Of a stretch of DNA of 64,000 nt, positions 1-64,000 are shown in pieces; position 1 is the first letter of the stretch; every line of letters begins with the position of its first letter. The stretch is from an uncultured Bacteroidales bacterium (GTDB lineage Bacteria > Bacteroidota > Bacteroidia > Bacteroidales > VadinHA17), in assembly GCA_963828395.1 (NCBI GenBank), contig CAWHED010000004.1:98899-162898 (forward strand), written 5' to 3'. The notes under the pieces were generated by a model, which did not search any database, was not told the DNA's origin, and saw only the letters and a list, made by a program, of their open reading frames with translations. The position numbers and the translations under genes were made by a program.

Positions 1-1
1 C

Positions 2-1297
2 AAGCGGAGGGCCGGGCTTACCGTTAGGCCATTCTGCAACCTGGATTGGCAGTGCAGTCATTAAATCACGGAAAATGGCAGCCGACCATGCTGTAGGACC
101 GTCACGCTGTTCAAGACGCATGTTTGCATCAAGAGAGAGCTTGATATTATCACTAAGTTTAAAGTCAATGTTGGTGCGAAGGTCATTCTGAGCATATTTA
201 CTGGCACTGTTATAAAAGAACCCATCCTGGTTACGCGATGAGAATGATACAAATGACTGGACTTTTTCGCTACCCCCTGACATTGTAATATTTCCATTCT
301 GCTGCATTGACCATGGCTTTAAAACTTCGGTAAACCAGTCAGTGTTGGGGTACCTCCACAGATCACTTCCGTCTGCATATTGCTGGATTTCGACAGGTGA
401 ATAGGTCGGACTCTGCTGGTCATAGTAATCGACCTCATTTACAAGAGTAGCATACTCAGCTGAGTTGCATAATTCGGGGATCCTGGTCGGACGGGTAAAT
501 CCCAATGTGTAGCTGGCATCAAATACTAATTTCTCTGAGCCACCTCTTTTTGTGGTTACAAGAATGACCCCGTTTGCTGCCTGGGAACCATAAATTGCAG
601 CTGAAGCGTCTTTCAATACTGAAATACTCTCAATTGTTGCAGGATCAATCCGCTCAAGCGACCTGTTCGGAACACCGTCGATCACAATAAGGGGTGAATT
701 ATCATTGAGTGTGTTTCGTCCCCTGATATACAACGTTGAATAATCTTCCCCGGGCTCACCGCTCTGCCCTACAGCAACCAGGCCTGCTATGGTACCTGCA
801 ATAGAGTTGGTAACGTTAAGCGCTGGCGACTTTACGATTTCTGTCCCCTGAACAACAGCGACTGAGCCTGACAAGGTGGCCTTTTTTTGCGTGCCGTATC
901 CGACAACTACCACTTCACCGATTAAAGAAGTTTCAGGCTCCATTTTAATATTAATTACAGCCTGATTATTTACAGTCACTTCTTTTGTGTAGTACCCGAT
1001 GAATGAAAAGACAATCACGGCATCTGATTTGCTGACTTTTAATGAATACTCTCCGTTCTTGTCAGAAACATCAGCATTAAAAGTTCCTTTCTCAATAATA
1101 TTTACTTCCGGCATGGCGAGTCCGTTCTCATCAACTACTGTACCTCTTACAGTGAATTGTACTTGCTGAATATTATCGGTCTCATACCAGGTTGTGAGCT
1201 CATTTTCCGCCGGGCTATAGGCAAGGCACGGCAGTGCGGAAAAGAGCAGAATAATCTGCAACAAGGCAGGGAAAGCCTTTGGGTAGGTTAGTATCAT
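2..1297 (-). CDS. SusC/RagA-family TonB-dependent outer-membrane receptor, N-terminal ~432 aa (the rest lies beyond the window start)
   Basis: Own minus-strand translation from ATG at 1295-1297. Signal peptide MILTYPKAFPALLQIILLFSALPCLA. Carboxypeptidase-regulatory-like domain (FTVRGTVVDENGLAMPEVNIIEKGT..DKNGEYSLKV). Plug motifs VVVGYGTQKKATLSGSV, LIVIDGVPNRSLERIDP and SISVLKDASAAIYGSQAANGVILVTTKRG. It is missing from the ORF track only because it is open at the window edge. Confidence 0.85.
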   Translation of the reverse strand, partial: MILTYPKAFPALLQIILLFSALPCLAYSPAENELTTWYETDNIQQVQFTVRGTVVDENGLAMPEVNIIEKGTFNADVSDKNGEYSLKVSKSDAVIVFSFIGYYTKEVTVNNQAVINIKMEPETSLIGEVVVVGYGTQKKATLSGSVAVVQGTEIVKSPALNVTNSIAGTIAGLVAVGQSGEPGEDYSTLYIRGRNTLNDNSPLIVIDGVPNRSLERIDPATIESISVLKDASAAIYGSQAANGVILVTTKRGGSEKLVFDASYTLGFTRPTRIPELCNSAEYATLVNEVDYYDQQSPTYSPVEIQQYADGSDLWRYPNTDWFTEVLKPWSMQQNGNITMSGGSEKVQSFVSFSSRNQDGFFYNSASKYAQNDLRTNIDFKLSDNIKLSLDANMRLEQRDGPTAWSAAIFRDLMTALPIQVAEWPNGKPGPPL

Positions 1298-1437
1298 ATT
1301 GGATGGTTTAAGGATTATGCTTCGTATGTCGCCGGAATAAAAAGCGTATTTTATACACTTGCAATATACAAAATTCCCGGATGACATGCAATCATGACAT
1401 GCAAATGTCAGAATTAAGCCACTTTAGGTCGATTATC

Positions 1438-1572
1438 TTAAAAATCAGAATTGAGGTTCCTGGCATTATTCAGCGCCCTGAACATTGCCAGCATATTTTC
1501 CACGGGGACGTTACTCATTGTGTAATGAACAGTATTAAACACAAAACCTCCCCCCGGACTGAAAACATCAAT
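1438..1572 (-). pseudogene. C-terminal fragment of a uroporphyrinogen-decarboxylase (URO-D)-like protein
   Basis: Minus-strand translation IDVFSPGGGFVFNTVHYTMSNVPVENMLAMFRALNNARNLNSDF* resembles the HemE/URO-D family C-terminus (G.GHVFNLGHGI...VP.EN..A). There is no upstream body or start codon, and an in-frame stop lies shortly upstream. Confidence 0.4.
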
Positions 1573-1738
1573 GTTTCGCAAAGTCACTCTCAATCTTTTC
1601 CGGAAATTTGCCCTCAATTACGGCATCAAGGCCAAATTCAGCACGCAGGAAGGGTAGCGCTCCTGTAATGACAGCAAAGTCGAAGCCGAACAGGTAACCA
1701 CCCATTGCGGTTATAAGTGATACACTGATAAGAAATGT
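1568..1738 (-). pseudogene. N-terminal fragment of an MFS sugar porter (XylE-like)
   Basis: Minus-strand translation TFLISVSLITAMGGYLFGFDFAVITGALPFLRAEFGLDAVIEG matches the first TM and signature (GG.LFG.D..VI.GA) of sugar/H+ symporters. It then diverges and stops after about 55 codons. There is no initiator Met before the upstream in-frame stop. Confidence 0.6.
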
Positions 1739-1883
1739 TCAGTTATAGTTTCCCCGCATATTTTTTTATTCCTCTAATGTATCAAAAGTTTAATGATGAT
1801 GGTGCCTGCAAATCACCTTTTCTGTGCGACTCAATTCCTATATTTGAATATTGAAAAGGCCAGGCCGTAATTGATCAGGTACA

Positions 1884-2858
1884 ATGTCCGTGGAAGTGAT
1901 TGCAATATTTGATATCGGGAAGAGCCGCCAGCAGTTTTTTCTTTTTGATGAATGGCTAAACATTGTTCATTCGGAAGAAAAAACACCTGGTGAGACATCT
2001 GACGATGACGGCTTTGCCAATAAGGATATAGCTGCGATTGAAGCATGGATGAGATCATGTCTGGCAGCGGTTGTCAGGGACGGGAAATACATCATTAAAG
2101 CGTTGAACTCCGCTACCTGCATACCGGACCTTGTGCATACCCGGTTAGAAGGCTATAATATAATAAACGGCACCGGCATGACTGACAGCGCTGCTGCACT
2201 CGTGCCGTACCTTAAAGGGACTAAAGAACAGTTCATCCTTATTGCGACGGGCACATGGTGCACCTTCATTAACCCCTTCAACACCGGGCCATTGACTGCG
2301 GAACAACAGCACAGTGACGCATTGGACTATTTGAGCATAGACAAGAAGCAGGTCATAACTTCGCGCCTGAACCTGGGATACATACATGACAGAAATGTAG
2401 AAAGGCTGAACGATCATTTTGGTGTGACTGATGAGCTTTATAAAACGATAAAAAGCAGAAGCAAGGCACTCGGAAGAATGCTCGCAAATAAACGGGGCAG
2501 AGTATTCTTTCGTCATGGAATTCCTGACGGTTATGTTGACGGTGAAGTGATTCTGTCTCATTTTCTTGCTTTTGCCGATGCCTATCACCAGCTGATATTC
2601 GACCTGGTTGATGTATGCATGGAATCAATCAGGCTGATACTGGCACCTGATGATAAGACTGAGATAATCTATATTACCGGCGGATTTGCGGGAAATGACA
2701 GTTATGTTCATACCCTCGCCGCACGGCTGCCACGCAAAAGGGTCTTCACATCTGAAATCAGTGATTCTTCTGCCCTGGGGGCTGCGATGACACTTTATGA
2801 AAGTGCATTCGGAAAAGAAATACCGCCCGTCTATCTTGGTCTGAGAGCGGTTTTATGA
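1884..2858 (+). CDS. FGGY-like carbohydrate kinase, shortened (probable internal in-frame deletion; possibly non-functional)
   Basis: The N-terminus VIAIFDIGKSRQQFFLFDE and the later GTGMTDSAAALVPYL..LIATGTWCTFINPF..ITGGFAGN are typical of the Bacteroidota carbohydrate-kinase family. That family is normally about 450 aa. Here the ORF is 324 aa, and the block between ALNSAT and GTGMTDSAAAL appears to be missing. Confidence 0.65.
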   Translation: MSVEVIAIFDIGKSRQQFFLFDEWLNIVHSEEKTPGETSDDDGFANKDIAAIEAWMRSCLAAVVRDGKYIIKALNSATCIPDLVHTRLEGYNIINGTGMTDSAAALVPYLKGTKEQFILIATGTWCTFINPFNTGPLTAEQQHSDALDYLSIDKKQVITSRLNLGYIHDRNVERLNDHFGVTDELYKTIKSRSKALGRMLANKRGRVFFRHGIPDGYVDGEVILSHFLAFADAYHQLIFDLVDVCMESIRLILAPDDKTEIIYITGGFAGNDSYVHTLAARLPRKRVFTSEISDSSALGAAMTLYESAFGKEIPPVYLGLRAVL

Positions 2859-2901
2859 TTACATTTATCTTTCGTAAAATCTGAATACTAAATTTCGCGC
2901 C

Positions 2902-5724
2902 ATGAACAAATCGCGTTACCACTCAAAGAACTTGCTGTTACTGGCAGTTTTGATATTGATAACGTCATGCAGTAAAGCTCCTGTACAGGACAAACTAAGC
3001 CTTCCGTATGAGAAATATGTGATGCCAAACGGACTTCAGGTGATACTGCACACTGATCATTCCGACCCCGTAATGTCTTATGCGATAATGTATCATGTGG
3101 GTTCAAGCAGGGAAGTCCCGGGCAGGACAGGCTTTGCTCATCTTTTTGAACACCTGCTCTTCGGTGGTTCGGAGAATGTTCCAACAGGAACTTTCGATAA
3201 GATCATAGAAAATGCGGGCGGCTCCAATAATGGATTTACCAGCCGCGATGTCACGACCTATTTCGAAAGCTTTCCGAAAAATGCGCTGGAAAAAATATTA
3301 TGGCTGGAGTCGGATCGCATGGGTTTCTTCATTAACTCGGTGACACCGCGCTTGCTGGCTATTCAGCAGAATGTAGTTCAGAATGAAAAACGACAGTATG
3401 TGGATAACTCCCCGTACGGTTTCACAAGTTATGTCATTTACAAAAACCTCTATCCTGCAACTCATCCTTACAACTGGGACGTGATAGGAGAGATGGAGGA
3501 CCTGAAGAACGCGACACTGGATGATGTAAAGACCTACTATGAAAATTTCTACGGACCGAATAATGCCACTCTGGTCCTTGCCGGCGATTTTGACGCAGAC
3601 TCTGTAAAACTACTGATAGATAAATATTTCGGAGAAATAAAATCTCATGGTGAGGTTGCCCCCCGAAGCCCGATGCCTGTCACTCTTGACCAGACAAAAA
3701 AGCTCTATCATGAAGACAATTTTGCAAATGTCCCGCAAATAAATCTTGTATGGCCTGTTCCGGAAAACTATAATAAAGATGCTTATGCACTCACCTTCCT
3801 GGCAAAGATCCTTGCTGACGGTAAAAAAGCGCCTTTGTACAAAGTGCTTGTAAGGGAGAAGCAGCTCACCTCGCGGACATCAGCCTATAACGGAGCCGAA
3901 GAGCTTACCGGTGAGTTTACAATTTCCATTACTGCAAACGAAGGTAAAACTCTTAAGGAGATTGAAGATGCAATCAATGAGGCTTTTGCAAGATTTGAAA
4001 CGGAGGGCTTCACGGATAAAGAGGTGGAACGTATCAAATCATCAAGTGAGAAGGACTTCTATCTGGGGCTGAACAGCGTACTGAGCAAATCCATTCAGCT
4101 GGCCTTCTACAATACTTACCTGAATGACCCCGGGTTTGTTGAAAAAGACATTGAAAACATCAAGGCTGTTACACGTGAAGACATTATGAGGGTTTACAAC
4201 CAGTACATCAATGACAAGCCTCATATCGTGACCAGCTTCGTACCGAAAGGACAGCAGAAAATGATGGCGGAAAACTCTGTCGTGGCGGAGGTCAGTGAGG
4301 AGAGCATAACCGACGCCAGTAAGGTCGAGATAGCCAGGGAGGATAATGAGCAGATTGCCAAAACCGTTTCAACAATAGATCGTACTGCAGAGCCTCCGGC
4401 CGGACCGGAGCCTGAGGTTAAAGTTCCCGTTATTTGGAAAGCTACCCTGGCTAACGGTATCGAAGTCCTTGGCATTCAGAATAAGGAACTGCCGCTGGTT
4501 AGCATGAATATGGTCATTGCCGGAGGTGCATTACTCGATAACATAGAATTACCTGGAGTTGCCGCCATGGTTTCCGGGGTGCTGCCGCAGGGAACAAAGA
4601 ACAAGACGCCAGAGGAACTGGAGGAAGAGATTGAACTGCTGGGGTCCGGTATCAATATGCGTGCAGGCAGTGAAGAAATAACTTTCAACGCCAGCACATT
4701 GTCGAGGAACTTCGGAAAAACCGTGTCGCTCATGAAAGAGATACTGCTTGAGCCACGATGGGACTCAGCTGAGTTTGTTATGGCACAGACGCGTACTATG
4801 AACGCCATCATTCAGGCAGAGGCCCGGCCGTCAAGCGTCGCCGCCAATCAGTTTTCAAAACTGGTTTACGGACCTGACCACATCCTGGGCTATGACATCA
4901 GGGGAACAAAGCAATCGATAGACAAAATTACTATTGACGACCTTAAGGCATTCTATGAAAAGAATTTATCGCCATCCATCACTAAAATCCAGGTTGCAGG
5001 CAATGTTTCACAGGAAGAGGTGCTTGAAGCCCTGCGGCCTCTTGAGGCAGAGTGGAAAGCCAAAGATGTGACCTTCAACAGTTATACCCCGCCTCCGGCA
5101 CCGGAGAAGTCACAGATATATTTTGTAGATATCCCCGGCTCGCGCCAGTCAGTCATATATGCCGGTTACCTGGCCCTGTCAAGGGATAATCCGGATTTTG
5201 TAAAGGCGGACTTTGACAATTACAGGCTCGGCGGAGCTTTCACGAGCATACTGAACCAGGTACTGCGCGAGGAAAAAGGATTCACTTACGGGGCTTTTAG
5301 TTATTTCAGTGAGATGAAAGTCCCGGCTCCGTTTATAACTTCCACAAGCGTAAGATCCGATGCGACACTCGAAACCATGGAAATCATAAAGGGTGAGATG
5401 GAGAAATACCGCCACGGCATTTCAGAAAACGATCTTCAGTTCATCAAGAATTGTATGATCAGGTCGAATGCACTGCATTTTGAAACCAACGATGCACTGG
5501 CAAACATGCTTTATTATATCGGAAAATACGGATTTGCTGATGATTATGTAAAGCAGGAGGAGGATGTCATAAGAAGCATGACTGTAGCAGAACACAAGGC
5601 AATCGCTGAAAAATACTTCAATCCCGGCAGAATGATTTATGTTGTTGTCGGGGACGCTGCTACCCAGATGAAACAGCTTGAGAAGGTCGGGTTTGGAAAA
5701 CCGGTGCTTATTGCCAGGCAGTAG
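2902..5724 (+). CDS. M16 (pitrilysin/insulinase) family zinc peptidase, double-module lipoprotein
   Basis: 940-aa ORF with a lipoprotein signal (LLLLAVLILITSCSK) and the inverted zinc motif HxxEH (FAHLFEHLLFGGSEN). The length fits two M16 active/inactive domain pairs. Confidence 0.9.
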   Translation: MNKSRYHSKNLLLLAVLILITSCSKAPVQDKLSLPYEKYVMPNGLQVILHTDHSDPVMSYAIMYHVGSSREVPGRTGFAHLFEHLLFGGSENVPTGTFDKIIENAGGSNNGFTSRDVTTYFESFPKNALEKILWLESDRMGFFINSVTPRLLAIQQNVVQNEKRQYVDNSPYGFTSYVIYKNLYPATHPYNWDVIGEMEDLKNATLDDVKTYYENFYGPNNATLVLAGDFDADSVKLLIDKYFGEIKSHGEVAPRSPMPVTLDQTKKLYHEDNFANVPQINLVWPVPENYNKDAYALTFLAKILADGKKAPLYKVLVREKQLTSRTSAYNGAEELTGEFTISITANEGKTLKEIEDAINEAFARFETEGFTDKEVERIKSSSEKDFYLGLNSVLSKSIQLAFYNTYLNDPGFVEKDIENIKAVTREDIMRVYNQYINDKPHIVTSFVPKGQQKMMAENSVVAEVSEESITDASKVEIAREDNEQIAKTVSTIDRTAEPPAGPEPEVKVPVIWKATLANGIEVLGIQNKELPLVSMNMVIAGGALLDNIELPGVAAMVSGVLPQGTKNKTPEELEEEIELLGSGINMRAGSEEITFNASTLSRNFGKTVSLMKEILLEPRWDSAEFVMAQTRTMNAIIQAEARPSSVAANQFSKLVYGPDHILGYDIRGTKQSIDKITIDDLKAFYEKNLSPSITKIQVAGNVSQEEVLEALRPLEAEWKAKDVTFNSYTPPPAPEKSQIYFVDIPGSRQSVIYAGYLALSRDNPDFVKADFDNYRLGGAFTSILNQVLREEKGFTYGAFSYFSEMKVPAPFITSTSVRSDATLETMEIIKGEMEKYRHGISENDLQFIKNCMIRSNALHFETNDALANMLYYIGKYGFADDYVKQEEDVIRSMTVAEHKAIAEKYFNPGRMIYVVVGDAATQMKQLEKVGFGKPVLIARQ

Positions 5725-5783
5725 GCAATGGGTAATAGGCAGTAGCCTGGCTTAGTCATAAAATCATCTGCCCGTTGTTTATG

Positions 5784-5799
5784 ACTCCGGTACCGGAGT
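5784..5799. terminator. Palindromic hairpin between convergent genes (possible bidirectional terminator)
   Basis: actccggtaccggagt is a perfect 16-nt palindrome (6-bp stem, gtac loop). It lies between the M16 peptidase stop (5724) and the DUF3788 stop (5863). There is no strong U-tract. Confidence 0.3.
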
Positions 5800-5862
5800 G
5801 ACTGCATGATTGCCCCGGCGTTTCGGTCCGGGTCTCCGCTTTGCTACGACATGACCGCAGAT

Positions 5863-6285
5863 TTATTTCAGGGCCTTTTTATACTCAATAACCTTCAGCA
5901 AGTCACTGACCTGCTCTTTTCTTCTCATCTCAATTGCCAGGGGGAACAGGGTACCAATGGGTTTTTTGGATGTAAAATCTTCCTTAATGCTTTTGTCAAT
6001 GTCAAGCTCAAATACCCCGTGACAGTGTCTTTCGACGAAGTAAAATCCTGTTTTGAAATACCCGTCCCACACCGACAACCAGAAAACAGTTTTCTTTTTA
6101 AAGGCCACTTTGCACAGCCACGCTTTCCCGTCCTTGTAATAATTCCACTGAGGTACAAGCCCGTGATCAGCACCGGTGATCTGTTTCATGGTTTCCTCGT
6201 AGGCAGGATAGCTGTCCTTCAGAACACTTCTCAGTATTTCATTTGAAGGATAAATATCTGGATCTTTCAATAATGGTGTTTCCAT
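5863..6285 (-). CDS. DUF3788-family protein
   Basis: YPSNEILRSVLKDSYPAYEE...GLVPQWNYYKDGKAWLCKVAFKKKTVFWLSVWDGYFKTGFYF...IEYKKALK matches my memory of DUF3788 proteins. I chose the internal start METPLL (ATG at 6285). The upstream extension overlaps the gltD 3' region. Confidence 0.7.
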   Translation of the reverse strand: METPLLKDPDIYPSNEILRSVLKDSYPAYEETMKQITGADHGLVPQWNYYKDGKAWLCKVAFKKKTVFWLSVWDGYFKTGFYFVERHCHGVFELDIDKSIKEDFTSKKPIGTLFPLAIEMRRKEQVSDLLKVIEYKKALK

Positions 6286-6432
6286 TTCTTCTTTGTTGGC
6301 TTTGCGTCTTATGGTGGTCAGATTATCAAAGATAGATAAAAAAATAAGCGATAAAGGTACAGGGTTCATGGGGCAAGGGGCTTTAAAAGAAGACATTTAC
6401 GAAGGAGGGGGAGGTGGTTTGATGTACTTTTT

Positions 6433-7872
6433 CTACTTCCTCAGAAATGCGTCTATCTCTCTTGCTGCACTTCTGCCGGATGCTATTGCGTACACGACCA
6501 GACTGGCTCCGTTTACAGCGTCTCCGGCTGCAAAGACTTTATCGAAACCCGTATCGTGACCCTGGCCAGTACGGGCTTTATATCTCCCATCAGGATTGAC
6601 GTTCAGATCCTTAACTAAACCAGACTGAGCCGGGTCAATAAACCCAAGAGCCAGAAGCACCAGGTCAGAATCAATTATTCTGCGTGTCCCGGCAATAATC
6701 TTCATTGAATACCCTGATTCTTCCTTCATCCATTCCACGTCTTCCACCTCCACTCCTGTGACATTGCCTTCATTCCCGGTGAACCTCACAGTAGATAAAG
6801 ACCATATCCTTTCACATCCCTCTTCATGTGAAGTTGTGGTCTTCATTACCCTGGCATAAAAAGGCCATGGATTGTCAGGATTTCTGCCCAGGGGTGGCCT
6901 TGGCAGGATCTCGACCTGAGTGACCTTCGAGGCCTTTTGGCGAATAGCTGTTCCCACACAGTCAGAGCCGGTATCTCCTCCTCCGATAATCACCACCCTT
7001 TTATCTTTTGCATTGACAGGACCTGCAGTACCGGAAGATTCACCACCGTTGATTTTATTCTGTGAAACCAGAAAATCAAGAGCGAAATGGATGCCATTAA
7101 GATCTCTGCCTTCCACCATCAGGTCACGCGCCTGAGAGGCGCCTGTGGCAATACACACAGCATCATGTTGATTTACAATGTCCTGCATCGGAATATCAAT
7201 TCCGATATTAACATTAGTCCTGATAGTCAGGCCTTCTCTCATCATTAATTCCAGTCTCCTGTCAATAGTTGCCTTGCTGAGCTTGAAATCCGGCACACCA
7301 TACCTGAGCAATCCTCCTGCTCTGGCATCCTTTTCAAAAAGAGTCACTTCATGTCCGGCTTTGTTTAGCAAATCGGCTGCTGCCATACCTGAAGGGCCGC
7401 TTCCTATAATGGCAACTTTTTTACCAGTCCTGCCCGGGGTACGGACAGGTTTTATGTATCCTTCAGAAAATGCTTTTTCAACTATGGCTACTTCATTTTC
7501 ACGGATGGTAACAGGATCCTGTTGAATATTCAGGACACACCCGTGTTCACAGGGCGCGGGACAAATCCTTCCTGTAAACTCAGGGAAATTATTTGTAGCG
7601 CTCAGTCTTTGATAAGCGCCTCTCCAGTCTCCCTTGAACAGCAAGTCATTCCATTCGGGAATTAAATTATCGACCGGGCAGCCCCAGTGGCAGAATGGCA
7701 CACCGCAATCCATGCACCTGGCGGCCTGCAGCATCCGGTCTTCACTGTTTAGTATCTGCTCAACCTCGCTGAAATCGCATATCCTCTCGACAACAGGCCT
7801 GTTACCTGCTTCTTTCTTTTTTATCTTTATAAATCCGGTTATGTCACCCATCGCCTTATTCTTAATGTTCAA
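6433..7872 (-). CDS. gltD: Glutamate synthase (NADPH) small subunit
   Basis: Fe-S motif region CMDCGVPFCHWGCPVDNLIPEWNDL..GRICPAPCEHGCVL, the dinucleotide fold KKVAIIGSGPSGMAAA, and a 4-nt overlap with gltB. Confidence 0.92.
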   Translation of the reverse strand: MNIKNKAMGDITGFIKIKKKEAGNRPVVERICDFSEVEQILNSEDRMLQAARCMDCGVPFCHWGCPVDNLIPEWNDLLFKGDWRGAYQRLSATNNFPEFTGRICPAPCEHGCVLNIQQDPVTIRENEVAIVEKAFSEGYIKPVRTPGRTGKKVAIIGSGPSGMAAADLLNKAGHEVTLFEKDARAGGLLRYGVPDFKLSKATIDRRLELMMREGLTIRTNVNIGIDIPMQDIVNQHDAVCIATGASQARDLMVEGRDLNGIHFALDFLVSQNKINGGESSGTAGPVNAKDKRVVIIGGGDTGSDCVGTAIRQKASKVTQVEILPRPPLGRNPDNPWPFYARVMKTTTSHEEGCERIWSLSTVRFTGNEGNVTGVEVEDVEWMKEESGYSMKIIAGTRRIIDSDLVLLALGFIDPAQSGLVKDLNVNPDGRYKARTGQGHDTGFDKVFAAGDAVNGASLVVYAIASGRSAAREIDAFLRK

Positions 7873-10800
7873 TAACCTGCGCCCATTTCCACATCCATCT
7901 CAACATTTGCCAGCTTCCGCTTTATCTCTTCAAGTTTTTGCTCTTCCAGTACTTTTTTGTAATCATATGGAGTGACCTTGATAAATCCGGGAATAAATTT
8001 AACGGGATCATCAAGAATCATTTTTGCCTTTTTACTGCCTGTGTACCGGTAGTGACTGGCTATCATTGAGGTAAGTTCATCGATATCCCTGTTATCTTCA
8101 ACCAGGGAAAGCTCAACCATTCCCATATTACAGTAATAGTCAAAATCACCATCTTCATCAAATACATAAGCGATGCCGCCGCTCATACCTGCAGCGAAGT
8201 TGCTGCCTGTTTTGCCCAGTACGACGACCCTTCCGCCTGTCATATACTCACAGCAATGATTGCCTGTTCCTTCAACTACGGCAACTGCCCCGCTGTTGCG
8301 CACCGCAAATCTTTCCCCGGCCACACCTGAAATAAATGCCTCTCCGGCCGTCGCACCATAAAGCACCGTGTTCCCTATTATTGTATTCCTGTCTGCCTCG
8401 AACAGCGATCCTTGCGGCGGCATGACAATAATACGCCCGCCGGAAAGTCCTTTTCCGAGATAGTCATTGGACTCTCCCTCAAGACAAAACTCAGTTCCGG
8501 CTGTAAGAAAAGCCCCGAAGCTTTGTCCCGCTGAACCGGTGAACCTGCAATTAATTGTACCTTCCGGTAACCCGGACGAGCCATATCGTTCGGCTATCCT
8601 GCCTGATAGCATGGCACCTGTAGCCCGGTCGGTGTTTCGGATTGATCTGCAGATCACCACCGGGCTCTTCTCTGAGATAGCTTTTTCTGCTTCATCAAGC
8701 AGGCTTAAGTCAAGGACCTCTCCCACCTTGTTTATATTCCGCTCAGTACAGTATACCGGGTTCACCCGGGCTTCATCAGGTATCCGGAGCAGTGATGTGA
8801 GGTCTATATTTTTTGTCTTCCAGTGGTTTATCTCCGGATCCCGCTCAAGAAGGTCAGAACGGCCGATTATGTCATCAAGTTTCCTGAATCCCATCTCTGC
8901 CAGGTGCTCACGGACATCTTCTGCCAGGAACCGGAAGAATGTGACAAGGTTGTCAGCCTTGCCTGAAAATCTTTTTCTGAGCTCCGGATTCTGTGTCGCC
9001 ACACCCGTGGGGCATGTGTTCAGGTGGCATTTTCGCATCATAACACAGCCAAAAACAATCAGGGCAGCCGTGGCAAATCCGAATTCCTCAGCGCCAAGTA
9101 AAGCCATAATTATCACATCCCTGCCGGTTTTCAGCTGACCATCAGCCTGAAGAATGACCTTCCGTCGTAAATTATTCATCACCAGCGTCTGCTGTGTCTC
9201 CGCCACGCCCATCTCAACAGGAAGTCCCGCATGCTTTATTGATGAAGCAGGAGAAGCACCGGTGCCTCCCTCAAAACCTGAAATTGTTATCAGATCAGCG
9301 CCGGCCTTGGTAACTCCTGCAGCGATTGTTCCCACACCCGTCTCAGAGACCAGCTTGACACTGATTTTGGCACGGGGATTTACATTACGCAGGTCAAAAA
9401 TCAATTGCGCCAGGTCTTCAATAGAGTATATATCATGATGTGGCGGAGGTGAGATAAGGGTTATGCCGGGGATTGAGTACCGGGTCTTTGCAATGATGTT
9501 GTCAACTTTATGACCCGGAAGCTGTCCTCCCTCGCCCGGTTTGGCTCCCTGGGCTATTTTTATCTGTATCTCATCAGCATTAACCAGGTATTCTGTTGTG
9601 ACGCCAAAGCGTCCGCTGGCTATCTGTTTTATCGCACTTCTTACGCTTGTCCCGTCCTCGCGGGGAATAAACCTGGCAGGGTCCTCACCTCCCTCGCCGG
9701 TATTGCTTCTGCCGCCAATACGGTTCATGGCAATGGCAAGGCATTCATGCGCTTCCCTGCTTATTGATCCGTAGGACATCGCTCCCGTTACAAATCTCCT
9801 CATTATATTTTCTGCCGGCTCAACCTCCTCGAGAGGAATTTGATTTTTTCTGATCTTGACCAGGCCCCTGATAAACAGAGGACGGGCTGTGTCACGATTG
9901 GCCTTTTCCGTATATGCCCTGAAGATGCTCCGGTCACCTGTTCCTGTGCTCCACTGAAGGTGCGCTATGACCTCGGGGTTCCATGCATGCATTTCACCGT
10001 TCCTGCGGTATGAATACACCCCTTCTGTCAGTATGTCTTCCGCTGGCTTTTCGGCAAATGCATGTCTGTGAGGAATAAGAACCTCCTCGGCAATCTCACC
10101 CAGTCCTATGCCACCTATTCTTGATGCCGTACCTTCAAAGTATCTGTCGATTACATCAGGATGTATTCCGACCGCTTCGAATATTTGTGAAGAACGATAA
10201 CTCCTCAGAGTGCTTATGCCCATCTTTGACATTATCTTCAGGAGACCTTTCTGGATTGAATTGATATAATTTTCCTCTGCCTTCTGGTAGTCCAGCTGTA
10301 TTGCCTTCTCCTTCACCATCCTGTCAATTATGGCAAAGACCATATAAGGATTGATAATGCTTGCACCATAGCCGAAGAGAAGTGCAAAGTGCATAACCTC
10401 ACGCGGTTCCGCTGACTCAACCACAATATCTATCTGCATCCTTTTCCGTTTCTTTATCAGATGATGATGCACTGCAGAGACAGCCATAAGGGAAGGAACA
10501 GGGGCTTTATTTTCATCAATGCCGCGATCAGAAAGGATGATATAATTCTTACCCTCATCAACGGCTTTTTCTGCATCAAGGCATAGCTGGTCAATTGCAT
10601 AGCGAAGTCCTTCCGCTCCTTTCCCGGCATTGAAATGCATTTTAAGCTCGGCAGCAGAAAAGCCCTTGTAGCGCAGGTTCTTTACGATCTGGAAATAGGT
10701 GTTTGAAATTACCGGATTCCGGAATCTTACCATCTTTACGTGATCAGGGCTCTCATCAAGGAGGTTCTGCTGCAGGGATCCCAGGTATCCTGAAAGGGTC

Positions 10801-12398
10801 ATTACCAGTTCTTCCCTGATAGGATCAATCGGAGGATTGGTCACCTGTGCGAAATGCTGCTTGAAATAATTAAAAAGACGGTAAGGCTTTTCTGACAGCA
10901 CGGCTAATGGTACATCATTTCCCATCGAACTTATCGGTTCCTTGCCGGTTGCAGCCATCTCCCTGATTATCTTGTCTATATCTTCCCCGGAGTAATTGAA
11001 TGATATAATATATTTTTCATAAACAGGCCCAATTTCCGGGGTTTCAAGATGTCCGGTCTCAATCTCCTCAAGGTTTACCATGTTCTGCTTAATCCACTTC
11101 CCGTAAGGAAACTCCCCCGCCAGCTTTTCTTTCAATTCCCCGTCGTACCAGATCTTCCCTTCCTTAGTATCAACCAGCATCATCTTGCCTGGCCTCAGCC
11201 TTCCTTTTTCCTGTATCAGTTCAGGCGGAAATGTCAGTACTCCTGCTTCTGATCCCATTACTATCAGGCCGGTAGTCGTTATTAAATATCTTGAAGGTCT
11301 GAGCCCGTTCCGGTCAAGCATGCCACCGATATACCTCCCGTCAGAGACGATCAGTGAAGCCGGTCCGTCCCATGGCTCCATGATAGTTGAATAATAATGA
11401 TAGAAGTCACGCAGCTCAGCCGGAATGGGATTCTTGGCGTTGATTGATTCGGGAATTAAAATTGCCATTGCATAAGGCAGACTCTTGCCGCTCATGATAA
11501 GGAACTCAAGCACATTATCGAGTGAGGCTGAATCGCTTTTATCTGGTTCTATAAGAGGGTAAATCCTGGAGAGATCACCAAGTTTTTCCGATCTCAGGAT
11601 AGATTCTCTGGCTTCCATCCATAGCCTGTTTCCTCTTATGGTATTGATCTCCCCGTTATGTCCCAGGAAGCGGAAGGGCTGGGCCAGATCCCAGCTCGGG
11701 AAGGTGTTTGTGCTGAACCTTGAATGTACCATGGCGATAGCACTTTGCATCCGCTCATCAGTAAGGTCAGAATAATAATCCCTTAGCTGGACAGAGGTGA
11801 GCATACCCTTATAAACAAGCACGCGTGATGACAGGCTGGGAATATAAAAGAAGTTTTTTTGTCTCAGGTCAGACTCACGTACTGCCTTTTCAACCCGTTT
11901 CCTGATGATATATAATGTTCGTTCCAGATCCTCCTGCTGAAGGTCTGCCTTGATGAATACCTGTTTGATATAAGGCTCTGTTGCCCCTGATATATCACCC
12001 AGAACCGAATTATCGCGAGGCACTTCCCTGTAACCAATAATAGTCGCTCCTTCTTCGGAAGTAATTGACTCCAGCAATTCCTCACATCTCGCGGAATCCT
12101 CCCTTTCCTGAGGAAGGAAGATTAATCCCGTACCGTACTTGCCTTCCCCGGGCAGATTATAACCCTGGATAAGATAAAAATCGCGGGGCACCTGTATCAT
12201 AATTCCGGCACCATCACCCGTCTTTCTGTCGGCGCCCTCAGCACCTCTGTGAGTCATGTTCCTGAGTATGTCAAGGCCCTGACTTATGATTGTGTGAGAT
12301 TTCTCCCCCTTAAGATGAGCCACAAAACCTATCCCGCAGCTTCCGTGCTCAAAATCTGATCTGTATAATCCCTGTTCAAGTGGTCGTTCTGTTCTCAT
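7869..12398 (-). CDS. gltB: Glutamate synthase large subunit
   Basis: 1509 aa. N-terminal amidotransferase Cys (EHGSCGIGFVAHLKG), the FMN/Fe-S central domain and the GXGXG C-terminal domain (GTGNHCCEYMTGG) are all present. Confidence 0.95.
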   Translation of the reverse strand: MRTERPLEQGLYRSDFEHGSCGIGFVAHLKGEKSHTIISQGLDILRNMTHRGAEGADRKTGDGAGIMIQVPRDFYLIQGYNLPGEGKYGTGLIFLPQEREDSARCEELLESITSEEGATIIGYREVPRDNSVLGDISGATEPYIKQVFIKADLQQEDLERTLYIIRKRVEKAVRESDLRQKNFFYIPSLSSRVLVYKGMLTSVQLRDYYSDLTDERMQSAIAMVHSRFSTNTFPSWDLAQPFRFLGHNGEINTIRGNRLWMEARESILRSEKLGDLSRIYPLIEPDKSDSASLDNVLEFLIMSGKSLPYAMAILIPESINAKNPIPAELRDFYHYYSTIMEPWDGPASLIVSDGRYIGGMLDRNGLRPSRYLITTTGLIVMGSEAGVLTFPPELIQEKGRLRPGKMMLVDTKEGKIWYDGELKEKLAGEFPYGKWIKQNMVNLEEIETGHLETPEIGPVYEKYIISFNYSGEDIDKIIREMAATGKEPISSMGNDVPLAVLSEKPYRLFNYFKQHFAQVTNPPIDPIREELVMTLSGYLGSLQQNLLDESPDHVKMVRFRNPVISNTYFQIVKNLRYKGFSAAELKMHFNAGKGAEGLRYAIDQLCLDAEKAVDEGKNYIILSDRGIDENKAPVPSLMAVSAVHHHLIKKRKRMQIDIVVESAEPREVMHFALLFGYGASIINPYMVFAIIDRMVKEKAIQLDYQKAEENYINSIQKGLLKIMSKMGISTLRSYRSSQIFEAVGIHPDVIDRYFEGTASRIGGIGLGEIAEEVLIPHRHAFAEKPAEDILTEGVYSYRRNGEMHAWNPEVIAHLQWSTGTGDRSIFRAYTEKANRDTARPLFIRGLVKIRKNQIPLEEVEPAENIMRRFVTGAMSYGSISREAHECLAIAMNRIGGRSNTGEGGEDPARFIPREDGTSVRSAIKQIASGRFGVTTEYLVNADEIQIKIAQGAKPGEGGQLPGHKVDNIIAKTRYSIPGITLISPPPHHDIYSIEDLAQLIFDLRNVNPRAKISVKLVSETGVGTIAAGVTKAGADLITISGFEGGTGASPASSIKHAGLPVEMGVAETQQTLVMNNLRRKVILQADGQLKTGRDVIIMALLGAEEFGFATAALIVFGCVMMRKCHLNTCPTGVATQNPELRKRFSGKADNLVTFFRFLAEDVREHLAEMGFRKLDDIIGRSDLLERDPEINHWKTKNIDLTSLLRIPDEARVNPVYCTERNINKVGEVLDLSLLDEAEKAISEKSPVVICRSIRNTDRATGAMLSGRIAERYGSSGLPEGTINCRFTGSAGQSFGAFLTAGTEFCLEGESNDYLGKGLSGGRIIVMPPQGSLFEADRNTIIGNTVLYGATAGEAFISGVAGERFAVRNSGAVAVVEGTGNHCCEYMTGGRVVVLGKTGSNFAAGMSGGIAYVFDEDGDFDYYCNMGMVELSLVEDNRDIDELTSMIASHYRYTGSKKAKMILDDPVKFIPGFIKVTPYDYKKVLEEQKLEEIKRKLANVEMDVEMGAGY

Positions 12399-12424
12399 TC
12401 CTGATGAATGTGCTATTTAAAACT

Positions 12425-12455
12425 AAAAAACCGCCCTCTGTTTTCCTGAGAACGG
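12425..12455 (-). promoter_or_regulatory. Intrinsic-terminator-like hairpin plus U6 inside the gltB 5' leader (candidate attenuator)
   Basis: Minus-strand RNA reads CCGUUCUC-AGGAAAACA-GAGGGCGG-UUUUUU: an 8-bp stem with two G.U pairs. The plus-strand equivalent would have A-C mismatches. It ends about 27 nt upstream of the gltB ATG. Confidence 0.4.
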
Positions 12456-12721
12456 TTATATTAATTCCTGCATCAATATACCATTCTCATCCGGATGTGT
12501 TCATCCTTGAAATGCCGTTTAGTGATAATGATGAAAGAATTTTGATCATTTATTAACCATCCGGGGCAAAAATATTAATTTATATGATGAAAACAGGGCG
12601 GGGTGATAAATATTATAAAATACTTATGAAGAATAAATGAACAATTTTTATTTATGTCGGAAATTTGCAGATCGAATCCTTCAAATCCCAGACACTAAAT
12701 CCTAAATCAATAAATTGTTTA

Positions 12722-14497
12722 CTATTTGATTATCAGCATAGTATGCCTGGTGACATCTTTGCCCTTAACAGATAAAACATATGTACCGGGTCTCAATAAG
12801 TCATTCCCCTGTATCGAAATGCCTGCTGCTTTACCTTCCTGTATCCGGATCTTTTCAACATAGATAAGCTGTCCGGCAATATTTGTGATTGACATTAATG
12901 CGTCCCCGCCTGCCCAGTCGCTGCTGAATGTAATATGCAACTGATCTCCGGTTGCGGGATTGGGATAAACCGAAAAGGTATTCGCGGCTGGCAGATCGTC
13001 AATTCCTGTCTGTAAGGTACCGAATACTTCGAATTCATAAATTGAATTCCCGTACTGGGTGGTTCTGGCAGTTGATAACATCCTGATATATCTGGCTGTT
13101 GCAGTGAATGAAAAATTATCTGTTCCCCCGTCGCCGCCGGTCGTTGAAAATACCCGTGTCCAGGTAGTCGCGTTGTTTGAAACCTGAATTTCAAAATTCT
13201 TTGCTGCGGCTGCCTCCCAGAAAATTCTTGCACCTGTGATATTGTAAGCAGACTGAAGATCAATTCTTATCCATTGCGGGTCGGAAAACGCTGATGACCA
13301 TCGGCTGCTTTTATTTCCGTCGTTTACAGCTGAGGCTGGTGTTGATGCACTTTCCACGGATGATGCTGAAGCCGGTTTATTGAGAGCTATATTTGGAGGA
13401 CCCACAATTACCGAAACTTCATCATAATCGGTTTTGCCTCCGGCAGTCACTGTAATCCTGAATGTATAGGTGCCGGCGACAAGATCTGAAACAACAGGCC
13501 CGGTAACTGCTGTACTGCTGAAGGTGGCTGTGTTTGGCCCGCTTACCTGGGTCCAGACTATGGATGGTGCATCTCCGTTTGCGTCATATACTGATCCGTT
13601 AAGGATTGTGCTTGAAGCAGGCTGATTTATAAATATGTCCATTCCCGCCATTGTTACCGGCGGCAGATCAGAAGTCATTCCCTGAAACGCCATACCGGCA
13701 TAAAGCTGCCCGAGTTTTGTCAGAGCACCGTTTGCTCCGAGAAGACTAATATCCGGATTAATGCCAACCCTTGTGGCAAACCATGAATATCTGAAAACAA
13801 TCGGGTCGTTTTCAAGTATCGGAATGGCTTCCTTCATGTATTTCACGACGCCATCAAAATCGGGCTTTGGCGGGTCCCATGGAGCAAACTCGGTGATCCA
13901 GAGAGGCTTGTTGTATTTCCTGAATTTATCTAAATAGTTGCTCAGGGCTGCTGAGCCCGGGGCATAGCTGTGAATGGCAATATAGTCGACTTTGCAGTCC
14001 GGACAGGCAGCAAAGAATTTATCGAGCCAGTCAACCGGATCATTGGTCACTCCATCCACACAATCACCGCACCAGTTTACGGCAGGACTTACAAGTTGCA
14101 GTCCTTTATCGGCAGCAATTTTTTCAAGATTTGGCCACATTGAAGCAGCCTGGGCAGGTGTAATGTTTGCCTGCGACATAAAGTTAGGTTCGTTAAATCC
14201 GAGGAGATACCCGCTTCCTGCCGGTATCCTGGCTTCAATCCCTGCCACATCGCCCGCATACACGGCACCCCAGCACATCGGCACCCATTCGATCCCTGAC
14301 AGTTGTCCCTGTGACATGGCGGGTGGTTCCACTCCCCAGTCGTAATACCATGTAACAGACGGAGCCAATATGACCAGGTCCTGTGGTGAAGCATCGCCGC
14401 ATATACCACGTTTCGGGCTTTTGGCCTGACCAGATACATAACCTGTGAGGCCAACAAATAAAGCTATTGATACTAGTAACAACCGCCCTGTCTTCAT
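12722..14497 (-). CDS. Secreted glycoside hydrolase (Glyco_hydro_cc/GH128-like core) with PKD-like, F5/8 type C (discoidin) and T9SS C-terminal sorting domains
   Basis: The KRGICGD..WYYDWG..LLGFNEPN..WITEFA core, a PKD-like segment (VWTQVSGPNTATF..GTYTFRITVT), a discoidin segment (ALNKPASASS..NDGNKSSRWSS..WIRIDL) and the tail FSVYPNPATGDQLHITF...LIIK. Start taken at MKTGRLLLV (ATG at 14497). Confidence 0.8.
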   Translation of the reverse strand: MKTGRLLLVSIALFVGLTGYVSGQAKSPKRGICGDASPQDLVILAPSVTWYYDWGVEPPAMSQGQLSGIEWVPMCWGAVYAGDVAGIEARIPAGSGYLLGFNEPNFMSQANITPAQAASMWPNLEKIAADKGLQLVSPAVNWCGDCVDGVTNDPVDWLDKFFAACPDCKVDYIAIHSYAPGSAALSNYLDKFRKYNKPLWITEFAPWDPPKPDFDGVVKYMKEAIPILENDPIVFRYSWFATRVGINPDISLLGANGALTKLGQLYAGMAFQGMTSDLPPVTMAGMDIFINQPASSTILNGSVYDANGDAPSIVWTQVSGPNTATFSSTAVTGPVVSDLVAGTYTFRITVTAGGKTDYDEVSVIVGPPNIALNKPASASSVESASTPASAVNDGNKSSRWSSAFSDPQWIRIDLQSAYNITGARIFWEAAAAKNFEIQVSNNATTWTRVFSTTGGDGGTDNFSFTATARYIRMLSTARTTQYGNSIYEFEVFGTLQTGIDDLPAANTFSVYPNPATGDQLHITFSSDWAGGDALMSITNIAGQLIYVEKIRIQEGKAAGISIQGNDLLRPGTYVLSVKGKDVTRHTMLIIK

Positions 14498-14574
14498 ATT
14501 TCTACATCCCTGTTCAGTCCTCAATTGCAAATCGCAAATCCTCAGTGCCGATTGCCTGTTGTCTGTAGTCTGAC

Positions 14575-15201
14575 CTAAACCCTCAGGCCTGACCTTCTAA
14601 GCTCCTGCCTTAGATGTTCCGCCGTTTGAAAGTGTATCGAATGAAATCCCAGCTCCGCGGCTGCGTCAGCGTTGGCTTTGTTGTCGTCAATATAAACTGA
14701 CTCGGCAGGATTAACATTATACCTGCTCATCAGCACCCTGTAAATGGCATGATCGGGCTTGAGAAGCTTCTCATACCCCGAAACCACAATGCCGTCAAAC
14801 TGTTTCATGAAACCATAGCGTTCGTAAGCAACCGGAAAAGCTTCATGCGACCAGTTTGAAAGAGCGTAGACGGGCATTCCGGCCGATTTAAGCTCATTTA
14901 AGATCTTCACCGTATCCATGAGCTCCCCGCCAAGCATCTCCTCCCAGCGGCCGTAATAAAGGGCAATTTTATCACTGTACTCAGGGTATCTGGCCGAGAG
15001 CTCGGCAGTGGCTTCGCTGAAAAGCTTGCCGCCGTCCTGCTGAACATTCCATTCATAGGTACAAATATTGGACAGGAACCACTCCATCTCCTCTTCACTT
15101 TTAAAGATCTTGCGGAACATATACCTGGGGTTCCAGTCTAAAAGGACGCCCCCGATGTCAAATACAACGGATTTAATATTGCTCATAGTTTCGGAAATCA
15201 A
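14575..15201 (-). CDS. HAD-superfamily hydrolase (YihX-like subfamily IA)
   Basis: Motif I variant VVFDIGGVLLDW, a cap region and a distal YIDDNKANADAA motif. The start could instead be MSNIKS at 15186. Confidence 0.8.
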   Translation of the reverse strand: MISETMSNIKSVVFDIGGVLLDWNPRYMFRKIFKSEEEMEWFLSNICTYEWNVQQDGGKLFSEATAELSARYPEYSDKIALYYGRWEEMLGGELMDTVKILNELKSAGMPVYALSNWSHEAFPVAYERYGFMKQFDGIVVSGYEKLLKPDHAIYRVLMSRYNVNPAESVYIDDNKANADAAAELGFHSIHFQTAEHLRQELRRSGLRV

Positions 15202-15214
15202 AGCGCAATATTAG

Positions 15215-16063
15215 CTATAAATTCTCAGGATTAAACGCCACCTGGGCTTTCCCGGATGCACATACACGGGCATTGGCGTAATGTTCATATGGCTTCGACT
15301 GGCATGTTCCGTCAAGGATAGACTTAACACAGGCAACCTGGTCGAGGACGAATTCAGCCGGCATGGGATCTCCATGACCGGGAAAAATAGTTGTGAATTC
15401 GCTCATTCTCTCCATCTGTTTCTCGAGTGTTGCCAGGTATTTGCTCAGCGGCAGGCACCCCGGCAACCAGAGCCATACCAGGCCATTGTTGTTGTCGCCA
15501 GCAAAAAGAAGCTTGTCACTGATATCCAGGAGGCAGATACTGCCGGGAGTATGCCCGGGGGTTTCGATTACCTTTATCCACCGGTCGCCCAGGTTGAAAA
15601 GGTCGCCATCTGTTACCGGTATCAGCAAAGTATTAAAATGCTTGCCTTTAAACCGCTCCCCGTCCTGTGGTTTTTCAGTCTCAGGAAGATTTTCCAGCAT
15701 TGATTTCGCCCGTTCGGACGTACCTGAGGCAGCCGCAGCTTCAAGGTCAGCCTCATGGATATAAACTTTTTCAAACTGGTAGTTGGCTCCGGTGTGATCG
15801 CCATGACCGTGGGTGTTCACAACGATCAGAGGCTTGTCCGTCATCTTCCGGATCTGTCCTGCCAGGTCGGCAGCACCATTCCCGGTATCAACAACCAGAG
15901 CACTGTCGTGACCGATGACAAGGTAAATATTCGGACCCCTGTCATTAATCTGCCAGACGTCCTTTGCAACCTCTTTAACCGAGAACCATGATGAATCATG
16001 CTGACATACAGCCATGGATGGAAAAAGGACCAGTGCGGTTAATAATAAAAATGCATTCTTCAT
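15215..16063 (-). CDS. Exported MBL-fold metallo-hydrolase
   Basis: Signal peptide, then VVNTHGHGDHTG (HxHxDH) and ETPGHTPGS. Confidence 0.85.
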   Translation of the reverse strand: MKNAFLLLTALVLFPSMAVCQHDSSWFSVKEVAKDVWQINDRGPNIYLVIGHDSALVVDTGNGAADLAGQIRKMTDKPLIVVNTHGHGDHTGANYQFEKVYIHEADLEAAAASGTSERAKSMLENLPETEKPQDGERFKGKHFNTLLIPVTDGDLFNLGDRWIKVIETPGHTPGSICLLDISDKLLFAGDNNNGLVWLWLPGCLPLSKYLATLEKQMERMSEFTTIFPGHGDPMPAEFVLDQVACVKSILDGTCQSKPYEHYANARVCASGKAQVAFNPENL

Positions 16064-16093
16064 TTCTGATCGTAGTTTTAGCTTAATTATGAC

Positions 16094-17809
16094 TTATTGT
16101 TGATTAACGGTAACAGCTCCCGAACTTTTGAGTGTTTCGATTGCTGCTGCAGGTATTTTCCAGTAATTGTCAAAAAGGCCCTGTGACACAATATTATCCG
16201 GGCTCTCCCTGAAGAGTATAAAATCCTGAAATTTCTTAAGGACCTCTACTTTTGAGCCCTGGAAGGCATAACCGGTCTGACTGGCAGTATTTTTCGGAGT
16301 TGTCCACCATGAAAGTCCCGAATTGACAAGAATATAATGCCGGTTCATCGGGAAAATATAGACCAGGCCATAACCTGAGGCATCAGCATTGAGATGCAGC
16401 GGAAGATTATCGGCAAATTTTTCAATTATTGCATTGGTCTCCCGGTTACCGAAGAGTATAAGGTTGGATGTCACATAGTCACTTTGTCTTATCTCCTTGT
16501 CTGAGATCACTCTCGGGAAGACCATTATCCGGCCGCCCATTCCTGACCAGTCGGCAGCGGCAGCTGCCTGTTCCCTTCTGGCATTCAGTTCCTCCTGTGA
16601 AGGATTGCCTCCCGTACCGTAGACATAAATGTGGCTGCTGCTAACTGCAGCATAAAGAGGACCTTCGGCACCGGGTTGCTTGGAGGTAAGGCCGGGAGTG
16701 AATTTCCTGTTTGCCCATGATCCGCCCGATTTCATAAAGGATATTGCACCGGCACTCCTTACGGAAAAGGATTTGCCATCAACCTTCACTGTTACCTTTT
16801 TTTCGGCATTAAAAAGCGGATGGCCTGACAGGTGCAGGGTAAACGCACCAAGTCCTGCGCTGGTTACTTCAACGTTATTGCCGGCGGTGAACCGTGCATC
16901 AATAGTTGCCATGGTGCCGGGAACCAGGTCGTCAAATGTCACCCAGTAAGCCTTATTGTATTTAAACCATTTGGAACTGAATTTGACTTGCTCCGGGAAC
17001 ATGTCTCTTTTGAACTGTGAGAACCACTCAAATATGAATCCATCCTTATATGCCCATTCCCAGCTGTTATGGCCGACACCGGGGTATTCCACATAGTCAA
17101 GTTTTTGTGCAGTTGTTTCCAGCTTTGCCTTCCACTCTGATGCTGTTTTGTAAAGAAAGTCTTTGTCCCCGATGAAAAGATGAACCGGCATGTTCAGGGC
17201 ATTTCCGGCAAGATCAATGGTTCCTTCCGGCGGGGCAGGACAGACAGGGGCAATAGCTGCCCAGACATCCGGACGGGTCATTCCCAGCCAAAGGGTGCCG
17301 CCCCCGCCCATGGAAAGTCCGGTCAGATAGATCCGGTCTTCATCAATCAAAAAGCGCGACTTAAGATCATCGAGCATCTCATATACATCCTGTTCGGGAA
17401 TGCCCTGGTAGCCGGCCGTACCCCTGGCATAAGGCGCCGCAGCTATGTAATCGACAGGCTTAAATACCGGCCAGTACCTTGTAGACTCAACATCTGTCTC
17501 GAACGGCACGTTGCCGGGCTTAATGAAATCATATCCCTGGCTGTTGCCGACACCAAACAGGCGTCTCAGCCCAAGCCGGTGGTTTGACCATGCCCCGTGC
17601 AGGAAGATAACCAGCGGATAAGTCTTATTCTCGTCAAAGTTTTCCGGAATATATACTGCGTAAGGCTGATCTCTCTCATCTGCCGACGAGAAGAATGAGA
17701 GGTCCTGGGGCCCCGGTTTTAGTTTCTGCGCAATTGCATAATCTGAATTAAATGCGAATAAAACTGCTGTCAGAATGAGTAACTGACAGATTGGTCTGAA
17801 GGATTTCAT
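16094..17809 (-). CDS. Exported alpha/beta hydrolase (esterase/peptidase S9-like) with C-terminal extension
   Basis: Signal peptide, YPLVIFLHGAWSNHR, the nucleophile elbow YLTGLSMGGGG, and a late GVGHNSWEW. Confidence 0.7.
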   Translation of the reverse strand: MKSFRPICQLLILTAVLFAFNSDYAIAQKLKPGPQDLSFFSSADERDQPYAVYIPENFDENKTYPLVIFLHGAWSNHRLGLRRLFGVGNSQGYDFIKPGNVPFETDVESTRYWPVFKPVDYIAAAPYARGTAGYQGIPEQDVYEMLDDLKSRFLIDEDRIYLTGLSMGGGGTLWLGMTRPDVWAAIAPVCPAPPEGTIDLAGNALNMPVHLFIGDKDFLYKTASEWKAKLETTAQKLDYVEYPGVGHNSWEWAYKDGFIFEWFSQFKRDMFPEQVKFSSKWFKYNKAYWVTFDDLVPGTMATIDARFTAGNNVEVTSAGLGAFTLHLSGHPLFNAEKKVTVKVDGKSFSVRSAGAISFMKSGGSWANRKFTPGLTSKQPGAEGPLYAAVSSSHIYVYGTGGNPSQEELNARREQAAAAADWSGMGGRIMVFPRVISDKEIRQSDYVTSNLILFGNRETNAIIEKFADNLPLHLNADASGYGLVYIFPMNRHYILVNSGLSWWTTPKNTASQTGYAFQGSKVEVLKKFQDFILFRESPDNIVSQGLFDNYWKIPAAAIETLKSSGAVTVNQQ

Positions 17810-17899
17810 ATCACTGATATTAATGCGGTTAAAAAGTCAAAATGAAAAGTGGTCCTGTGATGCCAGTCCCTGCAAAGCAGACAGGAATCCGCCGGCTGA

Positions 17900-18331
17900 T
17901 CAGACGGGCGTTACTCCTTTTATCAGAATTATGTTTCCGTATTTAGCCGTCTCGCCGGTCATGACAACGGCAAAGGCGTTTTTTGCTCTTTCGTAAAAGG
18001 CGTAGCGGTCAAGCCGTTTTACCTGAAGAAGGCTGGTATTCGTGAGAGAGATACGCTTCAAATATGACATTTCCACCCCGGGATCCAGCTTATCTCCCAC
18101 AACCGGCTCCATCATGATGACAGGGTGAGGCACATAAGTGTCAAGTTCGAACAGAGGAAGCATTGCCTCAAGCAGGTCAGCAATTTGCAGTCCGTCAGCC
18201 CTGATGATTCTCTTGCCAAGGCTCTCGCCCGGGAAGTGTGCATCGGCCAGAACGAGCTCATCACCATGGCCCATCCGTGCCATCACCTCAAGCAGATTGG
18301 GCGAGATAAGAGGAGATATCCCTTTAAGCAT
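17900..18331 (-). CDS. fucU: L-fucose mutarotase (RbsD/FucU family)
   Basis: [34 protein letters not shown] is the characteristic N-terminus. Length 143 aa. Confidence 0.85.
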
Positions 18332-18414
18332 ATGTTATATTTTACAGCGAGTGAAATTAGTCTATTCCGGACAAAAATCAATATATTTAACGCGCATCCG
18401 TAAATAAACAGATT

Positions 18415-19230
18415 ATGAACAGCAAAGATTTCTTTACACTTACCAATGGAGTCAAAATCCCCGCAATAGGTTTCGGAACATGGCAGATTCCTTCGGGAGA
18501 CGAGGCGTACAATGCAGTCACTGCTGCCCTGAAGCGCGGATACAGGCACATAGACACTGCCCTCGCCTATGGCAACGAGGCAAGTGTCGGGCAGGCCATC
18601 CGTGATTCCGGCATTGACCGCAAACAGATATTTGTCACTTCCAAGCTGCCGGCTGAGGTAAAGAACGATGCCCTGGCACACCGTTATGCTGAAAAAACCA
18701 TCAAGAACATAGGTCTCGACTATATTGATCTCTATCTCATCCATGCCCCCTGGCCGTGGAACGAGATAGGCGCTGACTATACAAAACAGAACATTCAGAT
18801 ATGGAAAGTAATGGAGGAGTTTTACGAAAAGGGCAGCGCCCGCTCGATAGGGATATCCAATTTCAACGTGTCAGATATCAATGCCATACTTGATACCTGC
18901 CGCATCAGACCGATGGTCGATCAGATCAAGTTCCACATCGGACATCAGCAGCAGGAAATAAGGGAGCATTGCACGAAGAATGAAATCCTGGTTGAGGGAT
19001 ACTCGCCTCTTGCCACAGGCAATCTTCTGCATAACACTGCCATTGCCGGCATTGCGAAGAAATACGGCAAAAGCATAGCCCAGCTCTCAATCCGTTATGT
19101 GCTTCAGAAAGGGGCACTGCCTCTTCCCAAATCAACACACCCTGAATTTATAGGACAGAACATTGATGTTGATTTTGAGATCGCAGAAGAGGACATGAAA
19201 TTCCTCGACGGTCTGAAAAGCGCGCAGTAA
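18415..19230 (+). CDS. Aldo/keto reductase (2,5-diketo-D-gluconate reductase-like)
   Basis: IPAIGFGTWQ..GYRHIDTALAYGNE..LDYIDLYLIHAPW..IGISNF. Confidence 0.9.
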   Translation: MNSKDFFTLTNGVKIPAIGFGTWQIPSGDEAYNAVTAALKRGYRHIDTALAYGNEASVGQAIRDSGIDRKQIFVTSKLPAEVKNDALAHRYAEKTIKNIGLDYIDLYLIHAPWPWNEIGADYTKQNIQIWKVMEEFYEKGSARSIGISNFNVSDINAILDTCRIRPMVDQIKFHIGHQQQEIREHCTKNEILVEGYSPLATGNLLHNTAIAGIAKKYGKSIAQLSIRYVLQKGALPLPKSTHPEFIGQNIDVDFEIAEEDMKFLDGLKSAQ

Positions 19231-19243
19231 ATTGAATATGTAA

Positions 19244-19269
19244 CGATCCTTCGGGGATTGCCGTTTTTT
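19244..19269 (+). terminator. Rho-independent terminator after the aldo/keto reductase
   Basis: cgatcc-ttcgg-ggattg stem-loop followed by ccg and T6. Confidence 0.45.
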
Positions 19270-19278
19270 CGTATTTTT

Positions 19279-20268
19279 TCAGGTCCTGGTCCTGGCATTT
19301 TCCAGTTCCCATTTGCTAAATACATTTCGAACCCTGGCTAAAGCGTATGCAGCCGTTTCATATGAATTCTCTCCACGGCCAGCAGGTACTTCTACGTTAT
19401 AATATCCCTGGTAGCCTGCATTCCGAAGATTGTTCATCTTTTCCTCGAGCGGTCCGTCAATTATATTCATTGGGATATGTGTGTGCACAGCAAGTTTGGC
19501 AGCTTCCATATCATATTGATTTCTTTCCTCATCTGTGTTTGCCCCTTTCCATCCTCCGATGTGTATACAGATTCCAAAACCCGGATGGTCAACCGCATCG
19601 TATAGCTTTTTCAGGTTTTTCCATGCACCGGATGGACCCATATGGTTTTCCGCACCTGTTTTGAAGCCATTATCATATGCATACTGGGCATATTCCCTGT
19701 AACGCTTTACGATAAAATCGAATTCTTCATTTGTCCAGTCAGTTCTGCCTTCAGGCATATTGAAACCGGGTCCGGAATCAAAGCGTACAAAACCAACTCC
19801 AAGCATTTTGGCAAGTCTGAGGTGCTCAAGCGCATTCTTGTGATTCAGTTCAGTTCTCTCCGTTTCAAAGGTTATAACATGGCAGCCATCTGCTGCGATA
19901 TTGGGAATGCACAGTTCACGCTCATCAAGGGCCTCTTTGACATTTGCGATCCATCCATCTTCAAAAGGAATATATGTGCCTTTGTCATAACGCTCCCGGA
20001 AATCTTTAAGATGTCCTCCCCAGAGATCCGCAGCATCAAGATTATATCGGTATTTACATGTTTCAAAATAGCCAAAGATATCCTGCATGCCTCTGCTCAC
20101 CAGGCTATTGAAAGTGTAAGACAACATAGAGAGTTTATGTCTCTGGTTGAATGATATGGGTTCTATCGGTTCGGTCTTTGGAACCGCAGCGTTTAAAACT
20201 GAAGGTCCCGTTATGGCTGCTACAGCAGCAACCGTGCTTTTTTTAAGAAATTCACGACGTGTATTCAT
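19279..20268 (-). CDS. Tat-exported xylose-isomerase-like TIM-barrel protein (sugar phosphate isomerase/epimerase family)
   Basis: Twin-arginine leader MNTRREFLKKSTVAAVAAITG. The body matches the AP-endonuclease-2/xylose-isomerase-like TIM-barrel family pattern. Confidence 0.75.
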   Translation of the reverse strand: MNTRREFLKKSTVAAVAAITGPSVLNAAVPKTEPIEPISFNQRHKLSMLSYTFNSLVSRGMQDIFGYFETCKYRYNLDAADLWGGHLKDFRERYDKGTYIPFEDGWIANVKEALDERELCIPNIAADGCHVITFETERTELNHKNALEHLRLAKMLGVGFVRFDSGPGFNMPEGRTDWTNEEFDFIVKRYREYAQYAYDNGFKTGAENHMGPSGAWKNLKKLYDAVDHPGFGICIHIGGWKGANTDEERNQYDMEAAKLAVHTHIPMNIIDGPLEEKMNNLRNAGYQGYYNVEVPAGRGENSYETAAYALARVRNVFSKWELENARTRT

Positions 20269-20340
20269 TTACTTAAGATTTAGGTCAACGATCTCAAATA
20301 TTAATTGTCAGATTTTTACATTTCTCAAAAATCCATCCAT

Positions 20341-21799
20341 CTATATTTCCCAGCCGGGACGGTATTCACGGGTAGCATAAAGATTAGCCTCCGGAACATT
20401 TGTCACTCTCATATTCTGACTATCCCATTGCAATCTCTGACCCCCCATTCTGATAGCGAGGTTTCCCAGGGCAATGGTTTCTGAGATAGGCTGGACATTT
20501 TTAAAATTGCCCCTGGATGGTCTTATTCCCTTAAAAGCATTATTCATTTCATCCTTTGACAATGCAAGGTACTCCTCCGGCACTTTGATAGATGCTGCGA
20601 TTTCATCTCCATTATCAACACTAAAAATTTGCATATCGTTGTATCCGTCAAAGGCAGTATAAATAACACCCTTTTCACCTATGAATAAAACACCTCCGGC
20701 GTCACTAAGATCCACACCTTTGTCAACCATGGCTCTTGGTGTCGGGGGTTTCATATTGCCGTCATACCAATAGACATCTATATTTTCATTCTTATCCAAT
20801 ACAGGGACATCCCAATGAATTCTTGAGGCCCAGGGGAAAGAGAGTTTATTTTCAATTTTTTTAAAAACGAAGTTATTGAGTTCGTAATGAATACTGCAAT
20901 CAGCCTTTGCGCTAACGGGCACTCCCAAATTCAGTACCCGCCAGTCTCTCCAGAAACCGTAAAATGCCATATCACAAAGGACACCTCCCCCGAATTCAAA
21001 CCAGCCCCTGTAAACAAAATGAGTATATTCAGGAGAGTATGGACGATCCGTACTGGGTCCGAGCCATAACTGCCAGTCAAATCCTTCAGGAATTGGTTGT
21101 GGCTCAGGCAAGGTAGCTTTGGCCTGTGGCCAGGTGGGACGGTTGGTCCACCGGTGCAGTTCAGTTACTTTTCCGATAATGCCCTGCTTCATCAGCTGCA
21201 TCATTGTATATGTCTTTGGCGGATCCTGAAAAAAATAGCAGTGCGTCGGAACTCCAGAATATATTAGCATAGTCTATTGAGGCACGGACTTCATTCAGGA
21301 AGTTGGAAATTGGTTTATGAGTGGCCACATTAACATTCTTTTTCATTGCGGCAATGTTAATTGGAGCATGTAAATGATCCGGAGTAAAATTAAATACGGC
21401 ATCCAGTCCTTTTTCTTTTTCAAGAAGCTCCCTGAAATCAGCATAGGCGTTACAACCTTTGTATATTCCTTTCCCGTTATTTTCTGCATAAGCCTTTTCT
21501 ACCCTTCTCCTGCCTTCTTCACGACCACCCGGGGCCCCGCCCGGGCGCCCCGGATATTTATTGCTGTCTTTTTCGGGATCACAGACTGAGGTAATCTGGT
21601 AAGCGGGGTCTTTCAGATATCCGTTAAGCGCACCCAACCCCATCATGCCACAACCTATCAGGGCGACGTTCATTCTGTCACTGGGGGCTATCTTTCCGGA
21701 ACCACCCAAAACATGCGACGGAATTATACTTAGAGCTATTCCGGAAGCTGCGGTTTTTTTTATAAAATCGCGACGGTTGAGATCCTTTTTTGCATTCAT
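20341..21799 (-). pseudogene. Tat-exported Gfo/Idh/MocA-family oxidoreductase, split by a frameshift near 21255-21275
   Basis: ORF 21161..21799 carries the Tat leader (NRRDFIKKTAASG) and Rossmann fold (MNVALIGCGMMG) up to ..THKPISNFLNEVRASIDYA. ORF 20341..21270 continues in another frame with ..IYSGVPTHCYFFQDPP..., the C-terminal domain. The junction lies in the AT-rich run gctaatatattctgg. Confidence 0.8.
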
Positions 21800-21871
21800 C
21801 AGGCGAAATTTTAATTCATTTGAATTTGTGGATTCTATGTTAAGCTTCTCACACTGTCAGCGAGTGCCTTA

Positions 21872-23137
21872 CTATGTATCAGGCATCAGTATAAATTCAA
21901 AGCAGGCAAAATTATTTCCCCGGTTATAGTGAAATGTAAGCAAATGAAGCCCTGGTTCATAAAAAGTGATCCTCCCTATCTCTGCTTTATTCCATTTGTG
22001 CATGCTTCCGGTTGCAAGCGGAAGTATGCATTCGCTGGCAGGTTTATTATTAACAGAAAAATTAATGGTATTGGCATCGTTTGCATAAAGTGCAACAATC
22101 TTATATGTACCGGCTATTTTGACATCCACCGTGTAATTGACCCATTCATTATCCTCGGTCCAGCCAATATATAGTTGGTTTATCGGAGGTGTGAAATAAT
22201 TCTCGTTGTGATTGAAATCTGCAAAGTCCTTGGTATATGAAATATCTACAGCTTCGTCTTTACGAAAATTCCAATGATAGGCCGTTGCATGCGGCCGTTG
22301 GTGATCCGGTATTTGATTGAGTTCACCAGCGCCCCTGTTTAAAGGCTCAAAGTCGTGATAGGCTACTCCCTCACCACCCATGTCATAGAATGCACATTCA
22401 ATTTTGCCGGAAATAACCTGGGCTCCTGCTTTATAATTAATGTCTTCGTAAGGTTTTCCTTTATAATCTGAGGGGACTGACATCTGGTTTTCTGAGGCTA
22501 ATGCGCTAATTGCCACAGAGGGTTTGGCCCAGGGGATGAATTCCAGGTACTGGACGTTCATGAACCCTGTCCTGACGAACTTCAGGGTGAGTACATGCGG
22601 GCCCTTCTCCATTTCGATCTCAGCAATGTTGTTGAACAGCCGCCATGTATGGACATGACCAGTGGTCTCCATATTAATCGCACCTGTCTTGTCAACACCA
22701 TCAACCGAGAGACTGATCTCCGTGGAATCTCTGGCCACTGAAGAGAGTATGTTGATCTGGTACGTACCGGCGGTCTTGACGTCCACGCTGTAGTTCAGCC
22801 ATTCTTCCGGTATGATCCAACCGACATAGTATTTGTCGAATGGCAAGGCTGTTCCGTCTAAGAACTTATCAAGGCCAGGTTTAGTGACAGATATACCTAC
22901 CTCATATCTGCCGTTGCGAGCCAGCCCGATCCCTTCGCTTCCGTTGTTTTTCGCAGCAGGATTATGGAAGGCAACTCCTTCGCCACCCTCATCATAAAAT
23001 GCTGCGGTGATCTTGCCGGGGATAACCTGCCTCTCTCCGTTCCATGGTTTGCTCTTAAGGTCAATTGGCAATGCCGCGCTGATACTAATGACCAAAGCGA
23101 TACCAAAAATACCGGCGATAATTGTTCCTGCTTTCAT
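21872..23137 (-). CDS. Exported protein with two tandem CBM6-like carbohydrate-binding modules
   Basis: There is an internal duplication. Repeat 1: IPGKITAAFYDEGGEGVAFH..YVGWIIPEEWLNYSVDVKTAGTYQI. Repeat 2: ISGKIECAFYDMGGEGVAYHD..YIGWTEDNEWVNYTVDVKIAGTYKI. An N-terminal hydrophobic signal is present. Confidence 0.6.
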   Translation of the reverse strand: MKAGTIIAGIFGIALVISISAALPIDLKSKPWNGERQVIPGKITAAFYDEGGEGVAFHNPAAKNNGSEGIGLARNGRYEVGISVTKPGLDKFLDGTALPFDKYYVGWIIPEEWLNYSVDVKTAGTYQINILSSVARDSTEISLSVDGVDKTGAINMETTGHVHTWRLFNNIAEIEMEKGPHVLTLKFVRTGFMNVQYLEFIPWAKPSVAISALASENQMSVPSDYKGKPYEDINYKAGAQVISGKIECAFYDMGGEGVAYHDFEPLNRGAGELNQIPDHQRPHATAYHWNFRKDEAVDISYTKDFADFNHNENYFTPPINQLYIGWTEDNEWVNYTVDVKIAGTYKIVALYANDANTINFSVNNKPASECILPLATGSMHKWNKAEIGRITFYEPGLHLLTFHYNRGNNFACFEFILMPDT

Positions 23138-23240
23138 GATGTATTTGTTTGACTCCCGATAAAGCTCAATGCACTTTACAACTATTTTACTAATTTATGC
23201 ATTAATTGTCAGATATATAGCATTAGCAATTCTGATAATG

Positions 23241-23266
23241 AAAAAGCCCGGGATTGAATCCCGGGC
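23241..23266 (-). terminator. Rho-independent terminator of the trx operon
   Basis: Minus strand reads GCCCGGGA-UUCAA-UCCCGGGC followed by U5. It lies 105 nt downstream of the thioredoxin stop. Confidence 0.65.
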
Positions 23267-23370
23267 CCTTAAGCACAATCAGAGAGTCGCTGTTCCGAGC
23301 CCACATGAGAATCAATAATATCAGGACGGTTATCCTGAATTATTGAATTGAAATTACCTTTAATGACCTG

Positions 23371-23790
23371 CTATCTGACATTATTTATCTGCTGCAAAAG
23401 GTACTGCTCGCTCCTGACACCAACAATACGGTTTACTTCTTTCCCGTCTTTAAAGAGAATCATCGTAGGGATATTCCTTATCTGGTATTTTTGTGCAAGA
23501 GCCTGGTATTGTTCAATATTTACCTTCCCCACATAAGCATTTCCTGTAAGCTCATCAGCAACATCATTCAAAACCGGAGCCATCATTCTGCATGGCGCGC
23601 ACCAGCTTGCCCAGAAATCTACGAGTACAATCCTGTTTTTTGTCTGATGCTGAAAATTGACGTCAGTAAGGGTAATAATATTCTTATGATTTTCCACCGG
23701 AGGAATGTTTTTCATTCTGGCACGCGCTATTAAAAACAACATACCAAATACAATGATAAAGGCGCCGGTTATAATAAGGGCAGTTTTCAT
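23371..23790 (-). CDS. Membrane-anchored thioredoxin (WCAPC active site)
   Basis: N-terminal TM helix (ALIITGAFIIVFGMLFLIA), then VLVDFWASWCAPCRMMAPVL and the cis-Pro region IRNIPTMILF. Confidence 0.85.
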   Translation of the reverse strand: MKTALIITGAFIIVFGMLFLIARARMKNIPPVENHKNIITLTDVNFQHQTKNRIVLVDFWASWCAPCRMMAPVLNDVADELTGNAYVGKVNIEQYQALAQKYQIRNIPTMILFKDGKEVNRIVGVRSEQYLLQQINNVR

Positions 23791-23791
23791 A

Positions 23792-24763
23792 TTACACCAA
23801 TGAATTTTGTTTTTGTTTGATTTTCAATTCGTTCAGATAACCTGAGGCTGCGAGGGCAGCAATTGTACCATCACCAACGGCAGTTGTGATCTGCCTGAAG
23901 CGCTTTGCAGTACTGTCACCGGCAGCATAGACCCCCTCGATATTTGTTGACATGTCGCTTTTTACCATAACCTCACCCCACTTATTCAGATCAATTCTGC
24001 CGTTCAGAAATTCGGTGTTTGGCACATATCCTATGAAAATGAACGCTCCGTCAGTTTTGAAATTCATTATTTCTCCTGATGCCAGGTTTTTAATGTCGGC
24101 ACTTTCAAGTTTTTCAGAACCATAAAAAGCTGTGATGGCAGATTCCATGATAAAATGGATCTTATTGTTCCTCTTTGCCTCCTCAACGGCATGCTCAAAA
24201 GCCTGAAAGTGATCAAACTGATGGATTATTGTGACTTTACTGGCATACTTTGTGAGTGAAACAGCTTCTTCAAGAGCCGAATTGCCCCCTCCGACCACAA
24301 TAATTTCTTTACCGGTAAAAAAATCGCCGTCACATGTGGCACAGTAGGAAATACCTCTGCCTTTGAAGCTGTCTTCACCCGTTACTCCAAGTGTGCGTGA
24401 CCTTCCCCCAGGAGTTAAAATAATGGCATTTGCTGAAAATACAGGACCATCCTTAAGAATAACTTCTTTTACTTCTCCGGTCAGATCAAAATCGCTTACA
24501 GAAACATTTGTTTTAATATCACAGCCAAAGCTTTTTGCCTGTTTTTTCATGATATCGGAGAGTTTGTATCCGCTGATACTTTCAACTCCGGGATAGTTTG
24601 CAATTTCATGGGTAAGCACCATCTGACCTCCGGCAACACCTTCATCAATTATAAGTGTCCTGTACCTGGCGCGTGACAGGTAAATGCCTGCCGTAAGTCC
24701 GGCAGGCCCTGCACCAACTACTATTGCATCGTAGTGATTAGCAGCGTTCATTTTATAAAGCAT
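23792..24763 (-). CDS. trxB: Thioredoxin-disulfide reductase family flavoprotein with atypical pyridine-nucleotide site
   Basis: FAD fold DAIVVGAGPAGLTAG, redox-active CATCDG and GGGNSALEEA. The HRRxxxR NADPH motif is replaced by HQFDHFQ. The start could instead be MNAAN at 24751. Confidence 0.85.
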   Translation of the reverse strand: MLYKMNAANHYDAIVVGAGPAGLTAGIYLSRARYRTLIIDEGVAGGQMVLTHEIANYPGVESISGYKLSDIMKKQAKSFGCDIKTNVSVSDFDLTGEVKEVILKDGPVFSANAIILTPGGRSRTLGVTGEDSFKGRGISYCATCDGDFFTGKEIIVVGGGNSALEEAVSLTKYASKVTIIHQFDHFQAFEHAVEEAKRNNKIHFIMESAITAFYGSEKLESADIKNLASGEIMNFKTDGAFIFIGYVPNTEFLNGRIDLNKWGEVMVKSDMSTNIEGVYAAGDSTAKRFRQITTAVGDGTIAALAASGYLNELKIKQKQNSLV

Positions 24764-25112
24764 TTACAACTGCGGATAATTCCTTGTCCAGGATAGCCTT
24801 TACCTGCTCTTTGGTCTGAATACTGGAGGTAGCTTTTACTACTTTTCCGCCCTTGTAATAAATTGTAAAAGGAATCCCCATGAAACCGCGTACTTCAGAC
24901 AGGTTTCGGATAACGTATGACTCCGGATTATCATACTCCATATCATAGAACTTAACATGCTTGTAAACATCTTCAAGTTCTTCGGCAATCCCGTAGACAG
25001 GGATACACATCGGGCCCATGCGTCCGCAGATGACCATAACGTTTTCGTTTTCGCTGATAGCCTTGTTAAGATCAGCAGCTGACATCAGGTGTTTCAAATT
25101 TGTGTATAACAT
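24753..25112 (-). CDS. Thioredoxin-fold protein with atypical CGRMGPMC motif
   Basis: 119 aa with a Trx-like layout (VMVICGRMGPMCIPVYG ... GIPFTIYYKGGK). It abuts or overlaps trxB. Confidence 0.6.
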   Translation of the reverse strand: MLYTNLKHLMSAADLNKAISENENVMVICGRMGPMCIPVYGIAEELEDVYKHVKFYDMEYDNPESYVIRNLSEVRGFMGIPFTIYYKGGKVVKATSSIQTKEQVKAILDKELSAVVNAL

Positions 25113-25137
25113 GATTTTTAGTTTTTAATTTATAGGG

Positions 25138-25145
25138 CAAAATTA
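25138..25145 (-). promoter_or_regulatory. Bacteroidota -7-like promoter element (TAATTTTG on the minus strand) for the trx operon
   Basis: The plus strand reads caaaatta, which fits TAnnTTTG. It lies 25 nt upstream of the ATG at 25112. Confidence 0.35.
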
Positions 25146-25222
25146 CGGCACATTGCACTATTACTAAAGGAAATGAGTGGATGGTATGACAACTTGCCTC
25201 TTGAATAAGCACAACTTTTTTA

Positions 25223-25236
25223 TTGATTTGGATTAA
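25223..25236. promoter_or_regulatory. Candidate Crp/Fnr-type box
   Basis: TTGAT-ttgg-ATTAA has one mismatch to TTGAT-N4-ATCAA. It sits in the divergent region between the trx operon and the Crp/Fnr gene. Confidence 0.2.
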
Positions 25237-25266
25237 CTTTATCATCTGATAGTTTTTCAATCCGAT

Positions 25267-25962
25267 ATGAAAACAATACTTGAAACGGACAAGGACTTTA
25301 TCTGTGACATCAATGCACCCTGCTTCCGGAATCTGCTGCCTGAGGAGGCGGCGCTGGTAAGCTCATCCAAAACCCAGGTATTCTTCCGTAAAGACGACAA
25401 TCTGACAAAACAGGGGGCATTTGCCTCATATGTGTTATTTGTCATTAATGGTCTGGCAAAGCAATATCTTGAAGGTGCCGGCACGAAGAACTTTAATCTC
25501 CGGATTATCAGGCCGGGCGAGTTTGTGGGTCTTTCAGGAGTGTTCTTTGGAAATGTTTTCAACTATTCCTCCATAGCCCTCACCGATTGCCAGGTCTTTC
25601 TGATAGAGAAAGAAACTATGGCTAAAGTAATCAGGCAAAATGGCTCGTTTGGTTTCTCAATCACTAAAAGGTACTGTGAGCAAAACGCCAACCTGTTAAA
25701 TACAGTGCGTAACCTTATGTACAAGCAGATGAACGGGCGGCTGGCAGATGCTTTATTATATATCGACAGTCTGAGGAATGAGGCTGAGGAGATATTCCAG
25801 CTTCTCTCACGAAAAGATATCGCCGACTTTGCCGGGATATCAACTGAAAGCGCTGTTAAACTGTTGAAAACCTTTGAAAAAGATGGTCTGATCGAATTGC
25901 ATGAAAAGGACATAAACCTGGTGAACCACGATGCGATGATTGAAATCAGTAGAAGAGGTTAA
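25267..25962 (+). CDS. Crp/Fnr-family transcriptional regulator
   Basis: cNMP-binding-like N-domain (RIIRPGEFVG) and a C-terminal HTH (LSRKDIADFAGISTESAVKLLKTFEKDGLI). Confidence 0.85.
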   Translation: MKTILETDKDFICDINAPCFRNLLPEEAALVSSSKTQVFFRKDDNLTKQGAFASYVLFVINGLAKQYLEGAGTKNFNLRIIRPGEFVGLSGVFFGNVFNYSSIALTDCQVFLIEKETMAKVIRQNGSFGFSITKRYCEQNANLLNTVRNLMYKQMNGRLADALLYIDSLRNEAEEIFQLLSRKDIADFAGISTESAVKLLKTFEKDGLIELHEKDINLVNHDAMIEISRRG

Positions 25963-25978
25963 TTCCACACTAATTTAT

Positions 25979-26608
25979 ATGAATGAATTTGACATAAAAG
26001 CCGCAGGATGGGACAAGGACCCAATGCATTGGGATCGCTCGGTAACTATTACAACCCTGATTAAGAAACTCATCCCACTAAACAGGCAGATGACTGCTCT
26101 TGAATATGGCGCCGGAACAGGGATAGCCAGTTTCCTGCTGAAAGATGATCTGAAAGAAATCACATTGATGGACAGTTCATCCGAAATGGTGAGGATAACA
26201 GAAGAAAAGATAAAAACCTCAGAAGTAAAAAACCTGAAAACCCTGAACTTTGACCTGGAACATTCGGACTATAAAGGCAGAAAGTTTGACCTTATATTTA
26301 CACAAATGGTGCTTCATCATGTCACGGATATTGAGAACATTATCAGAAAATTTTATAATCTGCTAAATCCTGGCGGTCATCTTGCAATTGCTGATCTGTA
26401 TCCTGAAGACGGATCATTTCATGGTAAAGAATTCACCGGTCATAAAGGCTTTGATCCGGAAGAATTGTCAAAGCTGATCTTAAGACCCGGTTTCAAAAAT
26501 ATTAGTTACCAAAAATGTTATGTTCTTAAAAAAAGAATTTCGGATTCTGAAACAAAGCAACTTGATGTTTTTCTCCTGATTGCTAAACGTGATGGAATAA
26601 ATCAATAA
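25979..26608 (+). CDS. Class I SAM-dependent methyltransferase
   Basis: Motif I ALEYGAGTGIAS and the post-I acidic residue. Start taken at MNEFD, which removes the overlap with the regulator gene. Confidence 0.8.
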   Translation: MNEFDIKAAGWDKDPMHWDRSVTITTLIKKLIPLNRQMTALEYGAGTGIASFLLKDDLKEITLMDSSSEMVRITEEKIKTSEVKNLKTLNFDLEHSDYKGRKFDLIFTQMVLHHVTDIENIIRKFYNLLNPGGHLAIADLYPEDGSFHGKEFTGHKGFDPEELSKLILRPGFKNISYQKCYVLKKRISDSETKQLDVFLLIAKRDGINQ

Positions 26609-26617
26609 ACGATCATA

Positions 26618-27022
26618 ATGAATATGGAAGTAACATTCGACGGCGGCAAAGTAATTACAGCACACTTAAATGGCCATGTCATAAGAACAGATCAACCCAT
26701 AAAGGCAGGCGGACTGAATTCAGCTCCGGCCCCTTACGATCTGTTCCTGGCATCAATAGGAACCTGCGCTGGTATTTATGTTAAATCATTCTGTGATCAG
26801 CGTGAAATTCCCTCAGAAAATATTAAGATTATTCAAACTATTGAATTTGATAGCCAGACCAGGTTACCGGCTAATATCCGGCTGGATATTCAGTTGCCCT
26901 CTGATTTTCCTGAAAAATATAAGTCTGCAGTTATTAATGCTGCAGAATTATGCGCAGTTAAAAAGACAATCAACAATCCCCCAAACTTTGAAGTAGTAAC
27001 ATCAGTGCGTAATGCTGTTTGA
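26618..27022 (+). CDS. OsmC-family protein (peroxiredoxin-like)
   Basis: 134 aa, with APYDLFLASIGTCAGIY and AELCAVKKTI, the two conserved Cys regions of OsmC/Ohr-like proteins. Confidence 0.8.
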   Translation: MNMEVTFDGGKVITAHLNGHVIRTDQPIKAGGLNSAPAPYDLFLASIGTCAGIYVKSFCDQREIPSENIKIIQTIEFDSQTRLPANIRLDIQLPSDFPEKYKSAVINAAELCAVKKTINNPPNFEVVTSVRNAV

Positions 27023-27246
27023 AATGTGCAGCTCCTCTTTACCGGTGTATTTCTTATGGCTGACGCTGCCAATTGTACAATAGCTAATCATGTAACTCCA
27101 AATAGGTATTACAGTATTGAACGGATGATAAGATTGATACTTTCTAAAGGGGAAAAGTTAAAATTTGTTTTGCAAAGTATGAAATCACAACCATTAAATA
27201 TGATGGAATGCATAACGTGCTTATTAATAATTAAAAACGCAAATAT

Positions 27247-27621
27247 ATGGATTTATTAACGTTCATAATTCTTATTGTTATCGGCTTAGTTACCGGAGCA
27301 GTTGGAGGAATGCTTGGAATTGGTGGTGCATTAATCTTAATACCTGCATTAGTATATTTTGTTGGCTTTAGTCAACATGAAGCGATTGGTACAAGTTTGG
27401 CAGTTATGTTGCCCCCTATAGGATTGTTTGCCGCGTATAATTATTATAAAGCAGGGCAAGTGAATATAAAATATGCTTTAATAATTGCGGCTGCTTTCAT
27501 GATAGGAAGTTATTTTACGTCCAAACTGGCTCTTAAGATTCCGGAAGACATAATAAGAAAAATTTTCGGCGTTTTTCTTTTTTTAATTGCATTAAAAATG
27601 TTTTTTCAAGGTAATAGTTAA
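27247..27621 (+). CDS. TauE/SafE (TSUP) family membrane protein, half-length
   Basis: VTGAVGGMLGIGGALILIPALVYF is the TSUP signature. The ORF is only 124 aa (about 4 TM) and ends exactly where a gene fragment begins. Confidence 0.65.
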   Translation: MDLLTFIILIVIGLVTGAVGGMLGIGGALILIPALVYFVGFSQHEAIGTSLAVMLPPIGLFAAYNYYKAGQVNIKYALIIAAAFMIGSYFTSKLALKIPEDIIRKIFGVFLFLIALKMFFQGNS

Positions 27622-27734
27622 GATGGGAAGCCCCTCAACTCATAAGCTACCTCGCTTGGCAGTGTTTCGCAGACGTTGACTATATATTGGACTGCCTTCT
27701 CATACAGCGGGAGATTTATCCCTTGTGCCACCAT
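27618..27734 (-). pseudogene. 38-aa N-terminal fragment resembling a four-helix-bundle (S23 ribosomal/IVS-like) protein
   Basis: MVAQGINLPLYEKAVQYIVNVCETLPSEVAYELRGFPS* follows the L.VYQKA...I......FP.EE.Y.L pattern of that family and then stops. Confidence 0.3.
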
Positions 27735-27805
27735 GTTTCAGAGCAATATAGTTGACTTTGACTTCCGTATAATGTAACTTTGACATTCAAGCAGGTGAAC
27801 TTCAG

Positions 27806-27907
27806 ATGTCAATCATTATAGAAGGTTACAACTACGACATCTTCATCAGCTACCGCCACAAGGACAACAAAGGCGACATCCGGCTTAGTGATAACGTAAT
27901 AAACTGA
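27806..27907 (+). pseudogene. 33-aa N-terminal fragment of a TIR-domain protein
   Basis: MSIIIEGYNYDIFISYRHKDNKGDIRLSDNVIN*. YDIFISYRHKDNKGD is the canonical start of bacterial TIR domains. The ORF stops immediately afterwards. Confidence 0.5.
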
Positions 27908-27918
27908 TAAAAGGTAAA

Positions 27919-28476
27919 ATGAAATTACATAATTATCAAATAGTTGCCGTAATATTTATTTTTATCATGATTACATCCGCATGTAAGAAAGATGAGAAAC
28001 CTGATGAAACACCCCCGGTTCTTTCAGTGACGCCTGTGGACATTTCAACCGTAACATCAATGATTGCCTTTGGTTATGATCTGACCCCGGTTCAAAAAAA
28101 TCCAGCTTTTGAATACAGAGTCAATAATTCAACCGTGCAGGTCAGATCAGTTTGCAAAGGATACATTGAGGATATCAGATTAAATGATAATACCCCTGAT
28201 TATGAAGTGTGGATTAAAATGTCGTCTAATTCGGTCTGGACAATCATTTATGATCATGTATTAAACCTGAATATTTCAAAAGATGATAATGTAAATCCAG
28301 GCGACATACTCGGGACTGTCGGAACAGAAAACAGGACTGAGCTGCAGATAAATAAAATCAACAACAATAACGAGGAACTGTCATTCTGTCCGTTTGATTT
28401 TGGAACCAGTGAATTTATTCAGCAGCATAAAACATTCACTGAGACCTGGTGCCTGACAGATACTGTAATTCCATAA
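27919..28476 (+). CDS. Hypothetical lipoprotein
   Basis: Lipobox IMITSAC. There is no confident family match, only a weak LytM-like tail (NPGDILGTVG). The coding sequence is very AT-rich. Confidence 0.55.
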   Translation: MKLHNYQIVAVIFIFIMITSACKKDEKPDETPPVLSVTPVDISTVTSMIAFGYDLTPVQKNPAFEYRVNNSTVQVRSVCKGYIEDIRLNDNTPDYEVWIKMSSNSVWTIIYDHVLNLNISKDDNVNPGDILGTVGTENRTELQINKINNNNEELSFCPFDFGTSEFIQQHKTFTETWCLTDTVIP

Positions 28477-28515
28477 TTTGGAATTGTGGTATCATCAGCC
28501 TCTTATTCTGATCAC

Positions 28516-28546
28516 AAAAAAGAACCCCGGATATTCTCCAGGGCTC
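28516..28546 (-). terminator. Rho-independent terminator downstream of tRNA-Arg
   Basis: Minus-strand RNA reads GAGCCCUGGA-GAAUA-UCCGGGGUUC-UUUUUU: a 10-bp stem with two G.U pairs. The plus-strand version would have A-C mismatches. Confidence 0.7.
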
Positions 28547-28578
28547 CGCGCTTTACGCTCAAATCTCATGTCTGTTTG

Positions 28579-28650
28579 TAGCCCCACTAGGAATCGAACC
28601 TAAATTTCAGGTTTAGGAAACCCGCGTTCTATCCATTGAACTATAGGGCC
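28579..28650 (-). tRNA. tRNA-Arg (anticodon CCT)
   Basis: Hand-folded cloverleaf. Acceptor GGCCCUA/UGGGGCU (G1.U72). D arm GUUC-AAUGGAUA-GAAC. Anticodon arm CGGGU-UUCCUAA-ACCUG. T arm UUAGG-UUCGAUU-CCUAG. Discriminator A. No encoded CCA. Confidence 0.85.
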
Positions 28651-28700
28651 GCGCGTTTTGCAGCCGCAAATGTAACCCTTTTTTTGCTTACTCCAAAAAA

Positions 28701-29324
28701 TCAGCAGCCGCCGGCAGGCTTCTTCTTGGCCTTTGCCGTCACCACAGGCTTGGCTGTCTTCACTGCCGTAGAGGCACCTTCCGTGGTAACAACACCGCCT
28801 CCGCCAAGCGCTGTGGCAGCACTCTTGCGGAAGTCGTACTTTGCGAACTCCTCGTTGGCACTGGTCTGCGACGGCGCCTGCGCCGACAGAATATTGCCAA
28901 ACCAGTAATTCAATCCGCCCTCCAGTACAAAGTTGTTCTCATAGCCAAGCTGCCTTGTCAGCATCCATGCTTCATTGGCCAGGACCGACCCGTTTGAATA
29001 AAAGACATTCATACGGGCATCCTGATGGAGGATATCGGTGTACTCTTCTGATAACAGGTTACTCAGGGGGATGTTGATAGCCCCCTGCAGGCTGTATGCC
29101 TCAAATTCCTCCGGCGTACGCACGTCAATAAGCTGCAGAGACGGATCCTTCTGAACGAGCATATCGGCAATGACATCAGGCGAGACGAACTGCACACCAG
29201 CCCCGGCTTCCTGCAGCAGCTCATCGGCTGATAGTTTAAAACGCTTTGTCCTGTCAGCCGGAACAGCGGCAAGGATTATCCCGAGCGGGATAATTATAAG
29301 TGCCAGTAATCTGATTGGTTTCAT
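28701..29324 (-). CDS. Exported/anchored rhodanese-like protein with Ser at the catalytic position and a low-complexity tail ending in Cys
   Basis: LIDVRTPEEFEAYSLQGAINIPL...NVFYSNGSVLANEAW...VLEGGLNYW, then the tail ..GGGGVVTTEGASTAVKTAKPVVTAKAKKKPAGGC*. Confidence 0.8.
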   Translation of the reverse strand: MKPIRLLALIIIPLGIILAAVPADRTKRFKLSADELLQEAGAGVQFVSPDVIADMLVQKDPSLQLIDVRTPEEFEAYSLQGAINIPLSNLLSEEYTDILHQDARMNVFYSNGSVLANEAWMLTRQLGYENNFVLEGGLNYWFGNILSAQAPSQTSANEEFAKYDFRKSAATALGGGGVVTTEGASTAVKTAKPVVTAKAKKKPAGGC

Positions 29325-29436
29325 AAGTATATATTTTAGTTTTTATTGGTCTTATATAACCCGTATTCTGGATTGTTGTATTCATAAAAGTTTATTATGA
29401 AATGCATGCGGGTTACATGATATTTTATTTTTGATT

Positions 29437-30027
29437 TTAATACTCTTCTCTGGGGAATTTTTTCTCTGCCCACTCAGCTACAGCAAACATTGCCAGCGCT
29501 ACAAGGATAAGTAACAGGCCGAAGAGCCCGTCTTTCATGCCCAGTGACTCACTTACCCTGGGTTCACCGAGATAATGTGCGAAGTACATTTTCTCCCAGA
29601 GAGGGTAAGTGAATGCGAAGCCATACACACCGATGAAAAGACCCAGAACAAAAACCATTCCGTCAATTTTTCCTATAGCTGCTCCCGTGAAGCTTGTTCC
29701 GGGGCAGAAGCCGCCCATGATGAAGCCGGCTCCCATCACCACACCACCCACTATGGCGGAGGTTAGATAGGTTGGATTGACATAGACAAGGTCAAGGTCG
29801 ATCCATCCAAAGAGGCTCATAAACAGTAATCCTATCATGCATGTGATGGCTCCGGTGAAGAAGACCTTGAGAACTACGGCATCATAGCCGTAGAATATGC
29901 CGGCCAGCTTTCTGCTTGATGAGAAACCCGAGCTCTCAAGTACAAATCCGAAAGCGATGCCGATGAAGAATGCGAGGAGAAAATTTGTGTTCTCCGTTAT
30001 AATGCCGTTTGGTGCTAATGGTCCCAT
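29437..30027 (-). CDS. YeeE/YedE-family (sulfur/thiosulfate transport) membrane protein, C-terminal-half homologue
   Basis: Multi-TM protein with the conserved GGFCPGTS motif. Confidence 0.8.
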   Translation of the reverse strand: MGPLAPNGIITENTNFLLAFFIGIAFGFVLESSGFSSSRKLAGIFYGYDAVVLKVFFTGAITCMIGLLFMSLFGWIDLDLVYVNPTYLTSAIVGGVVMGAGFIMGGFCPGTSFTGAAIGKIDGMVFVLGLFIGVYGFAFTYPLWEKMYFAHYLGEPRVSESLGMKDGLFGLLLILVALAMFAVAEWAEKKFPREEY

Positions 30028-30043
30028 TTTGTTCTCCTTCCTT

Positions 30044-30580
30044 TTATATCCAGTTTCTTCTGAAGAAATATGCCAGTCCGAAGGCTGTGCCGAAGATGGC
30101 CATCATGGTAATGAAGCCCCCCAGTGACAGCACTCCCATGCCGCTCAGGGCTGAGCCGCTGGTACATCCGCGTCCGAGCTGAGAGCCGAAGCCAAAGAGT
30201 GTCCCTCCCATGAGTGCGAAGATCAATCTGCGCCCCGAGGTTATCTTCGGTGAATGTTCTACTTTCAGCTTCAGACGTCCGGCAAGCGCCCCGGAAATGA
30301 AACCACCGACGAGCACACCCAGCATCTCAAAGACAAGCCATGATCTCATTGGGCTGCCGCTGTGCGACTGCGCATATTCAGCCATGAATGGCATTGTGTT
30401 AACGGCGTCTTTATGGACAACCTCAATGGTTGTGGCCACAACGCTCTTGATGGCGCCGCTGGCTCCGAGACCCCTTCCTGAGATGAAGTTGGCAGCAAGC
30501 AGTACGAGGCCCAGCAGTACGCCTCCCAGGTACGGATTGAGGTATCTTCTGCTCCTCTCTGTTTTCGAAATATTGCTCAT
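30044..30580 (-). CDS. YeeE/YedE-family membrane protein, N-terminal-half homologue
   Basis: Multi-TM protein with the LGRGCTSGSALSG motif. Confidence 0.8.
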   Translation of the reverse strand: MSNISKTERSRRYLNPYLGGVLLGLVLLAANFISGRGLGASGAIKSVVATTIEVVHKDAVNTMPFMAEYAQSHSGSPMRSWLVFEMLGVLVGGFISGALAGRLKLKVEHSPKITSGRRLIFALMGGTLFGFGSQLGRGCTSGSALSGMGVLSLGGFITMMAIFGTAFGLAYFFRRNWI

Positions 30581-30601
30581 ATTGTATTTATTTTATTGTG
30601 A

Positions 30602-31544
30602 TCAGTATAACCAGCGGCTCACCTGTCCGGCAAAGACAAAGACAAACCGGAACATAAGGCTCCCGAACAGTACCAGGACGCCCGGCACTATTGCAGGAAT
30701 ATGATATCCGCGTAGTTCCATCAGGTCAAGAAATGCGGGTATTACCAAACCCAGGAAGACAACGAAGATCCAGAAGGCCATCGTGTACTGCCCTCCCAGA
30801 AAAAGTCCGGCTGCCTCTACCTGCACCTGTGTGGATGCCAGGAATCCCATGAACATATGAACTATCAGAAAGAGTTCCACCCCCAGAATGATCAGGTCAA
30901 TTTTCGTGAAGAGCAGCCTCTCCTTCGGATCCCTCGACATAAGAACAATCGCCGCCGCACCTGCCGAGAGCCCTGAAGCTAAAAACAGCGGCCCGAGGAC
31001 CGAGGTATTCCACAGGGGCCTCGCATTAAAGGCAGAGAGAAGGATCCCGGTATATATGCCGGTAATAACTGCATAAATAAGAATCACCCATGCCAGTACC
31101 TTTTTGTATTTATTGAAGAAGGTCTCCAGATCCTTCAGCCACTGATATTTCCAGTCCCATTTCGGAAAAAGATCCCTGATGTGCAGGGCTGACCAGACAA
31201 CTGAGGCGGCGGTTATCACAAGCAGTGTCCATGCGCCCCACGACATAGGTGATTGCAGCCTGATGGCAGTATAGAGCTGCCAGAAATATGCTTTGTGACG
31301 CAAGTCAAAAAAGAGTGCTGCCAGACCGATAATTAGCAGTACAGGAGCGATAAACGGGACTTTGCGCACAGCTGTGGGATATTCTTTTTCTTTCCCCATG
31401 AGATAATAGAGTGCTGCAAAAAACAAGAATTCCTGCTGCAAGTCCGCCCAGAAACAGGTAAAGCGGAATGGGCCAGTGCCATATTTGCAGATGCGGGTCA
31501 ACCATCAGGTTTTCTCTTCCGCTGATAATAAGCTCTTCGTTCAT
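30602..31544 (-). pseudogene. NrfD/PsrC-type membrane anchor subunit of the molybdopterin reductase, frame broken at a homopolymer
   Basis: ORF 31305..31544 gives MNEELIISGRENLMVDPHLQIWHWPIPLYLFLGGLAAGILVF. ORF 30602..31501 continues in the +1 frame with FFAALYYLMGKEKEYP.... The junction is a T6 run on the minus strand (plus-strand A6 at 31418-31423). Removing one T restores ..AAGILVFAALYYLMGK... Confidence 0.8.
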
Positions 31545-31551
31545 TGTCTGC

Positions 31552-32085
31552 TCAGATTAGGAAATATAGCTGCGGGCGCGTTCCTGCCTCGGGAATAAGT
31601 GTCTTCGACTTGCGCTTCTTCAGTATGGCGCTTACATCGCTGTTCGGGTCGTCGAGGTCGCCAAAGTACATGCATTTGGTTGGACATACGGCCACACATG
31701 CGGGTTTCATCCCTTCCTTCACACGGTGGTAACAGAACGTGCATTTGTCGACGTATCCTTTTGGATGAGGGTAACGTGCATCGTACGGACAGGAAGCGAT
31801 ACAGGCGCCGCAGCCAATGCATCTGTTCTGTTTTACAAGTACAATGCCTCCTTCGGTTTTGTGGCTTGCACCTGTAGGGCAGCATCTGACGCAGGGCGCG
31901 TTGTCGCAGTGGTTGCAGCGCTCTGACCTAAGTTCTACCTCAAGCTGCGGGTATGTGCCATCCATTGTCTCCACTACCCAGTCGCGACAGTAACCTATAG
32001 GTACATCGTTTTCTGTCTGGCATGCCACGACACAGTCGCTGCATCCCACGCATTTCTTCGTATCAACAGCCATCGCATATCTCAT
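31552..32085 (-). CDS. 4Fe-4S ferredoxin-type electron-transfer subunit (PsrB/PhsB/NrfC-like)
   Basis: Four Cys clusters, e.g. CVGCSDCVVACQTEN, CNHCDNAPCVRCCP, CIGCGACIASCP and CTFCYHR. It overlaps the catalytic subunit gene by 4 nt. Confidence 0.9.
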   Translation of the reverse strand: MRYAMAVDTKKCVGCSDCVVACQTENDVPIGYCRDWVVETMDGTYPQLEVELRSERCNHCDNAPCVRCCPTGASHKTEGGIVLVKQNRCIGCGACIASCPYDARYPHPKGYVDKCTFCYHRVKEGMKPACVAVCPTKCMYFGDLDDPNSDVSAILKKRKSKTLIPEAGTRPQLYFLI

Positions 32086-34319
32086 GACGCCACCTCCTCT
32101 TTACCCAGGTCAGTAATGAAGGTCACGAAGTTGCCCCTCATGCCTGTCCCCCCCATGACCGGATCAGTCATAACATTTGTTATCAGTTTCGTGTCGTTCG
32201 CACCCCGGCCATAGGTCCTGGTCAGTTTCTTGTCAGCATGACCAAACCCGTGTACCATATACACAGAATCCCATCTGATCCTTTCGGTGATTCGTACTTT
32301 TATCGGAAAATCCGTCTCAACTCCATCCTGGTTCTTCATGTGAATGTATTGTCCTGACGACAATCCCCATTCTTTTGCCACGCGAGGATTGACCCAAAGG
32401 GAATTCTCATCCATCAGGTCAAAAAGATTAGCATTGTTGGATGTCCGGCTGAAAGTATGCATGGGCGCCCTTCCGTAAATGAGCCTGTAAAAGCCTTCGG
32501 GAGGTTCCGGATGCGGCGTATAAACCGGAAGCGGACCGAAACCCTCATTTTCCATGGTTGTCGAGTACAGCTCGATCTTTTCAGTATTGGTCCAGAATGA
32601 GATGTCTTCTCCTTCGCCGAAGAAGAGGTCACCGACCTCCCGTTCCCATGTTTTTACTCCCGCTTTCTTCATCTCTTCAAGTGAGCTTCCCATCTGTTTC
32701 AGCTGCCAGTCGAGCAGGTCTTCAATTTTCTCAAATGGGAAATACTCGCCCTTGCCCAGCCTTTTAGCCAGTTCACGTGCCATCCAGTATGCCGGTTTTG
32801 ATTCATATTTTGGTTCGACGGCAGGTATCCGCAGTGCGATTGCCGGTTTGCGATGCGGGCTGTCTCTCAGCAAGTCATAGCGCTCAAGATAAGTGCACTC
32901 GGGAAGCACCACATCAGCCCATCCTGTTATCTCCATCGGCATGGTGTCAACAGCAACTATGAGATCGAGGTTCTGTATGGCTTCAAGAGTATGCTCAGTA
33001 TCGGGAACCGTCAGTGGCAGGTTTGTCCCTGACACCAGCCAGCCTTTTATCATCGCTTCCTTTTCAGGGGCCGGGATGCTGGCATCAATGAGCACATTCG
33101 CCACACCCAGGTCAGCGAGATTGTATTTGCCGGGATACCATTCGCGCCATGTCTTTTCAGGTGCCGGGTACTCCGGATGCGGGTATACCGGGATGGTTTT
33201 ACCCTCTTGTTTATAGAAGCCTCCGCGGCGTCCCCATGAGCCAAGAAGGGCGTTCAGTATAGCCACTGCCCTTATACGCTGGGTGTCATCACCGTACCAG
33301 GTCACATGACGACCGGGATGCACAATTACTGCCGGTGACGCCTGCGCCATTTCGCGCGCCGTCTCCCTTATCACTGTCGGGTTTATGGTGGTTATACCGT
33401 ACGCCCATTCCGGAGTGAAGTTTCTGACGTGCTCTTTAAGTTCATCAAACCCGTGGCAGTATTTCCCGACGTATTTCTTATCGTAAAAATCATTGTAGAT
33501 GATCTCATGTATCCAGGCGAGCAGCAAGGCAAGATCAGTGGCAGGCTTGATGGGGAGCCAGTATTTTGATTTGCCGGCTGCCGTCGAGAATCGCGGATCG
33601 ACAGTGATGATAGTGGCGCCTTTATCAATAGCATCAGACATCTCCTGTACCTGTCCGTTATGCATGTTCTCCCCGATGTGCGATCCAATGAGCACAAGAC
33701 AGCGCGTGTCGCGTATGTCAGTGTTTTCAGGCGAGCCAGGATTCTCTCCGAAAGTGGCTGCAAAAGCCACATCGCGGGGTCCCCGGCACTGTGCGAACGA
33801 TGGCTGGGCATAATTCCCGGCTCCCAATGCTTTAAAAAGATCAGTGAAGTATTTTCCACCTGAACCGTGATAGAAGAGCGCAAGGCTCTCCGGACCGTTC
33901 TTCGCAATTATTTCTTTCATTTTGCCGGCAACATGATCCAGGGCCTCTTCCCAGGAAGCTTCCCGGAAAACCTGCTTTCCGCGCTCCTCAACTCTTATCA
34001 GGGGTACTTTAAGCCTGTCTTCATCATAATACATTCCGGGACCTCCTGTGCCGCGAGGACAGAATCTGCCGCTGCTGTGCTGGTCTTCATTATTCCCGGT
34101 GATCTTTTTAATGTTTCCCCCGTCATCTTTCCATACCCAGCCAGCGCATTTCCAGAAGCATACTTCACAGTATGTCGGGGTTCGTCCGGTGAGGACGGCC
34201 AGGGTGGCTTTCCGGCCTTCAGTGAGCTCTGAGCCTAAAAGCCTGAAGCCCGCTGCGCCTGTCATCACTGCTCCTGCCCCTATGGCTGAGATCCTGATGA
34301 ATTGCCTGCGTGTTGACAT
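32082..34319 (-). CDS. Tat-exported molybdopterin oxidoreductase catalytic subunit (polysulfide/thiosulfate/tetrathionate-reductase type)
   Basis: Tat leader MSTRRQFIRISAIGAGA and the N-terminal 4Fe-4S motif (CEVCFWKCAG..GRFCPRG). The 745-aa length is typical of PsrA/PhsA. Substrate cannot be assigned from sequence alone. Confidence 0.88.
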   Translation of the reverse strand: MSTRRQFIRISAIGAGAVMTGAAGFRLLGSELTEGRKATLAVLTGRTPTYCEVCFWKCAGWVWKDDGGNIKKITGNNEDQHSSGRFCPRGTGGPGMYYDEDRLKVPLIRVEERGKQVFREASWEEALDHVAGKMKEIIAKNGPESLALFYHGSGGKYFTDLFKALGAGNYAQPSFAQCRGPRDVAFAATFGENPGSPENTDIRDTRCLVLIGSHIGENMHNGQVQEMSDAIDKGATIITVDPRFSTAAGKSKYWLPIKPATDLALLLAWIHEIIYNDFYDKKYVGKYCHGFDELKEHVRNFTPEWAYGITTINPTVIRETAREMAQASPAVIVHPGRHVTWYGDDTQRIRAVAILNALLGSWGRRGGFYKQEGKTIPVYPHPEYPAPEKTWREWYPGKYNLADLGVANVLIDASIPAPEKEAMIKGWLVSGTNLPLTVPDTEHTLEAIQNLDLIVAVDTMPMEITGWADVVLPECTYLERYDLLRDSPHRKPAIALRIPAVEPKYESKPAYWMARELAKRLGKGEYFPFEKIEDLLDWQLKQMGSSLEEMKKAGVKTWEREVGDLFFGEGEDISFWTNTEKIELYSTTMENEGFGPLPVYTPHPEPPEGFYRLIYGRAPMHTFSRTSNNANLFDLMDENSLWVNPRVAKEWGLSSGQYIHMKNQDGVETDFPIKVRITERIRWDSVYMVHGFGHADKKLTRTYGRGANDTKLITNVMTDPVMGGTGMRGNFVTFITDLGKEEVAS

Positions 34320-34392
34320 TTGTTAAACTGTTTTACCGTGTGTCGTGATTATTTCGGGATATCTGGATACCACCTATTGAGAACGGGCTAAT

Positions 34393-34416
34393 GTACTGTT
34401 TTTAAAATAACAGTAC
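34393..34416. repeat. 8-bp inverted repeat between the ettA stop and the reductase operon start (weak terminator or operator)
   Basis: gtactgtt-tttaaaat-aacagtac. No flanking U-tract on the minus strand. Confidence 0.3.
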
Positions 34417-34461
34417 CAGGAGTATGATAAATATGATATCTCCCGCCGGCTACAGGACTGC

Positions 34462-36144
34462 TTATGCCAGCTTTTTGTATTTAATCCTTACGGGACCGGC
34501 GTCAGCAGTGCGTTTGCGGTAGTTCTCATCATATTCCGAGAAGTCGCCCTCAAACCATACCACTTTTGAATCGCCCTCGAAGGCGAGGATATGTGTTGCA
34601 ACGCGGTCAAGGAACCAGCGGTCATGCGAGATGATCACCGCACATCCGGCGAAATTCTCAAGTCCTTCTTCCAGGGCACGAAGCGTGTTGACATCAATGT
34701 CATTTGTCGGTTCATCAAGCAGAAGTACGTTGGCTCCGCTCTTTAGGGTCAGTGCCAGGTGCAGCCTGTTGCGTTCACCTCCGGAGAGAACTCCGCATTT
34801 CTTTTCCTGGTCAGCGCCGGTGAAGTTGAACCGTGCGGCATAAGCCCTCGCATTGACGGGCCTGTTACCTACCATAACCTCATCGACACCACCCGAGATC
34901 ACCTCGTAAACGCTTTTTTTCGGGTCAATGTCTGCGTGGGCCTGATCTACATATCCCAGTGTCACTGTGCCACCCACCTCAAAGGTACCTTTGTCTACCT
35001 TTTCCTGGCCCATGATCATGCGGAAGAGCGTTGTCTTGCCGGCGCCGTTGGGCCCAATGACCCCCACTATACCGTTTGGAGGAAGGTTAAACTCAAGATC
35101 TTCAAAAAGTATTTTTTCGCCGAACCCTTTTGAAACACCCTTCGCCTTTATCACCTTATCACCCAGTCTCGGTCCGTTGGGGATGAAAATCTCAAGCTTA
35201 TCCTCCTTCTGTTTCACGTCCTGGTTAAGAAGGCTCTCGTAAGCGCTTAGGCGCGCCTTTGACTTGGCACGTCTTGCCTTTGGTGACATCCTGACCCATT
35301 CGAGCTCATGCTCGAGGGTCTTACGCCGTTTGACATTGCCCTTTTCCTCGAGCTCAAGCCGTTTTGTCTTCTGCTCGAGCCACGATGTATAATTACCCTT
35401 CCATGGTATTCCCTCTCCACGGTCAAGCTCAAGTATCCATCCTGCAACGTTGTCAAGGAAATATCTGTCGTGTGTTATGCAAATGACAGTGCCCTTATAC
35501 TGTTTCAGATGGGTCTCAAGCCACTGTACGCTCTCTGCATCGAGATGGTTTGTGGGCTCATCGAGCAGGAGGACGTCAGGCTCAAGGAGTAGCAGGCGGC
35601 ATAATGCCACCCTGCGGCGTTCACCTCCGGAAAGGATATTGACAGGTGTAGACGGATCAGGACACTGAAGGGCATCCATGGCGCGTTCAAGGCGGTGTTC
35701 GAGGTTCCATCCGTCAAGAGCTTCGATCTTTTCCTGCAGCTCCGCCTGACGGTTCATCAGCTTCTCCATGGCGTCAGGGTTCTCATAGACTGCGGGCTCG
35801 CCGAAGCGCAGGTTGATATCCTCATATTCCTTCAGGACTGCCACCACATTGGCTGCACCTTCCTCGACAATTTCACGCACAGTGCGTTTCTCATCCATCA
35901 GGGGATCCTGCGGCATGTGACCTACCGTGTAGCCCGGCGAGAAAACCACTTCACCCTGATACTCCCTCTCAATACCGGCAATGATTTTCAGAAGCGTCGA
36001 TTTTCCGGAGCCGTTGAGACCGATAATACCGATCTTGGCGCCCAGGAAAAAGGAGAGGGAAATATCTTTGATAACCTGTCTGTGAGGAGGGTAGCTCTTG
36101 CTTACCCTGAACATGGAAAAAATGATCTTCTTGTCGTCAGCCAT
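34462..36144 (-). CDS. ettA: ABC-F ATPase, energy-dependent translational throttle EttA
   Basis: 560 aa with two ABC cassettes (GLNGSGKST / GPNGAGKTT; LSGGERRRV / LSGGERNRL) and the characteristic N-terminus KIIFSMFRVSKSYPP. Confidence 0.9.
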   Translation of the reverse strand: MADDKKIIFSMFRVSKSYPPHRQVIKDISLSFFLGAKIGIIGLNGSGKSTLLKIIAGIEREYQGEVVFSPGYTVGHMPQDPLMDEKRTVREIVEEGAANVVAVLKEYEDINLRFGEPAVYENPDAMEKLMNRQAELQEKIEALDGWNLEHRLERAMDALQCPDPSTPVNILSGGERRRVALCRLLLLEPDVLLLDEPTNHLDAESVQWLETHLKQYKGTVICITHDRYFLDNVAGWILELDRGEGIPWKGNYTSWLEQKTKRLELEEKGNVKRRKTLEHELEWVRMSPKARRAKSKARLSAYESLLNQDVKQKEDKLEIFIPNGPRLGDKVIKAKGVSKGFGEKILFEDLEFNLPPNGIVGVIGPNGAGKTTLFRMIMGQEKVDKGTFEVGGTVTLGYVDQAHADIDPKKSVYEVISGGVDEVMVGNRPVNARAYAARFNFTGADQEKKCGVLSGGERNRLHLALTLKSGANVLLLDEPTNDIDVNTLRALEEGLENFAGCAVIISHDRWFLDRVATHILAFEGDSKVVWFEGDFSEYDENYRKRTADAGPVRIKYKKLA

Positions 36145-36165
36145 AATTCATCTGGTTAATGACGA

Positions 36166-36173
36166 CAAAAATA
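36166..36173 (-). promoter_or_regulatory. -7-like promoter element (TATTTTTG on the minus strand) for ettA
   Basis: The plus strand reads caaaaata. It lies 22 nt upstream of the ATG at 36144. Confidence 0.35.
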
Positions 36174-36207
36174 ATCATTTTGCCTGCGGCAGAAATATAA
36201 TGGTTCT

Positions 36208-36666
36208 TTATTGTGTCACAGAGCCGCCCGGGCAGCCTTTGGCAAAGAGGGAAACAGTCTCCTGTTGCACGAGTACCCAGATGATATAGACACCCTTGAG
36301 CGTTCCGATTGGAATATTCAGCAATCCCAATGCTGCCATGACGAGGGTGAGTATCCTGGCCCACGGCCTGCATGATAATAATCCTATGCCGCCGGCTATC
36401 ATGGCACCGCCGAAAAGGAACATCAGCACAATAATCGGGGTGCCGATTATTGCCAGTACCTTAATTGCAGTGGGGTCGTCAACAAACTGGTCGACAAAAC
36501 CTAAGACGAATGCAAAACCAAGAGCGCCAATGACTATCAGTGCCCCGAATACTATCTGAAGGATTGCAGCGACATGAATATGCTTTCTCATCCTGTTCTC
36601 TTCAACGGTTGTGTTCTCCTGCGAGATCTTGTTCTCTTCCATTTTATCGTGATTTAGGTTTTCCAA
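36208..36666 (-). CDS. Hypothetical 4-TM membrane protein
   Basis: Polar N-terminus followed by four hydrophobic segments. No family recognised. Confidence 0.5.
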   Translation of the reverse strand: MENLNHDKMEENKISQENTTVEENRMRKHIHVAAILQIVFGALIVIGALGFAFVLGFVDQFVDDPTAIKVLAIIGTPIIVLMFLFGGAMIAGGIGLLSCRPWARILTLVMAALGLLNIPIGTLKGVYIIWVLVQQETVSLFAKGCPGGSVTQ

Positions 36667-36730
36667 TGTTACCTGATTAATGACTCTAATTTAATAAAAA
36701 TGCTGCATCGCCGCGTTGTGACTATTTTTT

Positions 36731-36738
36731 TACCTTTG
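36731..36738 (+). promoter_or_regulatory. -7-like promoter element TACCTTTG
   Basis: Fits TAnnTTTG and lies 13 nt upstream of the ATG at 36751. Confidence 0.35.
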
Positions 36739-36750
36739 CCCTAAATTCTG

Positions 36751-36987
36751 ATGAAGATGAAAAGGAAGCTTGTTTACGCAGCCGGTCTGATCATGATTGC
36801 CTGTTCATTCACCGCATGTGATATGCTGGGCGGAGGTTGTCAGACGTGCCAGACGGTGTCGTACGAAAACAACAACCCGATCGCCTGGGGCATTCCTGCA
36901 GAGTATTGTGACAATGACCTGGTTACCATAAAGACAACGCCTCCCTCAACCGTCAACGGCGTAACAACACAGTGGGAGTGCAATTAA
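36751..36987 (+). CDS. Small Cys-rich lipoprotein, hypothetical
   Basis: Lipobox LIMIACS. Five further Cys follow (ACDMLGGGCQTCQT..EYCDN..WECN). Confidence 0.5.
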   Translation: MKMKRKLVYAAGLIMIACSFTACDMLGGGCQTCQTVSYENNNPIAWGIPAEYCDNDLVTIKTTPPSTVNGVTTQWECN

Positions 36988-37117
36988 TCAGCCTGTTACG
37001 TTCCTCATCTGATAGTTATTAACATTCTGTTTTTTTGTTTAAAAATTGTTGTTAAGAATTTAGCGGCAGGATTGACTTTGTTAAATATAATGTCTAATCT
37101 TGTTTACTCTCGCCGGG

Positions 37118-37125
37118 TAACTTTG
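37118..37125 (+). promoter_or_regulatory. -7-like promoter element TAACTTTG
   Basis: Fits TAnnTTTG and lies 44 nt upstream of the ATG at 37169. Confidence 0.3.
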
Positions 37126-37168
37126 TGTTGATTTCGGAATACTAACCCCCGGATTCAATTTATACGAA

Positions 37169-37573
37169 ATGCTGGACATCACAGGTAAAAGAATTGCGAT
37201 CGTTGAAGACGACATTGCATCACTGAAGTATTATGAGACACTGCTACGGGAAACCGGGGCTGCAGTAGACATTTTCCGCAACGGAAAGGAATTCGTTGAG
37301 GCTGTCACTTCAGGCAAGGCCGTGTATGACATGGTTTTCATGGATTTCCTTGTGCCGCTGGTCAACGGCATTGACTGCACAAGGGCCTTTCGCCAGGTAA
37401 ACCGCTCAGCACCCGTTATCCTTGTCACGGCATATTATTCCGAACAGACAAAGAATGAGGCTTATATTGCAGGATGCACAGAATATAACCTCAAGCCCAT
37501 CTTCCCTGACAAGGTCTATATGATCCTGGAGAAGTACCTCACTCCGCGGCCTGCATACCAGATGAACGATTGA
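37169..37573 (+). CDS. Stand-alone response-regulator receiver (CheY-like)
   Basis: IAIVEDD acidic pocket, phospho-acceptor in VFMDFLVP, VTAY and LKPI. Confidence 0.8.
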   Translation: MLDITGKRIAIVEDDIASLKYYETLLRETGAAVDIFRNGKEFVEAVTSGKAVYDMVFMDFLVPLVNGIDCTRAFRQVNRSAPVILVTAYYSEQTKNEAYIAGCTEYNLKPIFPDKVYMILEKYLTPRPAYQMND

Positions 37574-37587
37574 TTTTTTGCCGGCAG

Positions 37588-40500
37588 TTATTGCCTCAAT
37601 GCCGCGTATTTGCCGTATAGCTCGCTGAACCTGCCGTTAAGTCCTTCGGCAAGAGCAGCTTCACCGTTATTGTAGCATACCTGCATCACCTGTGACACTA
37701 TCTGCAGCCCCTGAGCTATCTCCTGGTCCGCATAGGTTGCAATAAGCGGTTTCTGGCCAAGCAGGTAGCCGGTACGCTCAAGATAATAATCCGTCAGCTC
37801 CTTCGTCATTGAGGCCGCCTTCTCTTTATTACCGGCCTTAAACCAGGCCGAGATTATATCTGTGCAATAAATGTCATAACCAAGATTCGAAACAGGCAGC
37901 ACCTCCATGCATCTCTCAAGAACCTTGTTGGCTCTTGCCGTGTCCCCCTTGGCAGACAGATCGTTTGCAAGTCTTGAATAGATCAGACGCGACCTGACAA
38001 CCGTGAGTGTGCGCTTGTGGTAGTAATCGAGCCAGACATGCGGATCGTTGGCGCCCCGCCAGGTAAACTTGTTCATTAGGTTGTCATAGAGGATATCCGT
38101 ATCTGTCCGGCCATATTCAAACCAGCTCTTGTTTTCACTTTTTACCGGCACCAGGCGATAAGCCAGTCCTTCAAGCTGGAAATACTCCTCAAGGCCAAGG
38201 GCATCATTATGATATCCTGTTACAAAATATATCGGCCTGTCCCAGTTGTTGTTGGCAAGTATGTCAAGTACCATGAGCTGGCTCTTGAGTATCCATGACC
38301 CGTCAAGTTTAATATCGATATAGGGAACTATTTTGTCAGCATCCTCAGGCCTGACAGTGCCATTGGCGATAACCTTTGCCGCATCAACCGGGATCCGTAC
38401 AGTGCGTGTGGGGATATAATAGATGTCTTCACCGTAGAGAGTCAGCTTTGACACGTCACTGTCGCTGTTGATGAAGTTGATCACCTCCTTTGCCGTCGCC
38501 GGCTCCTTAACCCTTTCATATAGTGCAACCTGGTTGTTAACCCCGTCATAATAGAGCTTCTTAGGCAGGCTCACAGGCAGAGGGTCAGAGGTATAGGCCT
38601 GCGTCTTCATCTGGTCAATATACCAGTCTGTGTTCAGCAGCATCAGGTTACAGACGCGTACGTCCGTCCTGACACCCTCCACCTCCTGTGCATACCATAG
38701 CGGGAAGGTGTCATTGTCGCCGTTGGTGAATAATATGGCCTGCGGTGCGCATGAGTTGAGATAATTGACTGCCACATCGCGTGCAAGGTATCTCCCCGAC
38801 CTGTCATGATCATCATAGTTTTCTGAAGCCATCAGCACAGGGACGGCAGCCAGGGTTATAAGTGAAACAGCAATGGCGCCTGCTTTTTCACCTGTCAGTT
38901 TGCTCAGCAGTTCAAAGAGCGCAAGAACCCCAAGTCCTATCCATACAGTAAAAGCATAAAATGAGGCTGCATAGGCATAGTCGCGCTCCCTCGGCTGGTT
39001 AGGATACTGGTTCAGGTAGATTACTATGGCAATGCCTGTCATTATGTAGAGCAACAGCACTATCCACCAGTTCCGTACATCGCGGTTAAAGTGCCACAGG
39101 AAGCCCACGAGACCCAGCAACAACGGCAGCAGGAAATACCTGTTGCGCGACGGATCATTCTTCATGTCATCAGGCATGTTGTCCACAGTGCCAAAGCGCG
39201 GTGCATCAAGGAAGTTAAACCCTGTGATCCAGTTGCCGTTGATGGTGCCTCCGTAACTCTGAACGTCATTCTGCCTGCCGCTGAAGTTCCACATGAAATA
39301 CCGGAAATACATGAAGCCGAACTGGTAGTTGAACATGAACGACAGGTTCTGGCCAAAAGTTGGCACGCGCACAGTGGCCGGCTCTCCGGTCTGCGGATCA
39401 TTGATTCGCACGGGCTTGCCCTTCTTGCCTACATATTCCTCATAGACCTTCACATATTCAGCCTGATCGTTCCACATCCTTGGAAGGACCGTCATGAACC
39501 TTTCATCATACTTACTTACCGTCTCACGGTTGGTGATCTTGTATTTGCCGTCGACGGGGTTATATGTCGGTTTACCTTTTTCATAATCCGTCACCGGAGC
39601 GTTATAATACGGCCCGTAAAAGAGCGGACGCTGTCCGTACTGTTCACGGTTAAGATAATAAAGCAGGGCGAAGGGGTTAGACGGGTCATTTTCGTTCATG
39701 GGTGTCTCAGCCGTCGACCTGATGACGATGGTGGCAAAAGATGAGTATCCGATAAGGATCACCAGTATGGAAGTCATCACGGTGTTCAGCGCCACCGGGT
39801 TATGTGTTGCCAGGTAATAAGCAGCATAGATGATGCCGGCAAGGACAATGATATTAAACAGCAGCGAACCTGTCAGCAGCCATATACCTGACAGGAGAAG
39901 TGTCAGTGCAGCCAGTATGAAACCCTTCCTGCCGTTTTCATGTGAAAAGGTATACCATACAGACAGTATCAGTGCGGTAATGAGCAGGATAAGATGTATA
40001 TACATCCCGCTGTTGAAAGGCATACCGACAGTATTGACAAAGAAAAGCTCAAAGCGCGATGTGATGGTAAAGAGGCCTGGAATGATGCCGTACATTATCA
40101 GTACCAGCAGCATCAAAGATACCGCCAGCGACAAAGCCAGTCCTTTCCATGAGAATGTATATTTACGGAAGTAATATACGCATACTATAGCGGGTATAGC
40201 CAGCAGGTTCAACAGGTGCACCCCTATGGAGAGCCCCATCATAAAGGCTATGAGGATGATCCATTTATCTGCGTGAGGTTCGTCTGCCACATCCTCCCAC
40301 CTCAGTATGGCCCAGAAAACTACAGCCGTAAAGAGTGATGAAGTGGCATATACCTCGCCCTCCACGGCTGAAAACCAGAAAGTATCGGAGAATGCATATG
40401 CAAGAGCGCCTGTCAGTCCTGCCCCCAGGACAGCTATTACCCTGCCGGCGTTGAAGTCAGACTCCTGTCTCAGTAAGATCCTCCGGGCCAGGTGGGTGAT

Positions 40501-40794
40501 TGTCCAGAAGAGAAAAAGTATCGTCAGCGCGCTCGCCAGTCCTGACATGGCATTGACCATCATGGCTACCTTTGAGACATTGCCGCCTGCGAAATTGGCA
40601 AAAAACCTGGCAAGGAGCATGAAGAATGGTGCTCCGGGAGGATGCCCCACTTCAAGCTTGTATGACGAAGCAATGAACTCTCCGCAATCCCACAGGCTTG
40701 TTGTGGGCTCTATTGTCATGAGGTATGTCACCGCTGCGATGGCAAACACTGCCCACCCGAGGATGTTATCCCAAAGTCTGAATTTTTTTATCAT
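37588..40794 (-). CDS. DUF2723 family membrane protein (glycosyltransferase-C-like, TMEM260-related)
   Basis: 1068 aa. The N-terminus TTSLWDCGEFIASSYKLEVGHPPGAPFFML is characteristic. It is followed by many TM segments and a large C-terminal soluble domain. Confidence 0.85.
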   Translation of the reverse strand: MIKKFRLWDNILGWAVFAIAAVTYLMTIEPTTSLWDCGEFIASSYKLEVGHPPGAPFFMLLARFFANFAGGNVSKVAMMVNAMSGLASALTILFLFWTITHLARRILLRQESDFNAGRVIAVLGAGLTGALAYAFSDTFWFSAVEGEVYATSSLFTAVVFWAILRWEDVADEPHADKWIILIAFMMGLSIGVHLLNLLAIPAIVCVYYFRKYTFSWKGLALSLAVSLMLLVLIMYGIIPGLFTITSRFELFFVNTVGMPFNSGMYIHLILLITALILSVWYTFSHENGRKGFILAALTLLLSGIWLLTGSLLFNIIVLAGIIYAAYYLATHNPVALNTVMTSILVILIGYSSFATIVIRSTAETPMNENDPSNPFALLYYLNREQYGQRPLFYGPYYNAPVTDYEKGKPTYNPVDGKYKITNRETVSKYDERFMTVLPRMWNDQAEYVKVYEEYVGKKGKPVRINDPQTGEPATVRVPTFGQNLSFMFNYQFGFMYFRYFMWNFSGRQNDVQSYGGTINGNWITGFNFLDAPRFGTVDNMPDDMKNDPSRNRYFLLPLLLGLVGFLWHFNRDVRNWWIVLLLYIMTGIAIVIYLNQYPNQPRERDYAYAASFYAFTVWIGLGVLALFELLSKLTGEKAGAIAVSLITLAAVPVLMASENYDDHDRSGRYLARDVAVNYLNSCAPQAILFTNGDNDTFPLWYAQEVEGVRTDVRVCNLMLLNTDWYIDQMKTQAYTSDPLPVSLPKKLYYDGVNNQVALYERVKEPATAKEVINFINSDSDVSKLTLYGEDIYYIPTRTVRIPVDAAKVIANGTVRPEDADKIVPYIDIKLDGSWILKSQLMVLDILANNNWDRPIYFVTGYHNDALGLEEYFQLEGLAYRLVPVKSENKSWFEYGRTDTDILYDNLMNKFTWRGANDPHVWLDYYHKRTLTVVRSRLIYSRLANDLSAKGDTARANKVLERCMEVLPVSNLGYDIYCTDIISAWFKAGNKEKAASMTKELTDYYLERTGYLLGQKPLIATYADQEIAQGLQIVSQVMQVCYNNGEAALAEGLNGRFSELYGKYAALRQ

Positions 40795-40880
40795 AACTGC
40801 ATATTTACCTGTCCCGGTGTTTCCACCGCACGAAAATAATAAGATTTTGTGGTGCAGCGGAAGATATCAGCCAATTTTGG

Positions 40881-40888
40881 TATTTTTG
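40881..40888 (+). promoter_or_regulatory. -7-like promoter element TATTTTTG
   Basis: Fits TAnnTTTG and lies 16 nt upstream of the ATG at 40904. Confidence 0.35.
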
Positions 40889-40903
40889 GCCAAACTGACA
40901 TGT

Positions 40904-43771
40904 ATGATAAAAAGGCTGATACTGCTCTTACTGTGCCTTATGCCGCTGGTCAGAGCCGGGGCACAGTATTATGACACAGGGCAGGATCCCTCTTCCCTTA
41001 AGTGGTCTCAGATACAGTCGCCGCATTTCCGGGTGATTTACCCTGATAACTTTAGTGCCGAAGCACAAAAATATGCACGGTTGCTTGAAGAATCATACAG
41101 TGAGTTGTCTGTTCTTTATCCCCTGGCAAAGACGCAAATGCCTGTCATCATCCATAATTATTCTATGGAGTCGAACGGCTATGTCACCTGGGCTCCCCGG
41201 CGCATGGAGCTCTTCCCGCTGCCGGGGCAAAGCAACCTTCCGATGGATCCGGCGAAACAGCTTGTAGTCCATGAAACGGCACACATTCTGCAACTGTCGT
41301 CCCTTGACAAGAAAGGATTTGGAAAAGCAATGGGATACATCTTTGGTGAGCAGATTATCGGCCTGAGCGTTCTCGAAATACCCCAATGGGCGCTGGAGGG
41401 TGACGCGGTATATGCCGAAACGGTTACGGGCCTGTCAGGCAGGGGCCGCAGCAACGCCTTCACACAGGAGGCACGAGCCCTCGCTGCCACGCCTGAAGGC
41501 ATTTACCGCTATGATAAAATGCTATCCGGATCTTATAAAGATTTCACCCCGAATCACTATGTCTTCGGCTATCTGATGATGAACAACCTGCGCAATCTCA
41601 ACGGAGAGACGTGGGCGAACGCAATCACAGAAGTCGCAAAAGGTTACGCTGTAAATCCTTTAAACCACGTATTTAAAAAGGAGCTCGGACTGACAAAGAA
41701 AAAGCTCTTTGATTCGACATTTTATTATCTCGCGGAAATGTGGAATGACAGCACATCGAGGACCGCCACCGGTTACCCTGCAATTAATCACAGGGAGAAG
41801 AAAGACTATGTCAGCCATTATTTGCCTCACACTATCGGCAGCAACAGAATTGTCTCACTGAAGACCTCTCTGAAACACCCCTCCAGTTTTGTGATCACTA
41901 ATGAAAGTGATGGGACAGAACATGTCCTTACCACCCCCGGATATATATATCCTTATATATTTTCATATTCTGACAGCACTTTAGTATGGTCAGAACTTCA
42001 CCCTGATCCGAGATGGGATAACAGGGATTATTCAGTAATAAAAAAAATGAGTGTCAGCGGAGGCTCCATTACACAACTCACTTTCCGCACCCGTTACGAA
42101 GCGCCTGATCTGTCTCCTGACGGAAGGACAATTGTTGCTGTATCAACGACACCTGAGCTCCGTTACTCCCTGATCTTTATTGATGCGTCCAGCGGAGAGA
42201 CCCTCATGGATGTCTCCATCCCTGATAACCTGATAATTCAGCGTCCGGCATGGTCAGCTGACGGCAGGGCTGTCACCGTTGTCACTCTCAGCGCTGAAGG
42301 AGAAGGGATAAGGACATATCGTCCCACAGGGAAAAAATGGGTTGTGAACATGCCGGAAACTATTACGGACATAATCCAGGCTGAGATTGTAAACGACACT
42401 CTGTACTACCTTGCACAGGGTGACGGATCCGATAATATTTACAGGGTAACCGGCGACACGACAGTAAGCCGTATCACCGGTTCACGCTTTGGCATCTCCG
42501 GCTTTTCAGTCGCAGGCAGCGAGTTGCTGTTTTCAGATTACAGCATAAATGGATTTAACATTGTATCGGCAGACCGCACAGCCTCTGCCGGACCGGCGAC
42601 CGGTTCAATGAAGAACATCATTCCCGGAGTTGCCCCGCTGCCTTCACCGGCAGGTGATACACCACTTCCGGAGACGGCATCGTATGAGGCAAAACCTTAC
42701 AGTAAAGCGGGGCACCTGCTGAACTTCCATAGCTGGTTCCCGGTCTATACTGATATTGATGAACTGCAGACTGATCCTACTGCTATCAGTCCGGGCATAA
42801 CATTACTGTCACAAAATCATCTCAGCACGCTGATCTCTACCATAGGATATGAATATTCAAATGGCAGCCATTACCTGCATTCGGGCATCAAATGGAAAGG
42901 ATGGTATCCGGTAATTGAGGCAGATATTACTTATGGCGGGAAGCAGATCGTCACAAAAGATTCTTTAACAACACCGAACCCTGCCGATATAAGCGGTGAC
43001 ATGATCCTGAATACCAGCATCTATGATCAGTTGTGGTTCGCACGCGGCAAGTTCAGACAGCTATTTATGCCGGCGCTGTATATGAACTACCGTAACAAGT
43101 ATACTTACCTTACTGAAGAGAATGAGTATGACAAGGGCATAGTTCTCCTGACCGGCCGGCTTTATCTTTCCAATACCTTCCGTACGGCTTACAGGGACAT
43201 CAACCCGCGCTGGGGTCAGGTCATTGATCTCAGGATAACGGCAGCACCGTGGGATAATGATCTCTACGGCAGCAGGAGATATGCGAGAGGGATATTGTTT
43301 TTTCCCGGCTTTTTTACCAGCCACAGTTTTGTTCTGAGTGCCGGCTATGAAAACCAGCAGCCCGTCCGCGAAATGGTATACAGAAATAACATTGCCTATC
43401 CCAGGGGTTACGGAGACAACCTGATTTCAGAAAAGCTTTTCTCTTTTTCGGCTGATTACACCATGCCTCTCTTTTACCCTGATTTAGCCGCAGGGAGTCT
43501 CCTTTATCTGAAACGCATCAGGGGATCACTCTTTTTCGACGGTTCAACAGGGTGGGGCACATATGATTACGAAGCAAAAACCTTTACAGAGGGTTCGACA
43601 GACTTTGGCTCCTTTGGTGCCGAACTTCTTGCCGATTTCTACTTGCTGAGGCTTCCGTTTGAGCTGAGTGCAGGAGCGAGCGGTGGTTATATTCCGGCAG
43701 AGAAGAGGCTGTTCATCAGAGCAGTGTTCTCAGCCAATATCTATGGCACCGTGCTCGGCAGAAAGCGCTGA
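40904..43771 (+). CDS. Secreted 955-aa protein: HExxH-containing N-domain, TolB-like beta-propeller repeats, beta-rich C-terminal region
   Basis: Start chosen at MIKRLILLLLCLMPLVRAGAQ (signal peptide). Also VVHETAHILQ, and PDLSPDGRTIVAVS/PAWSADGRAVTVV repeats. The upstream 199 codons of the ORF-track entry run antisense through the DUF2723 gene. Confidence 0.6.
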   Translation: MIKRLILLLLCLMPLVRAGAQYYDTGQDPSSLKWSQIQSPHFRVIYPDNFSAEAQKYARLLEESYSELSVLYPLAKTQMPVIIHNYSMESNGYVTWAPRRMELFPLPGQSNLPMDPAKQLVVHETAHILQLSSLDKKGFGKAMGYIFGEQIIGLSVLEIPQWALEGDAVYAETVTGLSGRGRSNAFTQEARALAATPEGIYRYDKMLSGSYKDFTPNHYVFGYLMMNNLRNLNGETWANAITEVAKGYAVNPLNHVFKKELGLTKKKLFDSTFYYLAEMWNDSTSRTATGYPAINHREKKDYVSHYLPHTIGSNRIVSLKTSLKHPSSFVITNESDGTEHVLTTPGYIYPYIFSYSDSTLVWSELHPDPRWDNRDYSVIKKMSVSGGSITQLTFRTRYEAPDLSPDGRTIVAVSTTPELRYSLIFIDASSGETLMDVSIPDNLIIQRPAWSADGRAVTVVTLSAEGEGIRTYRPTGKKWVVNMPETITDIIQAEIVNDTLYYLAQGDGSDNIYRVTGDTTVSRITGSRFGISGFSVAGSELLFSDYSINGFNIVSADRTASAGPATGSMKNIIPGVAPLPSPAGDTPLPETASYEAKPYSKAGHLLNFHSWFPVYTDIDELQTDPTAISPGITLLSQNHLSTLISTIGYEYSNGSHYLHSGIKWKGWYPVIEADITYGGKQIVTKDSLTTPNPADISGDMILNTSIYDQLWFARGKFRQLFMPALYMNYRNKYTYLTEENEYDKGIVLLTGRLYLSNTFRTAYRDINPRWGQVIDLRITAAPWDNDLYGSRRYARGILFFPGFFTSHSFVLSAGYENQQPVREMVYRNNIAYPRGYGDNLISEKLFSFSADYTMPLFYPDLAAGSLLYLKRIRGSLFFDGSTGWGTYDYEAKTFTEGSTDFGSFGAELLADFYLLRLPFELSAGASGGYIPAEKRLFIRAVFSANIYGTVLGRKR

Positions 43772-45172
43772 GGCGCACTCTTTTATCATTTCCCATGCAT
43801 TCAGCACATGCCGTTCTGTCACTGTGGTCTGGGCGGTGACCATACGCAATACATACCTTCCGTCAACGGTTGTATGAGTAAGATAGATCCTGCCTGTATC
43901 GTTAAGTGTGTGATTGATCTTTTCGTTCAGCCTGTTCGCCTGCTCAAGGCTCATTCCTTCCGGCTGGCAGCAAAAGCAAACGGTATTAAGATTCACAGGC
44001 GCCATCACCTTAAAACCTTTTTCAGCCTCTATCAGTCCTGCCAGCATCTTCGCCAGCCTGATATGTTCCCTGATCATTTCCTGTAACCGTTCGACGCCGT
44101 ATGTGCGTATGACAGCCCACAGCTTCAGTGCCCTGAAGCGCCTGCCGAGCGGTATTCCCCAGTCGCGGTAGTCATTGACCGATCCTCGTGTACGGGTCTT
44201 CAGATACTCGGGCAGTATTTCGAAGGTGCGTATCAGTGAGGCCGCGTCCCGGACAAAATAAGCCGAGCAGTCAAAATTGGTGAACATCCATTTGTGGGGA
44301 TTGAATACCAGGGAGTCAACGAACTCCATGCCATCGGCCATCCACCGCATCTCAGGCAGCAGGAGGGCCGTACCGGCAATTGCGGCGTCTACATGCAGCC
44401 AGATATTCTTTTCACGGCATATCTCGCCCACGGGCCTCAGGGGGTCAATGGCCGTAGTTCCTGTCGTACCAAGTGTTGCCACCACGCAGCACGGTATAAA
44501 TCCTGCTGACAGATCCTGTTCAACGGCTTTCCTCAGGGCATCGGCGTCAATGGAATAATCAGCCTTCACCGGCACTCTTACAAGGTTCTCCCTTCCTATG
44601 CCAGCCACGCCGGCACCTTTCTCAACCGATGAGTGAGCCTGGGTTGAGCAGTAGACACGCAGCCGGCCGGCGACAGACAGTCCTTCTCTGTTTGAAGCAT
44701 ACCCGGTAACCTTCTCCCGGGCGGTAATGATCGCGGCCAGTGTGGCAGATGAGGCGCTGTCCTGTATCACCCCTTCGAAACATGAAGGCAGCCCGGTCAA
44801 TTCGCGCAGCCACTCCATCATGCGTTCTTCAAGCTCTGCAGCGGCGGGGGAGGTCTCCCATATCATGCACTGCGTGCCAAGGGCCGCGGTAAGCATCTCG
44901 GCAAGGACAGAAGGAGGGCTTGAATTTGCAGGGAAATAGGCAAAGAAATTAGGACTCTGCCAATGCGTTATGCCTGGCATGATTATCTCGTCAAAGTCTT
45001 TCAGGAAGAGATCGAAGGATTCGCTGCATGTGGGTGGTATTGCCGGAAGTAACGCTTTAACCGAACCAGGAGCTGACTTCGATTTTACTGGATACTGCTC
45101 AATATTCTCATAGTAACGGGCTATCCATTCGACAATCTCGTGGCCGTATTTCCGGAACTCGTCGCTGTTCAT
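43730..45172 (-). CDS. PLP-dependent group II decarboxylase (aromatic-L-amino-acid/tyrosine decarboxylase-like)
   Basis: 480 aa with ITHWQSPNFFAYFP and the PLP-lysine motif FNPHKWMFTNFDCSAYFV. Confidence 0.88.
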   Translation of the reverse strand: MNSDEFRKYGHEIVEWIARYYENIEQYPVKSKSAPGSVKALLPAIPPTCSESFDLFLKDFDEIIMPGITHWQSPNFFAYFPANSSPPSVLAEMLTAALGTQCMIWETSPAAAELEERMMEWLRELTGLPSCFEGVIQDSASSATLAAIITAREKVTGYASNREGLSVAGRLRVYCSTQAHSSVEKGAGVAGIGRENLVRVPVKADYSIDADALRKAVEQDLSAGFIPCCVVATLGTTGTTAIDPLRPVGEICREKNIWLHVDAAIAGTALLLPEMRWMADGMEFVDSLVFNPHKWMFTNFDCSAYFVRDAASLIRTFEILPEYLKTRTRGSVNDYRDWGIPLGRRFRALKLWAVIRTYGVERLQEMIREHIRLAKMLAGLIEAEKGFKVMAPVNLNTVCFCCQPEGMSLEQANRLNEKINHTLNDTGRIYLTHTTVDGRYVLRMVTAQTTVTERHVLNAWEMIKECASALSAEHGAIDIG

Positions 45173-45429
45173 CAGCTCCGGCTTTCTGAGACGGAATCGG
45201 CGAGAAGGATGATCCTGTTCTTTTTCACCTCAATGACTCCGCCGGTAATTTCGTATCTGATCACCTGTCCCTTTTCATCTTCGATGATTACAGGGCCGTG
45301 ATCAAGTGTTGAAATGATTGGAGCATGGTCCTTCAGTACCTGGAAGGATCCCTTTTTCCCCGGTACCCTGACCGAGAGTATATCTCCGGAATATATTCTG
45401 CTGTCGGGTGTGATAATTTCAATTTTCAC
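45172..45429 (-). CDS. atpC: F1 ATP synthase epsilon subunit (short form)
   Basis: MKIEIITPDSRIYSGDILSVRVPGKKGSFQVLKDHAPIIS. It lies directly downstream of atpD. Confidence 0.85.
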   Translation of the reverse strand: MKIEIITPDSRIYSGDILSVRVPGKKGSFQVLKDHAPIISTLDHGPVIIEDEKGQVIRYEITGGVIEVKKNRIILLADSVSESRS

Positions 45430-45447
45430 TTCTGTTCACGATTGTCG

Positions 45448-46966
<1,519 letters not shown>

Positions 46967-47013
46967 TTAAATATATTTCAGTGTTCTATTAATGTTTCAT
47001 TCAGTGAAGCTGT

Positions 47014-47988
47014 TCATCTAATTCTCCCGATAAGGTTCACTGCCAGTTGTTTGATCTCTTTCTTGCGTTCAGCCTGCACTGATACCTGATCAAGAGATTC
47101 GAAAGCCCTGTTAAAGTACTCGTATGCAATATTCTCGGCCTTGAGCTGTATCTCGAGTTCGTCATAGATGGCTCTCACTCCACGTACTTTTTCCTCAGGA
47201 TCAGGGTCCTTGTCCTCAATCAGTTTTCTGAGGTCGCGAAGTTTTCCTCCGCCAGCGATCTCAAGAGCCTTTACCAGGAGGTAAGTCTTTTTGTTGGTGA
47301 CGATGTCGCTGCCGGTTTTTTTGCCGAACATCTTCGTGTCACCGTAAGTATCTAGCACGTCATCCTGGATCTGGAAAGCTATGCCCAGACAGCGACCAAA
47401 CTCATAAAGAAGGTCCTGATCTTTCTCGGACGCCTCGCCGATAATTGCCCCTGTCTTCAATGCTGCCGCCAGCAGAACTGCGGTCTTCAATTCTATCATT
47501 CGCAGATATTCAGCCTCAGATACCAGTGCTTTCTTCTCATAGTCAATGTCAAGCTGCTGCCCGGAGCAAACCTCTATGGCAGTACGGTTAAACAGTTTCA
47601 GTGTCTTTGCCAGTACCTTCTCCGGTGCCTGCCCGATGCATTCTGTCGCTACGAAGGCCATCACGTCACCAGACAGGATGGCCTGGTCTGTGCCCCACTT
47701 TGAATGCACCGTGGAAGAACCTCTTCTCATGCCGGCCTTGTCAATAATATCATCATGGATAAGGGTAAAATTGTGAAACACCTCCAGGCCGACAGCTGGC
47801 ATAAGGGCCTCATCGATTTTATCCTTGAAAAGATTGCAGGACAGAAGACACATGACCGGCCTTAGTCTCTTGCCGCCCAATGCCATCATATACCTCACAG
47901 GGGCAAAAAGCGTTTCGGCTTCTGGCATGAAGCCCAGGTTGGTGATAGCCTTGTCTGAAAGTTCCCGGAGGTATTCGCTGTTGAACAT
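47014..47988 (-). CDS. Polyprenyl diphosphate synthase (IspB/GGPPS family)
   Basis: First and second Asp-rich motifs LIHDDIID and FQIQDDVLD. Start taken at MFNSEY (47988), 13 nt after the atpG stop. Confidence 0.85.
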   Translation of the reverse strand: MFNSEYLRELSDKAITNLGFMPEAETLFAPVRYMMALGGKRLRPVMCLLSCNLFKDKIDEALMPAVGLEVFHNFTLIHDDIIDKAGMRRGSSTVHSKWGTDQAILSGDVMAFVATECIGQAPEKVLAKTLKLFNRTAIEVCSGQQLDIDYEKKALVSEAEYLRMIELKTAVLLAAALKTGAIIGEASEKDQDLLYEFGRCLGIAFQIQDDVLDTYGDTKMFGKKTGSDIVTNKKTYLLVKALEIAGGGKLRDLRKLIEDKDPDPEEKVRGVRAIYDELEIQLKAENIAYEYFNRAFESLDQVSVQAERKKEIKQLAVNLIGRIR

Positions 47989-48001
47989 TTCTTTTAATTT
48001 G

Positions 48002-48889
48002 TTATCCTTTAAGAGCTTCTGCACCGCTGACAACTTCGAGCAGCTGGTTAGTGATCGAAGCCTGTCTCGCGTTGTTATACTGCAGAGTAAGATCCCTGAT
48101 GAGCTCCGTTGCATTATCCGTGGCCTGATGCATTGCTGTCATGCGAGCGCCATGCTCCGCAGCAAAGGAATCAAGCAGGGCCCTGTAAAACTGAATGCGC
48201 AGTGTCTTTGGTATCAGCTCGCTGACAATACTCACCTGGTCAGGTTCATAAATATAATCTGTCAGCACTGATCCTGTCTTTCCTGCAGGGGCAGTTGATA
48301 CCGGAAGGTAAACCTCTTCAGTGAGCTTCTGGAAAGCGGCATTCCTGAACTGGTTGTAAACGATCTCTATCCTGTCGTACTCTTTGGTCAGATAGAGGTT
48401 CATCAGCCTGTCGGCTATCTTTTTTGTTTTGTCAAACGTGAGGCCTGCGTACAGATCATTATGTTCTTCGAGAATATTGCATTTCATCTTTCTTAAAACA
48501 TCGTTTCCCTTCTTCCCGACAGGCATGAACCAGAGGTCTCCCCTGCGATACTCTTCGCTGTACTTCTCCTGTATCAGACGTCTGATGTCTCTGATTACAT
48601 TGGCGTTGAAACCGCCGCAGAGGCCCTTGTTTGAGGTAACCACAACGATAAGCACGCGTCCGTGGCTGTTTTTTCTTTCAGCAAAAAGGTTCTCGGTCTC
48701 TGTATCACGGAGGGCTGTATTAAGCCCGATCAGTATCTCATTAAGCTTATCAGCATAAGGCCTTAGCTGTACTATTGCGTCCTGTGCCTTACGCAGTTTG
48801 GCTGCCGCCACCATCTTCATCGCGGAAGTGATCTGGCGGGTAGATTTCACCGAACTGAGTCTGACCCTTATTGCCTTGAGATTAGCCAT
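48002..48889 (-). CDS. atpG: F1 ATP synthase gamma subunit
   Basis: MANLKAIRVRLSSVKSTRQITSAMKMVAAAKLRKAQ ... ITNQLLEVVSGAEAL. Confidence 0.9.
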   Translation of the reverse strand: MANLKAIRVRLSSVKSTRQITSAMKMVAAAKLRKAQDAIVQLRPYADKLNEILIGLNTALRDTETENLFAERKNSHGRVLIVVVTSNKGLCGGFNANVIRDIRRLIQEKYSEEYRRGDLWFMPVGKKGNDVLRKMKCNILEEHNDLYAGLTFDKTKKIADRLMNLYLTKEYDRIEIVYNQFRNAAFQKLTEEVYLPVSTAPAGKTGSVLTDYIYEPDQVSIVSELIPKTLRIQFYRALLDSFAAEHGARMTAMHQATDNATELIRDLTLQYNNARQASITNQLLEVVSGAEALKG

Positions 48890-48913
48890 TATTCTATACC
48901 GGTTTTCAGCTTA

Positions 48914-50497
<1,584 letters not shown>

Positions 50498-50518
50498 ATC
50501 ATTAAATCTTATATACAA

Positions 50519-51067
50519 TCATTCGGCAAATCCTGCCAGTGAAAATTCCTTTCTGAATTTGTTCAGTCTTGTCCTGACGCTTGCATCAATATAGGCATCG
50601 TCGATCCTGATAATGAAGCCTCCCATGACAGAGCCGTTAACCTGTTCTATGAACTCGATCTTGCCACTGCTTACGCCAGTGATAACAGTCGCCAGTTCCT
50701 CTTTAATCTTATCGCTTACCGGTACAGCGGTGGTGATTGTAACCTGGCGTATTCCCCTGTGACGGCGGGTAAGCTCAAGATAGTTTCTTGCTGCTGCGCC
50801 AAGGTGTTCACCGCGATCATGGCTGAACATCAGTTCAATAAATTTTACGGTCAGCGCATTTATGCCATCGCCTGCAAGGGCAACAATGATCTCTTTTCTT
50901 TTTTTCTGAATAATTACCGGGTTACTGATAATTTCCTTCACCTCCGGCATCGCACACAAGCGGTCAATAACCTTCATATCCTCATACACAGCGTCAATGG
51001 ATTTCTGCTCCCCGGCAAGGTCAAAAAGGGCCTTTGCATATCTTACCGCTATCTTGCTGTTGTTCAT
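50519..51067 (-). CDS. atpH: F1 ATP synthase delta (OSCP) subunit
   Basis: IAVRYAKALFDLA start, 182 aa, positioned between atpF and atpA. Confidence 0.85.
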   Translation of the reverse strand: MNNSKIAVRYAKALFDLAGEQKSIDAVYEDMKVIDRLCAMPEVKEIISNPVIIQKKRKEIIVALAGDGINALTVKFIELMFSHDRGEHLGAAARNYLELTRRHRGIRQVTITTAVPVSDKIKEELATVITGVSSGKIEFIEQVNGSVMGGFIIRIDDAYIDASVRTRLNKFRKEFSLAGFAE

Positions 51068-51072
51068 CAGGT

Positions 51073-51585
51073 TCAGTTACTGGTTGTTTCGATCTCCTTC
51101 AGGTATCTTCCGATCAGCTTTTGCTGTTCAGCATCGCTCTTAAGGGTTTCGCTGACCACTCTTGAAGCCACTTCAATTGCCAGAGATGCCACTTCACGCT
51201 TAACTTCAGCTATTGCAGTATTCTTTTCACGTTCAATGAGCTCCTTGGCGCGTTTTACCATTGCGTCTGCCTCTGACTGGCTCTTCTCCTTGGCTTCAGT
51301 CAGCATCCTCTCCGTTGCTGTGCGGGCATCGCGGATAATTTTATCTCTCTCCTCACGGGCTTTCCGGAGGATGATTTCATTGTCAGCCTGGAGTACCTTC
51401 ATTTCTTCGCGGGCTTTTTCAGCAGAATCAAGTGCATTACGGATGGTGTCTTCGCGTGACCTGACGGCCTTCATGATCGGTCCCCAAGCAAACTTCTGAA
51501 GCAGAAGCAGCAGAAGGAGGAAGATCAGTGTGGTCCAGAAAACGGTCCCGATGGCGGGACTTGCGAGACTGCTTGATAGTAACAT
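51073..51585 (-). CDS. atpF: Fo ATP synthase b subunit
   Basis: One N-terminal TM segment followed by a long charged helix (EKAREEMKVLQADNEIILRKAREERDKII). Start taken at MLLSSS. Confidence 0.85.
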   Translation of the reverse strand: MLLSSSLASPAIGTVFWTTLIFLLLLLLLQKFAWGPIMKAVRSREDTIRNALDSAEKAREEMKVLQADNEIILRKAREERDKIIRDARTATERMLTEAKEKSQSEADAMVKRAKELIEREKNTAIAEVKREVASLAIEVASRVVSETLKSDAEQQKLIGRYLKEIETTSN

Positions 51586-51652
51586 ATTTTGTTTTTCTTT
51601 GTGATTACTGAGTAAGGCCTGCAACCAACCGTTGCAGGCTTTGCTTTTCTGC

Positions 51653-51871
<219 letters not shown>

Positions 51872-51905
51872 TTAAGTTTAAAAAATTGAATTAATATTCT
51901 GAATT

Positions 51906-52982
51906 TTAATGATGTTCCTCTTCCGCCGTTGCCATGCCTATAAAGAGAGACGACAGCAGGGTGAAAACGTATGCCTGCAAAAACGCCACCAGCAGCTCAA
52001 TACAGTCCATGAATAACACAAACAGGATGGAGGCCGGGGCTACAAATACAGATTTGAAAATAAAGATCAGCGAAACCAGGCTAAGTACGATTATGTGGCC
52101 TGCGGTGATATTGGCAAAGAGACGTACCATAAGAGCAAAAGGCTTGGAAATCAGCCCTATCATCTCAATGGGGATCATGATTGGCAGCAGCCATATCGGC
52201 ACGCCGGGTGCTGCAAAGACGTGTCTCCAGTGAGATTTGTTGGCGCTGAACTGCGTTATCAGAAAGGTACATAATGCCAGGACAAAGGTCACGTTGATGT
52301 TGCCTGTCACATTGGATCCGAATGGAAAAATCGGAATTAGCCCAAGAAGATTATTAATGAGGATAAAGAAAAATACTGTCAGCAGGTATGGCATGAAGCG
52401 GGCATACTTTTTTTCTCCGATGTTTGGCAATGCAATATCATCCCTGACAAAGAGAATTATCGGCTCCAGGAATCCCTGTACACCCCGGGGCGCGGAGACG
52501 CCGCTCTTCCTGTATGACCCGGCCATTGCGAGCATCAGCCAGAGGAGTATGACGGCAGCCACCATCATTCCGAACACAGCCTTGGTAATCGAGAAATCCA
52601 GAGGAATACTTGTCTCATCGGGATGGCCCGCTGCATCCAGTCGCACTATCCTTCCTTCATACTTCCCTTCGTGGGCCAGGGCAAAGTTTTCATGGGCATT
52701 GCCGTGGGCAATCTTCTTCGATGAGAAGACATGGAATCCGGTACCCTTGTCGTAGATTATTACCGGCAGGTAAACCGCGACCGGGGTGCCGTCCTTCTTT
52801 GTCCAGAGATGCCATTCATGAGAGTCGGCAACATGATCCAGGATAAACGTACTGGCGTCAAATATCTCGCCCTTATCCCCGGGTTTTTTTTCTATCCCCT
52901 GTTCGCCGGCAGCTATGACGGGCCCTGACCCGGCAATAAGACCGAACAAAAAGATCAACACATATAGATACCTGATTTTCAA
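51906..52982 (-). CDS. atpB: Fo ATP synthase a subunit (long N-terminal extension, as is common in Bacteroidota)
   Basis: The conserved Arg region MVRLFANITAGHIIV and its position upstream of atpE. Confidence 0.9.
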   Translation of the reverse strand: MKIRYLYVLIFLFGLIAGSGPVIAAGEQGIEKKPGDKGEIFDASTFILDHVADSHEWHLWTKKDGTPVAVYLPVIIYDKGTGFHVFSSKKIAHGNAHENFALAHEGKYEGRIVRLDAAGHPDETSIPLDFSITKAVFGMMVAAVILLWLMLAMAGSYRKSGVSAPRGVQGFLEPIILFVRDDIALPNIGEKKYARFMPYLLTVFFFILINNLLGLIPIFPFGSNVTGNINVTFVLALCTFLITQFSANKSHWRHVFAAPGVPIWLLPIMIPIEMIGLISKPFALMVRLFANITAGHIIVLSLVSLIFIFKSVFVAPASILFVLFMDCIELLVAFLQAYVFTLLSSLFIGMATAEEEHH

Positions 52983-52993
52983 GCTTCTTTTCT

Positions 52994-53386
52994 TTAAACC
53001 GACGTCCTTTTAGCGATCCTGAAAAATGTAAAAAATATATATACAGTGAAGGCCAAATATAGGATAAAAAACAATATTACAGAACCGGTCTCCTTGTTTT
53101 TAAACACGACAATGAACAACAGCGCCAGAACAAATGACAGCAACATTTTGACACCAAAGGCGATCAGTGTGGCGAACACTCTTTTTTCCCCGTTTCCTTC
53201 CATTCCGTGGAAAAAGATTACCAGGGCGGTCATGGCAATAAAAGCAAATCCGCCTGTAAGCAGCAGGATACTTTTAAGCGGGAAAGATGAGGGTGAAATT
53301 TTATTTAGGCCAAAGAGAAGAAGGAGGATCAGAAGGGCAAAGGCCAGAAGTAAAATGTAGTGTTTTATTGCCCGGGGAGTTATCAT
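52994..53386 (-). CDS. Hypothetical 4-TM membrane protein upstream of atpB (AtpI-like position)
   Basis: Called from hydrophobicity pattern and operon position only. Confidence 0.45.
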   Translation of the reverse strand: MITPRAIKHYILLLAFALLILLLLFGLNKISPSSFPLKSILLLTGGFAFIAMTALVIFFHGMEGNGEKRVFATLIAFGVKMLLSFVLALLFIVVFKNKETGSVILFFILYLAFTVYIFFTFFRIAKRTSV

Positions 53387-53387
53387 T

Positions 53388-53639
53388 CTATTTGTTTCTG
53401 ACGGCTTCTTTTATGATGAGCCACATTGCTGCTGCCACGCCCAGCAGAGAGAGAATGACCGTGAATACCGGTTTCGTGCCGGCCAGTTTATCCAGTTTAA
53501 CTCCTCCCAGGGCAGTCAAGACGATTATAACCACCATCTGGATGGCGATGGTGCTGTACTTTGAATAAGCATTAAGACCCTCTTCAGGATTATTTTTCTC
53601 CTTCTTTTGGTTTGACTGCGGGTCCTCCATTGTCACCAT
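53388..53639 (-). CDS. AtpZ/AtpI-family small membrane protein
   Basis: YSKYSTIAIQMVVIIVLTALGGVKLD resembles the ATPase_gene1 family. It sits just upstream of the atp genes. Confidence 0.65.
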   Translation of the reverse strand: MVTMEDPQSNQKKEKNNPEEGLNAYSKYSTIAIQMVVIIVLTALGGVKLDKLAGTKPVFTVILSLLGVAAAMWLIIKEAVRNK

Positions 53640-53988
53640 CTTTCATTGTGCAGTTACCGGTAAAGAGAGCTCCCGGTTCAATAGAAAGCTTACTGGTAAT
53701 GATCGTGCCGGTAATCTTTGAAGCAGCCTTCAGGTTAAGAAGTTGTGTTACGGTTATTTTACCGTCTATCAGGCCAGACACTTCAGAGTTTTTACATTCG
53801 ACTTCGCCTTTCACGCGACCAGTGGGCCCAATGACCACTTTACCCTTGGTTACCATGTTGCCATTCAGGGTTCCGTCAATACGAATATCGCCAGCTGATT
53901 TTATATCGCCGGTGATCTCGGTACCCTGACTTATCAGGTTAACTGCTGCGCTGTTATCTGTCTCATTCATTTTTGCCATAATGATCAT
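53590..53988 (-). CDS. Bactofilin (polymer-forming cytoskeletal protein)
   Basis: Beta-helical repeats GTEITGDIKSAGDIRIDGTLNGNMVTKGKVVIGPTGRVKGEVECKNSEVSGLIDGKI. The start may instead be MAKMNE. The 3' end overlaps the AtpZ ORF by about 50 nt. Confidence 0.8.
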   Translation of the reverse strand: MIIMAKMNETDNSAAVNLISQGTEITGDIKSAGDIRIDGTLNGNMVTKGKVVIGPTGRVKGEVECKNSEVSGLIDGKITVTQLLNLKAASKITGTIITSKLSIEPGALFTGNCTMKDGDNGGPAVKPKEGEK

Positions 53989-54036
53989 TGTTTGTTCCCC
54001 GGGAGGCGTAATATGCTACGTCTCTCTATTAACCGA

Positions 54037-54044
54037 CAAATATA
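54037..54044 (-). promoter_or_regulatory. -7-like promoter element (TATATTTG on the minus strand) upstream of the bactofilin/atp genes
   Basis: The plus strand reads caaatata. It lies about 50 nt upstream of the ATG at 53988. Confidence 0.3.
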
Positions 54045-54105
54045 TAAAGTATTGTGCAGGTTGGACAAAAAGAAAATATTTTAACAGGGAGAGGAGTATC
54101 TCTGT

Positions 54106-55116
54106 TTACTCATTTACCGGTTGCGGGTCATAAGCCCACCTCAGCCAAATGCTTCCCCAGGTGAATCCGCCTCCGAAAGAAGCAAGAATAAGATTATCTC
54201 CCTTTTTGAGTTTGCCTTCGAACTCCCAGATACAGAGAGGTATGGTTGCTGCGGTGGTGTTTCCGTAGTGTTGGATGTTGATCATCACCTTTTCAGGAGG
54301 GAGTCCCATTCTGCGCCCGGTGGCGTCAATGATTTTGAGGTTTGCCTGGTGGGGAACAAGCCAGGCGATGTCTTCTGGTCTGAGATTATTTTTTTCCATG
54401 ATCTCCGCGGCCACGTCAGCCATATTCGATACTGCAAACTTAAAGACCGACTGACCCTCCTGGTAGACAAAGTGTTCCCGGGCGCTGACCGTTTCATGTG
54501 ATGCAGGCCTGAGTGATCCGCCCGCCTTCATATGCAGGTATTTTCTCCCTGAACCGTCAACCTTAAAAATATGGTCCATTATCCCGTATTCTTCTTCAGT
54601 CGGTTCGAGCAGCACTGCACCGCCGGCATCGCCGAACAGGGTACAGGTGGCTCTGTCAGTATAGTCTGTTATTGACGACATTTTGTCGGCCCCGACGACA
54701 ACAACTTTTTTGTATCTGCCTGTCTCCACATAGGCGGCCGCTGTCTGCAGGGCAAAGAGAAAGCCTGAGCAGGCGGCGTTCATGTCAAAGCTGAAAGCGT
54801 TTTTTATGCCTGCTTTATCGGAGATGATATTTGCAGTTGCCGGGAAGAGCATGTCGGGAGTGACAGTGGCACAGATGAGAAGATCTATTTCGCCGGGCGA
54901 TGTTTTTGTCTTTTCAAGCAGACCTCTCACAGCCTGTTCTCCCAGATCGGATGTCGCCTTCCCCTCTCCCTTCAGGATCCTTCTCTCTTTTATACCCACA
55001 CGCTGCATTATCCACTCATCAGTGGTCTCAACCATCGTTGACAGCTCACTGTTGGTAAGCCGGTATTCCGGAACCCATCCGTTAATACCTGTTATTGCAG
55101 CTCTAATTTTTGTCAT
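54106..55116 (-). CDS. fabH: Beta-ketoacyl-ACP synthase III
   Basis: [15 protein letters not shown], active-site [15 protein letters not shown] and [12 protein letters not shown]. Confidence 0.92.
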
Positions 55117-56057
55117 GCTCCGACAGCCTCTTTGATCTTTCTCGCGAGGTCAGCGTGAACCACATCCCTTGTCTGAAGTATCATGCTGGTGATTGCCTTC
55201 CTTTTTGAAATGCCATGGCCGACAACGACATTCGCATTGATGCCAACTACGGGTGTCCCTCCGAAAACCTCGAAGTTCAGCCTGTCAAAAAAGTCATCCC
55301 TGATGCCTTTTGCCTGTGAGATCAGATAAAATTTCTCAGCCATTTTGAGTACAATATTGCCTACGAAACCGTCACAAACGATGACGTCTGTCATCTCGTA
55401 GGTAAAGAGGTCGTGGCCTTCGATATTGCCTTTGAAGTTTACTTCAGAGCTTTCGCGGAGAAGCTCGTACGCCGCCTTCACGGTTGAGGAGCCTTTTGAA
55501 TCTTCCTTTCCAATGTTAAGCAGGCCGACGACCGGATTTTCAATGCCGAGGACGTACTTGGCATAAACGCTGCCCAGTATCCCGTACTGCAGCAGGACAT
55601 CGGGTTTGGCGTCGGGATTAATTCCAACGTCAAGTATTATGGATGTTCTCCCGCTTACGTCAGGGATAAAAGCTGTAAGTGCCGGTCTGAAGACGCCGGG
55701 GATAACGTTAACAGTATAGCTTGCGCCCACCATCATTGCCCCCGTATTGCCTGCACTGGCGAAGCCGTCTATCAGTCCGCTCTTAAGCATCCCGAAGCCC
55801 ACGGCAATAGACGAATCTCTCTTCTGTGAAAAGGCTTTTGCAGGATGATCAGACATTTCAATCACCTGTGTGGTGGGAACGATTTCGAACAGAGACGGTT
55901 CCACCTCCATGGAGGCCAGTTTTTCCTTTATGACGCGATTATCGCCTATAAGAACCAGCCGGTCACCGGCCGGAAGCTGGCCGATGGCATCAATCGCGCC
56001 CTCAATGACAGCATCAGGGGCATAGTCACCCCCCATGGCATCCAGTCCTATTTTCAT
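55113..56057 (-). CDS. plsX: Phosphate acyltransferase
   Basis: [14 protein letters not shown] start, 314 aa, and a 4-nt overlap with fabH. Confidence 0.92.
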
Positions 56058-56086
56058 TGCCTTACTTATTTGGCAGGTGTGACAGG

Positions 56087-56272
56087 TCAGACCGTCACCT
56101 TCTTCTCTACGGCAAGCTTACCTCTGTAGTATCCGCACTCAGGGCATACCCTGTGATACAGATGAGCTGAACCGCAGTTGGAACATGCAGCTACTGTAGG
56201 AACGACAGCCTTGTCGTGTGTTCTCCTCTTATCCCTTCGGGTACTTGAGTGTCTGTGTTTTGGATTTGGCAT
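56087..56272 (-). CDS. rpmF: 50S ribosomal protein L32
   Basis: MPNPKHRHSSTRRDKRRTH and the Zn-ribbon CSNCG..CPECG. Confidence 0.92.
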   Translation of the reverse strand: MPNPKHRHSSTRRDKRRTHDKAVVPTVAACSNCGSAHLYHRVCPECGYYRGKLAVEKKVTV

Positions 56273-56290
56273 CGCAGTATTGTATTGTGT

Positions 56291-56812
56291 TTAATTATTT
56301 TCTGTCAGTTTTTTAAGAACATCCCAGCGCGGATCTGATTTACCTTCATCTGCAATAAGATGTTCTTCAAGTTTCCTGATCATTTCCGGGTCGCATGTTG
56401 AACGTCCCATGTAGTCATCAGGATGAATTCGCTTCAAAGGTAACGCAAGATGGATGTATTCATAGAAAAACTGACTTAAATCTATTTCATGTTCATCGAG
56501 CGGCATTGTAATCATATCCGGATCTGTCTCCTCCCATTCTTTGCCCTGTCTTACAAACAGTCTGTTTTCACATGACAGCGGCAGATAAAATTTCTCAAGG
56601 CATCTGTCACACATAACCTCGGCATTCCCTTTTATGACAATGTCAAGCTGAAGATGTGTGGAGCACTTTTCAAGCATCACTTCAGCCTTAAGCTCTCCCC
56701 TGCTGATCTCAGTCCCTTCAAAAGCCTCAAAAAAGTCGTTGCCTATTGTAAACCCATAGGTATGTCTGCCTTCTTTAAGACCGGCCAACGGTATGGAATA
56801 CAATCCGGGCAT
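56291..56812 (-). CDS. YceD/DUF177 family protein
   Basis: Conserved position upstream of rpmF and the CDRCLEKFYLPL motif. Start taken at MPGLYS (56812), which has a -7-like motif 19 nt upstream. Confidence 0.8.
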   Translation of the reverse strand: MPGLYSIPLAGLKEGRHTYGFTIGNDFFEAFEGTEISRGELKAEVMLEKCSTHLQLDIVIKGNAEVMCDRCLEKFYLPLSCENRLFVRQGKEWEETDPDMITMPLDEHEIDLSQFFYEYIHLALPLKRIHPDDYMGRSTCDPEMIRKLEEHLIADEGKSDPRWDVLKKLTENN

Positions 56813-56830
56813 CTCCTTTTTTTCGGTCTG

Positions 56831-56838
56831 CAAAATTA
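56831..56838 (-). promoter_or_regulatory. -7-like promoter element (TAATTTTG on the minus strand) for yceD-rpmF-plsX-fabH
   Basis: The plus strand reads caaaatta, 19 nt upstream of the ATG at 56812. Confidence 0.35.
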
Positions 56839-56961
56839 TAAATCCTCTTCCAATAAAAAAAATTATCAACAAAAAAGTAACATCCCCGACTTTCTTCGCC
56901 ATCTGCCGGAATAATTCCGCAGCCTGCCGGAAATGACTGGATTGGCCTGGCAGGTATGTGA

Positions 56962-56969
56962 TAATTTTG
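56962..56969 (+). promoter_or_regulatory. -7-like promoter element TAATTTTG for the LiaF-like/LytS/LytTR operon
   Basis: Fits TAnnTTTG and lies 23 nt upstream of the ATG at 56992. Confidence 0.35.
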
Positions 56970-56991
56970 ATGCGTAATAACTTTTGAAGTC

Positions 56992-57324
56992 ATGAAAGAA
57001 AAGAACAATCCCTTTAACGGTATAGCCAAGCTGCTCATCTCGCTTGGACTGGTAATGATAGTGGCAAAGCTTGATTTGCTCAGGGTCGGATCGCTCTCCG
57101 ACTATTTTACATGGGAAATGCTGCTTATCTTTTTCGGTGTTTTCAATCTGCTGAATCTCGACCTGGTTTTCAGCCTGCTCCTTTTCGCAGCAGGGTTCTG
57201 GTTCCTGATGCCTGAGATGAGTTTCCAACTCTCTCCGGTCTATAAAGATATTTACTGGCCGGCGGTACTGGTCCTTGCCGGCATCGCATTTATGATACGG
57301 CCATTCACCAAAAGTCTGAAATAA
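56992..57324 (+). CDS. Small LiaI/LiaF-like transmembrane protein
   Basis: 110 aa and about 4 TM, similar in pattern to the N-terminal TM part of the next gene. Confidence 0.5.
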   Translation: MKEKNNPFNGIAKLLISLGLVMIVAKLDLLRVGSLSDYFTWEMLLIFFGVFNLLNLDLVFSLLLFAAGFWFLMPEMSFQLSPVYKDIYWPAVLVLAGIAFMIRPFTKSLK

Positions 57325-57347
57325 TTCACCATCAAACAACTACTCAA

Positions 57348-58091
57348 ATGGAAAACGAAACAAACAAACCGGCAAAAAATCCTGCTGAAACCTCCAACAG
57401 GTTCATAATAGGAATTTTACTCGTAATTGCAGGATTTATCCTGATTCTCAGAAAGACCACCATGCTTCCTGAACCTCTTGATCATTTTATCGATGACATC
57501 ATCTTCAGCTGGCAGATGCTGCTGATAGTGATTGGCGTGATCACCCTCGCAGGATCGGATAACAAGACTCCCGGCATCGTGCTTATTTCAGTCGGAGGCT
57601 TTTTCATGATCCCCGAACTTTTCACCGATTTCTTCAGGTCATTCAACTTCTTCTGGCCTGCATTATTTATCGTAATAGGTGTAGTACTGCTGATTAATTC
57701 CAAACGTCTTGTGCAGACCCTGAACTATACCAGCGGAAGCAAAGCCGATATGATCGATTATGTCAATATCTTCAGCGGTGCTGAACGGCAGCTTATTACA
57801 AATAATTTCCTCGGAGGCAAGGTCACCTCAATTTTCGGAGGTGGTGAAGTTGACCTTACAAGATCATCGCTGGCTCCCGGGGATAATGTAATTGAAATTA
57901 CCTGTATATTTGGAGGTACGACTCTTATCGTTCCCGAAAACTGGAATGTCATTCTTAATGTCACTCCCATTCTCGGAGGCTTCTCAGACAGCCGCAGAAT
58001 TGGCAGTGATGTGATCAAGGACACTACAAGATCGCTTACGATACGGGGGACGGTTATTTTCGGGGGAGGTGAGCTTAAAAGCCATAAATAA
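57348..58091 (+). CDS. LiaF-like (DUF2154, cell-wall-active-antibiotic response) protein
   Basis: N-terminal TM region plus a C-terminal beta-rich domain (GGKVTSIFGGGEVDLT..IEITCIFGGTTLIVPENWNV..ILGGFSD). Confidence 0.7.
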   Translation: MENETNKPAKNPAETSNRFIIGILLVIAGFILILRKTTMLPEPLDHFIDDIIFSWQMLLIVIGVITLAGSDNKTPGIVLISVGGFFMIPELFTDFFRSFNFFWPALFIVIGVVLLINSKRLVQTLNYTSGSKADMIDYVNIFSGAERQLITNNFLGGKVTSIFGGGEVDLTRSSLAPGDNVIEITCIFGGTTLIVPENWNVILNVTPILGGFSDSRRIGSDVIKDTTRSLTIRGTVIFGGGELKSHK

Positions 58092-58094
58092 AAT

Positions 58095-59153
58095 ATGAAG
58101 CATCCTATACTGGAAGACCGGTCAAGGGTACTCATGTGGTGTCTGGCCTGGGTTATTTTAGCCGCAGGCCAGGCATCAGTTATTCATTTCATATATGGCA
58201 GCACCATGGGTATTGCCGTTGCTGACGGCATGATTTCCATGCTGCTGTACGGCGTGCTCGGGCTCAGCATCTGGTTCCCGGTCAGGTATATGCTCCGGAG
58301 CAACAACAAGGTCTTGTCGACGATCATTAATGTCATCCTGACCGGGTCCCTGGCGATCGTCCTGTGGCTTTTGGCTACCAGGGTACTGGTCAGGGCTATT
58401 GTCGCGGAGAAGGAAGACTATGACCTGTTCTGGCATACGGTACTGATATTCCGTATCGCTGCCGGGGTACTGATCTTTTTTGTGATCATCCTGATATATT
58501 ATCTGTACCTGAGCGCAACACAGCTTGCGGAGAAAGCGTCACGACAGGCACAGCTTGAGGCGCAGGTGCGTGAGGGAGAGCTGAAAATGCTGCGCGCACA
58601 GATAAACCCTCATTTCCTCTTCAACAGTCTCAATTCAATGAGCTCACTGACCCTGACAGATCCCATGAAAGCACGTGAAATGATCCTGAAACTGTCTGAT
58701 TTCATGCGGTATTCCCTGTCGTCGAGAAACGAACAGCCGGTGACATTACAGAGTGAAATGGAAAGTCTCCGGCTTTATCTTGAGATTGAGAAAGTCAGAT
58801 TCGGCGAACGGCTCATTATCGAGGAAGATATACAACCTGAATGTCTTACGGCATTATTACCGGGGATGCTCCTCCAGCCTCTCTATGAAAACGCAGTCAA
58901 GCACGGCGTTTATGAATCAACCGAGAAGGTGGTGATCAGGACCACCGTAAAGAAGGAGGACGGTTTTGTTGTCATATCCGTCTCCAACAATATTGATCCG
59001 GAATCAGTTGTAACACGCAAAGGAGCAGGCATAGGACTGGTAAATGTGCGTTCCAGGCTTGAACTTTTCTACGGCGAGAAGGCCGGACTGGAAGTAGACC
59101 GCAAGGATGACAGCTTTAATGTTGTGGTAAAGTTTCCTTACAGAAAAACATAA
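58095..59153 (+). CDS. LytS/YehU-type sensor histidine kinase
   Basis: Multi-TM N-terminus, the His_kinase motif LRAQINPHFLFNSLNS, and an ATPase domain (ENAVKHG..GAGIGLVNV). Confidence 0.85.
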   Translation: MKHPILEDRSRVLMWCLAWVILAAGQASVIHFIYGSTMGIAVADGMISMLLYGVLGLSIWFPVRYMLRSNNKVLSTIINVILTGSLAIVLWLLATRVLVRAIVAEKEDYDLFWHTVLIFRIAAGVLIFFVIILIYYLYLSATQLAEKASRQAQLEAQVREGELKMLRAQINPHFLFNSLNSMSSLTLTDPMKAREMILKLSDFMRYSLSSRNEQPVTLQSEMESLRLYLEIEKVRFGERLIIEEDIQPECLTALLPGMLLQPLYENAVKHGVYESTEKVVIRTTVKKEDGFVVISVSNNIDPESVVTRKGAGIGLVNVRSRLELFYGEKAGLEVDRKDDSFNVVVKFPYRKT

Positions 59154-59168
59154 AATCAATTACACGGC

Positions 59169-59921
59169 ATGAAAAATATTAGGGTTCTGATTATTGAAGA
59201 TGAAACCCCTGCCCGGGAACTCATAAAGTACATGCTGAAAGATCATCCCGCGATAGAGGTGGTCGGTGAGTGCGCTGATGGCTTCTGCGGGGCAAGGGAG
59301 ATCAAGGAAAAACACCCCGATCTGATCTTTCTTGATATTCAGATGCCCAAGCTCACCGGTTTTGAGCTCCTGGAGGTTCTCGATGAAAAGCCTGAAGTGA
59401 TCTTCACCACAGCTTTCGACCAGTATGCCATCAGGGCCTTCGAACTCAATGCAGTAGATTATCTTCTTAAGCCTTACTCTAAAGAACGTTTTGACAGTGC
59501 TCTTGCCAAGGCTGTCAGCAGGATCGGCAAAGAGGCGCAGGAGCCGGACAGGGTGGAAAAGCTTGTTACTGCAGTAACCGAAGCAGAAGGATATCTGACA
59601 AGGATCGTCTTCAGGAAGGGGGCCGGCATTAAGATAATACCTCTGAATCTGATCTCATATCTTGCATCGGAGGACGATTATGTGATGATTTATTACAGCG
59701 AAGGAAAGGCCCTTAAGCCCAAGACAATGAAATACTATGAAGACCACCTTCCGCCGAGCCTCTTCATGAGAGTGCACAGGTCCTACATGGTGAACATTGA
59801 GCAGATTACCCGTCTGGAACCTTATAGCAAGGATAATTATGTTGCCGTTCTTAAATCAGGTGAGAAGATACCCGTCAGTCGTACCGGGTATAAAATGCTA
59901 AGGGAAAAACTGAATTTTTAA
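59169..59921 (+). CDS. LytR/AlgR (LytTR DNA-binding) response regulator
   Basis: Receiver domain (VLIIEDE..IFLDIQMP..LLKP) and a LytTR domain (FMRVHRSYMVNIEQI). Confidence 0.9.
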   Translation: MKNIRVLIIEDETPARELIKYMLKDHPAIEVVGECADGFCGAREIKEKHPDLIFLDIQMPKLTGFELLEVLDEKPEVIFTTAFDQYAIRAFELNAVDYLLKPYSKERFDSALAKAVSRIGKEAQEPDRVEKLVTAVTEAEGYLTRIVFRKGAGIKIIPLNLISYLASEDDYVMIYYSEGKALKPKTMKYYEDHLPPSLFMRVHRSYMVNIEQITRLEPYSKDNYVAVLKSGEKIPVSRTGYKMLREKLNF

Positions 59922-60232
59922 TCTCTCTCCTTCAGTCTGTTGCATCGCGGAGACCTGCGAAACCATCGCCCTGCCGGCAAGTATCTTCTGAACAGGAACA
60001 GGGGAACAGGATCATAACCGTGTGTCCCGCCCGGTCTGCAACGAAGGATTCGTCCTGTTGATATTATCAGTCCTTTAAAAGGTCCGTGAATCCTGAGCGC
60101 ATCAATGGCAAACTGCGAACACGTTGGTATATGACGGCATGACGGAGGCAGCCATGGAGAGACTATTACCCGGTATAACCAAACCGGTATAAGGAGTAAA
60201 AAAGATAATATCTTTGCAGCCGTATTCAGCAT
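59918..60232 (-). CDS. yidD: Membrane protein insertion efficiency factor YidD (with unusual ~25-aa C-terminal extension)
   Basis: YRVIVSPWLPPSCRHIPTCSQFAIDALRIHGPFKGLIISTGRILRCRPGGTHGYDPVP. Confidence 0.85.
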   Translation of the reverse strand: MLNTAAKILSFLLLIPVWLYRVIVSPWLPPSCRHIPTCSQFAIDALRIHGPFKGLIISTGRILRCRPGGTHGYDPVPLFLFRRYLPAGRWFRRSPRCNRLKERD

Positions 60233-60344
60233 CGGTCTCAAAGATAAGCTGAATCATCCTGACAAAATGACCTGTTTGAATAACAAAATGACAATGGCAG
60301 ATGTTTTGAAGTAATAACAGCAAGTATTTAAGAGCGAGAAAAAA

Positions 60345-61049
60345 ATGGAAACAACTTATTTGAATAACGGACTGTACTGGATCATTTTTATAGTGTTCAT
60401 GTTTCTGAGCTGGATTGTCAGCGCAAGATTAAAATCAAAATTCAGACAATACTCCAAAGTTCCCATCGCCAGCGGAATGACCGGCCGTGATGTGGCTGAG
60501 AAGATGCTGCGTGACAACGGCATTACCGATGTCACCGTGCACAGTGTTCAGGGTGAGCTGTCTGATCACTATAACCCGGTAAAGAAGACCATCAACCTGA
60601 GCAACGATGTCTATGCAGGCGCCAGTGTTGCTGCCGCTGCTGTTGCAGCCCACGAGACGGGCCACGCAATCCAGCATGCACAGGCCTATGCCTGGCTGAA
60701 CATGAGATCGAAACTTACTCCTGTGGTGAGCTTTGCATCCAACTGGATACAATGGGTGCTGATCGCCGGACTGTTTCTTGTCAAATCAAGACCTGAGATA
60801 CTGCTGATAGGTATCGTTCTCTTTGCAATCACCACTCTGTTCAGTGTGATAACCCTTCCCGTTGAGATCAATGCATCAAAGAGAGCTCTTGCATGGTTAT
60901 CCGATTCGGGCATCACTTACTCCGGGACACATGACAAGGCAGAAGATGCACTGAAATGGGCTGCATATACATATGTCATCGCAGCACTGGGCTCTCTTGC
61001 ATCACTGATATACTACATAATGATTTTCCTGGGGGCCAGGAACAGGTAG
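60345..61049 (+). CDS. YugP-like putative neutral zinc metallopeptidase (membrane-associated)
   Basis: AAHETGHAIQH zinc motif and TM segments at both ends. 234 aa. Confidence 0.8.
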   Translation: METTYLNNGLYWIIFIVFMFLSWIVSARLKSKFRQYSKVPIASGMTGRDVAEKMLRDNGITDVTVHSVQGELSDHYNPVKKTINLSNDVYAGASVAAAAVAAHETGHAIQHAQAYAWLNMRSKLTPVVSFASNWIQWVLIAGLFLVKSRPEILLIGIVLFAITTLFSVITLPVEINASKRALAWLSDSGITYSGTHDKAEDALKWAAYTYVIAALGSLASLIYYIMIFLGARNR

Positions 61050-61061
61050 AGGTATACTGTC

Positions 61062-61796
61062 CTATCTTCCCTCAACATAGAGGAACTTCGTTCTTTTGAC
61101 CAGGTATCTTACAACAGCCCAGAAGGCAAGGGCAGAGACAAGGAGGGTGATATACAGGGGCTCCAAGTAAACCTTTCCGGTTACAGCAATATTGCGTATC
61201 ACATCAAGAATGGCAAAAACTATGAAGAGGTTAGCTATGCTGTTGTACTCCCTGCTGAGGACATTTCTGAACGAGAACGCAAGATCTGCACTTCTGAAAT
61301 TCCTGAAACGAGGGATCACTGAGTTGACCCTGAAGGCCCATGTATCATAATCCTCACCGAATTTACGGCGGAGATACTGCTCTTCGGCAAAAATAATCCG
61401 TTCAAAATAGATCCAGAAGGCAAGCACAAAAATGATAACGCACCATACTGACCTGAGAAAGAGAACGGGGCCCAGCCACATCAGGAAGTTGCCCGCATAG
61501 AGCGGATGCCGGACAACCGAATATATACCTGAAGTATTTAATTCATCAGCCATCTGATCAATGACATTGCGGCCTGAAGGGTTCCTCGGGACATGACCGA
61601 CAGTGTACGACCTGATCAGCTCCCCTGCAACCGAGACAAAAATGCAAATCAGTTCCCACGTCAGGTTGAAGTAAATGACACTCCTGTTAGCAATAAAGAG
61701 ATAACCTGCAGCCAGAACCAAAACAATGACCGGCAACCAGCTTCTTCTTCTGAATAACCAGTTTCCGGATTTCTCCAGTTCATGAATGAGTGACAT
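61062..61796 (-). CDS. Isoprenylcysteine carboxyl / phospholipid methyltransferase-like membrane protein
   Basis: Multi-TM protein with SGIYSVVRHPLYAGNFLMWLG, typical of the ICMT/PEMT family. Confidence 0.7.
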   Translation of the reverse strand: MSLIHELEKSGNWLFRRRSWLPVIVLVLAAGYLFIANRSVIYFNLTWELICIFVSVAGELIRSYTVGHVPRNPSGRNVIDQMADELNTSGIYSVVRHPLYAGNFLMWLGPVLFLRSVWCVIIFVLAFWIYFERIIFAEEQYLRRKFGEDYDTWAFRVNSVIPRFRNFRSADLAFSFRNVLSREYNSIANLFIVFAILDVIRNIAVTGKVYLEPLYITLLVSALAFWAVVRYLVKRTKFLYVEGR

Positions 61797-61831
61797 ACTT
61801 TTAGCGTTGATGTCGTAAAAGTAGGAAAATT

Positions 61832-62983
61832 TCAGAAACTATACTTAATCCTGATGAAACCCAGATTTATCTGTGTCTCTTCGCCCGATATGACATTGTC
61901 GAAATGCTGCATTACAAGCGAAAAATCAACATTCTCAGCCAATGAAAAGTCAATGGCGGCATTGGCAAAATAACCTTTCAGATCAGGATACCAGATCGCG
62001 GACAATGAGATATTCAGCAGCGGAACCGGGCTCCAGGTAAGCTGTCCTATGGCGCTGAATTCCGAGAAAGCCAGCTGGCTTGCAGTAATCGCTCCCTTGT
62101 ACAGCTCGGTGAAGGTGTCAAGGGCGAACGGATTGTTTGAATACATTATCTGCACCAATGCCGTAATCTTATCGGAGAAGGCCTTATCGACGCCTGCCGT
62201 AGCGATGAAGGTGGTCTCTTTCAAGGGTGTATTTCCGAATGGGGCGAACAGGGTGGCTTCGCCGCGGATTGAACATGAACCTATTGCTCCAGACCATCCC
62301 GTACCCGCGGTGAAGAGCTCCCCATCCGTCTCGCCGGCGAAGAACTGGAGGTCGGTATTAAGCATGCTGAATCGGTAAAGAGCTGCAGCTGTTACCCTGT
62401 TGGCACTGTCGAGTTTGACAACCATTTCGGCAGCCGACGCCGGGCCGGTGGAGTAAACGGCTCTTATTGCATCGCTGCCGGGTCGTTCCATATAGTCAAA
62501 ATCAAAAAAAGAATAAGTATTGAAAATGTCATTGGGGTTCCATACCAGCGCCTGGCTCCAGTTGATCCTCTGACGGCCCAGGGTGAGCCTGAGTTTCCCG
62601 GCTGTGTAATCGATCCAGGCCCTGTCAATAAACATATTCAAAACGAATGACTGCCCGCTGAAGATGTTCCATGACATATCAACCCATCCCGGGTCAGAAG
62701 CCAGTGCCGGAATGTATGAAGGATCCATCTCCACCATGTCGCCCAGCACAAACCTGTTTCTTATTTCAAGTGCCATGGTTACGCCGGTGCCGGGGTATGC
62801 CTTGAAATTAAGCCTGTTGTGCAGCATGCTGCTGTTGAGCCATGGATCTGACGGGTCTCCAAACACGGCAGTATGAAGCCACGTTGCATAGCCGCCTGCA
62901 GAGAGCTTGTTTCCGGCATCCTGTGACAGTGCTGCAATGGTACAGGTCATCGCTGCCGCTATCAGCAACAAAGTCCTTTTCAT
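61832..62983 (-). CDS. Hypothetical outer-membrane beta-barrel protein
   Basis: Signal peptide, alternating beta-strand pattern and a C-terminal aromatic residue (..IRIKYSF). It overlaps the upstream ABC ATPase gene by 4 nt. Confidence 0.5.
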   Translation of the reverse strand: MKRTLLLIAAAMTCTIAALSQDAGNKLSAGGYATWLHTAVFGDPSDPWLNSSMLHNRLNFKAYPGTGVTMALEIRNRFVLGDMVEMDPSYIPALASDPGWVDMSWNIFSGQSFVLNMFIDRAWIDYTAGKLRLTLGRQRINWSQALVWNPNDIFNTYSFFDFDYMERPGSDAIRAVYSTGPASAAEMVVKLDSANRVTAAALYRFSMLNTDLQFFAGETDGELFTAGTGWSGAIGSCSIRGEATLFAPFGNTPLKETTFIATAGVDKAFSDKITALVQIMYSNNPFALDTFTELYKGAITASQLAFSEFSAIGQLTWSPVPLLNISLSAIWYPDLKGYFANAAIDFSLAENVDFSLVMQHFDNVISGEETQINLGFIRIKYSF

Positions 62984-63675
62984 CCGGCGCCGTTAGTCCT
63001 TTCGTCAGATACAACACGTCCGTCCTCGAGGGTTATCACCCTGCGGGCCCTCTTCATCACCCTGATGTCGTGGGTTGAAAAGATAAAGGTCATCTGTTCC
63101 TCCCGGTTAAGTTTCTCCATGATATCGAGAAGCGTTTCGGCCGATTTGGAGTCGAGGTTCGCCGTCGGTTCGTCAGCCAGAATAAATTCAGGACGGGGCG
63201 CCAGGGCGCGCGCCACTGCCACCCTCTGTTGCTGACCTCCCGACAGCTGCGAGGGGCGGCTGTTGTGCCGGTCGGCCAGTCCTACCGACTGCATAAGTTC
63301 ATCTGTGCGTGCCTTGCGTTTCTCCTTCGGCCATTTCTGAAGGTTCATGATGAACCCCACATTCTCTGCGGCCGTCAGCACGGGTATCAGATTGTAGGAT
63401 TGAAAAACGAAACCCACGTGCTCCATCCTGAAATCGATCAGCTCCGACGGCCTGAGCTCTGAGAGGCGATGGCCTGCCACAATGATCTCACCTCCCGTGG
63501 GCTGGTCAAGACCGCCGATGAGATTGAGCAGTGTTGTCTTACCCGAGCCTGACGGCCCGACAACAACTGCAAAATCACCTTTCTCAAAGCTGAGCGTAAC
63601 CCCGTTGACAGCCTTCACCTCTACCTCGGTATCATGATATGTCTTAGACACATCGTTGATTTCAACTACTTTCAT
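62980..63675 (-). CDS. ABC transporter ATP-binding protein (LolD/MacB-type)
   Basis: Walker A GPSGSGKTT, signature LSGGQQQRV and Walker B ILADEPT. Confidence 0.9.
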   Translation of the reverse strand: MKVVEINDVSKTYHDTEVEVKAVNGVTLSFEKGDFAVVVGPSGSGKTTLLNLIGGLDQPTGGEIIVAGHRLSELRPSELIDFRMEHVGFVFQSYNLIPVLTAAENVGFIMNLQKWPKEKRKARTDELMQSVGLADRHNSRPSQLSGGQQQRVAVARALAPRPEFILADEPTANLDSKSAETLLDIMEKLNREEQMTFIFSTHDIRVMKRARRVITLEDGRVVSDERTNGAG

Positions 63676-63693
63676 GGTTATTGTATTTTGTTG

Positions 63694-64000
63694 TTATTCA
63701 CCTCTTAATGCTTCAACAGGATTTAATTTTAAAGCCTTCCGTGCAGGATAGATTGCTGATACGATGCCTGTGACGACTATCAGTATTGTCAGTGTAACAA
63801 AGAACTCTGCACCGATGGAAGGATAAAGATGAGCGGAGTATCCGAACGCCTCCATTCCCTCGGAATATTTTACCAGGTTTATCCCTGTGCGGCCGGTGAT
63901 CGCAATGACAATTCCACTGACTGCCATACCGGCAACGCCACCGACAATTGACAGGAATATTGACTCAAGCATTATCATCATAAAGACGCGGCGGCGGTTC
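63694..64000 (-). CDS. FtsX-family ABC permease, C-terminal part (5' end beyond the window)
   Basis: The open frame continues to the window edge. The C-terminus AIYPARKALKLNPVEALRGE is typical of MacB/LolE-type permeases. Confidence 0.8.
   Translation of the reverse strand, partial: NRRRVFMMIMLESIFLSIVGGVAGMAVSGIVIAITGRTGINLVKYSEGMEAFGYSAHLYPSIGAEFFVTLTILIVVTGIVSAIYPARKALKLNPVEALRGE

What the first reader, a model, noticed from the sequence alone, without database searches (positions are those of the whole stretch)
23371..25145. Three-gene thioredoxin operon whose reductase lacks the NADPH HRRxxxR motif, flanked by two non-canonical thioredoxins
Seen in sequence. The three ORFs are tightly packed (1-nt gap and about 1-11 nt gap or overlap) and followed by a clean terminator. 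(1) A 119-aa Trx-fold protein has CGRMGPMC where WCGPC is expected. (2) A TrxR-family flavoprotein has FAD and CATC motifs and GGGNSA. Where E. coli TrxR has HRRDGFRA (the Arg residues that bind the NADPH 2'-phosphate), it reads HQFDHFQA. (3) A Trx with WCAPC sits behind an N-terminal TM helix whose flanking charges (MK / RARMK) suggest a cytoplasm-facing, membrane-tethered domain. Established knowledge. Loss of the HRR motif is characteristic of TrxR-like enzymes that do not use NADPH. Examples are the clostridial ferredoxin-dependent FFTR and NADH-linked or deeply rooted TrxR-like flavoenzymes. Inference. This may be a ferredoxin/flavodoxin- or NADH-driven thiol relay ending at the membrane. 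It is probably redox-regulated by the divergent Crp/Fnr gene.
Basis: partly seen in the sequence, partly recalled or inferred. Interest (0 to 1): 0.6.

Follow-up and report, generated by a model that had tools for sequence, protein, structure and literature searches.

The report
Accessory membrane-tethered thioredoxin system, Bacteroidales
This is a real, widely conserved but unstudied second thioredoxin system of anaerobic Bacteroidales, made of an odd thioredoxin-like protein, a thioredoxin reductase that has lost its NADPH-phosphate-binding arginines (so it probably runs on NADH), and a thioredoxin tethered to the inner face of the membrane, all next to their own Crp/Fnr regulator.

Summary
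Every sequence observation holds. Three abutting minus-strand genes end in a terminator:
- TrxL (24753-25112), a thioredoxin fold with CGRMGPMC.
- A TrxB paralogue (23792-24751; the true start gives 319 aa). It keeps FAD, CATC, thioredoxin-docking and GGGNSALEE motifs but reads HQFDHFQA where canonical enzymes read HRRDxxRA.
- A WCAPC thioredoxin behind one TM helix (23371-23790).

The genome also has a canonical TrxB elsewhere. These features are selected. In 80 related loci (Bacteroidales, Lentimicrobium, Ignavibacteria) the odd motifs are near-invariant and the gene order is conserved.

The reductase belongs to a well-supported 'HQF' clade that also holds Trx-TrxR fusions and members from Clostridia, Deltaproteobacteria and Asgard archaea. 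That clade is separate from canonical TrxB, and the enzyme is far from FFTR, TRi and DTR. The intact pyrophosphate motif and the lack of any linked ferredoxin favour NADH over ferredoxin. This is inferred, not shown.

In 53 orthologues the TM helix has 9 K/R on its N side and 157 on its C side, so the thioredoxin faces the cytoplasm. Two FNR-type boxes sit at fixed spacing from the operon's -7 promoter element.

This is a new variant of a known kind. The scan has met this operon before on other genomes.

The parts
24753..25112 (-). TrxL: 119-aa thioredoxin-fold protein with CGRMGPMC (Cys29, Cys36) instead of WCGPC. Cis-Pro loop GIPF is kept. First gene of the operon.
   Evidence: ORF. No Pfam hit; weak TIGR01068 match. 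AF2 pLDDT 91.3 with the classical Trx topology: beta2 24-30, alpha2 37-47. Foldseek top hits are all thioredoxins, TM about 0.8. Motif invariant in 78 orthologues.
23792..24751 (-). TrxB paralogue of the 'HQF' clade, 319 aa. Has FAD motif, CATC, KGRG and FF thioredoxin-docking residues and GGGNSALEE, with HQFDHFQA replacing HRRDxxRA. An upstream in-frame ATG at 24763 is probably not used.
23371..23790 (-). Membrane-tethered canonical thioredoxin (WCAPC). It has one N-terminal TM helix (about residues 4-22) followed by RARMK. Predicted topology is N-out/C-in, so the Trx domain lies in the cytoplasm.
   Evidence: Pfam PF00085 2.6e-29 and TIGR01068 at 115.5 bits, above the 96.8 cut-off. In 53 orthologues the N flank carries 9 K/R and the C flank 157.
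23241..23338 (-). Two terminator-like hairpins after the operon: 23321-23338, and a 13-bp GC-rich stem at about 23241-23270 followed by UUUUU.
   Evidence: z = -4.96.
25138..25145 (-). Bacteroidetes-type -7 promoter element TAATTTTG (consensus TAnnTTTG) of the trx operon, 33 nt upstream of the TrxL ATG.
   Evidence: Present in all 44 aligned intergenic regions, usually 31-48 nt before the ATG.
25201..25214 (.). FNR/CRP-type box B: TTGTGCTTATTCAA on the minus strand. Its centre lies 62 bp upstream of the -7 element.
   Evidence: A box of the form TTG/A-N-N-N4-N-N-C/TAA lies at exactly this 62-bp offset (61-64 bp) in about 34 of 44 loci.
25223..25236 (.). FNR/CRP-type box A: TTGATTTGGATTAA on the plus strand, 22 bp from box B. 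It abuts the regulator gene's own -7-like element.
   Evidence: TTAAT-N4-ATCAA lies 84 bp upstream of the -7 element in about 29 of 44 loci. The composite A+B site is unique in the 3.76-Mb genome.
25267..25962 (+). Divergent Crp/Fnr-family regulator (cNMP-binding plus HTH_Crp_2 domains) with conserved Cys13, Cys19 and Cys137.
   Evidence: Pfam. Found divergent and adjacent in 53 of 80 loci. Cysteine conservation 48/52, 52/52 and 47/52.
25940..27022 (+). Genes co-transcribed with the regulator: a class I SAM methyltransferase (25940-26608) and an OsmC-type thiol peroxidase-like protein (26618-27022).
   Evidence: Pfam. OsmC-like genes recur in 28 of the 80 related loci.

Best explanation
This is a dedicated, separately regulated second thioredoxin system.

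Reductase. The flavoenzyme is a low-Mr thioredoxin reductase that still works by the FAD / CATC-dithiol mechanism and still docks thioredoxin-type partners. Its pyridine-nucleotide site keeps the pyrophosphate-binding loop. All three arginines that hold the 2'-phosphate of NADPH have been replaced (R to Q, R to F, R to Q). It therefore most likely draws electrons from NADH, or has lost its NADPH preference. This would uncouple the branch from the housekeeping NADPH-TrxB encoded elsewhere in the genome.

Acceptors. Electrons go to a canonical WCxPC thioredoxin held at the cytoplasmic face of the inner membrane by an N-out/C-in anchor. They probably also go to TrxL, a very conserved thioredoxin-fold protein with an unusual C-x6-C site.

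Regulation and role. A divergent Crp/Fnr regulator with conserved cysteines binds two conserved FNR-type boxes and controls the operon. Recurrent neighbours are OsmC, DUF302, a Trx-Grx fusion, Cpn10 and rhodanese. In this window YeeE, TauE and Psr-like genes are nearby. This points to thiol, oxidant or reactive-sulfur stress handling at the membrane.

Shown: the motifs, their conservation, the clade placement, the synteny, the topology signal and the boxes. Inferred: the donor, the acceptors, the regulator's signal and the physiological role.
For: - Motif replacement at exact alignment positions. It is near-invariant in 81 orthologues, as are CATC, KGRG, DFF and GGGNSALEE.
- A canonical TrxB (364.6 bits, VRRDVLRA) lies elsewhere in the genome.
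- Phylogeny: the family (99) sits inside an HQF clade (95). That clade holds N-terminal Trx(CPPC)-TrxR fusions, which shows that HQF enzymes reduce Trx domains. Its sister (91) is a clade with AhpF-like E-F or Q-D motifs. It is separate from the canonical TrxBs.
- Of 118 broader relatives from Clostridia, Deltaproteobacteria and Asgard archaea, 103 carry HQF together with GGGNSA.
- Published rule: GGGxxAxE is conserved in NADPH- and NADH-type reductases and degenerate in ferredoxin-, F420- and NAD(P)H-independent ones (PMC5627308).
- The AF2 model best matches NAD(P)H-type TrxRs.
- Positive-inside count of 9 vs 157 K/R.
- Synteny and boxes.
- All 46 genomes in the order sample that have the reductase also have TrxL.
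Against: - No member of the HQF clade is known to me to have been assayed.
- The motif lacks the acidic residue at the end of beta2 that typifies strict NADH enzymes such as AhpF (EF).
- Thermoplasma acidophilum TrxR also lacks HRR and is listed as a non-NAD(P)H enzyme (PMC5627308), so loss of HRR alone does not prove NADH use.
- I could not fetch the NADH-type reference sequences (DvTR3, T. maritima TR, Cp34) to place them in the tree.
- In the order sample, 12 of 58 TrxL-positive genomes gave no orthologue match at E <= 1e-80. Of the 10 whose TrxL locus was fetched, 7 hold an orphan TrxL gene and 3 hold TrxL in a Crp-TrxL-TM-Trx cluster without the reductase, one of them with a CoA-disulfide-reductase-rhodanese fusion after TM-Trx. 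TrxL is therefore not an obligate partner.
Confidence: 0.55

Rival explanations
1. The reductase takes electrons from a non-pyridine donor, as FFTR, DTR, DFTR or DvTRi do. The donor could be ferredoxin, flavodoxin, another low-potential carrier, or TrxL itself acting as a carrier.
For: The HRR arginines are lost, as in all those enzymes. The host lineages are anaerobes. T. acidophilum TrxR is a precedent for loss of HRR without NADH use. TrxL is an unexplained, extremely conserved partner that is encoded first in the operon.
Against: GGGNSALEE is invariant here, but degenerate in FFTR, DFTR and TRi. PDB E-values are 1e-74 to NADPH-TrxR, against 1e-34 to FFTR (6gna), 8e-56 to DTR (5j60) and 6e-27 to DvTRi (5nii). 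No ferredoxin or flavodoxin gene is conserved in 80 loci. TrxL has only two cysteines and an ordinary thioredoxin fold.
Confidence: 0.2
2. The enzyme is still an NADPH-dependent, or dual-specificity, thioredoxin reductase. The operon would then simply be a stress-inducible duplicate of TrxB/TrxA.
For: The score is only 10 bits below the TIGR01292 cut-off. His177 and Asp180 of the HRRD motif are retained. There is no acidic residue to repel a 2'-phosphate. Public annotations call it 'thioredoxin reductase (NADPH)'.
Against: All three phosphate-binding arginines are replaced by uncharged Q, F and Q, and this is invariant over many families. No conserved compensating basic residue lies in or beside the motif. 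The family forms a long-separated clade, at most 46% identical to anything outside it.
Confidence: 0.2
3. The anchored thioredoxin is exported, with the N-terminal segment acting as a Sec signal or type II anchor. It would then work in the periplasm like TlpA, ResA or CcmG, so the cytoplasmic reductase would not be its direct donor.
For: In this window the helix ends in A-R-A, which resembles a signal-peptidase site. Bacteroidota have many periplasmic thioredoxin-fold proteins.
Against: Most orthologues have no K/R before the helix (MQT, MST, MHT), while nearly all have about three after it (R-x-K-M-K-N). The totals are 9 vs 157 in 53 sequences. The A-x-A is not conserved. The gene abuts the reductase gene in about 55 of 80 loci.
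Confidence: 0.08

Closest known systems
Canonical low-Mr NADPH-thioredoxin reductase (TrxB, TIGR01292; e.g. D. radiodurans 2q7v, B. cereus 7aaw, E. coli 1tde)
   Same: Same fold and length. FAD motif, CATC redox disulfide, GR/KG and FF thioredoxin-docking residues and the GGGxxAxE pyrophosphate loop are all present. 40-44% identity to the best solved structures.
   Different: HRRDxxRA is replaced by HQFDxFQA. The score is below the curated cut-off. The protein sits in a separate clade. It is a second copy beside a true TrxB, encoded with TrxL and an anchored thioredoxin under a Crp/Fnr regulator.
NADH-preferring DvTR3 / 'dcTR1' group of Desulfovibrio and Clostridium (Valette et al. 2017, PMC5627308)
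   Same: The pyrophosphate motif is conserved and the 2'-phosphate motif is lost. It is a paralogue beside TR1 in anaerobes and is encoded with its own unusual thioredoxin. Other members of the HQF clade show the His-Tyr-Cys and Met/Pro features described for that group.
   Different: This family keeps Ser-Tyr-Cys, GRG and FF, which are canonical thioredoxin-docking features. I could not obtain the DvTR3 sequence, so common clade membership is not verified. DvTrx3 is a soluble thioredoxin described in PMC5627308 as non-canonical; TrxL is not shown to resemble it, and DvTrx3 is not a membrane-anchored Trx.
Ferredoxin-dependent flavin thioredoxin reductase (FFTR, 6gna), DTR (5j60), DvTRi (5nii)
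   Same: TrxR-fold enzymes of anaerobes or deep-branching bacteria that lack the HRR arginines.
   Different: Those enzymes have degenerate GxGxxA motifs and are much more distant (E-values 1e-34, 8e-56 and 6e-27, against 1e-74 for canonical TrxR). DvTRi has TQGK and GEGxxAxN. No ferredoxin is linked here.
AhpF and AhpF-homologue (TIGR03143) NADH:peroxiredoxin reductases
   Same: A TrxR-like module with a non-arginine 2'-site. TIGR03143 matches the reductase module at 332 bits. The neighbourhood has a peroxidase theme (OsmC).
   Different: There is no fused thioredoxin-fold domain and no adjacent AhpC. AhpF has the E-F signature rather than H-Q-F.
Classical thioredoxin (TrxA), as the comparison for TrxL and the anchored Trx
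   Same: Both have the beta-alpha-beta-alpha-beta-alpha-beta-beta-alpha fold and the cis-Pro loop. The anchored protein has WCxPC.
   Different: TrxL has no CxxC. Cys36 sits at the N-cap of helix alpha2, Val39 occupies the usual resolving position, and a second Cys lies 7 residues upstream at the end of beta2. The anchored Trx carries an N-out/C-in membrane anchor, which I do not know from characterised bacterial cytoplasmic thioredoxins.

Membership tests
Low-Mr thioredoxin reductase TrxB (TIGR01292) | FAD-binding GxGxxG and a redox-active CxxC (CATC) in the NAD(P)H domain | tested here: met
   GAGPAG and ISYCATCDG are present. C137 and C140 are invariant in 81 orthologues.
Low-Mr thioredoxin reductase TrxB (TIGR01292) | Pyrophosphate-binding GGGxxAxE | tested here: met
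   GGGNSALEE is invariant.
Low-Mr thioredoxin reductase TrxB (TIGR01292) | 2'-phosphate-binding VxxxHRRDxxRA | tested here: not met
   The protein reads VTIIHQFDHFQA, in ungapped alignment with HRRDTLRA.
Low-Mr thioredoxin reductase TrxB (TIGR01292) | Score above the curated equivalog cut-off, and clustering with canonical TrxB | tested here: not met
   333.6 bits is below the 343.45 cut-off. The protein forms a separate clade, while the genome's own TrxB groups with E. coli TrxB.
FFTR (clostridial ferredoxin-dependent flavin thioredoxin reductase) | Both NADPH motifs (GxGxxA and HRRxxxR) are degenerate, and the sequence clusters with 6gna-type proteins | tested here: not met
   GGGNSA is intact. 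6gna scores 9.5e-34, against 1.2e-74 for 2q7v.
DvTRi-type NAD(P)H-independent TR | TQ/NGK in place of HRRD, and GEGxxAxN | tested here: not met
   The protein has HQFD and GGGNSALEE. 5nii scores only 6.3e-27.
TR3/dcTR1 NADH-type TR (Valette 2017) | GGGxxAxE kept and HRR lost | tested here: met
TR3/dcTR1 NADH-type TR (Valette 2017) | His replaces Ser before CxxC, and the thioredoxin-docking Phe is replaced by Met or Pro | tested here: not met
   ISY and DFF are retained. Other members of the HQF clade (P0246, P0248, P0253, P0268) do show HY and M/P.
TR3/dcTR1 NADH-type TR (Valette 2017) | Same clade as DvTR3 (YP_009601.1), and NADH preference measured | not testable with these tools
   The reference sequence could not be fetched and the papers are not held.
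AhpF | N-terminal double thioredoxin-fold domain fused to the TrxR module, with AhpC as partner | tested here: not met
   The protein is 319 aa and only the C-terminal module of TIGR03140 matches. No AhpC lies in the loci.
Thioredoxin (PF00085 / TIGR01068): anchored Trx | WCxPC active site, cis-Pro loop, and a score above cut-off | tested here: met
   WCAPC and IPT are present. The score of 115.5 bits exceeds the 96.8 cut-off.
Thioredoxin (PF00085 / TIGR01068): TrxL | Thioredoxin fold | tested here: met
   AF2 pLDDT 91. Foldseek probability 1.00 to many thioredoxins.
Thioredoxin (PF00085 / TIGR01068): TrxL | CxxC active site, and a family score above cut-off | tested here: not met
   The site is CGRMGPMC (C-x6-C). 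There is no Pfam hit, and TIGR01068 gives 19.6 bits against a 96.8 cut-off.
Crp/Fnr regulators | cNMP-binding domain plus a C-terminal Crp-type HTH | tested here: met
   PF00027 at 2.9e-13 and PF13545 at 4.3e-11.
FNR proper ([4Fe-4S] oxygen sensor) | N-terminal C-x2-C-x5-C plus a central Cys that bind the cluster | tested here: inconclusive
   Cys13-x5-Cys19 and Cys137 are conserved and Cys108 is variable. The spacing differs from E. coli FNR, and NF008365 matches only the HTH.

The most novel reading that the evidence does not exclude
TrxL may not be just another substrate thioredoxin. It could be a new kind of thiol or sulfur carrier, for example a persulfide-accepting or monothiol thioredoxin whose nucleophilic Cys36 is resolved by Cys29. 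Together with an NADH-linked HQF reductase and a membrane-tethered thioredoxin, it would form a dedicated pathway for reactive-sulfur or thiosulfate handling at the membrane. Candidate clients are the YeeE, rhodanese, TauE and Psr neighbours. The HQF clade as a whole, from Bacteroidales to Clostridia to Asgard archaea, would then be an unrecognised NADH-driven thioredoxin reductase class of anaerobes.
Probability: 0.18. Interest if true: 0.75.

Novelty: new variant of a known kind. Interest (0 to 1): 0.55.

Why it matters
Thioredoxin systems are usually taken to be NADPH-driven, with one TrxB per bacterium. Here a large clade of TrxB paralogues, present in about a quarter of sampled Bacteroidales and also in Clostridia, Deltaproteobacteria and Asgard archaea, has replaced the NADPH-specifying arginines with an invariant HQF..FQ signature while keeping the dinucleotide loop.

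If these enzymes use NADH, many fermentative anaerobes could wire disulfide reduction directly to catabolic NADH. If they use something else, that would be a new donor class. Automated annotation ('thioredoxin reductase (NADPH)') would be wrong for thousands of genes.

The operon also supplies two testable novelties. One is a Pfam-less, 80-90% conserved thioredoxin-fold family with a C-x6-C site. The other is a cytoplasm-facing, membrane-anchored thioredoxin. Both come with a dedicated Crp/Fnr regulator and a defined operator.

Tried and rejected
- FFTR, DTR, DDOR and TRi membership: rejected on motif content and PDB E-values.
- TrxL as a split-off domain of the AhpF-homologue TIGR03143, or as the N-terminal domain of the Trx-TrxR fusions: BLAST found no real similarity (E = 0.73). 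The fused domains are ordinary CPPC thioredoxins and resemble the anchored Trx instead.
- Sequence register of the TrxL active site: HMMER and hhalign give three different registers. I relied on the secondary structure of the AF2 model. Model coordinates are not exposed, so the Cys29-Cys36 distance and the nucleotide pocket could not be measured.
- Signal-peptide reading of the anchor: rejected on charge statistics.
- Fetching the NADH-type references: the DvTR3, T. maritima TR and Cp34 papers are not held. The supplements hold no sequences. Literature searches for the HQFD motif or for NADH-TrxR in Bacteroidetes found nothing relevant.
- A profile search around the HQF clade returned no named Desulfovibrio protein, but it did show how widely the clade is spread.
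- A wider regulon: the composite two-box operator is unique in the genome, so no regulon could be drawn.
- The simple terminator scan missed the strong GC hairpin, which RNA folding recovered.
Full report
**What is there.**
On the minus strand three ORFs abut.
- TrxL, 24753-25112, 119 aa.
- A TrxR-like gene, 23792-24763. Almost all close homologues are 319 aa, so the start is Met5 at 24751, 1 nt after the TrxL stop.
- A 139-aa thioredoxin, 23371-23790, 1 nt after the reductase stop.

Two hairpins follow the third gene. The second is a 13-bp GC-rich stem plus U5 at about 23241-23270 (z = -4.96). The next gene is an unrelated CBM6/CBM35 protein.

Upstream and divergent lie a Crp/Fnr regulator (25267-25962), a SAM methyltransferase and an OsmC-like protein.

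**The reductase.**
- Pfam gives Pyr_redox_2 (1.8e-48).
- NCBIfam gives TIGR01292 at 333.6 bits, just under the 343.45 cut-off. It also matches the reductase module of the AhpF-homologue model TIGR03143.
- The best solved relatives are ordinary NADPH-TrxRs: 2q7v at 1.2e-74 and 7aaw at 1.6e-72.
- The non-NADPH types are far weaker: DTR 5j60 at 8e-56, FFTR 6gna at 9.5e-34 and DvTRi 5nii at 6.3e-27.
- Ungapped alignments place VTIIHQFDHFQA on VTVIHRRDTLRA. The three arginines that bind the 2'-phosphate of NADPH are therefore Gln, Phe and Gln.
- Everything else that defines a working TrxR is present: GAGPAG, KGRG, ISYCATCDGDFF and GGGNSALEE.
- An AF2 model (pLDDT 83.9) best matches the TrxRs of Thermosipho africanus, B. 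cereus and L. lactis.

The same genome has a canonical TrxB on another contig (364.6 bits, VRRDVLRA). The window's enzyme is therefore an extra paralogue.

**Selection, not decay.**
The search for related loci returned 80 loci from Bacteroidales, Lentimicrobium, Prolixibacteraceae, Rikenellaceae, Alkaliflexus imshenetskii DSM 15055, Draconibacterium and Ignavibacteria.

In 81 orthologues:
- H177, F179, F182, Q183 and A184 are 100% conserved.
- Q178 is 99% conserved.
- CATC, DFF and GGGNSA are invariant.

No conserved basic residue appears in or beside the motif.

**Where the reductase sits in the TrxR family.**
A search of 1.84 billion representatives shows a tight family (at least 60% identity) followed by a gap to 46% or less.

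In a tree of 161 sequences:
- The family has SH-aLRT support of 99.
- It nests in a 21-member clade (support 95) whose members nearly all read HQF or HEF ... FQ.
- This clade includes 420-435-aa proteins with an N-terminal CPPC thioredoxin fused to the reductase.
- Its sister (support 91) is a small clade with AhpF-like E-F or Q-D motifs, one member of which is fused to a glutaredoxin-like domain.
- The genome's own TrxB groups with E. coli TrxB elsewhere in the tree.

A profile of the outer HQF members retrieved 118 further proteins from Clostridia, Deltaproteobacteria, Lokiarchaeum and Promethearchaeota. Of these, 103 read HQF with GGGNSA intact.

Valette et al. 2017 (PMC5627308) report a rule for the pyrophosphate motif GGGxxAxE. 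It is conserved in the NADPH-type TR1 and the NADH-type TR3. It is degenerate in enzymes that use ferredoxin or F420, and in the NAD(P)H-independent TRi. By that rule this enzyme still binds a dinucleotide but no longer selects for the 2'-phosphate, which makes NADH the most likely donor.

Caveats:
- There is no acidic residue at the end of beta2, as AhpF has.
- T. acidophilum TrxR is a precedent for loss of HRR without NAD(P)H use.
- The reference NADH enzymes could not be fetched.

**TrxL.**
- It has no Pfam hit and only a weak thioredoxin signal.
- The family is large (4522 hits) and extraordinarily conserved, at 82-92% identity among the top 120.
- AF2 gives a confident classical thioredoxin fold (pLDDT 91.3), with beta2 at 24-30 and alpha2 at 37-47. 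Foldseek finds only thioredoxins.
- CGRMGPMC is invariant, and many orthologues read CCGRMGPMC.
- Sequence aligners disagree on the register. In the model, Cys36 is the N-cap of alpha2, the place of the nucleophilic Cys32 of E. coli thioredoxin. Pro38 matches the CGPC proline, Val39 takes the resolving position, and Cys29 ends beta2.
- Two divergent paralogues have Ser at position 36 but keep CGRM.

TrxL is therefore best described as a thioredoxin with a displaced second cysteine. Its chemistry is unknown.

**Anchored thioredoxin.**
It is a bona fide thioredoxin above cut-off. In 53 orthologues the 2-7 residues before the helix carry 9 K/R in total. The 12 residues after it carry 157, in a conserved R-x-K-M-K-N motif. 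This is an N-out/C-in anchor, not a Sec signal, so the redox domain faces the cytoplasm, where the reductase is.

**Gene order and distribution.**
- TrxL-TrxR adjacency holds in essentially all loci whose contig allows it.
- The anchored Trx follows directly in about 55 of 80 loci.
- The Crp/Fnr gene is divergent in 53 of 80 loci.
- Other recurrent neighbours are OsmC (28 loci), DUF302 (25), a Trx-Grx fusion (22), Cpn10 (20) and a membrane 4Fe-4S protein (8).

In an even sample of the order, 58 of 201 genomes have TrxL and 46 of 201 have the reductase orthologue. All 46 are among the TrxL-positive genomes. In a class-wide sample only 2 of 301 have TrxL.

The other 12 TrxL-positive genomes gave no orthologue match at E <= 1e-80. 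Ten of their TrxL loci were fetched:
- In seven, TrxL shows none of the operon's partner genes among the detected neighbours: six are orphan genes in unrelated contexts and one (L098) sits beside the Crp/Fnr and OsmC genes.
- In three, TrxL lies in a Crp-TrxL-TM-Trx cluster without the reductase. In one of these a CoA-disulfide-reductase-rhodanese fusion follows TM-Trx; a second has an HQF-type Trx-TrxR fusion starting about 2 kb downstream.

A second TrxL copy (Cys36 to Ser) in one genome that does have the orthologue also sits about 2 kb from such a fusion.

**Regulation.**
The 154-bp divergent intergenic region carries three elements:
- a Bacteroidetes-type -7 element, TAATTTTG (25138-25145, minus strand);
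- box B, TTGTGCTTATTCAA (25201-25214), with its centre 62 bp upstream of the -7 element;
- box A, TTAATCCAAATCAA (25223-25236), with its centre 84 bp upstream.

Both boxes resemble the FNR consensus TTGAT-N4-ATCAA. Each offset recurs in roughly two thirds or more of the 44 aligned loci. The composite site is unique in the genome. The regulator keeps Cys13, Cys19 and Cys137 in at least 90% of 52 orthologues. Control by this regulator is therefore well supported. What it senses is not known.

**Context in this window.**
Within 9 kb lie:
- a half-size TauE (27247-27621);
- an exported rhodanese (28701-29324);
- two YeeE/YedE halves (29437-30580);
- a Psr/Phs-like molybdopterin oxidoreductase with its 4Fe-4S and NrfD subunits (30602-34319).

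This agrees with earlier notes of this scan on other genomes, which linked the same operon to sulfur handling. It is suggestive only.

**Verdict.**
NADH is favoured over ferredoxin, the cytoplasmic membrane tether and the Crp/Fnr link are supported, and the donor, acceptors and signal remain untested. It is a new variant of a known kind, the low-Mr TrxR/Trx system. I found no characterisation of it, and the scan has seen it before on other DNA.

Noticed in passing
window 28701-34319 (minus strand) and 27247-27621 (+): A sulfur-handling cluster lies close to the operon. It holds an exported rhodanese, two half-size YeeE/YedE (Sulf_transp) genes and a Psr/Phs-like molybdopterin oxidoreductase with its 4Fe-4S and NrfD subunits. 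A half-length TauE/SafE gene lies between this cluster and the operon.
   Followed up: partly
window 20341-21799 (minus strand): Two overlapping ORFs in different frames (21161-21799 and 20341-21270). The first has a twin-arginine-like leader and a Rossmann N-terminus. Together they look like one oxidoreductase split by a frameshift or a sequencing error.
   Followed up: no
L091:3902-6178: In one relative the slot after TrxL and the anchored Trx is filled by a 758-aa CoA-disulfide-reductase-like protein fused to three rhodanese domains. A second Pyr_redox_2 protein follows it. The HQF reductase is absent.
   Followed up: partly
L092-L095, L097, L099 (TrxL at about 3000-3900 in each): Orphan TrxL genes (CCGRMGPMC, about 60% identical) stand alone in unrelated contexts, in genomes where no HQF reductase orthologue was found at E <= 1e-80.
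   Followed up: partly
L100:2821-6588 and L101:3178-4270: Divergent TrxL paralogues with Cys36 replaced by Ser (CGRMD...S). They still follow the same Crp/Fnr gene and precede an anchored Trx plus a soluble Trx. In L100 there are also a rhodanese and an HQF-type Trx(CPPC)-TrxR fusion.
   Followed up: partly
proteins P0398, P0464, P0505: HQF-type TrxR paralogues with intact GGGNSA occur in Asgard archaea (Candidatus Lokiarchaeum ossiferum, Promethearchaeota), as well as in Clostridia and Deltaproteobacteria.
   Followed up: no
window 21872-23137 (minus strand): The gene just downstream of the operon's terminator encodes a secreted protein with two carbohydrate-binding modules (CBM6 and CBM35). 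It is unrelated to the thioredoxin genes.
   Followed up: no
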